Part shown: piece after piece, positions 1 to 64,000 of the stretch | How the letters are laid out: every line of letters starts with the position of its first letter | Position numbering within the stretch: the first letter of the stretch is position 1 | From: Monocercomonoides exilis PA203 | Taxonomy: Eukaryota; Protista; Preaxostyla | NCBI GenBank assembly: GCA_001643675.2 | Contig: LSRY02000007.1 | Coordinates: forward strand, 868,001 to 932,000 | Reading direction: 5' to 3' | DNA: 64,000 nt | Position numbers and translations under genes: made by a program | Notes under the pieces: generated by a model | Database searches by the model: none | The model's input: only the letters and a program-made list of their open reading frames with translations | What the model was told of the DNA's origin: nothing

Positions 1-3000
1 TTGCTTGTCAGAAATTACATTTTTGGGCAAACAAGAGATATCAGTTTGTGAATGAAGAAGAGAAGAAGCGGAATTTTTCGCATTCGGTGGTGACTGATCA
101 GCCTTTGCTGAGCAGCGAGAATGAATAGATAACGGCCGAGCGAACAAGGCAGATGACGATGGCTTTGGGAAAGACGTAGCCAAATGGGGGATTAATTCAA
201 AAGAAGAAATGGTTGTTGTAGATGTTGTTGCTGGAGATGATGTCAATGAAGAAGAAGAAGGTGGAGAAACATGAATTGAATTTTGTGACTGGTGGCAAAA
301 ATGAGAAGTCCGAGATGGGTTTTGAAATGAAGGAATTGAGTAATTATCTTGGAGTTCATCTGACAGCGAGGCTGGATTTGAAACAAATCTTTGCTTCAAA
401 TATCTTTTTCTGTTATCAGTTTGACTTCGTTTTTCCTCGTAGTAACTGCTATTGTTCACATCTCTCTTAAAATAGCTGTTGTTTTCATTTCCATTGTACA
501 CGCTCGTATGATCCTTTGGACTGCGCTCCAAACGAAAAAGAATGAATTTTCCTTTCGAAAATTGCTTTGGAATATCTGAATTTCTGCGCATGTGAGAAGA
601 AATTGGTGCTTTGACGTCACTTCTTGAAGTGGCACAGTTCTGAGAACTTGATCTACGATTCATTTTTCTGGAATTGATTAATTCTTCTTTCGGTTCTCCA
701 TCATTTGTTGAATTGTGCGATGGAATCAGATCATTGTGGCTGTCAAACCCGGACGTACCAACTTTTTCGTGTGCACTTTGGCTTTCGTCTTCATCAGGAA
801 TAGAAGGCTCTTTCGCTTGAATCAATTGTTCATTGTTAATTGATCTCATTTCATTCTCTATTTTGGAAGTGTATCTTTTTCTCTCCTCTTGCACATTGGC
901 ATCCATTCTGTATACGTTCCCTTCATACACTTCTCCACTCGTGTCCCTCTTTTCTTTTCTAGCTAAGTCAACGTAATGACTTCTCTTAGCATTATTTTCT
1001 TGGTTCTTTGGATTCATCTTACTGGTTGATGATTTCGTTGCAAGCTGGCCATAACGTTCGCCTGTGAAATCAGGTTGGCTTCTATCAAAATGATGTGCGT
1101 GAGCTTTTGAGTGAGGTGGGGCAACAGAAGCTGAAATACCTTTTGGATGCTCAAGATCAGCTAGCTGTACTGAAGCCGCCCTGTCAATGTCAACATCGTC
1201 TTGCAACAATTTTCGTGAATGAAGCAAAGGAGAAATCATTGCATTCACAGATGGTTTCACTTCACCTTTTGAATTGGTTTGGCTTTCGTGTGAGCGAATA
1301 TAAGACAGAAAAGCACGAGCACGTGCGTGATTTATCGGAGAAGAGCGGTCTAAAGAATTAGCAGGAAATACTGAAGATGTACATGGACAAGACACACACG
1401 AAAGTGCAGGCGAAGGCGCTGGGAATGGTTGCGGATAAAACAGAAAAGAAGGCTCAGAAAAGGCCATAGGCGGTGTGTAGATAATCGATCTCTTTCCTTT
1501 TTTGGATTTAACAGAAAAAGAGGTAGATGAAGTGGGGCTATGGCAAGTTTCATTGATGCACTCAACTTGAAAGACCTCAGCAGCATCCAAAGCAGGACTC
1601 TGTTTTGAGTGTCCGTTTGCAAACAGTTTTTGGTACTCGTTTGCCTGTTTGAGTGAGACTGCTTCTGCTGCCATTGCTTTTTTATTGACCGAAGCGACTT
1701 CTCGCCCTGCTGTTTTTAAAGCTATTCGCTTTATTTCTTTCTCATTTTCAACAGTTTCAATAGAATCTGCATATTCACGAGAAAGGTTCGAATTTTTCAT
1801 CCGTTCCAGTTTACCAAATGAATGAATGCTTTTTTCAAGTCTTGCCCGGTCAGATTCTTCATTGAAACAGGATTTTCTTGCAGTGTTATTTGTTGAGGCG
1901 GAAAGCAAGTCAGCCGATGCATCAGAGCTCAAATGAGGCAGAGATGAGTAGGACGATGAAGGAGATATTGGAGAAGAGGAAGAGGACGAAGAAGAGGAAG
2001 AAGAGGAAGAAGAAGCGTTAGCTCTGCCTTCATTCCTATTTGCGCTTTGAAAATTGTCATTTTTCGACAGATGAGAAAGCTGGCCAACAGAAATGCTTCC
2101 ACGCGAAGCTAATGCACCAGGAGTCGACACGGAAGAGTAAGAAGCAATCGAACAAGTCGCTTGCGTTGATCCCTTTGCTATTGGCTTCTGGCTGTCAGAT
2201 GGCTTCATGTTTCCTGTTTCTTCTTTCACTGAAGAAGATGCATGACTTGTAGCTAATTTCTCTGCCCTGTTCAATTCAGGAGGCATATTCTCGTGTGGAA
2301 GCAGCTGCGTTATGGGCAAAGATAACGGAAGAGGCTGCTGCAGAGGCACTGCATTGGCCTGTGCTACGTGTGTCGCTGGCACATCTTGCATTCCAGACAC
2401 AGTTGCGCATGGCGTGACAGTGAATGAAGCAGGAATTTGCATCGCAACCGTGTTGTAAAATGAAGAAGTGCTTGGTGAATTCGGATCAGAGCTCGGCGTC
2501 AATGCAATCTCTGATGGTAATGGCTGCATGTTTGCAGATGACGCTGAACTCAATAGCATCTGCTGCATTGGCTGAGGATTCTGCACAGCATCGGGGCTTC
2601 CTGTCTGTATTCTTACACGTTGCAGAGGTTGTATCAATCCCTGTTCTCCCACTGCGCCATAGCTAGATGGTACTAAAAACGAGGAATAATACGTCGATGG
2701 CGATGCTGCCCCACCTGCTTGCAAGGTGAGTGGCTGCGAGGCATAGAACGAGAAAGAGCGGGGTGATTGCGTAATAAAGAAGTTCTGCTGGTTGTCTGTT
2801 GGAGACATCAGCGATGGAACAAAACACGTGGATGCAGTTTGGCCATTGCCGCGCTGAGGGTCCAGTGTAGATTGCATAGAATAATAGTAAGGAGGCATCC
2901 CGTATGAAGAGCACAACGCTCCACTCGTAGTCGATGAAGGAGAAAACGACGCGCGGGAGTTAATCTCGGCAGATTTGGTAGACGGAGAAGGCTGCTGGAT

Positions 3001-5247
3001 AAGCCCCAGTGTTCTTTCAGAGAGAGATGAAGCGAGTGAGACAGCTGTGCAGGAGTCAAGCGGAGATGCAGAGTCTGACAGCGAAGGCAGCGTCGAGCGA
3101 GCAGTCGGGGTGAAAGGCGACGGGGCAGGCGGTGTGAGCAGCTGCTCGAAGGGAACAGGAGAAGGCCTGGAAATGAGCAAGGCAGGCATCCCAGTCTGAG
3201 GAGGGCAGTCAGCAGCTTCGTTTGTGCTTGAGTGTGTAGACAGAGGTGAGTTTGGATGAACAGGTGCAAGAAAGCCGTTCATCTGAAGAGGTAATACAGG
3301 AGTTGAATCACAAGGATTTAACTGAAGATTTGGGAATGGAAGGGAAATGAATGAAGTGGATGCAGGAGTATAAGCTGATGGTGGATGCAGAGGGTTCAGA
3401 GTGTTGCTGATGTGATAGGGCAGTAATTGAGGCATTGGCATGTCATTTGGTCTTGCGGGAGGTTTTGGAGAGGTATATGGGTATATGTATGGTTGGGGAG
3501 AAGGAAATGAATTGTGATATAAATGCGGATAAGACGAATGCATGGAAAATGATGGAGGCGAATAGGGTAACGCAGCTCCGGAGCCAGATGCTGGCAAAGA
3601 AACAGGTGAACGAACATACGTATTAGAGGAAGAGGCAGAGACAGATACAGATGCGGAGGCGGAGGCTGAGGCTGAGGCTGAGGCTGAGGTAGAGGCAGAA
3701 GAAGGATACTGATTTGAAGGAGTGACAGAAGAAGATGGATGCAAAGCAGGAAATACACTGGAATCCGAAGCAGATGCCTTAAATGCTGCTCTCTTTTGTT
3801 CTGGAGCATCCTGCCCAGACATGAGAACTGAATCTGTTGACGACGAAGGCAACTGCTCAGAAGACTCGTCTTTCTGACTGGAAGAGGTCTCAGATGATGA
3901 AGTGTCTTTGCCTTCAATCAGCGAAGATGCGCAAGAGCATCCTGAGGGTGCTCCTCCTGCGCCTTCTCTCGCACGAGGCGCGGCTGCACTTGGATCAGCC
4001 ACCCACGGCATTTGCAAAGGAAATGTTTCGTTGTCGTAGCAGATGTAAGGCTTTGGCTTGAGGCATGGGTGGGTGAAATCTTGGTCCAGGTAGATATTCT
4101 GGCAGAAGTACATATCCCCATTCGTGTCGTGATAGCCTCTCTTGTAAAAGGAAAGAAGCAGCGAAGAAACCTGAGTTGGCAAGTGAAACAGCGAAAGGTT
4201 GCAGTTCAAAAAATGGAAACAAAAATGTGAAAAAGAAAAAAATAAGCAAAAAATAAACATTATTTTTTCTAAAAATCTCTCAAAAAAGCAGTTATAAAAC
4301 GTTTATTTCCTCTGTCCATTTTTAAAAATTATTTGATTTCAATAAAATATCATACGGAATATTGTCCTTTTTGAATTTCTTCCATCGAAAAAGTGATGAA
4401 TCCGTTGTAGTAGCCCCAAGATTTTTGAGGATTGAGGATGACATCCAGAACGCCTGCATCAACCAAAACAGGTGAAAAATATTGCTTAAGAAGCTCCTTT
4501 GCTTGTGGTGCAACATCCCTTTTGTAAAAATTCTGTATTGTTGGTAAGTTCAAAATGGAATGCTCTAATATAACTTGAGCATCACTTTCGTACAAGGGTT
4601 TTGTGTTCTTTGGCTTGATGTAAAAAGGTACAACTGTCGAACCAATAAAAATGCTTGTCCATAATGTGGATATTTTCACAGGGAATTCACGAAAATTTGA
4701 AAGTTTTTCATGAGCTTTCCTTGCTGCTGCACGGTCACAAAACTCAATGTAGCAAATTGAGCAGTCTGAAGATAATGAAATTCCAATAACTCTTCCAAAA
4801 GAATTGCTACATTAGTGTAAATGAAACAAAATATTTAAGATTAAACGTTTGAAAAATAAAATAGCTCCTTTAGATTATCAAACCTGCAAATAAAGCCGAG
4901 TTTTTGAACCAAGGGAAAAGATAAGCGTCCGTGGATCGCAATTGTTCTATTAAAATAAGGACGTTGAATTTTGCACATGCACTTTTCTACCAACTTTTTT
5001 AAAGAATAGAATAAGTTTGAAATATAAAAAAATTCAAAGAAATCACTTGGCAAACAGCAAAATGAAATTGTTGAATGAATTCTATGCTCTCCTTTTGGCG
5101 AAAATAAACAATCATTGTTCCTGTATTGGTGGAATTAACTTTTTGAAGTGTTATTTTCCGGACGGTTCCTATTTTTGACAAATTTTTTTGAAGAGAATCA
5201 CGTGTGATTGAAAGAGGGACATTCATCAACTTAATAGCATCTATCAT
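1..5247 (-). CDS. Multi-RRM (probably 3 degenerate RRMs) RNA-binding-like protein with a >1300-aa Ser/Pro-rich low-complexity C-terminal region; 3'-partial. Exons 5247-5047, 4993-4884, 4806-4356, 4140-<1
   Basis: Manual splicing at GT..AG introns (4994-5046, 4807-4883, 4141-4355) joins the frames. RRM-like segments: IKLMNVPLSITRDSLQKNLSKIGTVRKITL..GTMIVYF, FGRVIGISLSSDCSICYIEFCDRAAARKAHEKL and KELLKQYFS..WGYYNGFITFS. The frame from 4140 has no stop-terminated ORF in the track, and its last ~90 codons translate openly to base 1. Confidence 0.72.
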
Positions 5248-5939
5248 AATGCATTCATTTCAAAAAGCAATCGGATTAAAAATTAATCAAAAATATGAAA
5301 TGAGTCACGTAAGATAATGGCATCAAACCAACTGCATCTTCTTCACGAAATTGCTCTGATAAAATATTCAATTTAAGTATTATAATAGCAATTACGTGAA
5401 TTCATTCAAACCTTTAATGCACTTTTTATTCATGGCAACGCCTCAAATACCCCAGGGACCTCAGCTATTGAAAGATAGAGTGTCTCTAAATTTTATTATG
5501 GGTGTTTCATAATTTATGATCAGTTGTTTGAGTGTTTTTGAAATTTATTGATTGAATGAAAAAAATTAAAAATAAATAAATAATCGTTGCATCAAGATTT
5601 GTTACAAAAAAATAATATTTATATTCAGTTTGTGATTTATGGATTGAAAAATTCAAAATAAAAACTTCTTTTCTACAATAATAAAACATAAGAAATCGAA
5701 GAAAAATAAAGTTTCATTCATGAAACCACAATAACCAATAGAAATAAAAGTTTATACATTCTATATGCAGCTTTCTTTTAACGCAATTAAAATATTGTTG
5801 AATGAAGATTGTTCTTTGTAATTGAAAACTATTGATAATTGTTGATATGTGTGTTGCAATACGTTTGGGGTAAATAAATGATATAATATCATAAAATTCC
5901 TGAAGTTAAACTGACAGACAACAAGAAATCAGACCAGCC

Positions 5940-8900
5940 TTATCCTTTTGCAGGGGGGTTCTGGTTGGAAGCAGGACGAGGTCTCTCATTTGTCTCAGAA
6001 AACTGAACAGATTTGCCAAATTTTATTCTTTCATTGTCTGCTTCATTGGAGCTTTTGTGTATTGCAGACAGGATATGCGACAGCGCCTGCTGGTGCGAAT
6101 AGAGCGAGAGCGGCTGGGTGATCACATTCGGTCTCATGGCCCCCGTGTTCTGTGTAACAGAAAGCGGATGAGGAGCGAAATTGAATATTTGTGAAGTGGA
6201 TGGAAATGCTCCTTGGTTCATTCTTGCCGTTAAAGCAGAGGGCAAAGCGGAGAGCGGGCTGGGAATCGGAAACGGGTATGACGTGTAAGGCGACGGAGCA
6301 GTGCTGGAGAGTGTGATGATCGACGGGTTGGGCAGCTGACGAGGGTTTGTGGCTGGGGGAAGGAATGGAACAGGCTGTGAGATGTAGTATGTGGGTGGAG
6401 GGCTTGACAGAGGGGGAGAGTGGTCAGGTGGAGGATGGGATAATGACTTGGGGGCAATGGAAGAGGCAGGACGGAATGATAAAGAGGATACGGACTGGGG
6501 AAAAGAAGAAGAGGAAGAAGAGGAAGACGAAGGTGATGAAGAAGACGGTGGAGATGATGAAGCAGAAGAAAGAGAAGGAGAAGAAGACGATGGCGAGGAA
6601 GAATAGGAAGGAGAAGGAGAAGGAGGGTTGTTCTTCACCTTCCACTTTGACATCGACATCAGAATCTCTCTTCTTCTGTCCAGCCCTTCCTCCACGCTCC
6701 TCGCCCCTCTTTCTGCTTTCCCCAAGCCTTCCACACTTCCCCTGCTGCCTCTCCCCATCCTCCGGCTGCCCTGAATGAGGAAGTTGTAGTCCCACTGGTT
6801 CAGCGACTGCGCCAGCTGTGCGACAGACTGCGATCCCTGATCGTCCTTCGATTCGTTCGCATAGAACGCCTCAGAGGAATCATGAAGGACGCTTTCAGCA
6901 ACTTCTCTCTTCTCCTCCTGCAGCATGCAGATACGCTCTTCCACGCTGTCCTTCACCACAATGCGGATCACTTCCACGTCCCGCTTCTGGCCGATGCGGT
7001 GCACTCTATCAACAGCCTGCTCCTCCACAAACGGGTTCCACCACAAGTCCACCAGCACCACGTGGTTGGCGGTGATCAAGTCCAGCCCAACTCCTCCAGC
7101 CCTCAGCGAAGCCAGCAGGATGTAGCAGCGGCGGTTGTTGAACTTCTCCAGGTTGTGCTGCTGCGCCCCAATGCTTTGCCGACCGTCGAAACGGGCGTAT
7201 TCGACGTTGCAGGCAATCAGCAGAGAGGCTAAAATGTCTAAACACGATGTCCATTTGGAGAAAACAACGATTTTCTCGCCGGAGGGAAGCTTTCGGATGT
7301 GATTGAGCAAAGTTGCGAGTTTTGTTGAGGTAAGCAGCTTGCGTTGTTTGTCTTTTGATGTGTTGGACTCTTCCGAGGTGTTTGATGATGATGATGAATT
7401 GGTATTTTGTGAAGAAGAAGATGAGGAAGAAGCAGAAGAAGAAGAAGAAGTTGTTGAAGAAGTTGTAGAAGCAGCAGATGTTGATGAAATAGAAGCAGAA
7501 GCAAACAATGATATGGATTTAGATTCAGAAGGCTGTGCCGATGCATTCTTTGCAGATAACGATAATTTGTCAGAGAATAACGTTGTTTGCACCAATTTCG
7601 GTTGTTTCTTTTCTCCACCCACTGAATAATCAGCATCTCCATATATCTTCTTCAGCTCTGAGATGCCCAAAAGCTCCCTTCCTTCCTTCGAAGCAACCAT
7701 CAAATAGATCGCATGAAGAAGTGCAAGTGAACAACTCGCATTCTTCTTCAGCGTCTTCCCACAAACAGGACAATTAAACGACATCGACAGCTTCTTCATT
7801 TTGGCATCTTTTTGCTTTGCAATCACTTTCATCACGTCTGATTCAAGAAACCCTTCCAAGTCATTCATGTTGTCCTTCTCTTCTTTCTCGTCTTTCTTCT
7901 GATCTGCCTGCTCTTTCTCCAGCGTTGTTCCATTTGATGCATTTTTCACGTTGTTTTTCGAATTTTCTTGCTTTCCTTTCCTTTTTTCCTTTTTCTTCTT
8001 CTCCTTCTGCTCTTTCTCCTCCTTCATTGCCCTCGCCGCTTTCCTTATCTCTTCTCTCGTCGTCATTTCGCCCCACAGCCGCTCGTCATTCGTTTTCTCC
8101 TCTCTCGCCATGTATTCGTGCAGGCACTTCCTACAGAAGACATGGCCACATGGAGTGCACAGCGGATCCTCTGCCCAGTTCAAGCACAGAGAACAATAGC
8201 GCGCAAACAGGAAATACAGCTCCTTTGGAATCGACAGCTCTTTCAGAGAGAATTGCTTGGGAGTGTCATAAGTCAATTTGATGGATGATGGAGTTACTGT
8301 TGATAAAGGTATTAATTGTGAAGGGGCAGAGACACCTGGAGGTGATGAAGAGGATGAACTTGTGATTTCCTTTTCATCAGATTTCGTCATATCTTTCATT
8401 TCATTGTCTGCATTTGAAGATGGTTGTATAGATTTCCCTTGCTCTTCCTTCGAAACTTGAGAATCTTTCTGAGATTCAGTCGAAGCAGCATTCGATGAAG
8501 AAGAGAATACAGGAAATGATTCAGTTGTTTGAGAAGGCAATTCTTGTTGTGCTTGCTTCAAAAACGGCTTCAGACTGGGATGAACCGATGTGCTGTCGCT
8601 GTCATCTGTGGAAGCATCGCCAGGTGTGGAGACAACAGGAATCCGGCTCATCAGGTACATCGAAGAAGGCTTGTGCTCTTTCTTCTCCTGCGGCGACAGA
8701 GAGGAAAGAGAGGGATCTTCGTCTATCACAATCACTTCGGGTTCTTTTGGTGCTTTTTCTGGTTCGGAATCGTTATCATCATCGTCATCATCATCATCAG
8801 AAGAAGAAGATGATGATGATGATTTGCTTTTGGATTTGTCTTTTTCATTTCCATGTTTTTTCTCATCATCTTGCTTTCCCCCTTCTTCTTCTTCTTCTTC

Positions 8901-11900
8901 TTCTTCTTCTCCTGATTCGTTTTTGTTTTCTTCATTGTTTGTATTGATATCTGGCGACTGAATAGAAGTGTCTGCGAAATGATACTTGGGAGAAGGAGAA
9001 GGAGAAGGTGAAAGAGACAAAGATGGCGAAGGAATCATATCTGGAGAAAGGCAAGATGAAGGAGAAGGTGATGGTGTAAGCGAAGGAGAAGGAGGAAATG
9101 AAACAGGAAATGAAGAAGAGGAGGAGGAAGAGGAAGAAGAAGAAGAGGCAGATGGTTGTTGAAAAAAGATAGGAGTAGGATTGGTAGAAATGGCTGTTAA
9201 TGGCGATATATCATCCTTTGAGAAGTCATACGTTTCAGCTTCATTGTCTTCGATCTCATTTTTGATTATTTTTATTTTCCTTTTTTTGTTTTTCTTTCTT
9301 TTTGAGCGTATAGTCGTGTATGAATCATCATCCTCGTCATCTTCTTCGTCTTCATCGTCTTCATCATCATCGTCGTCTTCTTCTTCTTCCTCATCACCAT
9401 CTTCTTCTTCTTCAACTAAATCATCTTTGATGTCTTCCAATTCATAGCTTGTCGAACCTTCGTGTGGTGACTCGCCTTCGTCTTCTTCTGACTTCTCATA
9501 ATAACTGCTGTCATCTGAAGAGTTTTCTGTTGTTGATTCTTCTTCTCCCTCCTCTTCCTCTTCTTCCTCCTCCTCTTCTTCTTCTTCTTCTTCCTTCCTC
9601 TTCTTCCTTCCTCCCTTTCCTTTTGACACTTGATTCTTTGCTCTAATTCTATTCTTTTTCTTCTCTTCCACTTTCTTATTCGCATTCCGCAGATTTCTTG
9701 TGTAACTTTCAGATTCGTCTGAACTGTCAGAAATGACAATAAGCTCATTCATCTTGTCATCTTTTGCTGTTTCATTCACTTCTTTCTTTCCTTTCGCTTT
9801 CTCCTTCTCTTTCTCTTTCTCCTTCTCCTGCTCCTTTCCTTTCTTCTCTTTCTCTTTCTCTTTCTCTTTTCTCTTCTTCTTTCCTTTATCTTTTTCTTCG
9901 CTTTTATCTGAAGCATCTTCTTCTTCTTCATCTTCTTCTTCCTCTTCCTCTTCGTCATTGCTATCGTCATCACTTTCAATCACTCTTTTCTTTTTGCCCT
10001 CAGACACAATCTTCATCTTCCTCTGGTTTCTTCTCCATTTCCCTTCTTTAAACGAAATCACTTTCTCTTCTTCTTCTTCTTCTTCTTCTTCTTCTTTCTT
10101 TTTATTCTTTTCGCGTTTTGCATCTTTGTTCGTCTCTTTTCTTTGTAGTTTTTTAGAATCAGTCTCATTTTTTTTAGATTTTTCTTTCTTTCTAATTCTA
10201 AGAGAAGGAGATGAGGAAGAGGAAGAAGAGGAAGAAGATGATGATGACGATGACAATGAATCAATGTCGTTCATCTTTTTCATCTTTTTGAACGGTTTTC
10301 TTTTTTCCTTCGCTTTTTGCTGCTCTTTTCTGAAGTTTCTAAGCACTCTTTGATAAATTGATGTTCCCTTGTTGCTTTCATCATCATCATCATCTTCTTC
10401 TTCTTCTTCTTCTTCTTCTTCATCGCTATCATCACTTTCTTCTTCATCATCATCACTTTCATCATCATTGCTTTCTCTTTCTTCTTTCTTCTTATCTTCT
10501 TTTTCTACTCCTTTTCCTTTTTTCTTCTTTGAATTTTTGCTATCCAATTCTTCTTTCATTCTATTTTTCTTTTCCTTTTTGCCATTTTCTTTGTTTTCTG
10601 CAATTTTTATTCCTTTTTTGCAACCTTTTTTCTTGGTGTCTTTTTCATCTTTTTCTTTGTTATTTCCAGCTTCTTCTACCAAATCGTTCTCTTCCACTGT
10701 AAATTCTTCACTTTTTTCTTCATCCTTTTTAGTTTTACGTTTTGTATCTGATGTTTCTTTCTTTTCCTTTGAAATTTTCTGTTTTCCATTCAAAGATGAA
10801 AGCAATGAATGTGTTTGGGAAGAAGAAGATGATGATGATGATGGTGATGAAGTTAAATGTGAAGTGTTTTCAGCTATTTGAAGGGTAGTTGGAATATCTT
10901 GTTGAGGAGAAGATGAAGAAGAAGGTGAAGAGGAAGAAGAAGGTGATGTGGAAGAAGAAGATGATGATGCAGTTAATGGAGACGAAGACAATGAAGAAGA
11001 AGAAGTAGAAGAAGACGATGAAGATGAAGATAAATGTTGTTCTTCAGACAAAACATTCAGATGTGATGCTGTTTCATTTTGAAATGTGTCATTTTGCATA
11101 TCATTTGAATGTTCAGGCGAAGAGTCTTGTTTCTTTGCCTTGAAAAATGAAGTGATTTGCTGCTGAATCTTCCTTTTTGCAGGAGAGGGCTTCTCATTTT
11201 CTGCTTCTTGTTCTAAAGAAAGAAGAGAAGGAGATGAAGATGAAGAGGAGGAAGTGGAGGAGGAAGAGGAAGGAGAAGAAGAAGAAGAAGAAGAATGAGA
11301 AGATGTTGGTGATGCCTTTGATGAAATTGTCAATGGTTCAAATGTTGATGACAAAGAAAAAGTAGAAGGGAGAGAAGAAGGAGAAGAAGCAATGTTATGT
11401 TTATGAAATGGAGAAGGAGGCTGAGAATGTGACGGAGAAGAAGGTATTCGAAATGAAGGAGGAGAATTTGAAGAAGAAGGAGATAGCGTTTGAAGTGGGG
11501 AAGAAGTTAAAAGTTGATCTATTTCTGGAAATGGTAATGAAGAAGAGGAAGAAGAAGAAGGCATTTTTGGAGTTGTTTCAATCGATGGAAGTGGAGATGG
11601 TTGCTGCTCCAATGAAAGATCGCCTCCTTCTGCTTCAACATTATCACTGTTTTTTGGTGATTTTTCGTTGGTTTCTTCTTTTCCCTCTTCTTTTATTTCT
11701 TCTTTTTCTTCTTTTTCTCTATCAACTTTATCTTTTTTATTTTCTTTTTCTTTTTCATTGTGTGTAAATTCTTCCTTTTTGTCTGTTTTTTCATCATCTG
11801 TCTCTAGTTCTTGTTCGGTTAGACCATCGTTGTACATCTCACTCTCTTCTGTGCTGCTTTCATCATCATCTTCATCCTCTTCATCGTCATCTTCTTCTTT

Positions 11901-14585
11901 CTCTTCTTTTACCTTTTCTCCTTCAGATTCTGATTCAGAATCAGAGACGATGATGATATCTGAATGATCATCCAACGAAGGTGAATTATTGTTTTTGCTC
12001 TGCTTCTCTTCCTTTTTCTTGACTTCTTTCTTCGTTTGTGTCACTTTCTGGTTTTCTTTCAATTTTTCATCTATTTTCTGTACAGGAAAAGAAAAAGGAG
12101 ATGAAAACGTGCTTAAACCTGTCTTGTTTGCTGGATCGTTTGCAAAGAAGACGGGAAATGGCTTCACAGAAGAAGCGGCCGAACTGTTGATCGCTTTTTG
12201 GCCGGATATCGGAAAAGATGAGGAAGTAGAAGACGATGGCTGTTTAGTTGGAGGAAAAGAAGAATGTGAAATAGAAGGCGGAGTAGTAGATGGAATAGAA
12301 GATTGAGAAGAAGAAGAAACAGAATAAGAAACAGAAGAAGAAGCAGAAGAATGAGCAGAAGTAGCCTTTGAGAGGATGTCATACAGAAGTCGAGAGTCGG
12401 GTGAAGGGTATGCGATGTTTGAGCTTTGCACTGACATGGAAAGCGGAGAGGGAGACGATTCGTTGCTCAATGCAAAAGTGATTGGAGAATGCGAATGATT
12501 AAAAGCAGAAGGCATTTCAGACAGCTTCACTGTCGACTTAGCATTCATCGAAGCCGCTGTGAACGGCTTTGAGAGCGAAAACGGATGAAGCGTCGGGGCG
12601 ATGCCTGGTTCTTTCTCAGAGGAAGTGTGCAGGCTGTCCAGTACTTTTCCTATCATCATGTTCGACTGCCCTGCTCCGCTTGGGCTTTGCACGTGACGAA
12701 AATGCTCGTATTTCTGGGCGATTGCCTGCTGCGACATGCCAAAGCGATGAAAGTCCCTCTCGTCATCAATGCCCAGGTCTCTCAGCTTCTGGTCTGGTGG
12801 CATCCCCAGCGTGTGCGGGGTCCACATTATCCCTTTCTGATTGCAATACTCCGCACGCGGTGGATCTGCAACCTCTGCTGGCAGAAGCGTATAGTTGTCG
12901 TCAAACACTTTTATCGCCTCTCGGAAAGATGGCCCTGTTTTGGCGACTGCAAAGCCGCGCTCCAAAAAGCTCTTCACGACAAGCGCCGGATGGAGGCATG
13001 CCTGCTGCAGCCGCAGGATCAGCTCGAGCATTCCCAGAGTGGTTGTTCTGGTGCGGTTGAAGATCCGCTGCTCCATCAGATAGTTCGCTTCCTTCGCAGA
13101 GTCTGACTCCAGCAGGCTGTAGAACTCTCTTTCGATCGGCGACAGCTCCACCTGGAATGTGGAGTACACCTTCTCCGGCAGCTGTCCTTTCAAAGCCTCC
13201 TCTTTCGTCCTCCGCATGATGCTGCCAACGATAGACTGCTGTGTGAAGTCGGTGTGGAAGCGGAGGAACGTCTGCAGAGAGATCATGTCCTTCAGGTTGT
13301 TTTGGATAGGCGTCCCTGTCAGTGCCCATCTGCGCTGTGTCATCAGCGCAAAAGCTGCTTTCGTCTGCCCTGTCTTGTCGTTCTTGATGGTGTGCGCCTC
13401 GTCCAGCACCACACGCCGCCACGCCACGGTGAACAGCGGCCAGCGCTCCCAGCCTTCGCTGATCATCTCGTTGAAGCTTTCGGCATCCAGCTCGGTTGCT
13501 GCTTTGTGCATTGCTTCTTCTTCTTCCTCGTCGAACAGGTCGTCTCCCTTTTCATCATCTGAATCGTTAGCCTCTTTGGCCTGCCCGTCGGTTTGTGGCG
13601 CTCCTTCAAAAATTATTCCATGAATGTTTTTTTCATTGATGCCTTTTGGATTCGATCCTTTTGTGCCCTCTTCGTTGGATCCATTAGGCTCAGGAAATTG
13701 ATATTTCCCAACTCCTCTATCTTGCAGCTTTGAAGAAGCTGATCTATTCTTATTCCCATTCTTCTTTCTTTTTGTCGATATGCTCTTTCCTGTCTTTTCT
13801 TCAAGCCAAAAAGTTAAATTGTTAAGCTGCTTCCTTACCATGTTGTATGTTGTTAAGCATATATCGCATCTCTTAATTGTCTTTTCTTCTGATTCGCCAT
13901 CAGACCATCTTAAAACATTGCTGTATTTCAATTGATTTCTCGTCTCGTTTGCCGATGGATGAATGATGTGAATTTTAAAAGGGCTGTTTTCGGGCAATGA
14001 TTCTTGTGCTTTATTTAACCAATGCGTCATTATCCCTTTGGGGCACACAATCAACGTTCCAGGGACCTTTGAAAGTTTAGTCTGTAAATATGTTTGAACT
14101 CTAAAAATGTAGAAAAGTAATTCGAGTAATATATAATAATTTTTAAAAGTAATGTTTAGAGAATGAAAATGAAAATAAAAATCTGCACACGAGCTTTTAC
14201 GTTTTTTTCTTCCAAATAATTCTTGAACGAATTCTGCAATTGTTTTTGAGCTATCACTATCGACTGCATATTGATTTTTTTTGAATGTTTCGCGCATTAC
14301 TAACCTATTTTTCTCAAATCTATCGATCGCCAAAAGGGCTAAAACTTCTATTGTTTTTCCAAGACCCATATCATCTGCTAAAATACCTCCACGCATTGGA
14401 AATGAGCCAGGGGGATCCGTTTCTCTCATAATCATCCATTCAACTCCAATTTTTTGATGAGTTCGAAGTTTAAACGATAACTGCCTCGGTGATGCATTTA
14501 ATTGTCTGTCAAATGAATGGTACACTATCTCTCTTTCTTTCCATGGATCTTCTTCTCTATTTGACAAAACTTTTTCGCTTTTCAT
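5940..14585 (-). CDS. SNF2-family helicase/translocase with C3HC4 RING (RAD5/RAD16/HLTF-like), expanded by low-complexity insertions; probable in-frame intron 14101-14190
   Basis: Motifs: [13 protein letters not shown] (I), TLIVCP (Ia), [14 protein letters not shown] (II), [11 protein letters not shown] (III), [30 protein letters not shown]..CPVC, and helicase-C [41 protein letters not shown]. First ATG at 14585; upstream exons are not excluded. Confidence 0.93.
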   Translation of the reverse strand: [2881 protein letters not shown]

Positions 14586-15282
14586 TTCTTTCAATTATAA
14601 AATAAGTATTTGTTTCTTATATCTGCCACTTGAAAATTAATCAAATATATCTGGGGAAATTATTATCTTTCAGTGTATGTATGTGATACTTTTACAATTC
14701 TAATTGTATGCAATTATCTAAATGTCAAAATATTCGATAAATTAAATATTTTTGATCAATAATTAAGATATGGGTGTTGTCATTTCTCGTTTCACAAAAA
14801 TTAATCAAGATGAATATGTCAAACACAATTTGTTAACAATATTCAAAGTTTTATATATAAATAGCAAGAACACATTTATTTGAGACGTTTTTGGAATTAT
14901 ATTGTTGTTTCTTGTTGCTGTAACAATGATTTCCAAATTCTATCTCTTTTTTTTTCTTCTTCAATGGAATAATTTTAATTGAATGGAGTATTTCATTGAT
15001 TTGCTTATAATTTATTTTGTATTGTATCTTATTCAAAAAAAAATGGATTGCTCTTTTCGAAATGATGCAAGTCATTTAATTTTGAAATATTATTTAGAAA
15101 GTGTCATTCTTTGATCAAATTTTGTAACAAACTCCCAAGGAAAATATCACTTATTTTTTAAAACGAAATGAATATATTTGAGTATTATGTTTAAGAAAAG
15201 AAAAAATATATAAGTGATTAATCTAGCCCTGGGTGACGTGAAGAAAAAAATTCGTCACGTCCGTCACCTATTTTCCACTTCA

Positions 15283-15284
<2 letters not shown>

Positions 15285-15343
<59 letters not shown>
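15285..15343 (+). repeat. poly(A) tract, 59 nt
   Basis: Uninterrupted A run read directly from the sequence. Confidence 0.95.
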
Positions 15344-15346
<3 letters not shown>

Positions 15347-15351
15347 TCCAA

Positions 15352-16261
15352 ATGTTTTAATGGGGGAAAATATGGACTTTCAAGCTTTTTTTTGCACAAG
15401 GCATTGAAAAATTGATTCACTCACACCTTTATCAATCATCCTCAAATTTCAAGATAGATAGAATTTTCTTATCTGCAAATAGTCGTCATAGATATTATAA
15501 CATAAAATTTATGTGACATTCCATGTATATCAAAAAATGAACCCATTTTTATTATGTTTTTTGTTTTCAAAAATTCAACGAAAAGTGCATAATTTTTCAA
15601 TGAAAATGCCTGAAAAGAAATATTTTGTCCCAAATGTTCAATCAATGATGCTGATATAAAAATTAAAGCAAATAAATGTCTCATTCGAAAAATATATGGG
15701 TGATAAATATCGAAATCAGAAATATTCAATGAAATTTAATGGTAGAATATTTGCTTTGAACACATGTGAATGTGCTTTAAATTGCTGCAAGGAAATTTAC
15801 ACATGACTTTGTCATGCTTTCATCTCAAGCATTGGGTTTGTTTCAATTGTGATGATAATATCATTGTTTTTAAAAATATTTTCCTAATATCAAAGAAACT
15901 TATCAATTATCAACACTCCGAAAAAAATAAATGATATCAAAACAGATCACATTAATTGAAGTCTAAATCATTTCAAAAGATTTCAAACGGTGCAAAATAT
16001 TTCTTTCAAGGATTTTCATTGAAAAATTATGCACTTTTCATTGACCATTTTATATCTAAAAATATAATTTAAATTGGTCCATTTAATGACATTCGTCATA
16101 TGTTGGAAAACTTTATGTTTTGATTTCAATGACACCTATTTACAGATATGAAAATCAAATTTGTTATGAAATCTGAGAAAGCGAAATAAAGTTATGAGCG
16201 ATTTTATTTTTCAATGCATTGTGCAAAAAAGGCTTGAAGGTCCATATTTTCCACCAAACAT
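15352..16261. mobile_element. Degenerate fold-back (inverted-repeat) element, arms ~280 bp, ends approximate
   Basis: 15361 TGGGGGAAAATATGGACTTTCAAGC..GCACAAGGCATTGAAAAA matches the reverse complement of 16207-16256. 15581 AAAAGTGCATAATTTTTCAATGAAAAT matches the reverse complement of ~16012-16038. Confidence 0.7.
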
Positions 16262-16726
16262 ATAAACAATTCATCAATTTCATTGAAAGCAATTCAAGTG
16301 TTTTCTTTTGATGAAAATGAAAACAATTAAATTTCTTTGAGAAGTCACATTCACGATGTGCTTGCACCAAATTGGAATAAATATTAGCTTCATTTTCTTT
16401 GTTTTAATTTTTGAAATTTTGAAACATTTTTTTTCTTTTAAAAGTTTTCTTTTCCCTTTCCTTTTCATTTTCCTTTTCCTTTCCTTTTCTTTTTTCTTTT
16501 CTTTCTTTCTTTTTTTTATTGAAAGAATAACAACAATCTTTGGTTTATTGTGAAAACGGGATTTGCTAAAAAAAAAAAAAAAAAAAAAAAAGGAAAACTT
16601 ATCATTCATTTTCTAAATTTTTTTCACATACCATCATAAAGTTAATGGAAAAATAATAATGCATTCTTAAGTCATTTGTTTTCAGTTGCAAAATATAGAA
16701 AATTATCATAACACATTTTGGGAATA

Positions 16727-17788
16727 TAATCATGGACAAAACCCGGGAAATGGACAAAACCCGGACTTTTTCATAAAATTCATATTTTTCAACAAGTTTC
16801 AAAAATTAAATTATGATAATTCATACATTCATATATCAGCATATAGCACATCTTACCATATCCAAATTTTTATTTGTTGTGCTGTATTTATGAAGAAATA
16901 AATAATTTTTATTTTTGAAAATTTGACTTTTAATGAATTTTTCTATTTCAACAAAACGATTCAGTTCATCTTTTTCACATATAACTTATTTTTTCTATGT
17001 CACAAACAATTCTTGTTATTTTTTATTTTCCACAATTTGCTCGTTAAGACTGAATGAAAAGCTATCATTTTTGAAAAATTTTTGTCAATGGGATAACTTA
17101 AAAAATATTTTTTGCAAAACACAAAAACATCCAAGTGAATTTAACACATGCATCAATAAATATGACAGATATATAAATTTCTTCATAGTTGAAATTAAAA
17201 ATGATTCCATTTTCATTTTGTTAAATACGATTCGGTGGAATATTCAATGAAAATGATCATTAAAATCATCAATAATGAAAACAATATTTATTAATGAAAT
17301 AATTATAGAATCATTTTTAATTTCAACTATGAAGAAATTTATATATCTGTCATATTTATTGATGCATGTGTTAAATTCACTTGGATGTTTTTGTGTTTTG
17401 CAAAAAATATTTTTTAAGTTATCCCATTGACAAAAATTTTTCAAAAATGATAGCTTTTCATTCAGTCTTAACGAGCAAATTGTGGAAAATAAAAAATAAC
17501 AAGAATTGTTTGTGACATAGAAAAAATAAGTTATATGTGAAAAAGATGAACTGAATCGTTTTGTTGAAATAGAAAAATTCATTAAAAGTCAAATTTTCAA
17601 AAATAAAAATTATTTATTTCTTCATAAATACAGCACAACAAATAAAAATTTGGATATGGTAAGATGTGCTATATGCTGATATATGAATGTATGAATTATC
17701 ATAATTTAATTTTTGAAACTTGTTGAAAAATATGAATTTTATGAAAAAGTCCGGGTTTTGTCCATTTCCCGGGTTTTGTCCATGATTA
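16727..17788. mobile_element. 1062-bp non-autonomous palindromic TIR element: two 481-bp arms and a 100-bp spacer, TA-flanked
   Basis: 16727-17207 is the reverse complement of 17308-17788 with a constant coordinate sum of 34515 (no net indels). Ends are TAATCATGGACAAAACCCGGGAAATGGACAAAACCCGGAC. TA lies at 16725-26 and 17789-90. Mirror ORFs 16933+ and 17582- share ~93 aa. Confidence 0.92.
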
Positions 17789-18327
17789 TATATATAAATA
17801 TATGCGAGGTGGCTTGATATTAGTATGCATTTTTAATTTTCATTACAAAAATAACAGATACTATTGCGAAATGATAGAAGCTAGTCAAAAATGATTACAA
17901 TTTTGAATTGTCCATTCACACAAAGTTTGAACAAACAGATTTTTGATTAACGTTCAAAAATTTTTTTAAGTAACCATCATTGTAAGATAATTTAGCAATT
18001 AATTAAATAAAATGAACTCAATTAACAGTTATCAAATTTGAAAGGAAAAATTTCAATTCAATCAAAAAATGGAGATATTCTTTCTTTAACAAAAATTCGA
18101 AAAAGAGTATATTCGAGAAGAAACTGAACAAAATGAAAAAAGATTGAACAATTTTGAGATCACAATCCTTTTTCTAATTACAAGACACGAAACAACGAAA
18201 AGAACAGAATGCTTTTGAGAAAAAGTCAAATTCACTCGTTTTCAATAACAAAAAGAATTTCTAAAATTTGTAAAATAACATTTCACAATCAAAAAAACTG
18301 AAACATTTAGCAACATTCTGAAGGAAG

Positions 18328-21300
18328 TTAAGATTCAAGAGCAGCTTGCTCGTCATCACTTAAAATCAGCTGCTTTCTGAGCGAATCTTCTGTGTGCTGC
18401 AATCTTCTCTTTCTCCTTCTCTTTCGAGTGTAGACAACATATACAATTATCACACAAAGAGTAACGCATGCTGCAAACATCATGACGAATGCGACCATAA
18501 AGCCTGTAACTGTTGGAGGCATTTGCTCAGCTTTTTTATCCACTTCATCAGGCAGCATATCTCTGAATATGGAATAATTTGTAATCTCTTTCTTGTCTTC
18601 AGCTCCTGCCAAACCACCAAATTGAATTCGCACCGCAATCACGGTTTTCCTGTCTGCAGTATCGATATATGATTGTTTTGGGATGCCTGCACATGAAGTG
18701 TCGTTTGAAAAAGAAACAAGTGGAAAAGTCATCGAGCTAATTTCCACACCATGCACAATGAAAAACATCTCTCCTATCATTAAGCATGGCATCAAGTTTT
18801 CACCATTAAATATCACGAGCGGTCCTTCAGCATCATTAGATTGAATTGTAGAAGACTGCTTCACAACGGTTATATTTTTCAAGATTGGGACAAATAAAGG
18901 TGCTTTACTCAAAGTTTGCACACCTGCCACCTGACAGTCCTGCCGATCAACCCACATCGATGGATTTTCTGGCGCACCATCGCTGCTTCCTTTTACGCTT
19001 TTCACCTCAACGTTCCCCTTTTGCTCACAATGAATATTATGCCGAGCAGATGGAAAGCGATTAATTACAGGGTTATTGTTGAAAAATTCACCTGTTGTGA
19101 TAACAAGCTTCCCTCCAATGACAGAAAGTCCTCCACATGTGGAATTAGCAACGGTGGGGTCTTCCATTGTTGTTGTGCAAGCTTCAAATTCCATCATCGA
19201 GTGCTTCCAGCTGCACACTTCAACTTCATCATTTGAAGATTTCTTGGTATCGCGAATGTGATTTGATTCAGTTTCGTTTGCACTAAGCAAACCAATGTCT
19301 TTTTCAAAGTTGTGTGAAGTATGTGAATCACTATCTGTATATAATTGACCCTTCACTATGCAAAACTTCCAGTTTAATACAGAATTCTTGAAATATGCTG
19401 ATGAAGCACTTGAAGATTTTGACAGGCATCGAATAATTCTAGCATCGCTAAAAGAGTAGCTAATGTCTTTGTCTTCTGAATAAATAAGAGCAGGATCAGA
19501 TATTGATTGACTACTTATGTCATGAAATATTGAATTTGAAATAGTGATTGTTTTTTCTCCTGCCTCCACTGGCATAACTTCTTGTGGCACTGTTTTTGGT
19601 TCCACTTCAATGAATGATTTCGATGCCATTGTAATATTGGAACAAGTTATATTTAATAAGTTAGCTTTTGTAATTCCTCGAAAGATTATTGCGCCTTTGA
19701 ATGACAACGCATTCATTTGTGTATTATGCAGAAGTGTCTCATCTGAATCGTTTGAGATCATATCATTTCTAAATATTGTTTCATGTGAATTAATATTAGT
19801 TGAAGGAACATTATCTGCAAATGAAAAGTTCTTTATAATCACGTCATTAAATTCAAAACTTCCTCCCTCCACGCAGATAAGCGCAAGTGCAAATGAGTTA
19901 CTAATCTTCCCTATCAATTCTGAACTAGTAATGCGAGACAATCCAATTGTAGAATGAAGAAATACTTCAAAGTTTTTAGGATCTTCAATAATAATATTTA
20001 ATGTACTCAACAAAGTATTTCCTTCATTCTCCAAAATGTAGTCCCCGCTATCGCTGTCCATACGAACTGTAACTTGCGGAACCGTTTCCAATTTACCGTT
20101 ATACATTTCTATTCCTGTAATCTGAGATTTTTCAGAGATTAAGAGATTATTTAAAATTAGTGCTTGCTGTTTTCCGCCAGTCAGTCGATTTCGACAGTAA
20201 TTGATACTTTTGCACGGATTAAGCTGTGTGCCACATGTTACAAAATCATCTCCAGCTTTTGAGATGTAAACAGTTTCATTGTTATATTCCCAGAATTGCA
20301 TAATATCCTTATCTATAGTTTCAGTATCACGTCCAAAAATCGCATTAGTCCTCTTAAAAACAAGTGGATTCAAAGAGAAATTAAATTTCGAAGGCGCAGA
20401 AATCTCTTTCAAACTTGGTCCAATAGAATAGAAATATATGTCAGATCCAAAAGCTGCTTTACATTGATCAAATTTGATTTCATTCAGCTGATATTCAAGA
20501 GAGCATCCATCTGATAAAAACATAAACAAAGCCCCACCTCTTCCGCTTTTAGAATTGGCGCTGCATGTTGTAAAAATCGAATCTGATATTGTAACCATTG
20601 CATCTTCCTCCATTCGTATGTGGCATGCACCGCCTTCACCATTATTGCTGTTTGTATCAGCAGAAGTGAAATAGCATTTTGTCAAAGAAACATGCATTCC
20701 TGTCGTTGCAGCAGCTTTCAGTGCACATCCAGTAGTAGATGTGGATACAACTTTGTTGATGGTGTAATTAGTTATGAGTAATCTCTTTGTGCGGGCTGAT
20801 TCAATAAGCGAGCAGCTCGTTAGATTAACAGAAGAAGCTGTGATATTATTTATTTGTGAAGTGACATTAATATAGTCTAATTTTATTATTGGAGATCCAT
20901 GACGAGTTGATTCAACAGAAAGTTTATCAACTTTCAAAAAGCCATTCAACACTCCTGCAAAAATAAAGTTAATTGCTACTGATGAAGAAGCAGATAATCT
21001 AACATGATTCAAGGTGAGTCCATATTCACCTTCGATAACTGAAGATAAGATAAAGTATCTGTAATCCATTTGCGTTGTCACATTAAAGTGAATATCTTTA
21101 ACAGTAAAACTATTCACTCCGACTATTAAAGCATCCTTCGGCTCCTCTGTTGTTGCATTAATAGTAATACCAGCAAGCGAAGTGGGCTTTGATGAATGTA
21201 AAGAACATTTGACAATAGAAAGAGATGAAGACAACGAGCTTTGCTCCATAATTATCAAGTGCATTTCTTTGTCCTCTTTATAAATTAACAGATGTCTTAC

Positions 21301-24300
21301 ACCGAAATAAACGGTTTGACACGGATTATTTTCCTCTCCGCATCTGTCTGTATCCTTTCCTTTCTGGCTTGCATAGATTTTCTCATTATGATAATACCAA
21401 ATTTCAAGGAGATTGATATCATCCGTATAGTCACTGCAATCTTTTGCCCAAAATCCATTCCAGCTAATATTAAACGCTTCGTCTGAAAGATGAAACTGCA
21501 TTTTAAGGACCTGCTTCTTTATCGAGTCAGCATAAACATACACATCTCCCCCGATGTGTGCAGAATTCATTTCGAAGTAAACAGAATCAAGATAAAACAA
21601 ATACTCAGCATTATCTAAACTTCCCAATATGTCTCCGCTCAATGACGTACTTTTTGGTTTAACGTTACTAATATCAATGAAAAGTGCTCCTCCTTTTCCT
21701 GCATACATGTCAGCCAAGCAAAATGTGAGCTCGCTTTTCTCAATTATTATTTCACCTCCATCTTCTTCAACTTTAGCGTTAATTCCCATTCCCTTACCTT
21801 TCTCAACAAAAGTGCCACCAATTTCACATATAGTTAAATTTTTAAATATTGTTTTATAATTTGCTGGAATGTTCAAAGAAAAAGCGGATACAGCTATATC
21901 TTCAGATAGATCACCATTTGTCATCATTTCAATGCTTCCAACATTAGTGGAATTGAAGACAACCGATGCTTTACCAACTTTGAATATTGGCCTCGTAATG
22001 TTCAGTCCACAAAAAGTCGAGTCTGAAATTTCAACTGATCCTCCTTCAATAGTCGCGAACGTCCATCTGCAATAATTAAATTCTTCCATTTTATTCTGTA
22101 CAGCAGAAACAGATATTAACTTTGTGCTCCCTCCATATATACCTATCAGATATGTGTGCTTGCATTTTGCTGGGACAACAAATGAGCAACTTTTAATTGT
22201 TGTCTCTGTAAAATCTTTCTTAGCTTCTGTTGTGCTAATTCTAATAAGTGGATCTGTTTCTGTCAGTTCATGTGATTCTTCTGCAATTACAATTGAGCTG
22301 GTATAACTTTCCGAATTGATCAGCAATCCGCTAAAGTCTGCGTCTTCGTAAAGATGACCAGTGCCTTTAATGGAAATAGTCCTGGTGGTTGCATCAGATG
22401 GAAAGTGGCTCATGACATAATCCAACGAAAGGCATGGATTGTCGTTCGATCCACAAAGAAGAGTATCTTCCCCTTTTGTTGCAACAAATAGTTTATTGCT
22501 TCGATACTCCCATAATTCTATTAAATCCTTTTCATTCGAATAACTTCCTTTTCCACTTCCCCACAAAGCATTATTGCGATTGTACATCTTTTCAGAAATA
22601 TCAAAGGCGAAATACTCATTCTTAGCACAAAGTTCCAAGGCATTATCGTTCAAAAGATAAGCATCTCTTCCGTGATATGCATCATTCTGCGTAAATGTTA
22701 TTGCACTCAAAAGGTAGTTGTAAAGAGAAGATGCCAAGAAATGAATGTATACAGCGCCACCTCTTCCTCCAACACTGCCTGATGCTTGCTTATTATTCAC
22801 GGTACATTGAGCGAAGGTTGTGCTCGCAACAGAAAATCTTCCATCTCCATCAATGCTCAAAAACAAGCATCCACCATTTGTGCCAGCGACAGTGTTTGAG
22901 GAGATCCTTGTAAAGTTGCAATTAGATATCTTCCATATGCAATTCGGTTCAATATTGGTCCCGATAAAAGGAGCAGGAATCTTTGAAGAGGTAATAATAA
23001 CATCTGAACAGTTTGATTCAGAAATTTCAAAGTGAGTTGTCATTGCACAAGAAATCAGCGAAGGGCTGATGGAAGAAGTGTCGTACAAATAATTGATGTT
23101 GACGATTTTCGTTGAAGTAATTCCTAATAAAGAAGCTTTTTCAGCCCATATGAGTGGCTGATTTGTTGTAAAGGATGTAAATGTGCATGCTTTTATTTCA
23201 ACATCTCCTGAATTTATATGCATAACAGGATATTTTATATCAATAACGGTATTTTGCAATGACTGATAATTTTGATGGGAAGAGCCATATAAATTCGATT
23301 GAGCCCCGTTAAAAATGCAATTAATGAACTTCGCAGAACCTGCTTCAGAATAAATCATGGAATATTTCAGATTATTTTCAGCTAATTTCTCGAGTAAGTC
23401 AATCTCTATGTTACTAATGCCACTATCCCCTTCAATGAGTATCAGCCCTTTTGAAGCAAGTTCTTGCGCTTCAAGTTTTATGATTAGCTTTTCTAATGGA
23501 TCGCTGCTCCCACCCATCACAGTCACATCACTCAGATTAATTTCAGTTTTGACTTCAGCTGATGAAACAATAGTCAGTTTCAGCACGCTATCATCCGACT
23601 CGCTGTTGTATAAGTGAGTGAGACCATACTCAACAGTCAGGCAAGGTCGGTTAGAACTTCCACAAAGCTTCTCATTGATATGTGGCTCGCGGCCGTCAAC
23701 ATACACATTTGAGCCAAAGTATTCCCAAAATGAAAACAGGCTGACAACTTTGCCTTCATTGTTGGCTTCACAGCCACTCAACGAGTTCTGGTGCAAGAAG
23801 TGATCCGAGTCAAAAGGGAAGCAAAACCTGCTTTCTTTTGCAGAATTTGACAAATCTTTTTGCGCAAAAAGGAACATATCGCTTCCGAATCGAGCTTTAT
23901 TATTTAAAAACGTAATACCGTCCAATAAAAATTGAGAGCCTTCAGAATTTTTCACTGCAAAATATAATGCACCTCCTCTCCCTTCGTTCTCATTCACAGA
24001 ACACGCTTTATACGATCCACCTTTCAAGTTCAGCGAACCGCCACTTTGTATCGTTGCCTTGATAAGTCCACCTGTAACCTTTCCTGTTTCAGTGTTGTGG
24101 ATTTCGCTGCTCAATGTATTGTTGATGTTTGCTATTCCGTCTGTTGGAACGCTCAAATCAAGGACACTATGAGAACCTGTATCATCGTTCTTTGCTTGGA
24201 CTTTAGAAACAGAAATATCGTTCATATCAAGAGAGTGCAATATCAATTCTTTTGATTCACATTTGAGGAAATTCAAACTTAATTTTAATTTCCTCGCAAT

Positions 24301-27300
24301 CAAATCTGTTAACTCAACTTTGTTCGTATTGCTTTCAAAATTCAAAACAACACTCGTTGAGCTCATTAAGTTTAATGCGACAGAGTTAATATTTACGTCT
24401 CCACTAGAAGCAGCAAGAATAGCAAAATCAACATGAAAATCGTCTTCATTAGCTGAAGTTCCTATTTGATTTGATGATAAGCCATCATGTGCCCAGAAAT
24501 TGGCTTGCAGAATTGGCTGAAACGACACATATCCAATACTAATCAAGGTTCCACTTGATCGAATAAGCGATTGATGTCCCACGGAAGTCGGGAGGTAAAA
24601 CTCCATTTGGGATATGCTCAAAGTTGTTTCTGTTTGAATTAAAGAAGGAATGGTAACTTCATCTTGCTCGTTCCAACTTACTGTTATTTTTGGCTGCGTA
24701 CTGCCCATTTTCTGAATGCTAACTCCATCCAACTTAATTTCACCTGAAATATCGCTCTTGTCGCAAACATACAGAGTCTTTGTATCGCCTGCCAAATTCC
24801 GAGCTGCATTCACAAGACCACGACACGGTTCGACTTCTGATCCGCAGAATGAAACATCTTCCCCTTTTTCTGAAGTGAACGCTATTTCAGCCGATCGCTT
24901 CCAAACCTTCGTAAGATCCAAATCGGTGTCTGAATTGCGTCCAAAAAGTGCATTGGCTTTGTCATATGGCGCAATTTTCACGAAATTAAAAGATGAAAGA
25001 GGGGCAGCCTCAACAAGCGACTGCGACGCAGAATCCACATTTACAAACACATCTCTTCCAACATTTGCATCACAATTAATAAAATTACAGTTATTTAATT
25101 TGAACTGAGAAGTGCTTCCTTTTTTTCGAATAAAAATGGCACCGCCACGTCCGGCATATGTACCTTTGGCTGTGCAAGCGTTGAATTTTGTATCAGTTAT
25201 TGTAAATTGTGAATAATCTTCCATCGAAAAATAAAATGCAGCACCGCAATTAGAAAGGAGTATATCTTCATTTGACATAGTGCCCAATTCAGTTTTGCCG
25301 TTAATTGATTTGCGTGCATTTGTCGGAGTTGTAATTTTCACGTTTTCAAACGAACATTCTTCAAAATCTAGTGTGTTGCTCGAAATTAGCTTGCAGGAAA
25401 AAGCAGCGCCACCCATATTTTGAGAAGGTATATCCTCTTTTCTTGTAACTGCTGAAAAAGTCACTTTTTTCGCAAGCATTTTATAAGGAGTAATAAGGTT
25501 AATGCAAGGAACATTAAGAAGGGTTAAGGAGTTAAATGCAACGTTTGTTAAAGACACAAAACCATTTTCAGCTACAATAACTGAAGAACTGAGCATATCC
25601 TCGTTTGATTTTCCATTTTTCATTGCATTTGTCAGGTCATTATGTTTCTGAACAGGAGCTTCTCCGTTAAATTCGCAATGAACAAAACTTGCACACGCTT
25701 CTTGCTGGGTCAAATAAAGAATCGTATGAATATATCCCGATACGCAATTCGGCTTTATTTTTAGTTCTTCCATCAAAAGATTGCAGCCTGAGCATTTAAT
25801 CCACCCATTCCCAGGCTCAGCATCTTCAGTCATTACTTGTTCCTCATTAGCGTTTGCTTTAACAATTGTGGGATGAATGGTAACTTTATTGAGCGATTCT
25901 CCTTTCAGATGGAACTTTGAGGAGTCATAATGATTTTGACACGAGTGCTTATTTAGATTCAAAGTCTTGGTTTCCGCGTATACACCTTCTCTAATATCAA
26001 GAACCTGCGGAGAAATAACGTACACTCTTTTAATTCCACTTTCAATTGTTGAGCAGGGGTTCTGCTCGTCTTCTCCACAAACGCTGCTTATTGATCCTCC
26101 ATTTTTGACAATAATTTTACTGTTCAACGGATTTGGTAAGAATTCATTTAACGCTAATTTTTTCGATGCATCAAACACACGCACTTGATTGCTTGTGGAA
26201 GTAGACCAGCCAAATTGCTCTAATGGAGGGATTCTTGTGCAACTTTTTGAAAATACGATATCCGTTCCTTCGGTTTCGCTGTTGCTTTCAGATTCCTTGT
26301 TATTTCCTCCATTTTCAAGAGCGTTAGCTTTTAAATAGTTTTTCAGGAAGGAACAAAACATCACCGAAAGAAATGAATCCTGTGAAATGTCATAGATCCA
26401 CATGGCGCCACCTCCGCTGCGCTGTTCCTGATCTGAAGTTGGTGATGCAAAGCATTCCTGAAAGACGCAATCGCTGAAAGTCGCAGTGAAATCAAATGAG
26501 GCATCTGGATTCGGATAGTTGAATGAATCAATACCGATTGCTCCTCCTCCGTGAACGGATCCACATTCTTCAAACGAGCATCCAGAAATTGATGCTTCCT
26601 TTGCCATGCAAATGTAAATGGCTCCCCCAGATTCTCGACAAAAATCTAAATCTTCATTTGCCTCGGTAAATTTCTTTGGATTTTGATAATGCTCGTGTAA
26701 ATTTGTTGTTCGAGAAGGAGGAGTAAGTATTTTTCCTGAAATGCACTTTTCGAAAACGCATTGAGAGACGGATGCAAGTCCAGTTGTTCTGTAAAAGCCA
26801 ATGGCACCTCCTGCTGAGAACGCGGAACAATTTTCGAATTGAACTCCCTTTAATACTATCGGATGTGATGTGTCCTTGGCAACAAAACCTCCTCCAATTC
26901 CTGCATGGCTTTCAGTCACAACAGTATCAACAGAACACCAAATGAATGAGCCATATAAAATCGTGACAGAGGCTTCATTGCAAATTTCAAGAGCTCCTCC
27001 TTCTAAGCTATCAGTCGTTCTGATATTCATGAATTGAGCTTCTTCAAATGAATGAGTTCCTTGATTGAACTCTTGGCGATAATTAAAAAACGAATATCTG
27101 TAATTTAAACATTCGTCAAATGAGCTATTAAAAACGTTGAAATGGTCTAGTCCACGATTATCCACAAAAAAGCCATAATAAGGGTTTTGGACTTTATGAA
27201 ATGAGCTTGAATCAAATAAATTGGAGCAGCATCGAGATGGTAAATAATCATCTTCTGCCCCAGAAGAAATACTTGTCATATTGTAAAAATTACATGAAAT

Positions 27301-27783
27301 AATTGAAGATGAAAGCATTTCCCCACGCGAGAGGAATGTAACAATCGCTTTTTTTGATATACTCTTGAATGTTGAATCAAAAATCGAAATCCTACTTGAA
27401 CAATCGTTCATTTCAGCAATGCCAGCAAAATTTATCATTTTTAAATCATGGATGTTTAAAGTTAAATTGTTCACATTGCAGATTCCAGAAATTCGAAACA
27501 AAGTTGAGTTCATTCTCTGATCAATATTAAACTTGCAATTACACAAACGAAACTCCGAATCGCCTAAAACATGTAAAGATGATTTGACCAAAAGCGGGTT
27601 TAAGCAAGTGTCTTCTAAATAAAAAGTAGTATTTGCCAAAAAGAACATAAAATTCATCTTTTCGTTTTGAGGGCATATATGTGTATATGAAGCGCTTTTT
27701 TCAAAGCTCCTTGGTTCCTGAGAAAATAAAGCTTCGCTTTGGCAAATGCAAACAACAAGCACAAGGCTTGCTATTGACATCAT
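18328..27783 (-). CDS. 3151-aa single-exon type I membrane surface protein with pectin-lyase-like/Pmp-like beta-helix repeats
   Basis: N-terminal signal peptide (MMSIASLVLVVCICQSEA). Many GGA[ILV] and FxxC/FxxN motifs. Six CGxxxx(x)PC module starts. C-terminal TM (GFMVAFVMMFAACVTLCVIIVYVVY) followed by RKRRRKRR and a short tail. Confidence 0.88.
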   Translation of the reverse strand: MMSIASLVLVVCICQSEALFSQEPRSFEKSASYTHICPQNEKMNFMFFLANTTFYLEDTCLNPLLVKSSLHVLGDSEFRLCNCKFNIDQRMNSTLFRISGICNVNNLTLNIHDLKMINFAGIAEMNDCSSRISIFDSTFKSISKKAIVTFLSRGEMLSSSIISCNFYNMTSISSGAEDDYLPSRCCSNLFDSSSFHKVQNPYYGFFVDNRGLDHFNVFNSSFDECLNYRYSFFNYRQEFNQGTHSFEEAQFMNIRTTDSLEGGALEICNEASVTILYGSFIWCSVDTVVTESHAGIGGGFVAKDTSHPIVLKGVQFENCSAFSAGGAIGFYRTTGLASVSQCVFEKCISGKILTPPSRTTNLHEHYQNPKKFTEANEDLDFCRESGGAIYICMAKEASISGCSFEECGSVHGGGAIGIDSFNYPNPDASFDFTATFSDCVFQECFASPTSDQEQRSGGGAMWIYDISQDSFLSVMFCSFLKNYLKANALENGGNNKESESNSETEGTDIVFSKSCTRIPPLEQFGWSTSTSNQVRVFDASKKLALNEFLPNPLNSKIIVKNGGSISSVCGEDEQNPCSTIESGIKRVYVISPQVLDIREGVYAETKTLNLNKHSCQNHYDSSKFHLKGESLNKVTIHPTIVKANANEEQVMTEDAEPGNGWIKCSGCNLLMEELKIKPNCVSGYIHTILYLTQQEACASFVHCEFNGEAPVQKHNDLTNAMKNGKSNEDMLSSSVIVAENGFVSLTNVAFNSLTLLNVPCINLITPYKMLAKKVTFSAVTRKEDIPSQNMGGAAFSCKLISSNTLDFEECSFENVKITTPTNARKSINGKTELGTMSNEDILLSNCGAAFYFSMEDYSQFTITDTKFNACTAKGTYAGRGGAIFIRKKGSTSQFKLNNCNFINCDANVGRDVFVNVDSASQSLVEAAPLSSFNFVKIAPYDKANALFGRNSDTDLDLTKVWKRSAEIAFTSEKGEDVSFCGSEVEPCRGLVNAARNLAGDTKTLYVCDKSDISGEIKLDGVSIQKMGSTQPKITVSWNEQDEVTIPSLIQTETTLSISQMEFYLPTSVGHQSLIRSSGTLISIGYVSFQPILQANFWAHDGLSSNQIGTSANEDDFHVDFAILAASSGDVNINSVALNLMSSTSVVLNFESNTNKVELTDLIARKLKLSLNFLKCESKELILHSLDMNDISVSKVQAKNDDTGSHSVLDLSVPTDGIANINNTLSSEIHNTETGKVTGGLIKATIQSGGSLNLKGGSYKACSVNENEGRGGALYFAVKNSEGSQFLLDGITFLNNKARFGSDMFLFAQKDLSNSAKESRFCFPFDSDHFLHQNSLSGCEANNEGKVVSLFSFWEYFGSNVYVDGREPHINEKLCGSSNRPCLTVEYGLTHLYNSESDDSVLKLTIVSSAEVKTEINLSDVTVMGGSSDPLEKLIIKLEAQELASKGLILIEGDSGISNIEIDLLEKLAENNLKYSMIYSEAGSAKFINCIFNGAQSNLYGSSHQNYQSLQNTVIDIKYPVMHINSGDVEIKACTFTSFTTNQPLIWAEKASLLGITSTKIVNINYLYDTSSISPSLISCAMTTHFEISESNCSDVIITSSKIPAPFIGTNIEPNCIWKISNCNFTRISSNTVAGTNGGCLFLSIDGDGRFSVASTTFAQCTVNNKQASGSVGGRGGAVYIHFLASSLYNYLLSAITFTQNDAYHGRDAYLLNDNALELCAKNEYFAFDISEKMYNRNNALWGSGKGSYSNEKDLIELWEYRSNKLFVATKGEDTLLCGSNDNPCLSLDYVMSHFPSDATTRTISIKGTGHLYEDADFSGLLINSESYTSSIVIAEESHELTETDPLIRISTTEAKKDFTETTIKSCSFVVPAKCKHTYLIGIYGGSTKLISVSAVQNKMEEFNYCRWTFATIEGGSVEISDSTFCGLNITRPIFKVGKASVVFNSTNVGSIEMMTNGDLSEDIAVSAFSLNIPANYKTIFKNLTICEIGGTFVEKGKGMGINAKVEEDGGEIIIEKSELTFCLADMYAGKGGALFIDISNVKPKSTSLSGDILGSLDNAEYLFYLDSVYFEMNSAHIGGDVYVYADSIKKQVLKMQFHLSDEAFNISWNGFWAKDCSDYTDDINLLEIWYYHNEKIYASQKGKDTDRCGEENNPCQTVYFGVRHLLIYKEDKEMHLIIMEQSSLSSSLSIVKCSLHSSKPTSLAGITINATTEEPKDALIVGVNSFTVKDIHFNVTTQMDYRYFILSSVIEGEYGLTLNHVRLSASSSVAINFIFAGVLNGFLKVDKLSVESTRHGSPIIKLDYINVTSQINNITASSVNLTSCSLIESARTKRLLITNYTINKVVSTSTTGCALKAAATTGMHVSLTKCYFTSADTNSNNGEGGACHIRMEEDAMVTISDSIFTTCSANSKSGRGGALFMFLSDGCSLEYQLNEIKFDQCKAAFGSDIYFYSIGPSLKEISAPSKFNFSLNPLVFKRTNAIFGRDTETIDKDIMQFWEYNNETVYISKAGDDFVTCGTQLNPCKSINYCRNRLTGGKQQALILNNLLISEKSQITGIEMYNGKLETVPQVTVRMDSDSGDYILENEGNTLLSTLNIIIEDPKNFEVFLHSTIGLSRITSSELIGKISNSFALALICVEGGSFEFNDVIIKNFSFADNVPSTNINSHETIFRNDMISNDSDETLLHNTQMNALSFKGAIIFRGITKANLLNITCSNITMASKSFIEVEPKTVPQEVMPVEAGEKTITISNSIFHDISSQSISDPALIYSEDKDISYSFSDARIIRCLSKSSSASSAYFKNSVLNWKFCIVKGQLYTDSDSHTSHNFEKDIGLLSANETESNHIRDTKKSSNDEVEVCSWKHSMMEFEACTTTMEDPTVANSTCGGLSVIGGKLVITTGEFFNNNPVINRFPSARHNIHCEQKGNVEVKSVKGSSDGAPENPSMWVDRQDCQVAGVQTLSKAPLFVPILKNITVVKQSSTIQSNDAEGPLVIFNGENLMPCLMIGEMFFIVHGVEISSMTFPLVSFSNDTSCAGIPKQSYIDTADRKTVIAVRIQFGGLAGAEDKKEITNYSIFRDMLPDEVDKKAEQMPPTVTGFMVAFVMMFAACVTLCVIIVYVVYTRKRRRKRRLQHTEDSLRKQLILSDDEQAALES

Positions 27784-27973
27784 CTTTTTACAACCAGAAC
27801 AAAAAAAGACTTTGATCTGACTGCCATATGCATGTTGATTTGTTCACAAATTTTTGAACTTTTATTGAAAACAACATTTATAATCATAATTACACACTTA
27901 AAATAACTTTCTGATATTTTGGAAAAATATCTTATAAAGGGATGGTAGTTTTTTATCATTTTTATTTGTTAAG
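27784..27973. promoter_or_regulatory. Putative bidirectional promoter (190 bp between divergent ATGs)
   Basis: Head-to-head starts at 27783 (-) and 27974 (+) separated by AT-rich DNA. Confidence 0.5.
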
Positions 27974-29943
27974 ATGGATGAAGTTTTGACTCCTGAAAGC
28001 GAAAGAGTTCCAACACCTCCTCCAAAAATATTTATGGAGGGTATAGGAGAAGAGTTTATTGCGATGCAGGAGGAAGCAGAATCGGCTTCATGCTCAATAT
28101 TGAACGATATTGTTGAATCCGCTGCAGATGAATATATTGAGCGTTATTATCAAAGCCTTGTGCCAGAATACGAAGTTCAGAGGATGCTTGGAGTTTTTGA
28201 TGCAATGCTCGAGGTATTCCTTTCAAAGACTAAAAATTCGTTGAACATATATTTTTGTTTTTTGCAACATTCAGTGGTGCTTTCCCATCAAGGACCAAGG
28301 GGAAATGGAATGTGAAACTTCTCCTTCATGGAAGCCTGGATTACGTTTGATTCTTTTCTTATTTAATTTTTATTTTTGTAATTATAAATATTTTGAAATT
28401 CTTCAAAAGCTCCCCCTCCTCTTCCAATTGATTCTTGGGCTTGTGGAGCTGTTCCTGTTAAAATTGAGCCACGAATTCCCGATTCATTGATGCGACAAGA
28501 ACTTTCATCTTCAAGGCATGCATTATTTTTTTCTTTTTGGGCTTATTGAATATTTTTTTTAAAATAATTACTACAGAATAAGTACAACCAGAGGAAGCCA
28601 CGTCAATCAAAGATATATTGGGGGATCTTCTGCTCAAACTCCGTTGGATGAGACATTGGAAAGAGGTGGCGGAAGTTCTACAATGTCAAGAAAGTTTGGT
28701 GGGTTAAGCGGAAGTGGATTTATATCAAACGATACAAAATCTGGAAAAGGAAGACTCGGAACAGGACAAAAAGGAGGGTTAGGAAATACAAATAATAGAG
28801 GACCTGCGACTGAAGAGAAAAGAGGTTCAAAAGTTGTCATAAGAATGGCCCAACCACTACAACAACAGCCTGCTGTTGGTTCCTCTGCATTGCAAAACGA
28901 AGCTATCAGAGCTGCTGTGGAGGCAGAAAGGAAGCAAAGAGAAGAGGCAAAAGAGAAAATGGCTTTGGTATGTGTTGTTGGAAAGCATTTATAAAGATAG
29001 AAAAGAAAAAAGAAATTCAATTTATTTTTGTTAATGATGGCAAAAGGAAGAAAATTTTCATTGATCAATGCTTATTTGAATTAAAACGCTTTGAATTAAA
29101 TCTTTATAACCTCATTTTCCCAACTGTATTTAAATTTACAACCCCCCACCCCCACCCCCCATCCCCCCACAATGTCTTTCCTTCTCTTTTTATTAATCTA
29201 CTCAGCAAGCGAGGTTGGAACAAGAGCGCACTCAGAAGCTGAAGCAGTCGCTGCGTGGAAAGGCATATGCATACACGACAAATGGCGTTGTTATGCTGAA
29301 GCCAGTAAATCCAGAAAAGCTGGCAGATGTCACAGTTGTACCAAATATCGTCACAAAGAAAGAAGAGCCTGAAATCAAAGAAGAGCCAGCTGATAAACAA
29401 AAAAAGAAAGGAGGAGAAAAAGATACGCAAAAAACACCTTCTTCATCATCATCTTCATTGTCTTCTACTTCAGCAGCAAAAAAAGCAGATTCGTCTTCAA
29501 ATTCTTCTTCTGCTGCTGCATCTTCAAGCAAAACAACTTCAGATAGAAAAACTTCTCCATCAACAATAAAACCATCTTCAAAGCATTTATCTTCCAACGC
29601 TGCATCCACATCAAAGAAGAAAGACGAAACAAAAGACAAAACCAAAGCACCAGCCGCACAGTCGCTGCTTGCTCTGTTCCCCGACCGTCGCGACGGACAG
29701 TTCAAGCCATCTGAAGCAGCCCAGCCGCCAATCCCTGACAATCTCCGCCTTCAGCCTGGTGTGACACTGAAGATTGGCGATCAAGTCAAAAGCGGTGGCC
29801 CTCCCAGACTCGGAAAAAAATCATCCACTGGCGGACCGAAAATGTCTCCTATTGCAGGATTTTCTGGCTCTGGTGGTGGCGCATCGGGAAATTCTCAACT
29901 TTCGTCAATGCTTCTTTCATATCAGGATCGTTCAAAGAAATGA
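27974..29943 (+). CDS. C2orf81/DUF4639-like protein, possibly flagellar. Exons 27974-28213, 28275-28344, 28410-28515, 28577-28967, 29206-29943
   Basis: The spliced product contains MLEWCFPIKDQGE..SWKPGLPPPPLPIDSWACGAVPV, resembling (from memory) the C2orf81 core W-x-F..DEGE..W..P..DSWAxGxVPV. All junctions keep frame; intron 3 is GC-AG. Confidence 0.75.
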
Positions 29944-30171
29944 AATAAATACTGCAATGTTGTTGTCGCAGTCGCACAATTCACTTCATTACCTTCTTTC
30001 TTTGCACTTCGTTGTTTTAGTTTTGAATTTGTTTTTGATTGATTTTACTGATTTCCTGTTCATTTGATTAACCTTTTTTTGATCAGAATTGAATTTTCAA
30101 TTAGTTAAATATGGTACGCTTGATCATATTTTTAATTGTCTTTTCCCAGCCTATTTCGAGGCGGGAGAGCA

Positions 30172-33100
30172 ATGAATATGAAGGAAAAGGAGGGAGCATG
30201 GAGCGATGCAGCTGCTTTTTCACGTGTTTCTTGGCGAACAATTACTTATATTCTTTTAAGAAACTATTTAGAAAATGAGACTAATTCCCTTTGTACGCAA
30301 GTGCCATACAAAAGAAACTGGCTTCAGTTGGACGTTTGTTAGATTTTTAATGTACTAAAAATACATATTTTGATTTTCACAAGCCAATTCTTTTGATAAC
30401 AAACGTGATTCATAATTGCATAACTGAGGGCATTCTTCTTCGGAGATTTACTCAATATGGTCTTGACACAAAAAAGCTTTTGCTCTTGAAGATGCAGTTT
30501 TGTTTTCAAATGAAGTATTATTGCCTCAAGGCTCTTCTTGAGAATTGTTTGCTCTCTTATAAAAAAAATAATTTTGTTCAATTATCATTTTTGATCTTGT
30601 TTAGACAAGCAAAAAGGATGGACAGTTACTCGAGTTACACTGATGGAAATGCGAGCGATATCATTTCAAGAAAATATTGTTGCTGAATCTGCTTCAAAGA
30701 TACAAATTAATTTGCCGGAATTACAAGATCGTGCAAAAAAGAAAGCGTTATCATCATCAAATTACATTCAAAAGTATTCATTGCTTAATTCTCTATCATT
30801 TCATTAAATTCTATTGCTTCTATTGCAGCACTTTTAGTTTTATAAGTCAAAAGAGGGTTTTTGTTGAATTATCAAAAACCCCGACAGAGCAAAAGCTTAT
30901 GATTTCAAATTTGTGTCATTCACTTTTAATGTTTCAATTATACTCTCCTGTTCATGTTGGCTATGATGTGTTTGCTGCTCATTTGAAGCCTCTCAATCCG
31001 TCCCCATCTGATATTGTCTTGGAGAGCTTCATTTGCAAGACTACACCATATTCGTTCTGGAAGACAGCGAGTAATATTTCATTCCCCAAAGTCAATGTTT
31101 GTAGAAGTAAAGTCAGATTGTTTCTGACTCAACACACTGGATTTGCACCTTGGATCAACAAACTGCACTTCCTCAAAGAAGATGAAATGAATATCGTTAT
31201 TGACACTTTCAAAGATAGTTCTTTGATAATAATATTTATCCCCAATAACCGTGAAACATATATTAACCTCGATCCAATAGATTTCAGTTGCGTGCTTGTT
31301 CCAAGCTCATTACAATCAAAAGCTCAAATATCCAGGATTTTTTCACAGGAACATCAAAGCCAGTTTTATTCTGCTTCACAGCAAGCAGAAGATTCACATG
31401 GTTCAAATGATCAAAGAGGAAGTTGCATATGTGCATCTCAGCATATGCCCAATGTCAAGCCACACATCTGGATTGAAATTACTGGTGTTCATTTGCTGAA
31501 GGAAAAGACATTTAATGCAAAAAACTGCACTACCAGTAATGTTGGGGAAACTGCTCATTTCCAAATGAATGAAAAGGAGAAAGAAATTGAAAGAGAAATA
31601 AAAGCGAGAACAGAATTTAAGTCAGAAATTGAAACAGGGAAATTCAACCGCGACTCATCCCAGTACGAAAAGACAACATTACCGAATGAAGTTTGCCAAG
31701 AAGCAAGTATAGAAAAAGAGCAAATGATGCATTTTGCAAGAAACGCCTCGAAAGCCCGTGAAAACACAGAAAAAGATGCCTCCCCCACTCAAAACCAGGC
31801 AAAAGAGGAAGATTCCAGTCGGAATCTGAACACAGAGCCTTCACACAAACACTTAGCGACACGCCTATTGACCTCAGACCCTATCAGAGCTGTGCACTTA
31901 CCTTCGGAAAGGTCACAGTCGCTGCATCACAACTATCTTTCTTCTTCTTCTGACTCCATTGCTTTGCCTTCTCTGTCTCCTCTGACTCCTCTGGCTCCTC
32001 TTCCTCCGCCTCCTCCTCAGCCTTCACATCCTTCACACCCTTCACAGTCTTTACAACCTTTACAACCTTTACAACCTTCTCCCTTCCCTCGGGCACTCCC
32101 TTCCGCACAGCCTTCTCAGCCTCCCCTTCCTTTGCTCTCCTCTGCTCCTCTGCTCAGCCAACCGGCCTATGCTTCTTCTGGGATCCAGTCCCATCTGCAC
32201 CCAGCTCGCCAGCTAGTTCCGAATGCTCCTGGATCTCGTTCTTCTGCTATTTCATCCTCATCTTCCATTTCTTCTTCAACTTCTTCTTCTTTATCATCTT
32301 CTTCTTCTCTTTCTCCTCAAAAGGAATCCGACAAGCCCCCCGTAGCCTCTGCATCCAGTCCCTTCCAGCATTCCCTACAGCCTCCCCAGCCCCTTCAGCC
32401 CATTCAGTCCCTTCAGCCCCATCTGATTCTGCCCCGCAGATCGCACTCTGCAGACTTCGATGTTGTCCCTCTGTCCGTTCGTGTCTCCAGCCCTCGTCAT
32501 TCATTTTCGGCACCTCCTCTGCCTAGTCTCTGCAAAAGTGCCAGTAAATATGTTCTCCCTCACCTTCCTCCCCAAAATTGTTCATGTATTTTCCCTCACT
32601 CACACCCACAGACACAGCGCTTCACTTATATGCATGCACAATTACTTACACATTCTACTCCTCCTCCAACTACTACTACTACTTCTTCTTCTCATCTTGC
32701 GAGTTCTGTCTCTAACTCTGCTTATGCTTCTACCTCTGCCTCTTCTTCTTCTTCTTCTTCTTCTTCTTCTTCTTCTTCTTCTTCTTCTTCTTCTTCTTCT
32801 TCTTCTTCTTCTTCTTCATTTACAAATACAACTTCTGCAACTGCATCTTCATTTCGCACATCTTCATTTGCCTCGCCTGCATCACACGGAGAATCCCACC
32901 ACTCAATCAATGCTCGTAACTCATCCTTCTCCTCCTCCTCTTCTTCTTCTTCTCGTTCACCTTCACTTCTACAAACCAAAGGAACCAAAGCCAACATTTT
33001 CTCAGAAATTCCATCAACTATGACACCTGTACAGCAAAGGCAACAGATGGCTTCAACAGAATTATCGGTGCTTCACTCACATTCATTGCATCAACCTCTT

Positions 33101-36100
33101 TCTCAATCACTTCCTCTTCCTCCACCCCCTCCTCCTCCTCCTCCAACTTCTCCTTTGTCAAACGTTCTTCGGATTTTGCCGCCTCCTCCGCCTTCTTCGC
33201 CTTCTATTCCTGTTTCTATTCCATTTTCTATTCTTAATTCCAATCACCTTCCTCCACCACCACCTCCTCCACCCCCATCTCTATCACAGATGCCTTCTTC
33301 TTCTTCTTCTACTACTACTGCCAATACTAATATCAATACTAATGCTGTTGCTAGTACTGGTAGTGGTACTGGAAGTCGCTCTGATCCCTCTCAGTTTATT
33401 CCTTTACGCTCACAGCCTCTTCTTCCTGCTATTTCATCATCATCATCATCATCTTCTTCTTCTTCTTCTGTTACAACTACATCTGCTTCCTCCTCTTCCT
33501 CTACCTCTTCTTCCTCCTCCTCTTCTTCTTCCTCTGCCTCAATCTCCAATCACCCCCATCCTCCTCGCTCTTCCTCCTCTTCTCCCCTGTCCATGCTCCA
33601 CACCGACTCCACAGCCATTTCTGGTTCAGGCCGCTCTTCTGATGCTTCTCTGATGCCTCATGGATCCACTTATGCCTTCTTCGAAAGCGCCAACAGCGCA
33701 GACAACAGCTCAAACAATAGCCCTCTCTCCCTCAAGTCTGCCGGCGGCTCTTGCCATTCGTGCAATCTGAGCAATCTGAGCAACTTGAGCAATTCGTGTG
33801 GAATGGGGAGATCTCGTGTTTCACATAGAATGCATCGATCACCCAGCAGTTTCTCATCACCCTCTCAGCATTCACAACGTTCACAGCGTTCACAGCGTTC
33901 ACAGCCTTCTCGAAATTCTCGTGTTTCTCCTTTTCTTCCAGCAGTCACACGCAACAACACCACACTAACCATTCCATACGACCGCCCTCAAAGACGAAGC
34001 TGCTCTCCACAGAGCAGCCGAGAATCAAGAAATTCATTACATTCCACTCGGACCTATTCGCATTTCCGGTCGCTTTCTTGTTCACATTCAGAGAAGCTGA
34101 CAAGATCACTGGGTTCTTCTGCTTCTGTTGCTTCTGCTGTCTCTGCTGGTGCTGCTGTGCCGATGGCTTCTTCTGCCTCCTCCTCTTCCTCTTCCTCTTC
34201 TTCCTCTTCCTCCTCCTCGTCTTCATCCTCCTCTTCGTCATCCTCCTCCTCCTCTTCTTCTTCTTCCTCCTCCTCCTCTTCTTCTTCTGCCCCTGCCCCT
34301 GTCTCTGCCCCTACCTCTGCCTCTGCCTCTTGTTCTTCCCCAAAGAATCACTCAACCCATCCTTTATCTGACTCGTCCTCTCTCACATCCTCTCCAACCT
34401 CTTCTCATTCAACCACCACTCCCATCACCTCCTCTTCCTCTTCTGCTTCTGTCTCTGCCTCAGGAACAGTCTCAGTCTCAGCCACCGCTTCTGCCTCTGC
34501 CTCTGCTTCCGGCTCCGCCTCAGCTTCTGCTTCTGCTTCTGCTTCAGGTTCTGCCTCAGGCTCTGGTTCAGGCACAGGTTCAGGGTCAGGGTCAGGCTCA
34601 GCATCGACATCTCCATTCACTTCTGACTCAACCTCAAAGACTGCTGTTCCGCCTTCTTCGGCTTCGACTTCTGAGACTTCTGCTTCTGCCTCTTCTTCTT
34701 CTTCTACTTCTCCTGCTGTTATCTCTTCTTCCTCTTCTGCTACTAATTGTACTTCTTCTTCTGCTCCTACTACCTCCTCCTCCTCCTCCTCCTCCTCCTC
34801 CTCTTCCACCTCTTCTTCTTCCTCTTCAAAGCGCAAATCTCGCACTGCCTCTTCCACAGCCTATTCTTCCGTGTCTCCGCCGGCAACCACGCCTTCACAT
34901 TCAACAGCTACAACTGTCTCTGATCCTTCTTCTTCACCTTCTTCTTCTGCTGCTACTACTACTTCCTCTTCCTCCTCTTCCAGTTCTGTCATTCTTGGTT
35001 CTTCTATCAAGTGCTTACCAGGATCTTCCTCATCCTCATCATCATCTTCTTCCTCCTCCTCCTCTTCTTCTTCTTCTTCTCTTCAGGCGTCTTCTGTTTC
35101 CTTGAACCAGAAGATTGAGCGAGGCAGTCCTTATTCGGTGTTTTCTCCACACAGCTCTTATTATCTGCATACCCCACCTCAGACAACTTCACTATCAGCA
35201 CATCAAAACTACGGTATGTATGTTAACTCAAATGCATCAACATTAGAATTCACCTCTCCACATTCTTCTTCTTCCTCCTCCTCTTCCTCCTCATCTACTC
35301 CTCTCTCATCTTCCTCTTCCTCTTCTTCTAACTTGATCCCACCATCATCTGCATCTTCATCTCTCCATGCTTTGTTTACAACCCAGCCATATCCCCAATC
35401 AAATACAATCCAGAATTCCCTGCCCCAATCATTTTCTCGTCCCCATCCTCACACTCACTCTCAACCTCACCCTCATCCTTATCCCAATCCTCATTCTCTT
35501 GCACATTATCATTCTCAAACACCACCACAGCCATCTTATACACAGCCCCCACAGCTTCTTCAGCACACCTCTCTTCTCCAGGTCTCTTTGGTTCCTCCTT
35601 CTCCACCCTTTCCACCCTTTCCTCCTTCTCCTCCTTCTCCTTCTTTGCGCCATCAGAATTCTTTTCCTCTTCCTCTTCCTCTTCCTCTTCAGCACGACTC
35701 GTCGTCGTTCTCGTTGTTTGCCTTGCGCAGTTCTTCGTCTGGCTCCCCTTCATCCCACGCCACAACTGCTGATTCTGCTGTTAGCTCAAACAGAGTGAAT
35801 GAAATAATAAGAGAAATAACTCGTGTTCCATTGGTGTTGTCAAGTAATAATAATAGTAATAATAATAATAATAACTTTGTTGTTCCATCAGAATTTGAAA
35901 AAGAAAAGTTGTTTTCAAATGAAAGTGAAAGTGAAAGAAAGAATGTTGCAAACAGCAGATCAGAATTTGAAGTGTATCACAGTCAGCAAATGAGCATGTT
36001 AGCAGAGCAAGACCAATTAGAAGTTCATCAAAGAAATGGCAATAATAATAATGTTGTTGGTAATATTTATGATAGTAGAAATAAAAGTGGTAAAAATCAT

Positions 36101-39006
36101 AAAGAGTCAGCCTTGTCATTGGACAGGCAAGAAGTGTCAAACAATACTCAAAAAGATGTTTCAATAGACCGAAATAAAAATATTGCTAATAATAACTCCA
36201 AAAACAGATATGTCAATTTGATGTCAGATGAAAGTGATGCTGTTGTCAATAGCCAGAGAGAACTGTGCAAAGGAACACAAAATGCCGAAGGACTGTTGAG
36301 GTTGTGTGGAAATGCTGAAGGTGAAAGCAAAGTGCCTCGCTTAGCTGTGAGGAGGCATTCGTTCTGCACACTGAGTGATTCGTGCCCGTATTCGTATTTT
36401 ATAACCAGCGATGAAGAAGAGAAGAGCAGACAAGACAAAGACTCGTTCAGCTTGAATGATGTGAAAATCGCCAACACAGAAAGATTCTGTTGTTGTGATG
36501 GAAACGAAGAAGAAAGTCTCACTGGAAAACGGGAAAGGCAATTTGTGTCGTCTTCATCAAACGTGTTGAATTCTTCTTCAATGCCGCATTCACCTTCTTC
36601 CTCTTCCTCTTCCTCTTCCTCTTCCTCTTCCTCTTCCAATTCTTTCTCACACACTCCTTCAACGCCCTTCGGCAACCACCCTTTTATGTTTAGTAGAGCT
36701 TTAAACCAGAAAAAGCGCATGTGCTATCCTTATTTGTCTCATACACCGTCGCAGCCTGCTGTCAGCACACAGAGCCTGCCCCGCACCACGCCCCGCCTGC
36801 ATCCAGATGCGACCCCGTTCCAGCCCTCCACACACCCCCACCTCCATCTTCACCTCCATCTTCATTCGGGATCCCATTCACCGCTCCAGCACCAGTCGTA
36901 TTCGGTGTCGCCCCCGCTGTCGCCGTCTAAGTTGCAATCGCAGTTACAGTTTCAGTCTCAACCTCAATCTCAGTTTCAATCTCAGTTTCAGTCACAATCG
37001 CAATCGCAACCACAAACACAATCGCAAACACAATTGCTCGCTTCTGCCGGTTCCCATTCATCTCCGAGCCCACCTGCTCATCTTCATCCACACTCTCACT
37101 CTCATTCTCCTTCTTCTCATTCTCATTCTCACTCTCACTCTCATTCCCATTCTCATGCGCATTCTCACTCACAACCTCACTCACACACTCACCCACACCC
37201 ACATTCTCATGCTCATGCTCATGCTCATACACACTCCAATATCGAGCCACTCTCTCCCACACACTCCCAGATGCTTATACAGCCACACTCTCACACACAA
37301 TCACACTTATATTCACACACTCACTCACACACACTTTCACAATCACCTTCACAATCACCCTCACTTACACAATCACCAACACGCCCACACCCACACTCAC
37401 AACCACACTCACAATCACAATCACAGCCGTCTTCACGGCCAGGCCCGCATTCAAGCGAAGTCACACAGGAGCATCCTTTGCCAGTCTCACGCGAAGTAGG
37501 CAGCTCACCCGGAATTAACAGCGTTGAGACCAGCCGAGCAAAGCTTGCACCGCCTTCTCCTCCTTATTTTACAAAGAATAACTTCTATTATCCTTCCTCT
37601 TCTTCCTCTTCTTCCTCTTCTTCCTCATCATCATCGTCAGTATCGTCGTCATCATCGACTTCTTCTTCTTCTTTTTATCCTTCTTATCCTTCATCTTCAA
37701 CTCCTTCTACAATTGCTGTTTCTTCTTCTTCTCCCTCTTCTTCTTTCCCATCATCATCAACATCCTCTTCCTCTTCTTCTTCCTCTCTAGTTTTATCTTC
37801 TTCTTCTTCTTTTTCAGCAAGACCTTCTGTTTCTGTCATTTTGAACCCTTCAAACAGCCCCTCTTGCTCCTCTGCCTCTTCCTCTCCTGCCTTGTCCCAC
37901 TCCAGTTCTGTTTCGCACCTTCCATTGTACCCGACACCTCCGAAGCAAGCTTACCCTCTTTACAGAGTCGAATTTTCTTCTACTTCTGTTGCCTCTCCAA
38001 ACCAGCGGAGGAAAATCAACTCGTCGCCTCAGTACCCTCCGACAAATTCGTCCCCATCTTCGCATGATTACGCTTATTCCCCTGTTGGTTCTTCCACAAT
38101 CAGATCTTCTTCATTCTCTTCCTCTTCATCCTCTTCCTCTTCATCATCATCTTCTTCTTCTTCTGCTTCCTCTTCCTCTACTTCTTCTGCTTCTGCTTTG
38201 AATGTATCTTTGTCTACTGCATCTCCATCGTCAACAACATCTGCTGCTGTTGCCACGTCTTCTCTGACTGCTGCCAGAAACAAGTTGTATTCTCCCCCTT
38301 CCTCTCTCCGTTCACTTTCTGAGTCAAACCTCTCAAACGAAGCTAACTCCTTTTATCATTCCTCTTCTCCTTTGCCTTCTCCTTCTCCTTCCTCTTCTTC
38401 CTCTTCTGTCTCTGTCTCGCCTATGAATCAGCTTACTCCTCTTCCTTTTCCTTCTTCTGCTTCTTCTGCTTCTTCTGCTTCTCCTGCTTCTCCTTCTGCT
38501 TTTGTCCATTTCCCTTACACCTCTCCTCTGAATCAGTCACAGATCCCTGCCAGCCCTGTTAATTATCCTCCTTCTTCAAGCAAGCCTTCTTCAGTGCACC
38601 TGCAATCTTCATCGTCAAATGCTCCTTCTTCTTCTTCTTCTTCCTCTTCTTCCTTTACTTCCTCTTCCTCTTCTCCTTCCTCTTCTTCCCCTTCTCACTT
38701 GACGCTTTCAACACATTCTGCTGCTGCTTCAAACAGAGTGACATCTGCTCCTCCTCCCAGACACCATTCTCTTTCTTCTCAATCTCCCTCCTCTTCCCGT
38801 TCTTCTTCTTCTTCTTCTCTCATCATCTCCTCTTCTCCTTCTCCTTCTCCTCATTCATCATCATCTTCTTCTTCTTCTTCTTCTTCCTCCTCCTCCTCCT
38901 CTTCTTCTTCTTCCTCATTAGCAGCAACAGTTGTCCATTCAGAAAGCACCCCTTCTGTCTTCCCTCAGAACAGCGTCGAACTTTCAGCACGATTCGAGCC
39001 TGCTTA

Positions 39007-39038
<32 letters not shown>

Positions 39039-42000
39039 CTCATCTGTGGCCTCCTCCTATCACAGCTACTACAACTGTGATTGCTCCTTCCCCTTCTCCT
39101 GCTCCTGCCCCTGCCCCTGCCCCTGCTTTTGTCGCTTCTTCTCCTTCGACTGGTTCTCTTTCTCATCCTCAAATGAACTATTCGATTTCTCCTCCTTCAA
39201 CTTCTGCTTCCTCATCTGCTTCCTCATCTGCTTCCTCAATCCCATCTTCTTCCTCCTCCTCTTCTTCTTCTTCATCTTCTTTTCATTATCCCCGATCCAC
39301 CAATCCATCTCCTGCGTCCTACACTTCTCATGCCCCTGTTCATCTTCCTACCTCTTCTTCTTCCTCATTGTCTGCCCTCTCTTTGCCTGATGTCCCTTCC
39401 TCTGCTCGTTCCATTCCTTCTAATTCGCCCACCCCTTCTCCTTCTGCCTCGTCAAACAAGATTTCCTTCACTGCGCAATCTTCTTCTTCCTATCTGCATT
39501 CATCCACCCTCACCTCCCTCTCTTCTTCTCTTTCCACCTCCCTCTCCTCTTCTCCCTCAGACTCTCTTCCTCTTTCTCTTCCTCTTCCTCCCCAGACCAC
39601 AAACTCTTCAGAGGCCAAGCTGACCCCACTCATTTATTATGCTCAGCACAGCCAGAAGCTGTCTGCTTCGTCTGCCAATGCGCTTCTGCCTATGCCAGAC
39701 GAAGAAAACATTCCGCAGAACGCAGACGAAGTGGCTGATGAAGATGCGGAGGATGGAGAAGAGAAGGAGAAGGGAAAGGGAGAAAAGGAAGAAGAAGAGG
39801 GGAAGGAGGAGGAAGAGGAGGAAGGAGAGGAGGTAAAAAAGGAAGAAGAAGAAAATGGAAAGTGCAAAGGAGAAGAGGAGGAGGAAGATAAAGGCAAAGA
39901 CAAAGACAAAAGAGAAGATGAAGGTATAGAAAACGAGAAAGATAAAGAAAAGAAAGTGGAAGAAGAAGAAGAAGGAGAAGGAAAAGAGGATGAAGATTCT
40001 ATTTCTCATTCGCCTCTGTTGGATCTTCCTTATCGTGTGCGTGTGCTTCCAGGTGTTGTGCACTCTCAACAGCCTGCCTTTTTCTATTCTCCTTCGATTT
40101 CATCATCATCATCATCATCTTCTTCTTCTTCCTCAACTACTACAACGGCAAATACTACTACTACTACTTCTACTTCTACTTCTACTTCTACTTCTACTAC
40201 TGCTACTGCTACTGCTTCTTCTGACTCTTCTGCTTCTTCTGCTTCTTCTGCTTCTTCTGACTCTTCTGCTTCTTCTGCTTCTTCTGCTTCTACAACAACT
40301 GCTTCTACTATTCCAACTTCTTCTTCTTCTTCATCCTCATCCTCTTCTTCATCCTCTTCTTCATCCTCTTCTTCATCCTCTTCTTCATCCTCTTCTTCAT
40401 CCTCTTCAGCTTCTTCCCCTTCTCCCACCACCTCTTCTTCTTCTTCTTCTTCTTCTTCTTCTTCTTCTTCTTCTTCTTCTTCTTCTTCTTCTTCTTCCTC
40501 TTCCTCTTCCTCTTCCTCTTCCTCCTCCTCTCCACCCCAAGAATTGCCAGAAGACGATAATTCTCTTCCTGAATACTCACACACCCAGCGCAGTTATTCT
40601 GCAGCCAAAGTCGAGTCCACCGACTATCCTGCTGTCAAGACAGACCCTCTCATCGCCACTGCTCCTTCTTTCCCGACAGCCCCTTTGAATCTGCCTTCAG
40701 TGACACTCCACGACACGAACGAAGCAGGCAAGCATTTTGACAAGAGAACAGAGACACACAAAGAGAGATATGTGTTGAATCAACAACAGCAGCAACAGCA
40801 GCAATCACAACAACAGATATGGAAATCTCAGAAATCACAAAGTTCTCATCCTCCCTTCAATCACACCCAGGGAAATAAAAGCGACTCATATCGCTACCAG
40901 GCAAATGAGCGCACTGTTTATTCGAACTACACCCAAGCTGCTCCTTCCACACCTGCTTCGTCTTCTCCTTCATTTGTGTACACTCACAGACAGCCTCAGC
41001 CAGACCCGCAGCCGCTGGAGCCTGGGCAATTCACCTCGATGGTGATGTCAGAGACTTCTTCTTTGACATATTCTCCTTCTCCTTCTTCCTCCTCGTCCTC
41101 TTCTTCCAGTTCTTCTGCTGCCCATCCGTCTTTATCTTCTCCACACAATTTACATTCCTCTTCGTCTTCGTCTTCCTTGTCTACTCCATCTTCTCTTCTA
41201 TCAACTATTTCTTCTTCTTCTTCCTCTTCTTCTTCTTCTTCTTATTCCCATTCCCATTCCCACTCTCACTCTCACTCTCACTCTCCTCCACGGCCTTCTT
41301 CTTCATCCTATCAAAACCAGTCTAATCTGTGCTTGTCCTACTCTTCCCTTGCCCCTGCTCAATATCCTTTCCCTCCTATTCCTGTTTCCTCCATTCCTGC
41401 TTCTTCTTCTGCTGCTCCTTATGTTTCCTCTGTTTCTTCATCTGTTTCTTCTAATTCTTCTATTTCATCTTCTCTTCCACTCCCTGGCCCCGTTCCCATC
41501 TCCTCCTCTGGCTCTCCCTCTTACCCTTATTCCTCCTCCTCCTCTTCTTCTTCTTCTTCCTCTTCCTCCTCCTCCTCCTCTTTCATCCTATCCGAAGCAG
41601 ACAACATGACTTCTTCTGTATACGACTCCACTGGCTCTGAGGAACCCAGACAAAGCAGAAGCAGCGATTCTCGGTGGCGGCCTGGCAGTTTGAACCAGAT
41701 GCACAGCATCAGCCCCCGCAGTGAGAACACAACTTACTCGCTTTTCCAGAACACCATTGCGCCTTCGTCGTCGTATTCACTCAGACTCGCTGAGTTTGCT
41801 GATCCACCACTCCCATTTTCGCCGGTGAGCCAGTCGATTTACCAGAAAAGTCAGTTCCAAAGCGCAGATTCTTCAGTCACTCCATCTTCTTCTGCTTCTT
41901 CTGCTTCTTCTTCCGCTTCTGCTTCTGTTTCGTCTGGTTCTTCATACCTCCGCTCGTATCCTTCTCCTTATCTTTCCCCAAACAGGCCCAGATCCTCTTC

Positions 42001-43120
42001 TTCCACATCTACTTCCTCCTCCTCTTCCACCTCTTTTTCATTAGATTCCTATCATCCTCAGAGTGTTTCTCCATTCAATTCCTATCCACACAACTTGCCC
42101 TACGTTTCTGGCTCTCAGCGCTCCTCTCTCTCTGATTATCCGATTTCTTCCATTCCTTCTGTTCCTTCTGTTCCTTCATCATCATCTTCTTCCTCCTCCT
42201 CCTCCTCCTCCTCATCTTCATCTTCTTCTTCTTCTTTCTCTTCTTCTGTTCCACCTATCCCTGTGCTGCCATCCACCGATCTTCAGTCTCTTCTGCCCAC
42301 TCCCAAATCGCCAATGAATGTGCAGCACCCATCAGCACTGGCAACTACACTACGCTTCAATGCATATACTCCTTATGTACAGGAGAGCTATGGACATGAC
42401 TTCCCTTCAGATGCTCCTTCATCGTCGATGGAGAATTCTTCATCTTCTTCTTTTTCTGCCTCTGCTTTGCCTGCTTCTTCTTCTTCTTCCTTTTCTTCTT
42501 CCTCTTCATCATCTTCCTCTTCTGTTCGTTCCTCAATTGACCATTTTCCTCCTCTCCCTCTTCTCCCAACTGATTCTCCTTCTCCTTCTGACTCGCTGTT
42601 GCCTTCTCCTGTCTCTTCAGCACGCCCACATCTTGCTCGTTCCTCAAGCACTTCTTCTTCTTCTTCTTCTTCATTTTCTTCTTCTTCTTCTTCTTCTTCT
42701 TCTTCTTCTTCCTCCTCCTCCTCCTCCTCCTCCTCTTACAGTTCATCATCAGCTACTTCTCAAGCGCCTGCAGTTCAGCCAAGCTTGCCATTGCCCTCAT
42801 CCACCTTACAATCTGGACGTAGCTCTGCTTATGTTGTGGCTGCTCCTGAATATGTGCAAACAGAACATTTGTATACTCCAATGCAATCTTATTCTTCTTC
42901 TTTCTCTTCTTCCTCTTCTTTCTCTTCTTCCTCTTCTTCCTCTTCTTCCTCCTCCTCCTCCTCCTCATCATCATCATCATCCAATATATCTTCTTCTTCC
43001 TCCTCCTCTTCTTATAATTCTAATTCTAATTCTAATTCTTCTGTTAATTATGTTCCAACCGTCTATCCTCGAACAAATCCTTCGACTTCGCAGAATGCGC
43101 TACTGCCTGATCCAAATTGA
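30172..43120 (+). CDS. ~4200-aa Ser/Pro/His-rich low-complexity protein with RRM-like N-terminus. Proposed exons 30172-30223, 30272-30333, 30384-30459, 30605-30746, 30829-43120
   Basis: 12.3-kb uninterrupted frame. The proposed 5' exons give ILLITNV..TEGILLRRFTQY..VTRVTLM..AISFQE..KRVFVELSK..KLMISNL, an RRM-like pattern. The 5' exon model is less certain than the long exon. Confidence 0.7.
32741..32816 (+). repeat. (TCT)n microsatellite encoding poly-Ser; one of many in this gene (e.g. ~40432-40497, ~42652-42710)
   Basis: Direct tandem TCT repeats in the coding frame. Confidence 0.9.
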
Positions 43121-44187
43121 ATTCGTTAATGTAGTTTTCCTTTCTCTTTTTATTTTATTTTATTTTTTTTTTTTTTTTTATACTTTTTTGTGTTTTCTTC
43201 TATTAAAATTTTATTTAGAATACTGCTCTATTCTATTCGCTCAAATTATTCACTAGAATATATTTTTTTTATTAGTCTTATGATTTTTTTTTAATATTTT
43301 TAATTTTATTTATTAAATTTTTTGACTTATTATTAACCTTTTTTTGTTAAGATTTCGTCTTCTACATAATGAATTTTCAACTGTTTTTGATTGGGGAGGG
43401 AAAAAAGTATTTATAACTTTTTAGTAGCTTTCTCTTAATTTCAGTATTCTTAAATGAGAGTATATTCAGAAATATAAGTCTCATATTCATTATTATCAAA
43501 TTCGTTGTATATTTATTTATGTTTGAAGTATTAGTGATTCATCGTCTATATAACTATTCGATGATGAGTATATGCTTTATAAAAAATTTTTATCTTTTTA
43601 TACTTTTTTTCAATTTTTATTTTTATTTTTCATTTTTTGATGTTTTCCTTTCGTCAATTTACTGTATTGTTTTCGTTGATTTTTTCCTTTTAAAGAGCAG
43701 TTTGTCTTCACGGAAACAGTGTATGCTTTGACAATTGCTACGGCTTTAATTATTGTGATGTAAGAGCTTAGTCGTCATTTGCTTCATTCTTTCCACCTTC
43801 GTTCTTTTGATCTTTGTTGATCGCATGTTTCTGGTGTCTTGCCGCGTCATCCCCACCGCTTTTTGCAGAGGCCAAGATGTGCTCACAACACATTAATGGA
43901 TTCGATTTTTCACTTTTTCGTTCTTTTTTATTTTATTTTTATTTTTATTTTTTGGTGATTGTATTTCTCTGTTTTTACAGTTTTCAGTGCAATTTTTTTT
44001 TTAACATGATTAGTGTGCTGAGAAATGAAGTGAAATGAGAATTTTAGGAAGACAATCATTCAGTTAGGAGTAATCGGAACAAAAATATGAGGAGAGGCAA
44101 ATAAAAAAAAAGAAAGAAAGAAAGAACTTTTAAGCAAAACGAAACAAAAATTCCACGTTGCACGATTTAAAAAAAGAAAAACCTTTT

Positions 44188-45965
44188 TCAGCCGCATCTA
44201 GTGGGGCACTGATCGCAGCACCCAGAGAGTGAGTCTTCGCACCCTCTGTTGCACACACGCCGGTCCAGGTCGCAAGCAAGCACCGCCTGCTGCCCGACTG
44301 CCTGTGCTGCGCAGAGGTCGTACTTCACAGTGCACTCGTTGAGGCAGTCCTGGTGCTGCTCTCTGCACATCGCCGAGCAGGCGCCCGCGGTGTAGCTGCC
44401 GGCAAAGGCCACCGTCTCGGACAGGCGCGCCTCGCACGTCTGGCGGCACAGCCTGCGCTGCTGGTAGCACGCGACCTCGCAGGTCATCGAGCACTCGCAG
44501 CCGTTCAGACACGTCTGGAACTCGTCCTCGCAGTTGGAAATGCATACACCGTAGTCGAACTCTGCGTTCTGGAACGGCGTCGCACCGACTGGGCACTCCG
44601 CCAGGCACTGTGTGTTCAGCTCGTCGCAGGTGAGCTGGCACTGCCTCCGGTCTGACTGGCACTCCAGTTCGCAGTCCGTTGGGAGCTGCGACCTCCGCTG
44701 CCGGCAGCGGTTGATGCACTGATTTGTATCGCTGGAAAGAGAAGGGAAGGAAAGGGAAGGGAAGGAGAGGAAATGAGTGTGATGTTGATGGAAAGAAGGA
44801 AAGATGATAAATGAAAAGAAGGATGTGGCGAAATATTTATGTATTGGATTTGAAGAGAAAATGAAATGAAAATAATTGTTTAAAAAAGAGAGAGAGGAAG
44901 GAGATGGGAAAACATACCGATCGCATTGGTCCAAGCAAATTTGGAATGTTGCTCCACACATGACAAGACAAACATCTGCGGTGTTTGCGTCGCAATCCAA
45001 GCCACAACTAACAGATGCTAATCGGCACTTCGATGAGAAAATTTCAAAAAAAAATGTGAGAAAGAAAATGCAATGGAAACAAATTTTTGAATGTTAAATG
45101 AGTACTTGTTCTCTGCAAGTTCTTAGCAACTTTTTGCATTCAGCTCGATCAACAAGCGGAGGTTGTCCAACAGGAGGGGTTACGCAAGTTCTGTTTTTGA
45201 AAGGAAAAATACGAGTTGAAAATCTAAAATGTAATTTAATTCCAGAGCAAACAAATAATCGTTGTTGCACATGTTCAGACAATTAGATTCATCTTGCTAA
45301 ATGAATATTTTCATATGTTTAGAGATAAAAGCCTCATTCATGCAAAAGAAACAAACTAGACAAGCTGCTGCACAAAGTTCAAATGTTGGTATCGCGCATT
45401 GCGCAACGCAAGCAGTAAAGCCTTGAGTGCATGTGCTCGTTTGATCTTCTTTTCGTTCTTGGCTATCATATTTAAAGAATATCAAGTTGAGGAGGAAAAT
45501 AATCATACAATAAATCATACCAATGCATAAGCCCTTGCGGAGTTGAAGCCTTCAATTGGCATCTTTTGAAATCAATGTCTGCAGTATCGATGCATTTTTC
45601 TAATTGAAGAGAGCAAACGTCTTCACAAGAGCATGAAGAAACGCTTGCCATGGCTTGGGATGCAGCAAATTGCATTCCACAGTTAACTTCACATTCTCTT
45701 CTCGTTTCTCTGCAAGCTGAAATGCATCCCAAGTCAGATGCAGGACTGCAGCAAAGTTATGTGAAAAAAATGATTATTGAGCGCATACCAAGTTTCAAGG
45801 CATGTTAAAAACGAATTCTCACAATTTAATGCACATCCAGAAATTCCAGCTGATGAAAGAGGTATTCCTTGGCTAAATACTAAAATATGATTGAAAAATG
45901 TTTAATTAAGGTTAAATCAGCATACCAAAAGAAGTTAGGATGCAGCACAAAAAATAATAAAGCAT
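44188..45965 (-). CDS. 414-aa secreted Cys-rich protein with C-x3-C-x6 periodicity. Exons 45965-45926, 45879-45789, 45745-45521, 45462-45357, 45296-45253, 45190-45106, 45027-44918, 44731-44188
   Basis: Seven GT..AG introns; exons total 1245 nt, giving an open frame ending in TGA. Signal-like N-terminus MLYYFLCCILTSFVFS. About 62 Cys, with the Cys register preserved across splice junctions. Confidence 0.85.
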
Positions 45966-47950
45966 CGTAAATGTATTACAAAAAGAAAAGGGAAGATTCA
46001 AAGAAAAGATTCATGTAGAAAATGACAAGTTTTACAGTTCAACATTTATAAAATATTGTGGTGTACTTTGATCAAAGAGAAAGTTTATTGGACAAAAGAA
46101 ACAACTTCGCTATCAATTTTTGTATGTATAAAATAATATGTTTCAAGAAAATATTAAATAATTATTTGTCAAATATCACCTAGTGTCACAATTTTTTTCA
46201 ATTGACAATAATTTAGTAATAAACAGCAATGAAAAATTATTTTCGCTCAGTAAAGCTAAATTTTTCAAATTAAGAAGTCTTTCGAATTATCTATTCAAAG
46301 GATCCATTTTTGTTTTTATTTGGATAATTCTGATTTTTGAATGAAAAAACACATCCTCCTTATATTCATCGCTAATGACCATTTTCGAATCAGCAACAAT
46401 TATTTTGAAGAATAATAACATATAAAACTTTGCAATGCGATGTTATCTCAATTTTTGTTTGCATCTTCTTTTTCACTCGAAGAGGATGCATAAAGAATCT
46501 CCTTCTCTATCAACATTCTTTATCAATTTTTGTCTCTTCCAATCTATTTCAGAAAAACAAAAAAATGGAAGCAGAAATTTCTTCCTTTCCGCAAACAAGT
46601 ACCAGGCTCATTTCCTCAGTCCAATTTGCGGAAGAACCGCACTTTCTTTTCATCCACTAAAACTCTTCCACTTCACTCGAACATGGCATTTTTTCATCCA
46701 CACTGATCTCATCACAAAAATATCTGCTCAAGCGGAAAAGAAAACTGCAAAATAAGTTCAATAGTTGAATGTTCAATTCCTTTTATTTCAATTTTAATTC
46801 GTATTAACACCATGTTTCCAACTGTTCTCTCAGTTAGAATAATGCAACGGGGAAAATGCAGTTGTTGAAAAAGTCAAATAAAGAGGTTCTGAATTAACTG
46901 AGGAAGATTGCATCTAATCCATCAAAACGAATAGAACAAATCATTATGAGACATATTCAAACCTTTCTTTGATAAGTTTCCGAAATATTGTGCTAATTCC
47001 TTCATTCACTTCGCTTCATTAACGCTCGAAACAAAAGAAAAACGATCAGTTTTGTTGTTTGTGTCAGGGATCAAAAAGCACATTTGCTTCTATTAAGTTC
47101 TTTTTGATTTAAAAAAAATGTATTTGGCAGAGCGGATGACAGACGATATCAAAAGTGCTGGATTCAAACTTAAATTGAGATAATATCTTTCATTTTATTG
47201 CTTTGTTGAACTTTGAGCATATTGCTTGAACATTGGAACTTCTCTTCGTTCATCTTTTCGCAATAATCCCATCTTTTGAAGAAATATTGATTCCTCAATT
47301 TACATTATTGACCTTTATCTGTGGTCATTCAGCATATTTTTATCATTCCTTCGAGTGTCAATAAGTCTTTGCCTTCGTTCATTCAATCAATTTCGATTTT
47401 TGGATTTTCATTTCTATCATCATTGAAAAATCTTTAATTTTCGGAACGAAATTGAAAAGAGCGCAATTCAATAATTAACAAAAATTTTTGAGTATGTGTG
47501 CATCAGATTCTATTGTTTCAAATTCGAGCAGTTTCAAAAAATTAGAATCAATGCAATCCACATTATTGTTGAATTGCTTTCTTTTATCCCCTCTTCTATC
47601 GAATTCCATTTTCATACAAAAATTGTAGTAAATTCTTAAACGAGAGAACAAATGTTCATATTTATTTGAACCTTATTTATTAATAATTCTCAATTCGAAA
47701 ATTTAAAACTGATTTTGGTTTGATCAGAAAGAAGCAAAAGATTTGACATTAAGTTGTTTTTAATACAGATCAATTCTTTTGTTCTTTCATTTTCGTTTTT
47801 ATTCTGGATTTATATAAACCAAAGCAATTGATATTGCGACTATTACTCTTTTTATTTTGCGAGACTTATAACAATGTTTATCTTTATATTCTATTTTGTT
47901 GCTTGCTAAGATTTGTTCCTCATTTTGAATATTTTTTTGTGACAAACAGA

Positions 47951-49402
47951 ATGAGTATATGTGAAGATGATAAATGTGAAAACGGAGTTCAGACAATGAC
48001 CAGAGCCGAGAAGTTTTCGAGTTTGCTTGTCTATTTGGATTGAACAATTGTGAACAAATATTTTGTTTTTTTGAATTCTATTTGCAGAATTGTTTTGCGA
48101 ACTGGAGCATTGCACAGAAGATGAACAAGAACAGATAATCATTGAAATGAACGAACTTATTGATACGATGAACGAAGATGAATATTATTCTGTTTCTTCA
48201 ACAGAGTTGTTCAATAAAATATGCAAAATGATTGAAGAAAGGAAAATGTCCATAAAAAATTCAGTATTGCTGCTGAAATTTATGGGATATTGCAAAGCAT
48301 TGAAAACTTTGTATGACCTTCACTTTGAAGAATCTTCGTTGCGTACAAATTTTGAGAAGATGATAATTGATGAAAGCAAGAAAAAAAAAGAAAAGAAAGA
48401 AAAACTTTTAGTGGATCTTTGTGAATGCAATCTGATGCTGAATGAATATGTTATGTCAGAAGAATTGTTATCAGTCTGTGTTCAATGCCTTATGAAAGTT
48501 GCTTCGAGCAGAGAGAAAAGGGAGGAAGAAAAAAAACAAGTGGAAATGGCTTTACTCTCTTTAAGTTACAGTGGATGTTGGAACGTTTGTTCAATTATGT
48601 TTCACATGTGAGATTTTCTGAATTTTTTGAATACAATCATTAGAATATGGCAAAAGATCTGCATTTTGATGAGATCAAAGAAATCATCCAATATCATCAG
48701 GAACACAACAATCTGACACAACTAGCTTATCAGTCTGTTTGGGAGTTTTTGATGTACGGACTTGAATATGATGGAAGTTTAGAATATATTATTGTGAATA
48801 AACTGCATTTTGTGAGAGAGGCAGTGAGGGAAATAGACGAACTGTCGCGTTGCGTGGATTGGATGAGAAAAGAAAAAAACGAAAATGAATTGAAAAAAGT
48901 GTTGATAATTTTGATGAGATGGCTTAGACTTGTGGATTATTATTTCTATGAATGTGGATTGTGGAACGAAGCATCAATTGATCTTTTATTCAGCGTTATG
49001 AGGGTGTTTCGGGTATCAAGAGAAAATGAAAGAGCGATAAGAGGCATCTGCCTTAAATCATTTCAAAGTGCTATGAAAAACATTGATGTGGAAGTTGAAG
49101 ACTTGTTGAAAAGTGGTGCTGTCGATGCTGTTTTGGGGGAAATAATTCAATCAAATGTTGATAGCTTTCTAACTGATTACAGTTTGTCGTTTTTAAGAGA
49201 ACTTTGCGTTCGATTGATGAGCAAAATAGAAAAAAAGCAAGGGAAAATCCATCGAACAGAGCTGAAAAGAATGGTGTTTGAAAGCATGGAGGAAGAAGGA
49301 TATGAAGATTGCATTATCAGATTGTGCCAATCCAAGGCTGGTGAAATAGATAATTCATATTTCTTGATAAAAAAACTGGAAGATTATTTTGTTAACATTT
49401 AG
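47951..49402 (+). CDS. Alpha-helical hypothetical protein (~440 aa) of a lineage-expanded family. Exons 47951-48020, 48088-48584, 48644-49402
   Basis: GTTTG..AG introns 48021-48087 and 48585-48643 join the three ORFs in frame. The pattern KFSKLFCELEHCTEDEQEQIIIEMNELID..HHNLTQLAYQS-like..MEEEGYED recalls an expanded Monocercomonoides family (from memory). Confidence 0.8.
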
Positions 49403-50009
49403 TTTTTCTTTGCTATTATTCTCTTCTTTTGTTTTGTTTTCGCTGAATTTATCTTTTGCCGAACATTTATTTTCATGTTTTTAGAAATGCTTTTTGAATA
49501 ATGAAGAATTTGAAAACTTTGATCATGTGAACTCAATCTGCGAAAACAAACTTTTTTTCCTCACTTCCCTATCTTGAGAATGACTGTTTTGATTTCTCTA
49601 TTTTCCATCAAAGCTCACTATAATTTTTTTTTGAATTTTCATTCTTTCTATTTACTTCATATTTGTATTTAAGAGTGCAATAATTCTCCCATTTTCTGTT
49701 TACCGAGAATTAAAGGAAAATATTGGATATTGATCTGATAACTTGGTTGATGGGTGAAAAATTGGAATATTCAAATTGAAAAAAGGCACAATAGTGTTTT
49801 TTTATTGTGAAATAACTTATCTTAATAAAAATTCAATTCGAATTTTGATCATGAATTCAAATTTTATAAACAAATGTTATAAGATGACAAAAAATGAACT
49901 GTTCAATACCGTTCGTTTATTGAAAACGTTTATCTTTGAGATTATTTCAATATTATAAGTCATTTGATTTTGAATTGATTGCCGATTTCAATGAATTAGT
50001 GTATACATA

Positions 50010-50268
50010 TGGGTGATTATTTTTGAAATCATATATTTTTTCTGGGTGTTGATTTTTCAAAGGTTGTTTGCTTTTTGAAAGAAAATGTTAATTAAAAAGA
50101 GCAAAATCTTGATATTTTTTTTCAGAAAAAAAATGATTTATCAGAATCAAAGATTTAAATGCATTCGATAAGCCTTTTTTCTTATTAATTTTTTTTATTG
50201 ATATTCAAGATCATTTTTAAAACCGAAAATTTTGAAAGAAATAATATGATTTCAAAAATAATCACCCA
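50010..50268. mobile_element. 259-bp MITE with perfect 25-bp TIRs, TA-flanked
   Basis: TGGGTGATTATTTTTGAAATCATAT at 50010 and its reverse complement ending at 50268; TA at 50008-09 and 50269-70. Confidence 0.85.
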
Positions 50269-50352
50269 TATACGAAACGAAAAAATTAACGATTATCTAA
50301 AAAATCACCCATTTATGCATTGTGCATATAGAACCTGACATGTAACAAAATA

Positions 50353-50758
50353 TTGTTAGTGTAAATAATGGTGGACACTTTCAATAACTTTGGACAGTCG
50401 CATAATCTCAACAACAGTTGACAGTTGGATTTGGACAATTAACACAATTATTCCTTCAATGAATACAAACTTATATATCAAACAAAAATGAAACAATTTG
50501 CTCCCAAGAATAAAGAAAAACACATTTTTTATTTTCGGAGAAACTCGGAGAAATAAGATTCTCCGAATTTCTCCGAAAACTAAAATTATTTTTTATAATA
50601 TTTTATTGTGTTGGATGGGTGATTGAAACAATGCATATTTGTTTGCATTTAATGAAAGAATTATTAGGTTTATTGTCAAAAAGCAACAATCAATGGTTTC
50701 TGACAAAATGCCACTGTCCACAGTTATTGAAAGTGTCCACCATTATTAACACTAACTA
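50353..50758. mobile_element. 406-bp palindromic MITE with ~50-bp TIRs and a conserved central hairpin, TA-flanked
   Basis: Ends T[T/A]GTTAGTGT[A/T]AATAATGGTGGACACTTTCAATAACT[T/G]TGGACAGT[C/G]GCAT (4 mismatches in 51). Central inverted motif at 50532-50579. TA at 50351-52 and 50759-60. Confidence 0.88.
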
Positions 50759-52127
50759 TACCAGAAAAGATCGTTTTCTCAATAACAGCAAGAAGTGAAT
50801 TTCAGAAAAATTTCCTTCTAATATATCTCATCAAAACAAACTCATTTGATATACGGGACTTTAAAACCAGCTTCATTTGAACTCAAAAAATTATTATTAA
50901 AATCTCGTAGGAATAGAGTTTTGAGTTTCTCCAAGATTTCATTAATTGCTAAGGAAAGTGTTCTTTAAATATGAAAGTGAAATTCTCGCAGCCCAACAAA
51001 GTCGGTTAAGTTTATATATATATAGAGGATATATATCACACTTTCTTCAATTGTACAAATTGAGAAAACAATCTTGTCCGGAATTTTGAATAGAATCTGG
51101 TATTTTATACACAATCAACACAATCTTTTATTCGAAATTTGTAAACTTTTATTTTAAAACTTATAAAATCGAGTATTTTGATTAAAATTATTTTTTTTGC
51201 AAAAATTTGGTTTTAAGCTGAATGACGGAAAGTGATGAAAATGTTGTATTTAGTCAATATTCAAATATAGACTGGAAATTGAATCTGCAACATTACAGAT
51301 AGTGCAAAAAATACCGGACATCGCAAAAAATACCGGACAAAAAACTTTAAAATGGTATGATCAATTCCATGATATCTGTGATTAAAGTTCAATTTCTTAT
51401 ATTTCATTGATTTTGGAAATTTTTATGCACTTTCTGCAAAAAAGCCAAGAAAATCGTGACAAATTTTTTTATGGGATGATAAAAATATGTTGCTTGCGAA
51501 AAATGAAGCAGGGTGTTAATTGAAGGAGAAAGTGATGGTTGAAAATGCAGATTTCCAATGATTAAAATATTGGAACGAACTTTTTCAATAGAAACTTACA
51601 GAAAGAAGCAGTTCCGAGTTCAACAACAGTAACAATAATTATAAGTTTGTTTCGAGTTGAAAGATGAATGATGTTTGATGTTCATCGACGAGAATGAATC
51701 ATAACCACAAATTGAAGCGAAAAAAAATGAATGAGCCTCCTCTGTGATGATGTGGGACATCTTCTTATTGATTCCTTTAATTATCCTTAACGAAGGAATA
51801 TGCATTTCCATGTTGAATAAATATTGGAATAGAAAAATGTTTGTTAATTGTTATTTTGTTTGGAGTGGCTATTCTTATTTGAAAAAAATATTTCTTTTGA
51901 TAATCAATTAAAAACAATTAAACAATTAAAGAATTTGACGAATACAGTAATGTTTTCTTGTTAATTTGAAGAAGTTTCACATTTGGTTCTTCCTTTGAAT
52001 TTTTGTATTGACATATTCAGAACATAAACAAAAAATTTTCTGCCTTTTTTCATCATTTCATAGAATTTCAAAAATAAACTTAATTCGTTGTGGACGTTTG
52101 ATGTCTTATTTGTACAAGAAGTGAGTA

Positions 52128-52128
<1 letters not shown>

Positions 52129-52165
<37 letters not shown>

Positions 52166-52201
52166 AAAAAAAAAGGAAAAAAAAAAAGAGAGAGAGAGAG
52201 A
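52129..52201 (+). repeat. poly(A)/(GA)n purine tract inside the TIR element
   Basis: A-runs interrupted by GG, followed by (GA)n. Confidence 0.85.
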
Positions 52202-52469
52202 CAATTTTTGAGTTTGGATAGACAACAATTTGACAAACTTATTTTGTTCAATGAAAAGATAAAAACAATCACTTAAATAATAACAAATTATTTCATTTCT
52301 CTTTATCTGGAAACATTATTCATTTATTTTGAAAATATAAAGAAAAAGTGTATAAAAATAACACAAAAAATTGAACTTAACTGTTATTGAAAACCTTTAT
52401 CCACCTTTATATCATTTCCTCAATGTTTTCTTCTATTCTTCTATTTAATTAATTTCATTCAAAGATTAA

Positions 52470-53503
52470 TACCCGCATCTCCTGCCCTCTCCCTAGCCAT
52501 CGCCAATAACATCGCTAACATCGAATGAAAACAGCTTAATAGTTTGACTACCACCAATGGAGGGTATCCAGTTCGCTTCATCAGTACGTGCCAACAAATT
52601 TTCTGTGAGCAGCACCACCTTTTTCAACTTGTGTGTGAACGAGGACACATATTTCAGAATTAGAGGCAGAACACTCATGATCGAGGTTAACCAAAACTCG
52701 GCAGGGTCACAATCCTCCTTTTCCATCGCCAATGTCGTGTTTTCAGCCAACAAGATTAGTTTCAGAAAAGATGAGTATTTTGCGTGTGAGCCCCTTGTCG
52801 CTTTTGTGAAAGAGCCCTTGTTTGCCTTCATGAGAAGCTTCATTCAGAAAGACAACTCGATTGTTGCACATTACAGATCAGAGGCATTTGGCAACTGTGA
52901 TGTCGACTTGCTTATGTTCTTCGATGGTTTCTTTTCTGATTCGGTGTATGTGGATGGAACACCAAGAGTGAAAGAGATGTGTTGTGGAACATTGAAGGCT
53001 CCTGTAAAAATGTGAATTTTGAAATGGGACATTTGAAGAGAACACTGAATATTAAAGAGGAAATTATTCTGTGTCCAAAATCGTCTTCAACAGGATGTTT
53101 GGATATGGGAGGAATGAATGTGAAGGCAAAAACTGTGACAATTGAAGAGATTGAATGTCAAACAGAAGTGAGTGGCTCTGAAGAATGCAATATGAAATCA
53201 TCATCACTGACAGAAATGGAGTTCGTTGGGATTGTTATTCCATCGAGTTTTAACAGAACAATCTCAGCAGTGATTGAATCGAGCACTCAAAAGGGAGAGT
53301 TGCACCAGAAGAATCAAGCGACAAGTGTTATTGAAGGAAAGAGGCGTTCAACTGAATTTCCTTTTGTCAAATCAATAGTGAAGATGGTTGAACTGAACAC
53401 TGTCACAAACTCAGATGCGAAATCGACGTTCTCACTGTTAACATTTTTCTCTCGGGAAATGAATATAAAATGGATAGCGAAGAAAAATAAAAAACTGAGC
53501 TAA
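52470..53503 (+). pseudogene. Frameshifted internal fragment of the beta-helix surface-protein family
   Basis: FSVSSTTF..FSANK..DVDLLMFFDGFFSDSVYVDG..CCGTLKAP followed (after a frameshift near 53000) by CKNVNFEMGHL. This parallels FSVASTTF..FTQND and YFGSNVYVDG..LCGSSNRPCLTVEYGLTHL of 18328-27783. No signal peptide or TM. Confidence 0.78.
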
Positions 53504-55744
53504 AAAATTAACAACAAAATGATTGTGAATTGATCGGGATGTAGTTGAATGTCTCTCAAAATTTCTTGAAGATCATCTGTTTGCAGCCGTTCGAAACTTA
53601 ATTTTTCTTTTCTTCAATTCAACATCAACATAATTGTTAACTCTTTCTTTATTTGAATCATTGCATAATCAGAAAAACTCTTTTAAAAAACGATTTCAAC
53701 AAATATTTTATTATAGAACATGACATTTAATTAATGGTCATCTTGATCGAAATAATGAAAGATTTCATGATCTTTTTTAACTTTCATTCTTTTACGTGTC
53801 AGATGTTGAAAAAAATGAACTTATGAAATGAATATTTGATGAATTGATTGTTTTGTTATGAATGTTGTTTCTATTTATCAATTATGATTCTAAAATATTT
53901 TTTTTTCATTAGCTTGAAGACAATAACTTCAGATTTATTTGGATTCCATATTTTGATCGTTCTTTTTCATTAACCATATTCAAACATATATGTTTGTTCG
54001 TTGAATTCAATTTTATTTCTTTTTTTTATTGTTGTTTTCGACTGTTGATCTTGTACGAATTTTACATAATTGCAAAGTTTTTTATCATTGATAAAAAGTT
54101 GTACAGCTCTATTTACTGGTTTTACAGTTTTCAAAGAAACAATTCTTATTAATTTTGTATTTTATTTCAAAAACAGGAAAGTGATTATTTAGATATTATT
54201 TGTGTTGATTTTGTTGTAAATATTGTTATTATGAGGAAGAGACTTGTTGATATTCATTTCTTGTTGTATTTTATTTGCATTGTGAATAACAGTTTTTTTG
54301 CTTTGTATTTGATATCATTTCGTTTTATGAATTATTTAAATACGTTTAATCCTCGAATGCGAATGTTTATTTGTTATTCAATGATTTTTAACCACCAAGC
54401 ACATATTTTAAATAATCGTGAAAGCAAAATTTACATTGTGTAAAAACTACAAAAAAATCATTAAAGATTTAATGGGTTCATAATCAAGAGTTATTGAAAT
54501 AATTAAAAAAAGCTTATTTATTAAATTGCATAATGAATTATGCGCATGTTCATTTGAAAAAAAAATAAAAATTTCTACAAACCCTTTATTGTTAATGTTG
54601 TCCGGTATTTTTTGCGATGTCCGGTATTTTTTGCACAATCTATATTATTTGTCGAAAAACTTAAAAAAATCTTCATTTTCTTAAAAAAATCATCATCATG
54701 GAAATCGGATTATCTTTGAATTATTTCAAATCACATAGTCAGATTTCACATAATGCAATCATGATACTTTATTTTCATTTTCATATATTCAGAAGATCAA
54801 TAAAAACAAATGAAAATTTATGAAAGTGCTTTTATCAATTTACTCAATTGTGTAAATAAATGTTTTCTTCATCTTGTTTTGATGTGAATAATATATTTGG
54901 ATAATACAATGTGTAATCCAACATATGTGTGATTTTTTATGGGATCATTAAAATCGACTCTTCAAATATGATAGAAGGAATTGGAAAAAAAAAGTTATTT
55001 ATTGAAATATAAATACTTTTTAAATAATAATTGTGTATTTTTTTTTTTGAAAAACTCAACGACTAAAATTTTGTCCCACAAAAAATCAAAATTGATCATT
55101 CTGTTCCCATCATACATTTTTGTTAATTCCACATATGTATTTATTTCACATATCAGCGAATATAAAGTTTCAATAAGATCGATATTACATAAACTATTAA
55201 CTAACTTTTCATTTTTGATTTTAAAAAATAATCTATTAGTTGTTATTTGTGTCAAACTATTATTTTCATAAATATTGACCTTTTTTATTTCATTAATTTG
55301 AATAGACATTTTGATTTTTTGAATAATTATAAACATTTCAACATTTCAATGAGTTGAAAAAACGAAAAGGTGAAAAATCGTTAATCCTGTATAATTTTTT
55401 GAAAGTTAATAGTTATGAAAATATAGAAGCAATGATACATATGAATGAAAAACTATTATCAAATATTCGAACAAATTAATTGATTACATATATTTTATTT
55501 AAAAATTAATATTATTTGCAATTAAAACATCAAAATGCTTGAAATAAAAAATTCAAAATGATGTTTATCATTTTTTGATCAAATCATGAATTGCATCTTT
55601 TTGTTGAGGTTATTTTTCTTTTTCTTTTTTGTTCATCTTTTTCTAATTACACTCATTTTTTTCAAAGAATTTCAAAAAAGGAGCAAATGCTTCACTAATC
55701 TTGATAATGCATAATCTTTTTTTGAAAATTATTTTGTAATATGC

Positions 55745-58700
55745 ATGATAGAGAGCAGAAGAAGAAGAGGAAGAAGAGGAAGAAGAGGAAGAAGAGGAAG
55801 AAGAGGAAGAAGAAAGAGAAGGAGAAGGCGAAGGTGAAGGCGAAGCAATAGAAGAAGAGAGGTTGAAGTTTGAGGATTGAAAGATGAGAGAGGAAAGGTG
55901 GTTAAATTGAGGCAGCCAACTGTGGTGAAGTGGAGGGCAGCGAAGGTGCAGTGAAAGAAAGAAAAATAGAAAGTGAAAGTGAAAGTGTGAAAGATTGAGA
56001 AGGAGGAGAAGACACAGAGAAAGAAGGAATTTGTCGAGTGGCTGTAGGAGATAAAGGGGAAAGCGAGGGAGATGTAGAAGGATATTTGCTTCCACTGATT
56101 CCGTTACTGAAAATGTTATTATTGGAGTTGTTGTGGCTTGAAGAAGGTGGAATTACAGTCTTTACCGAAGGAACAGTCGGATAAGCGCGAGAAAGAAGCG
56201 CGCCGAAGTTGCTGAGTGAAGCAAGTTCAGGATGTGAATGGAAAAAAACAGAAGATAGAGGAAGAAGCAGATGATGAAGCAGAATGAGACGAGGAAGAAA
56301 AATGTGAATGAATCGGAGGCAAAAGTTGCAGATGAGGTGGCTGAGAAAGACGAGGAGTGGGAGAAAAAGGGTGAATGTCTGAAGACAATGGAAGATGTGA
56401 AGGATAAAGCTGAGGGGAGCGAGAATGAGATGAGCGGAAAGGAGGTGGAGAATGAAAGGTGCAGGAAAAAGGAGCATTGGATAATGCAGCAGATGAATAA
56501 GAAACAACTGTGGCAGTTTGGAATTGATTATGAGGAAGAGCAAACGAAGGAATAAATGAAGAAGATTGATGGGAAGGAGACGGACGCAAAGTGGAAGAAG
56601 AAGAAGAAGAAGAAGAACCAGAACCAGAAGCAGAAGCAGAGGAAGTGACAGCCGAAGAAGAAGCATTCGACGATGATTCCGAGCGATCAGCAGGGTTGCC
56701 AAAGGGATCAGAAGAGACAGACAAGCTGTTTTGCACTGAATGTTGACTAGCCGCGCCTGCAAGAGATGTCTTTCGAGGCATTTCAGATTCATAAAACAGC
56801 TTCTGGCTGGACGAGGCGTAGTCGTAGTTATAAGACAAGCTGTGAGATGTGATACGCTCAGAGAAGTTGCTGGAGGCTGAAAGATTCGCACTGGAGCGCG
56901 AATAACCTGATCCACTTCTACTTCCACTGCTATCACCACCACCACCACCACCTCTTCCTATTCTCTCGTTTTTCAAGATCTCATTTGTGTAGTGTGCATA
57001 AATAGTTGAGTGTCAATCGTAGCAGTCTATTAAGCGCTTCAATGCAGTCGTAGATTCCTCAATGAGGGGCGCAGACAAAGTTAGAGCTACCATCTTCTGC
57101 TGATGGATGATGCTCATAAAGAAACGAAGCTGGTAAATGAAATGAGACGAGGCAGCTGTTGCTGTGGAGTGGGTGTCGCAGAAGAAAGACGAAGACGAAG
57201 AAGAAGAAGAAGAAGAGAAAGAGTCAGATGAAGATGAAGATGAATTTGACTGTGGAGGGATCACTTTCAGATGTCTGGCTGCTGGTGGTGGTGATGCTGG
57301 GAGAGCGGGTGATGGCTGGAGAATGCGAAGAAGCCAGCTGTGAAGGAGCTGTTGCTGCCGCCACTGCTGCTGCTGATGATGCTGATATTGAGACTGATGC
57401 TGTATCGGACAGCTGCTTCGCAGACGATGTACTTTCCAGGTGCAGCACAGTTCCTGCATCGATTACGAAGCTTTTCTATCTGATGGTATCCACCTCGTGT
57501 TCTCTCTCCAGCTCTGGGATCAGCCTCAGCGTTGACATTCTGTGTCTTTCTGCCATTGGGTTTGCAAATGAGTCACTTTTGATGGAGTACGTGTGGTCGA
57601 ATGAAGAATTGACGATGAATGTGAGCGGGTCCGGGTGTCTGGAGAGTGGAATGTGGTTCTTTCTGATCTCGCGGATGACATAGTCCCTCAGAAACAGCGT
57701 CTTCGTCTGCAGGTTGAAGCGGTTGGTGAGTACATACACACAACACGTGAACATCGCATCCCCCAGCATTGTGCGCATCTGATGATTGAGCGAAGATAAG
57801 TCAGCAAAAAGGCTCTCAAGAAGCTTGTTCAGAGAAAAAGACAGCTCTTCTGCACGAATGAGCATCGTCTTTCCCCTCTGAACCGCCTCTTCCGTCGCAT
57901 ACTTGCTCTTTGCGATGGTTGCGATGTGCCTCCGGATCTGCGCCCTTTCGTTCTCCATCTGCGCAATCAGATCAGCATACTTCTCCCTCCTGCTCTCTTT
58001 GATCACAAGCGTATGCGACAGCTCATACTGCCTCCTATCCACCTCGTCAAACGTTCCTGAGTGGATCACCACAAAGCACAGGTTGCTCAACCGCTCCACA
58101 TACACGTTGCGTGGAACAGATGCACGGAACGTGGTGGTGATGGTGGGGACGACAGGTTGAAGTGTATCCATCGACTGCTTCACAGTGCCTATTAGCAGCT
58201 GTTCCTCCATTGACGGCTGCCCAGAGGACTCTAAATGAAACATCTCCTCGATCCTCTCCAGTTCTGCGCTCAGAACATCCATCTGCCTCTGTGTTGTTTC
58301 AATCGTCCTTCTGATCAACGAATCTCCCTGTTCAAAGAGATCAATCGCATTCAAGTTCTGCAGTGAAGTCTGCGTCTGGGACATGCGCTACTGGAGGAGG
58401 TTTGTGTGTGTCTGGAGATGCTCAATGATCAAAATTGTCGACTTACACGACACAATCTGCTGTTGCATCGCCCGGATGCTGTGCATCAACGCCTTGCAGT
58501 AGTAGTCCACAGACTCCACAAACTCTGAGTGTGAATAGTTCTCTTTGAAGAATAAGCCAGATATCGTGTCTCTCCCTGTGAACCCCTACATCATGCTCTA
58601 CGAACTGTGTGTCTGTGACAAGTTCACTGCTTGTCGGTAGATGTTTGCCAGCGCATTCACAATCGCCTGCCTGATCGATTTCGTCTTTGCACACTGAACT

Positions 58701-59710
58701 TGTGCAGAATCAGGCATTGACCCAGAAGAAGAGAGGTGATCAGGAACATTTATCTGCTCAGTCACACTTGAAAACGGAAAAGTTTGCGCAAATGAAGATA
58801 GAAGCGGAGAAGAGGCAGGTGAGACAGTTGTGCCATACCCAACGCCACCATTTCCTCCTCCTCCGCTGCTGCCACTGCAACTTATGCTGCTGCTGCCTTT
58901 TTCGCTGTCTGTGACATTTGCCTGTGCAGATGCTGAAGTTGCAAGTGGGCGCATCACATCCTCCTGAACAAGTGTGGGGATGATCATCGAGAAAAACGGG
59001 CTGAGCAAGTTCTACGAAATCTGCGTGAGGATCTCCTGGTTCATCTGCTGTGTGTAGATCGCATTCGCTTTGCGTCTGAATAGCGACAGCTTGCTGTACA
59101 TGCGCGTGAAGTCTTCCATGTTGATGTTGATGACCAGCCTTGTTGTCTTGTTCATCCGTTCAACCAATGTGTCTATATCTGTCCCATAAACAGTATCCAT
59201 CCCTTTCTTCTGCAAGATCCACGCTATCCTTTGTAAAAGATACAACGTGCAGTCATGAGAGTCCACTAATTGGAATTCTTTTGCTTGAGCGTAAGAAATC
59301 GGCTCAATTTTCTGGAAAAGCAGACTACGCTGTGGCTGCTCCTCGCAGAAGAACATGTTCAGCAATAATATACAGTGCTGGGTCAGTTCTGACGTGTTGC
59401 TGAAGGAAACAACTAGAAAGCCTTCTAAATTGAGTGAATAGACAGCTAAGTGTGGGCGAAAAGAGATAAGGGCACGAGATGGAGCTATTTGTGTTTGTGG
59501 GGTGCAGTGGTTGTTGAGGGCCCTAAGCGATTTCTGTGATTGGGCGAGCTTTTGTTGTGCTGATTGGTCATCATAATAAGAAGAAGTGGAAGCAACAGAA
59601 GCTGAAGAAGAAGAAGAAGAAAGAAGAGGAAGAAGGAGAAGGAGAAGGAGAAGGAGAAGGAGAAGAAGAAGGAAAAGGAGAAGGAGAAGGAGAAGGAGAA
59701 GAAACCACAT
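55745..59710 (-). pseudogene. Decayed internal fragment of a divergent dynein heavy chain-like gene (AAA4 end, stalk, entry to AAA5) with Ser-rich insertions
   Basis: ORFs 59012, 58598, 57476 and 57224 lie in one frame separated by TAGs. LVERMNKTTRLVININ..QEILTQIS resembles the AAA4 C-terminus. It is followed by coiled coils, then RAEELSFSL..MLGDAMFTCCVYVLTNRFN..KNHIPLS..PLTFI, resembling the dynein post-stalk RAxxLxxxL..LxGDxLLxxAFxxYxGxF..IP motif. Frameshifts occur downstream. Family call is from memory. Confidence 0.6.
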
Positions 59711-59849
59711 GATTTGAAAAAATTCCGTTTGAAATATATTTTCACTGGGAATGAAGCTCAACACAAAAAATGCTGTTTGTTTGAATGGAAAAATTATTTT
59801 AAAAATGCAAAAAAAAGAAAAAAAAAGTTTTGCATTGATAATTAAAATT

Positions 59850-60500
59850 CCTCAAAAGAACAAACCTGCCATCCATATCGCAACTGCAGAAGATTGTTCA
59901 ACCACTGACGCTGTCAATCTCCTTTTCCATTGTTTCCCTGTTCTCCTTTCTCCATCATCCTTTTCCCCCCATAAATATCCTGCTTTCAATGTTGTCATCC
60001 AATTTTTTTCCTGAAAAAAATATCTCCGAATTCTATTCTTTCCAAGAGCTGTCCAATTGTTGGCACACTTCTTCAATTTCCCCTCTCTTCCAAATACTTT
60101 GAAATTGAATTTATTTTCATCCCCTCTCCCAATTGAATACAAAAAATTGCAATTCACATCTGCTGATTGTCTCTCGGCATAGCTCTCTTCTTATGATCTT
60201 CTCAGAAAAGCAAAAGAATGGTCATTTATATAATTTATCAGACACTTGCACTCTGAGAAGGCCACTGATAGAAACATCAAAAAATAAACAAGAACCATTA
60301 AAAAAGCAAACTGTAAAACATTTTCTTTCGACAATCAAATTGCTGCATTTCCTTCCCAGATGCTTTTCTTAAAAATCATCTTGCCTAATTCCATCATCAA
60401 TTCCCGCCGTCACTGACCTTGTAACTGAGAAAAATAATATTTTCTATTCCGCAGAAAATATCCATTTTCTCTTATCTTCTCCGACTCATAAACTTACACG
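59850..60500 (-). pseudogene. Possible degraded coding fragment, unidentified
   Basis: Higher GC and purine-rich minus strand with broken short frames; no motif recognised. Confidence 0.25.
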
Positions 60501-61058
60501 GAAAAAAGATAATTGAATAATCAAATTTACCACAACATTTTTTCAATCACAATTTTTTTTAAATGTCATCGATTGATTGCATGTTTTCAAGTTTTTCAAC
60601 GATCTCTCTTCATATTTTCAAATATATTTTTTTAAATGAAAATATAAAACAACAAAAAAAATTACTCATGAAAGATCAACGATGCAACGATTTTATGATC
60701 TCATAAAAAATCACACATATGAAGTTAATTTATCAGAAAATTATAACATTTCAATGATGTTAATTTTTTTTCAAAAAATGTAAATTTTTTAAGTTTTTCG
60801 ACAAATAATAATGTTGCAGATTCAATTTCCAGTCTGTATTTGAATATTGACTAAATACAACATTTTCATCACTTTCCGTCATTCAGCTTAAAACCAAATT
60901 TTTGCAAAAAAAAATAATTTTTATCAAAATACTCGATTTTATAAGTTTTAAAATAAAAGTTTACCAATTTCGAATAAAAAACCGTGCATCGAATGAAAAT
61001 CAATAAATGAGAATATTATTTAAAAGCTAATGATACTGTGAAATAATGGATGAACATA

Positions 61059-61580
61059 TGGGTAATTCTTTTTGAAAAGTCGCAAACGTTTAACTGATCT
61101 GAAAATTAGATCAAAAAAGATCAAAAATGTTGATCATTCCGTTCCCGTTATTGTTTTGAAAATGTTATATTTTGTAATTTATTTCGCTTTTAAAAGAAAA
61201 ACAGGATAGAAATATGTTGAAATTATGTAGATTTTTAACTTTAGTTTGTGATACACTTATGTCAACATATGCATTCCAGCTATTTGAATAAAATGAATAA
61301 AATGATTTTATTTCTTCATTTTCATTTCATCTTGTTCGAATATTCATTAAAATTCATGGATAATTACTTTTTTTTAATGTTATTTTTGTTGAAAGATAAA
61401 TAAAATTTTGTTCGCTTGAATAAAAGAATATTTTAATTAAGAATTATCAAACAGGAAAATTTTATTAAAACAACGCTTATAACAATCGAAGAATATTCGA
61501 AGAGTTGTAAACATTGAGCAATTATTTATGTTATTTTTAAAAATTGAAGAAAGATATGTTAATTTTCAAAAAAATCTCCA
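61059..61580. mobile_element. Degenerate relative of the TGGGTGATT-ended MITE
   Basis: TA-TGGGTAATTCTTTTTGAAA at the left end and TTTTCAAAAAAATCTCCA at the right end resemble the 50010-50268 TIR. Confidence 0.4.
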
Positions 61581-61631
61581 TTAATTACAAACTCAAAAAT
61601 GTAATCTCTTCAAATATAAATATACAAACAG

Positions 61632-64000
61632 TTTGTATCAAACAATTTTCTTTCATCATCAGCACCTGCGATTGATCCTTCGGATGCTTCTGCGTCATCA
61701 GCTTCACACACGTCGGAAGTGGTGTTGGACGACATCGAGAGGCGGCTGCGGATTATTGTGCCAGAGGCGGCTGGAGTGTATGGGCAGCACATTCCGCTGT
61801 CGCTGCAGCTGCTGCTATCGCCGCGGGAGCAGCAGGCACTACGGGAATATGTTGTGGCACGGTGTGTTGTGCTGCATGGAAATGTGTTTTGTGCGCACAC
61901 GATGTGGAGCTTTAGACAATGCTTTCGGTTCCACTGGTGGTGCAGCTTCCGTCACTTGCAGTTTCAGTAGGCACGAAGTCGGGGAACAAGTGGATCTTTG
62001 CAGCTGCAGATGTGAATAGCATTCTTGTCAATCAACGATCTATTTGACCCATCGCTGATGTCGTCTGCGTAGAGCGGCTGGAGAAGCGTTAACATCAGCG
62101 AGGCATGTGATGGTGAAGCTGAAAGATGAGGTGATAATGTGCGAAGCGGTGGAGATTGCGGAGAAGGGGCAGTCGGAGGCAGGGCTGAGGAGAAGGATAT
62201 GGTTCTGTCTCCAGCAGCGATTGCGTTGGCAGTTCCAAACTGCGAGTTGATAGAGAGGAATGTGATGGGAATGAGGCCAAAGGCGTGTATCCAACGACAT
62301 ACAGAGATTTTGTGGAAAGAATAAAACAAAACCAGATGAAGCTGGAAGAAGCAATTGCGCTGCTGATTGTGGAGGCGCTTGGGCTGAGTCGGCTGAGGTT
62401 TGTGAAGGCGGAGACATGGATAGCGATTTTTTCAGAGAGTCGCCTGCAACAAATGCTGAATAATGCACTCACTTTGCGTGCCTGCTATGTAACATCGGAA
62501 TTCGCGAGAAATAAGAATGTTACAGCAGGAAAAGAATATGAGTGTTTGATTATTTCTTTAATGAAAAGTCGAATTGAAATAACTGGAGATGTGGAGCAGT
62601 TGTTAACATCAGTTGACCGTTTGACAATAATTGAGGAAAAAGACAAATTCGATGAAAAAGTTGAGGAAGAAACTTGCTATCTTTGCGCTGGGTGATAAGA
62701 AGAATAGGAAGAGGAAGAAGAAGAGGAATGGGGAGGAGAGGTTGAGCGAAGGCAGAATAGCGGAGTGCTCGTTGTTGTTGAATCTGGTGGTGAGCTGAAG
62801 AGAAGTGTTCTGGTTTAACAAGGCAGTCAACGAATGATGTGTGTGATTTGCAGATAAGCGGTTTGTGACTGTGCTGGACGAACTGAACATGCTGCTACCA
62901 AGAAGTCTTACAGCTTCGTGAATCAACGAACGTTGATACAGCAGAAGCACAACACCGAAGAAGCAGTTGTTTCTGGAGCCGTGCGAGATTTTGGTTCTAT
63001 ATTCAACAGGAGGGTGGCATGGATGAAGCAGACCATTGAAGAAGACTTGGTAAACAAGTTTTGTGCGCTTTTTAGAACGTTTCAGGTACAAAGCAGAGGA
63101 GCGCGAGTTTGCTTGTCGTATCTGCATCGTCAGGAAGGAGCCGATTCAAACGCTTTGCATGCTTCTTGCAGCATATGCATATGCGATGCAATGACGTGGT
63201 AGCGCAGGTTGGAATGATACATGGATGATTGGGAAAATGCTATGTCAAAAACGGCGGAGTGTGTTGAAATGACATGGATACCAGAGAAGGAGCAGAAGCA
63301 GGTTATGAAAAGGAGATGCCGAGCAATTGCAAGTTGATAATGTGAGCTCATGCTTTTGTAAGTGTGTTTGATGACCCGTCTGATGCGTAGACGAAGATAA
63401 CACGGTTGCATGAGGGGAGGCAGGCAGAGATGCAGACATCAAAGGTGGAGTGGTCGTTCTTCAAGTTGGAAAAGAGGTTGGACACAGAAAAAGATAACTT
63501 CCATTTGTGGTTGAAGTCAGCAGCGTGGCTAAGGAATACAAAGGATTAAAAGTCTGTACTGATGCATCAGGTTGTGACGAAGAAGACTTGGAGGATTGAG
63601 GCAAGTTCAGATGCATGGGATACGATCTGTGTATGAGAAAGTGGAGGGATGATGGCAGACATGATGGAGAGAATAAGGAAGAAGATGATGATGAACATTG
63701 TGATAGGAGAGGGAACGGGAGCAGCGCCGAACTGGAGGAGAAGCGTTTCAGACTGGAAGAACATCAACTTTTAGGGGGTTTCAACAACAGTTGTGCTGAA
63801 CGAAGCACCAGGGGAATGGAAGAGGAGGCGTGTGGTTATTTCGACGTAAGTGATTGCAGGGAAGGGGCAGAGCATTACCGTAGTGACAACAGCCGATGAG
63901 AGCGAGGAAGCGAAGGTGATGGATGCGGATCAAGCTTGTGTCACGGAAGAAGGAAAATTGAGGGAAAAGAAGGAGGAGGAGGAGAAGGACGATTGAGTGA
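61632..64000 (+). pseudogene. Decayed coding sequence of unknown family, running off the right edge
   Basis: Abrupt rise in GC and protein-like segments (61719, 62139, 62285 and 62918 ORFs) broken by many stops and frameshifts. Confidence 0.6.

Follow-up and report, generated by a model that had tools for sequence, protein, structure and literature searches.

A Pack-type, putative pogo transposon of Monocercomonoides exilis carries a fragment of a predicted receptor-kinase-like gene family

Positions 51296–54642 of the window (the whole 64-kb stretch of Monocercomonoides exilis DNA analysed here) are occupied by a mobile element of 3347 bp that is bounded by terminal inverted repeats (TIRs), contains no transposase and encloses host coding sequence, supporting the original prediction of a Pack-type, TA-target element in a metamonad. 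Taking all the evidence together, we consider it probable that this element is a non-autonomous pogo transposon mobilised in trans, whose cargo goes back to one old capture, has since decayed neutrally and been patched from paralogs, and whose insertion into a MITE is recent.

The left TIR (51296–51340, plus strand) begins with CAG, and the right TIR (54598–54642, minus strand) differs at its terminal base, reading TAG instead of CAG; the two repeats, each 45 bp long, are complementary at 43 of 45 positions. Both contain paired 17-nt direct repeats that are 19 nt apart, located in the left TIR at 51304–51320 and 51323–51339. The 38-nt core of the left TIR, which is exactly the pattern used in our genome search, is common to many ends of the family, and a 19-nt TIR pattern has four matches in the 64-kb window compared with 0.01 expected. 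The element is flanked by TA on both sides (51294–51295 and 54643–54644), as are 11 of the 12 long copies read across the genome, and the duplicated target can be identified as TA because the two flanks are found joined by a single TA at an uninterrupted site, 60809–60810. No similarity to a transposase was detected within 51296–54642 by either tblastn or nhmmer. The TIR length, the TA at both ends and the transposase-free interior, all claimed earlier from the letters of the window, are thus borne out.

The site hit by the element is an arm of a palindromic MITE of ~715 bp, belonging to a family unrelated to the element. The outer portion of the left MITE arm lies at 51126–51293 (plus strand) and resumes beyond the element from 54645 to ~54921, and the opposite arm of the same MITE, at 60722–60979 (minus strand), contains the uninterrupted single TA. 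The flanks of the element match the minus strand of this opposite arm at 97.7% (60979–60809) and 86% (60810–60748), and a 245-bp sequence around the uninterrupted site has at least 40 matches in the genome, most of them inverted pairs spanning ~715 bp. A second insert with 31-bp TIRs (54922–60721) lies in the same MITE, and with both inserts taken out, the remaining 725 bp align over their whole length with three intact MITE copies at 70–72%. The empty paralogous site of the original prediction is therefore correct in its single TA but not in its identity, being the sister arm of a split MITE and neither an allelic nor a segmental empty site; as evidence for TA duplication, the sister arm is still valid.

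Searching the genome (82.3 Mb, 101 contigs) with the 38-nt TIR core gave 121 matches at no more than three mismatches, with zero for the control, and recovered MITEs together with non-autonomous and autonomous copies. The majority of the TIR ends examined belong to cargo-free MITEs of ~396 bp with TA flanks. Non-autonomous copies of 3.3–3.7 kb number at least eight (the window copy, C69, along with C12, C58, C1 with two copies, C38, C6 and C23, the C23 long copy being degenerate), and five elements of 5.1–6.1 kb (C27, two in C5, C91 and C63) have an intact open reading frame, with TIRs and TA flanks as in the window copy. Near-identical pairs of copies (C5/C91 at 98.8%, C12/C58 at 98.6% and C1/C38 at 94.6%) occupy distinct sites with distinct flanks, so that the copies must have moved together with their cargo. 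The closest siblings of the window copy are ~70% identical to it over the full length, and the 38-nt cores of both its TIRs fit the family pattern exactly, for which P would be ~4 × 10⁻⁸ had the TIRs decayed by 20% in place. Since its TIRs are intact despite the ~70% identity to the closest sibling, we infer that the window copy is probably a recent insertion from an old lineage.

The intact open reading frames of the autonomous copies (n = 5) encode proteins of 632–648 aa. A DDE_1 domain (PF03184) was detected in the frame of an element with the same TIRs (E = 4.7 × 10⁻²⁰, above the gathering score), and the catalytic triad, D199/D317/D353, shows a spacing of 35 in five intact copies, i.e. 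DD35D. In the definition of Gao et al. (2020, PMC7386202), pogo transposons have a DD29-59D triad, DD35D in Fot/Fot-like and Passer, along with short TIRs and a target duplication of TA, TAA or TAAA. By these criteria, DDE_1 and DD35D place the family in pogo, within the ITm group, and not in Tc1/mariner proper. Its DDE_1 domain, DD35D triad, TA duplication and 45-bp TIR, within the 40–60-bp TIR class, are likewise those of Fot/Fot-like and Passer elements; the DD34E/DD34D triad of Tc1/mariner sensu stricto is not what its transposase carries. The Tc1/mariner-like affinity proposed at the outset consequently holds at the level of the TA-target ITm group and fails for Tc1/mariner proper, and a transposase does exist between the same TIRs as anticipated, with DD35D in place of DD34E/D. 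In the N-terminal DNA-binding region, where pogo elements have a domain of the CENP-B_N/HTH_Tnp_Tc5/HTH_psq type, no listed Pfam family scores above threshold, the one match being HTH_32 at E = 0.015, below the cut-off; distant homologues carry PF05225, PF03221 and PF04218.

Inside the window copy, the TIRs enclose an AT-rich left arm (51341–52472) with a poly(A)/GA run at ~52129–52200, the cargo (52473–53450, plus strand), which is an internal ectodomain fragment of about one beta-helix module that fades by ~53550, and an AT-rich right arm of ~1.13 kb (53451–54597). The start of the donor gene is absent from the cargo, and a frameshift is present near 53003–53012; assembly error as its origin was rejected, because an Illumina RNA contig spans 52909–53222 without gaps. 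All long copies, the autonomous ones included, have a homologous right arm (z of 12–25 compared with shuffles) of nearly constant length. This arm has no match to the donor genes, and the idea that it continues the donor gene in decayed form was rejected, with 0 hits in nhmmer. Homology of the left arm is confined to the C12, C58 and C1b copies, at 60–69%; a decayed transposase in this arm was rejected, finding support from neither tblastn nor nhmmer.

Donor pieces are present in every long copy read, including the autonomous ones, indicating that the window copy inherited its cargo and did not capture it. The 6-kb autonomous copies, arranged as transposase, N-terminal donor segment, AT-rich gap of ~1 kb, window-type segment and right arm, hold most of the cargo segment of the window copy. 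The gap between their two segments was considered as donor sequence in decay, the diagonals differing by only 100–160 nt, but no donor similarity was detected in it. In all long copies read, the cargo segment keeps an equal distance from the right end; the exception is the C27/C7 type, which has solely a more N-terminal donor segment and lacks the window-type one. As to whether other copies carry the same or different cargo, a point raised by the original prediction, the donor family is the same throughout, with a different segment of it in C27/C7.

At least 37 host loci match the cargo (52473 to ~53450), at 73–77% nucleotide identity. In a sample of 27 host loci, picked by similarity to the window cargo, all 27 consist of long intact frames whose matching part has no TIR nearer than 1.5 kb, on which ground the donor genes were rejected as the cargo of giant elements of the same family. 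Full donor proteins are MONOS proteins of M. exilis of ~2100–2300 aa, most of them with PF07714; in the five donors checked, no more than the C-terminal portion of the kinase profile is matched, and the HRD and DFG motifs are absent. The five donor upstream regions read encode a hydrophobic, signal-like N-terminus, and a TM-like segment is present in 36 of 40 proteins of the donor family. The donor ectodomain is made of ~370-aa modules, the cargo corresponding to approximately one of them. Sequence searches of Pfam and PDB with this module gave no hits and single-sequence fold prediction was uninformative (pLDDT 35). Atlas features point to DUF1565, Chlam_PMP and Beta_helix clusters, and an alignment-based model, confident in its C-terminal half only, has right-handed beta-helices as its structural matches (best Z 11.1, rmsd 3.3, 152 aligned). 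In view of these cluster features and the model match, the label of a beta-helix surface protein seems a fair one for the cargo.

Judged by their sequences, the donors form an expanded family of putative receptors, with beta-helix, TM and degenerate kinase-like parts, that is located elsewhere in the genome. Being MONOS proteins of ~2100–2300 aa with PF07714, they correspond to the tyrosine-kinase-like family of M. exilis, which is the largest in the genome with 332 predicted members (PMC6759080) and overlaps unclassified repeats (PMC8767320). The original proposal of a ~1-kb beta-helix surface-protein cargo therefore stands in length and fold, with the qualification that the donor is a receptor-kinase subfamily and not the surface gene in the window (18328–27783), which was rejected at 22% amino-acid identity. 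Similarly, the parent sought for 52470–53503 is a gene family, represented by the 27 intact frames, and no single parent locus was found among the 27 host loci.

Relative to the host consensus, the 5′ third of the window cargo diverges by 22/22/24% at codon positions 1/2/3, compared with 6/5/10% for the hosts, and the 3′ third by 20/20/29%, compared with 8/7/15%. The cargo also shows a GC-to-AT bias, frameshifts and stops, and the substitution pattern demonstrates neutral decay. In most copies, divergence at host-invariant sites differs from one stretch to the next: in the window copy it changes from 25 to 11, 14, 5 and 16% along the cargo (p = 1 × 10⁻⁴), in C12 from 4–6% to 21% (p = 2 × 10⁻⁸), and in C1/C38 a piece at 1–2%, in a shifted donor register, adjoins a piece at 19–21% (p < 1 × 10⁻¹²). 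Young and old tracts are placed differently between copies, which argues against a fixed constraint. C6, which is non-autonomous, and C63, which is autonomous, have a tract in common at 95% identity, their sequences otherwise being distant. AU tests fit this mosaic, rejecting one clade of element cargos for the 5′ (p-AU 0.002) and middle (p-AU 0.03) parts but keeping it for the old 3′ part (p-AU 0.36). For any tract, no donor above ~96–99% was found among the 27 host loci, a ceiling that follows from their having been chosen by similarity to the window cargo. The cargos of the elements share 123 derived states compared with 85 expected, in pairs that are not independent, which lends modest support to a single ancestral capture. 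All cargo seen derives from one gene family, and the simplest reading would be that a single old capture has been overwritten again and again with sequence of host paralogs and of other copies. The traffic that can be demonstrated runs from host to element, and nothing seen points to the shuffling of modules into host genes that the original prediction thought possible.

In the scenario that we favour, an ancestor of the family would have taken up an internal stretch of a giant beta-helix receptor-kinase-like gene, probably through template switching during gap repair. The cargo has since been a passenger undergoing neutral decay, with each round of transposition keeping the TIRs intact, and, host paralogs being numerous, stretches of it would occasionally be overwritten from different host paralogs and other element copies; ectopic gene conversion or gap repair may have produced the mosaic observed. 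The 640-aa transposase of the 5.1–6.1-kb relatives would mobilise the non-autonomous copies in trans, as suggested by the TA duplication and the paired-repeat TIR that are common to both element classes. The window copy, which taken alone is an ordinary passenger, would belong to an old lineage and have landed recently in the arm of an unrelated MITE.

Several independent captures, in which TIR derivatives each took overlapping pieces of one abundant gene family, are in our judgement unlikely. Such a history would agree with the two left-arm types, which do not align (z ≤ 3.3), with 5′ cargo extents that differ between copies, with a donor family described in PMC6759080 as the genome's largest, and with the rejection of a single clade of element cargos for the 5′ (p-AU 0.002) and middle (p-AU 0.03) parts in AU tests that are weakened by long branches. 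However, the right arm is homologous and constant in length in all copies and the cargo stops at the same donor position, both left-arm types have a similar short junction motif at nearly the same 5′ donor position, and for the old 3′ cargo one clade is not rejected (p-AU 0.36). Secondary insertion of the fragment into a resident element, as an independent mobile unit or retrocopy, is largely refuted and has very little probability. A poly(A) run does lie ~270 bp upstream of the cargo, and most TIR copies examined are cargo-free MITEs; but the poly(A) is upstream of the sense strand and not downstream, both cargo ends grade into decayed donor-like sequence and lack a flanking duplication of the fragment's own, and no long copy without donor sequence was seen among those read. 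The original prediction had named cargo-free copies and separate fragment boundaries as the marks of such an insertion, and what we found are long copies with donor pieces and no such boundaries.

The favoured account, with the cargo as a passenger, was also weighed against RNA contigs compared over 52215–54900, which come from four runs of one study and are unstranded. Difference-free contigs cover 52384–52794, 52909–53222 and 53310–53466 at a depth of 3–7, with starts at 52384–52397 in three runs; no contigs were found over 53475–54900, the right arm included, and no splice joints over 52215–54900. A splice acceptor at the 5′ cargo junction was rejected, as contigs cross it unspliced. Short, deeper contigs at two spots probably derive from host paralogs. 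The data suggest low-level transcription of the cargo, with DNA carry-over as a possible source. We think it improbable that the transcribed cargo is under selection, whether it acts as a regulatory RNA, yields a short secreted product or forms a silent donor cassette that diversifies the receptors, even though the exact contigs stop short of the right arm and share a start in three runs, C12/C58 have an open frame of 328 codons, the extent of the cargo is about one ectodomain module, and copies that are 30–45% diverged have all retained the cargo and a size of ~3.3 kb. This idea is opposed by the flat codon-position divergence, the frameshifts and stops, a frameshifted stretch that an RNA contig matches gap-free, and the low depth of unstranded contigs from a single study that may include DNA carry-over; furthermore, open tracts coincide with young tracts, C27/C7 lack the window-type segment and the MITEs lack cargo. 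Just as improbable, in our estimate, is a mobile archive of receptor ectodomain modules, held by the TIR elements of M. exilis in two-way gene conversion with the expressed family; if true, the cell surface would be diversified as by the silent cassettes of antigenic variation, and this use would account for the retention of the cargo.

ITm elements were already known to capture genes, since Pack-Mariner elements exist in rice and maize (Gisby and Catoni 2022, PMC8903248; review PMC12187468) and Pack-Tigger1 is known in gibbons (Tan et al. 2021, PMC8277862). As in Pack-Mariner (PMC8903248), non-autonomous, multicopy elements hold host coding fragments between TIRs common to MITEs and autonomous elements. 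Unlike Pack-Mariner, the superfamily would be pogo and the host is a metamonad, transposase-coding copies, which count as autonomous under the scheme of PMC8903248, hold cargo as well, and a single gene family supplies all cargo seen, which appears patched from paralogs; the term gene conversion is absent from PMC8903248. Animal Pack-TIRs, including Pack-Tigger1 (PMC8277862), similarly offer a pogo-group (Tigger) element with captured sequence, with capture by template switching and multicopy cases spread by transposition to distinct target sites, but they are mostly single-copy, young and near the parent, whereas the M. exilis family is old, multicopy, dispersed and mosaic, with coding copies. 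A literature search found no description of such elements for oxymonads, and the available parts of PMC6759080 and PMC8767320 do not mention transposon-borne receptor-kinase fragments. Cargo in intact autonomous copies and cargo refreshed from a host family are variants that we did not find described in the Pack literature consulted.

With these elements, the range of Pack-type gene capture would come to include pogo transposons of a metamonad, with cargo kept recognisable through repeated exchange with the host's largest gene family. Because cargo is refreshed in this way, its identity to a host gene gives no date of capture. The family may also lie behind some of the overlap of kinase genes with unclassified repeats that PMC8767320 describes, and its five intact transposases and near-identical pairs make it experimentally tractable. 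Finally, in contrast to the 1.2–5.2 kb reported for pogo (PMC7386202), M. exilis copies reach 6.0–6.1 kb, a size above the reported range on account of the cargo.

Among the non-autonomous copies of the pogo family (the window element at 51296-54642, together with the loci L002, L062-L064 and L072), we found left arms of two types that could not be aligned with each other, and that were nonetheless nearly equal in length, at ~1.17 kb, and resembled each other in a short motif where the arm meets the cargo. In several of the long copies, one TIR was shortened by the loss of one 19-nt repeat unit, as seen at the left end of L003 and in L067 and L068. A repeat of ~260 bp was nested in L063 (element positions 1998-2253), L069, L070 and L071, with its position and orientation varying; it is probably a small MITE that belongs to a different family. 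The ~396-bp MITEs (L032, L034, L039 and others) have the 45-bp TIR in common with the long elements; because their symmetrical subterminal sequence resembles neither long-element end, simple internal deletion of the long copies read was ruled out as their origin.

The palindromic MITE interrupted by the window element is also split by a second insert at 54922-60721, measuring 5.8 kb and bounded by 31-bp TIRs (94%). The ends of this insert are multicopy and at least five related interiors were detected at 84-93% identity; it is probably another TIR element with cargo. On the minus strand, positions 57226-59800 hold a single frame of ~860 codons with five internal stops, all of them TAG, and neither TAA nor TGA occurs within the frame. 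Comparison of this frame with proteins gave three hits, all of them dyneins, the similarity to dynein heavy chains being weak and non-significant (best E 0.084). The TAG stops may reflect either CAG-to-TAG decay or readthrough.

Turning to the receptor family that was the source of the pogo cargo, the PF07714 match underlying the 'tyrosine kinase' tails was limited to the C-terminal ~95 positions in the two donor proteins scanned, and HRD and DFG motifs were absent from all five checked (P0010-P0012, P0018 and P0020), which look like pseudokinases. A 764-aa gene model, P0048, joins a Harbinger-type DDE_Tnp_4 transposase to ~390 aa of donor-family receptor ectodomain; this may be a fusion introduced by gene modelling or a further case of capture. 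Within the window, the intact gene at 18328-27783 (minus strand) encodes a type I membrane protein of 3151 aa, short-tailed and distantly related to the donor family, in which no kinase match was found.

Also on the minus strand are a cysteine-rich ORF that matched nothing in Pfam (44188-45000) and the gene for a SNF2 helicase that carries a RING finger (5940-14594). Three other palindromic or inverted-arm elements were observed at 16724-17791, 15361-16256 and 50351-50760, being 96%, 77% and 70% self-complementary, respectively.
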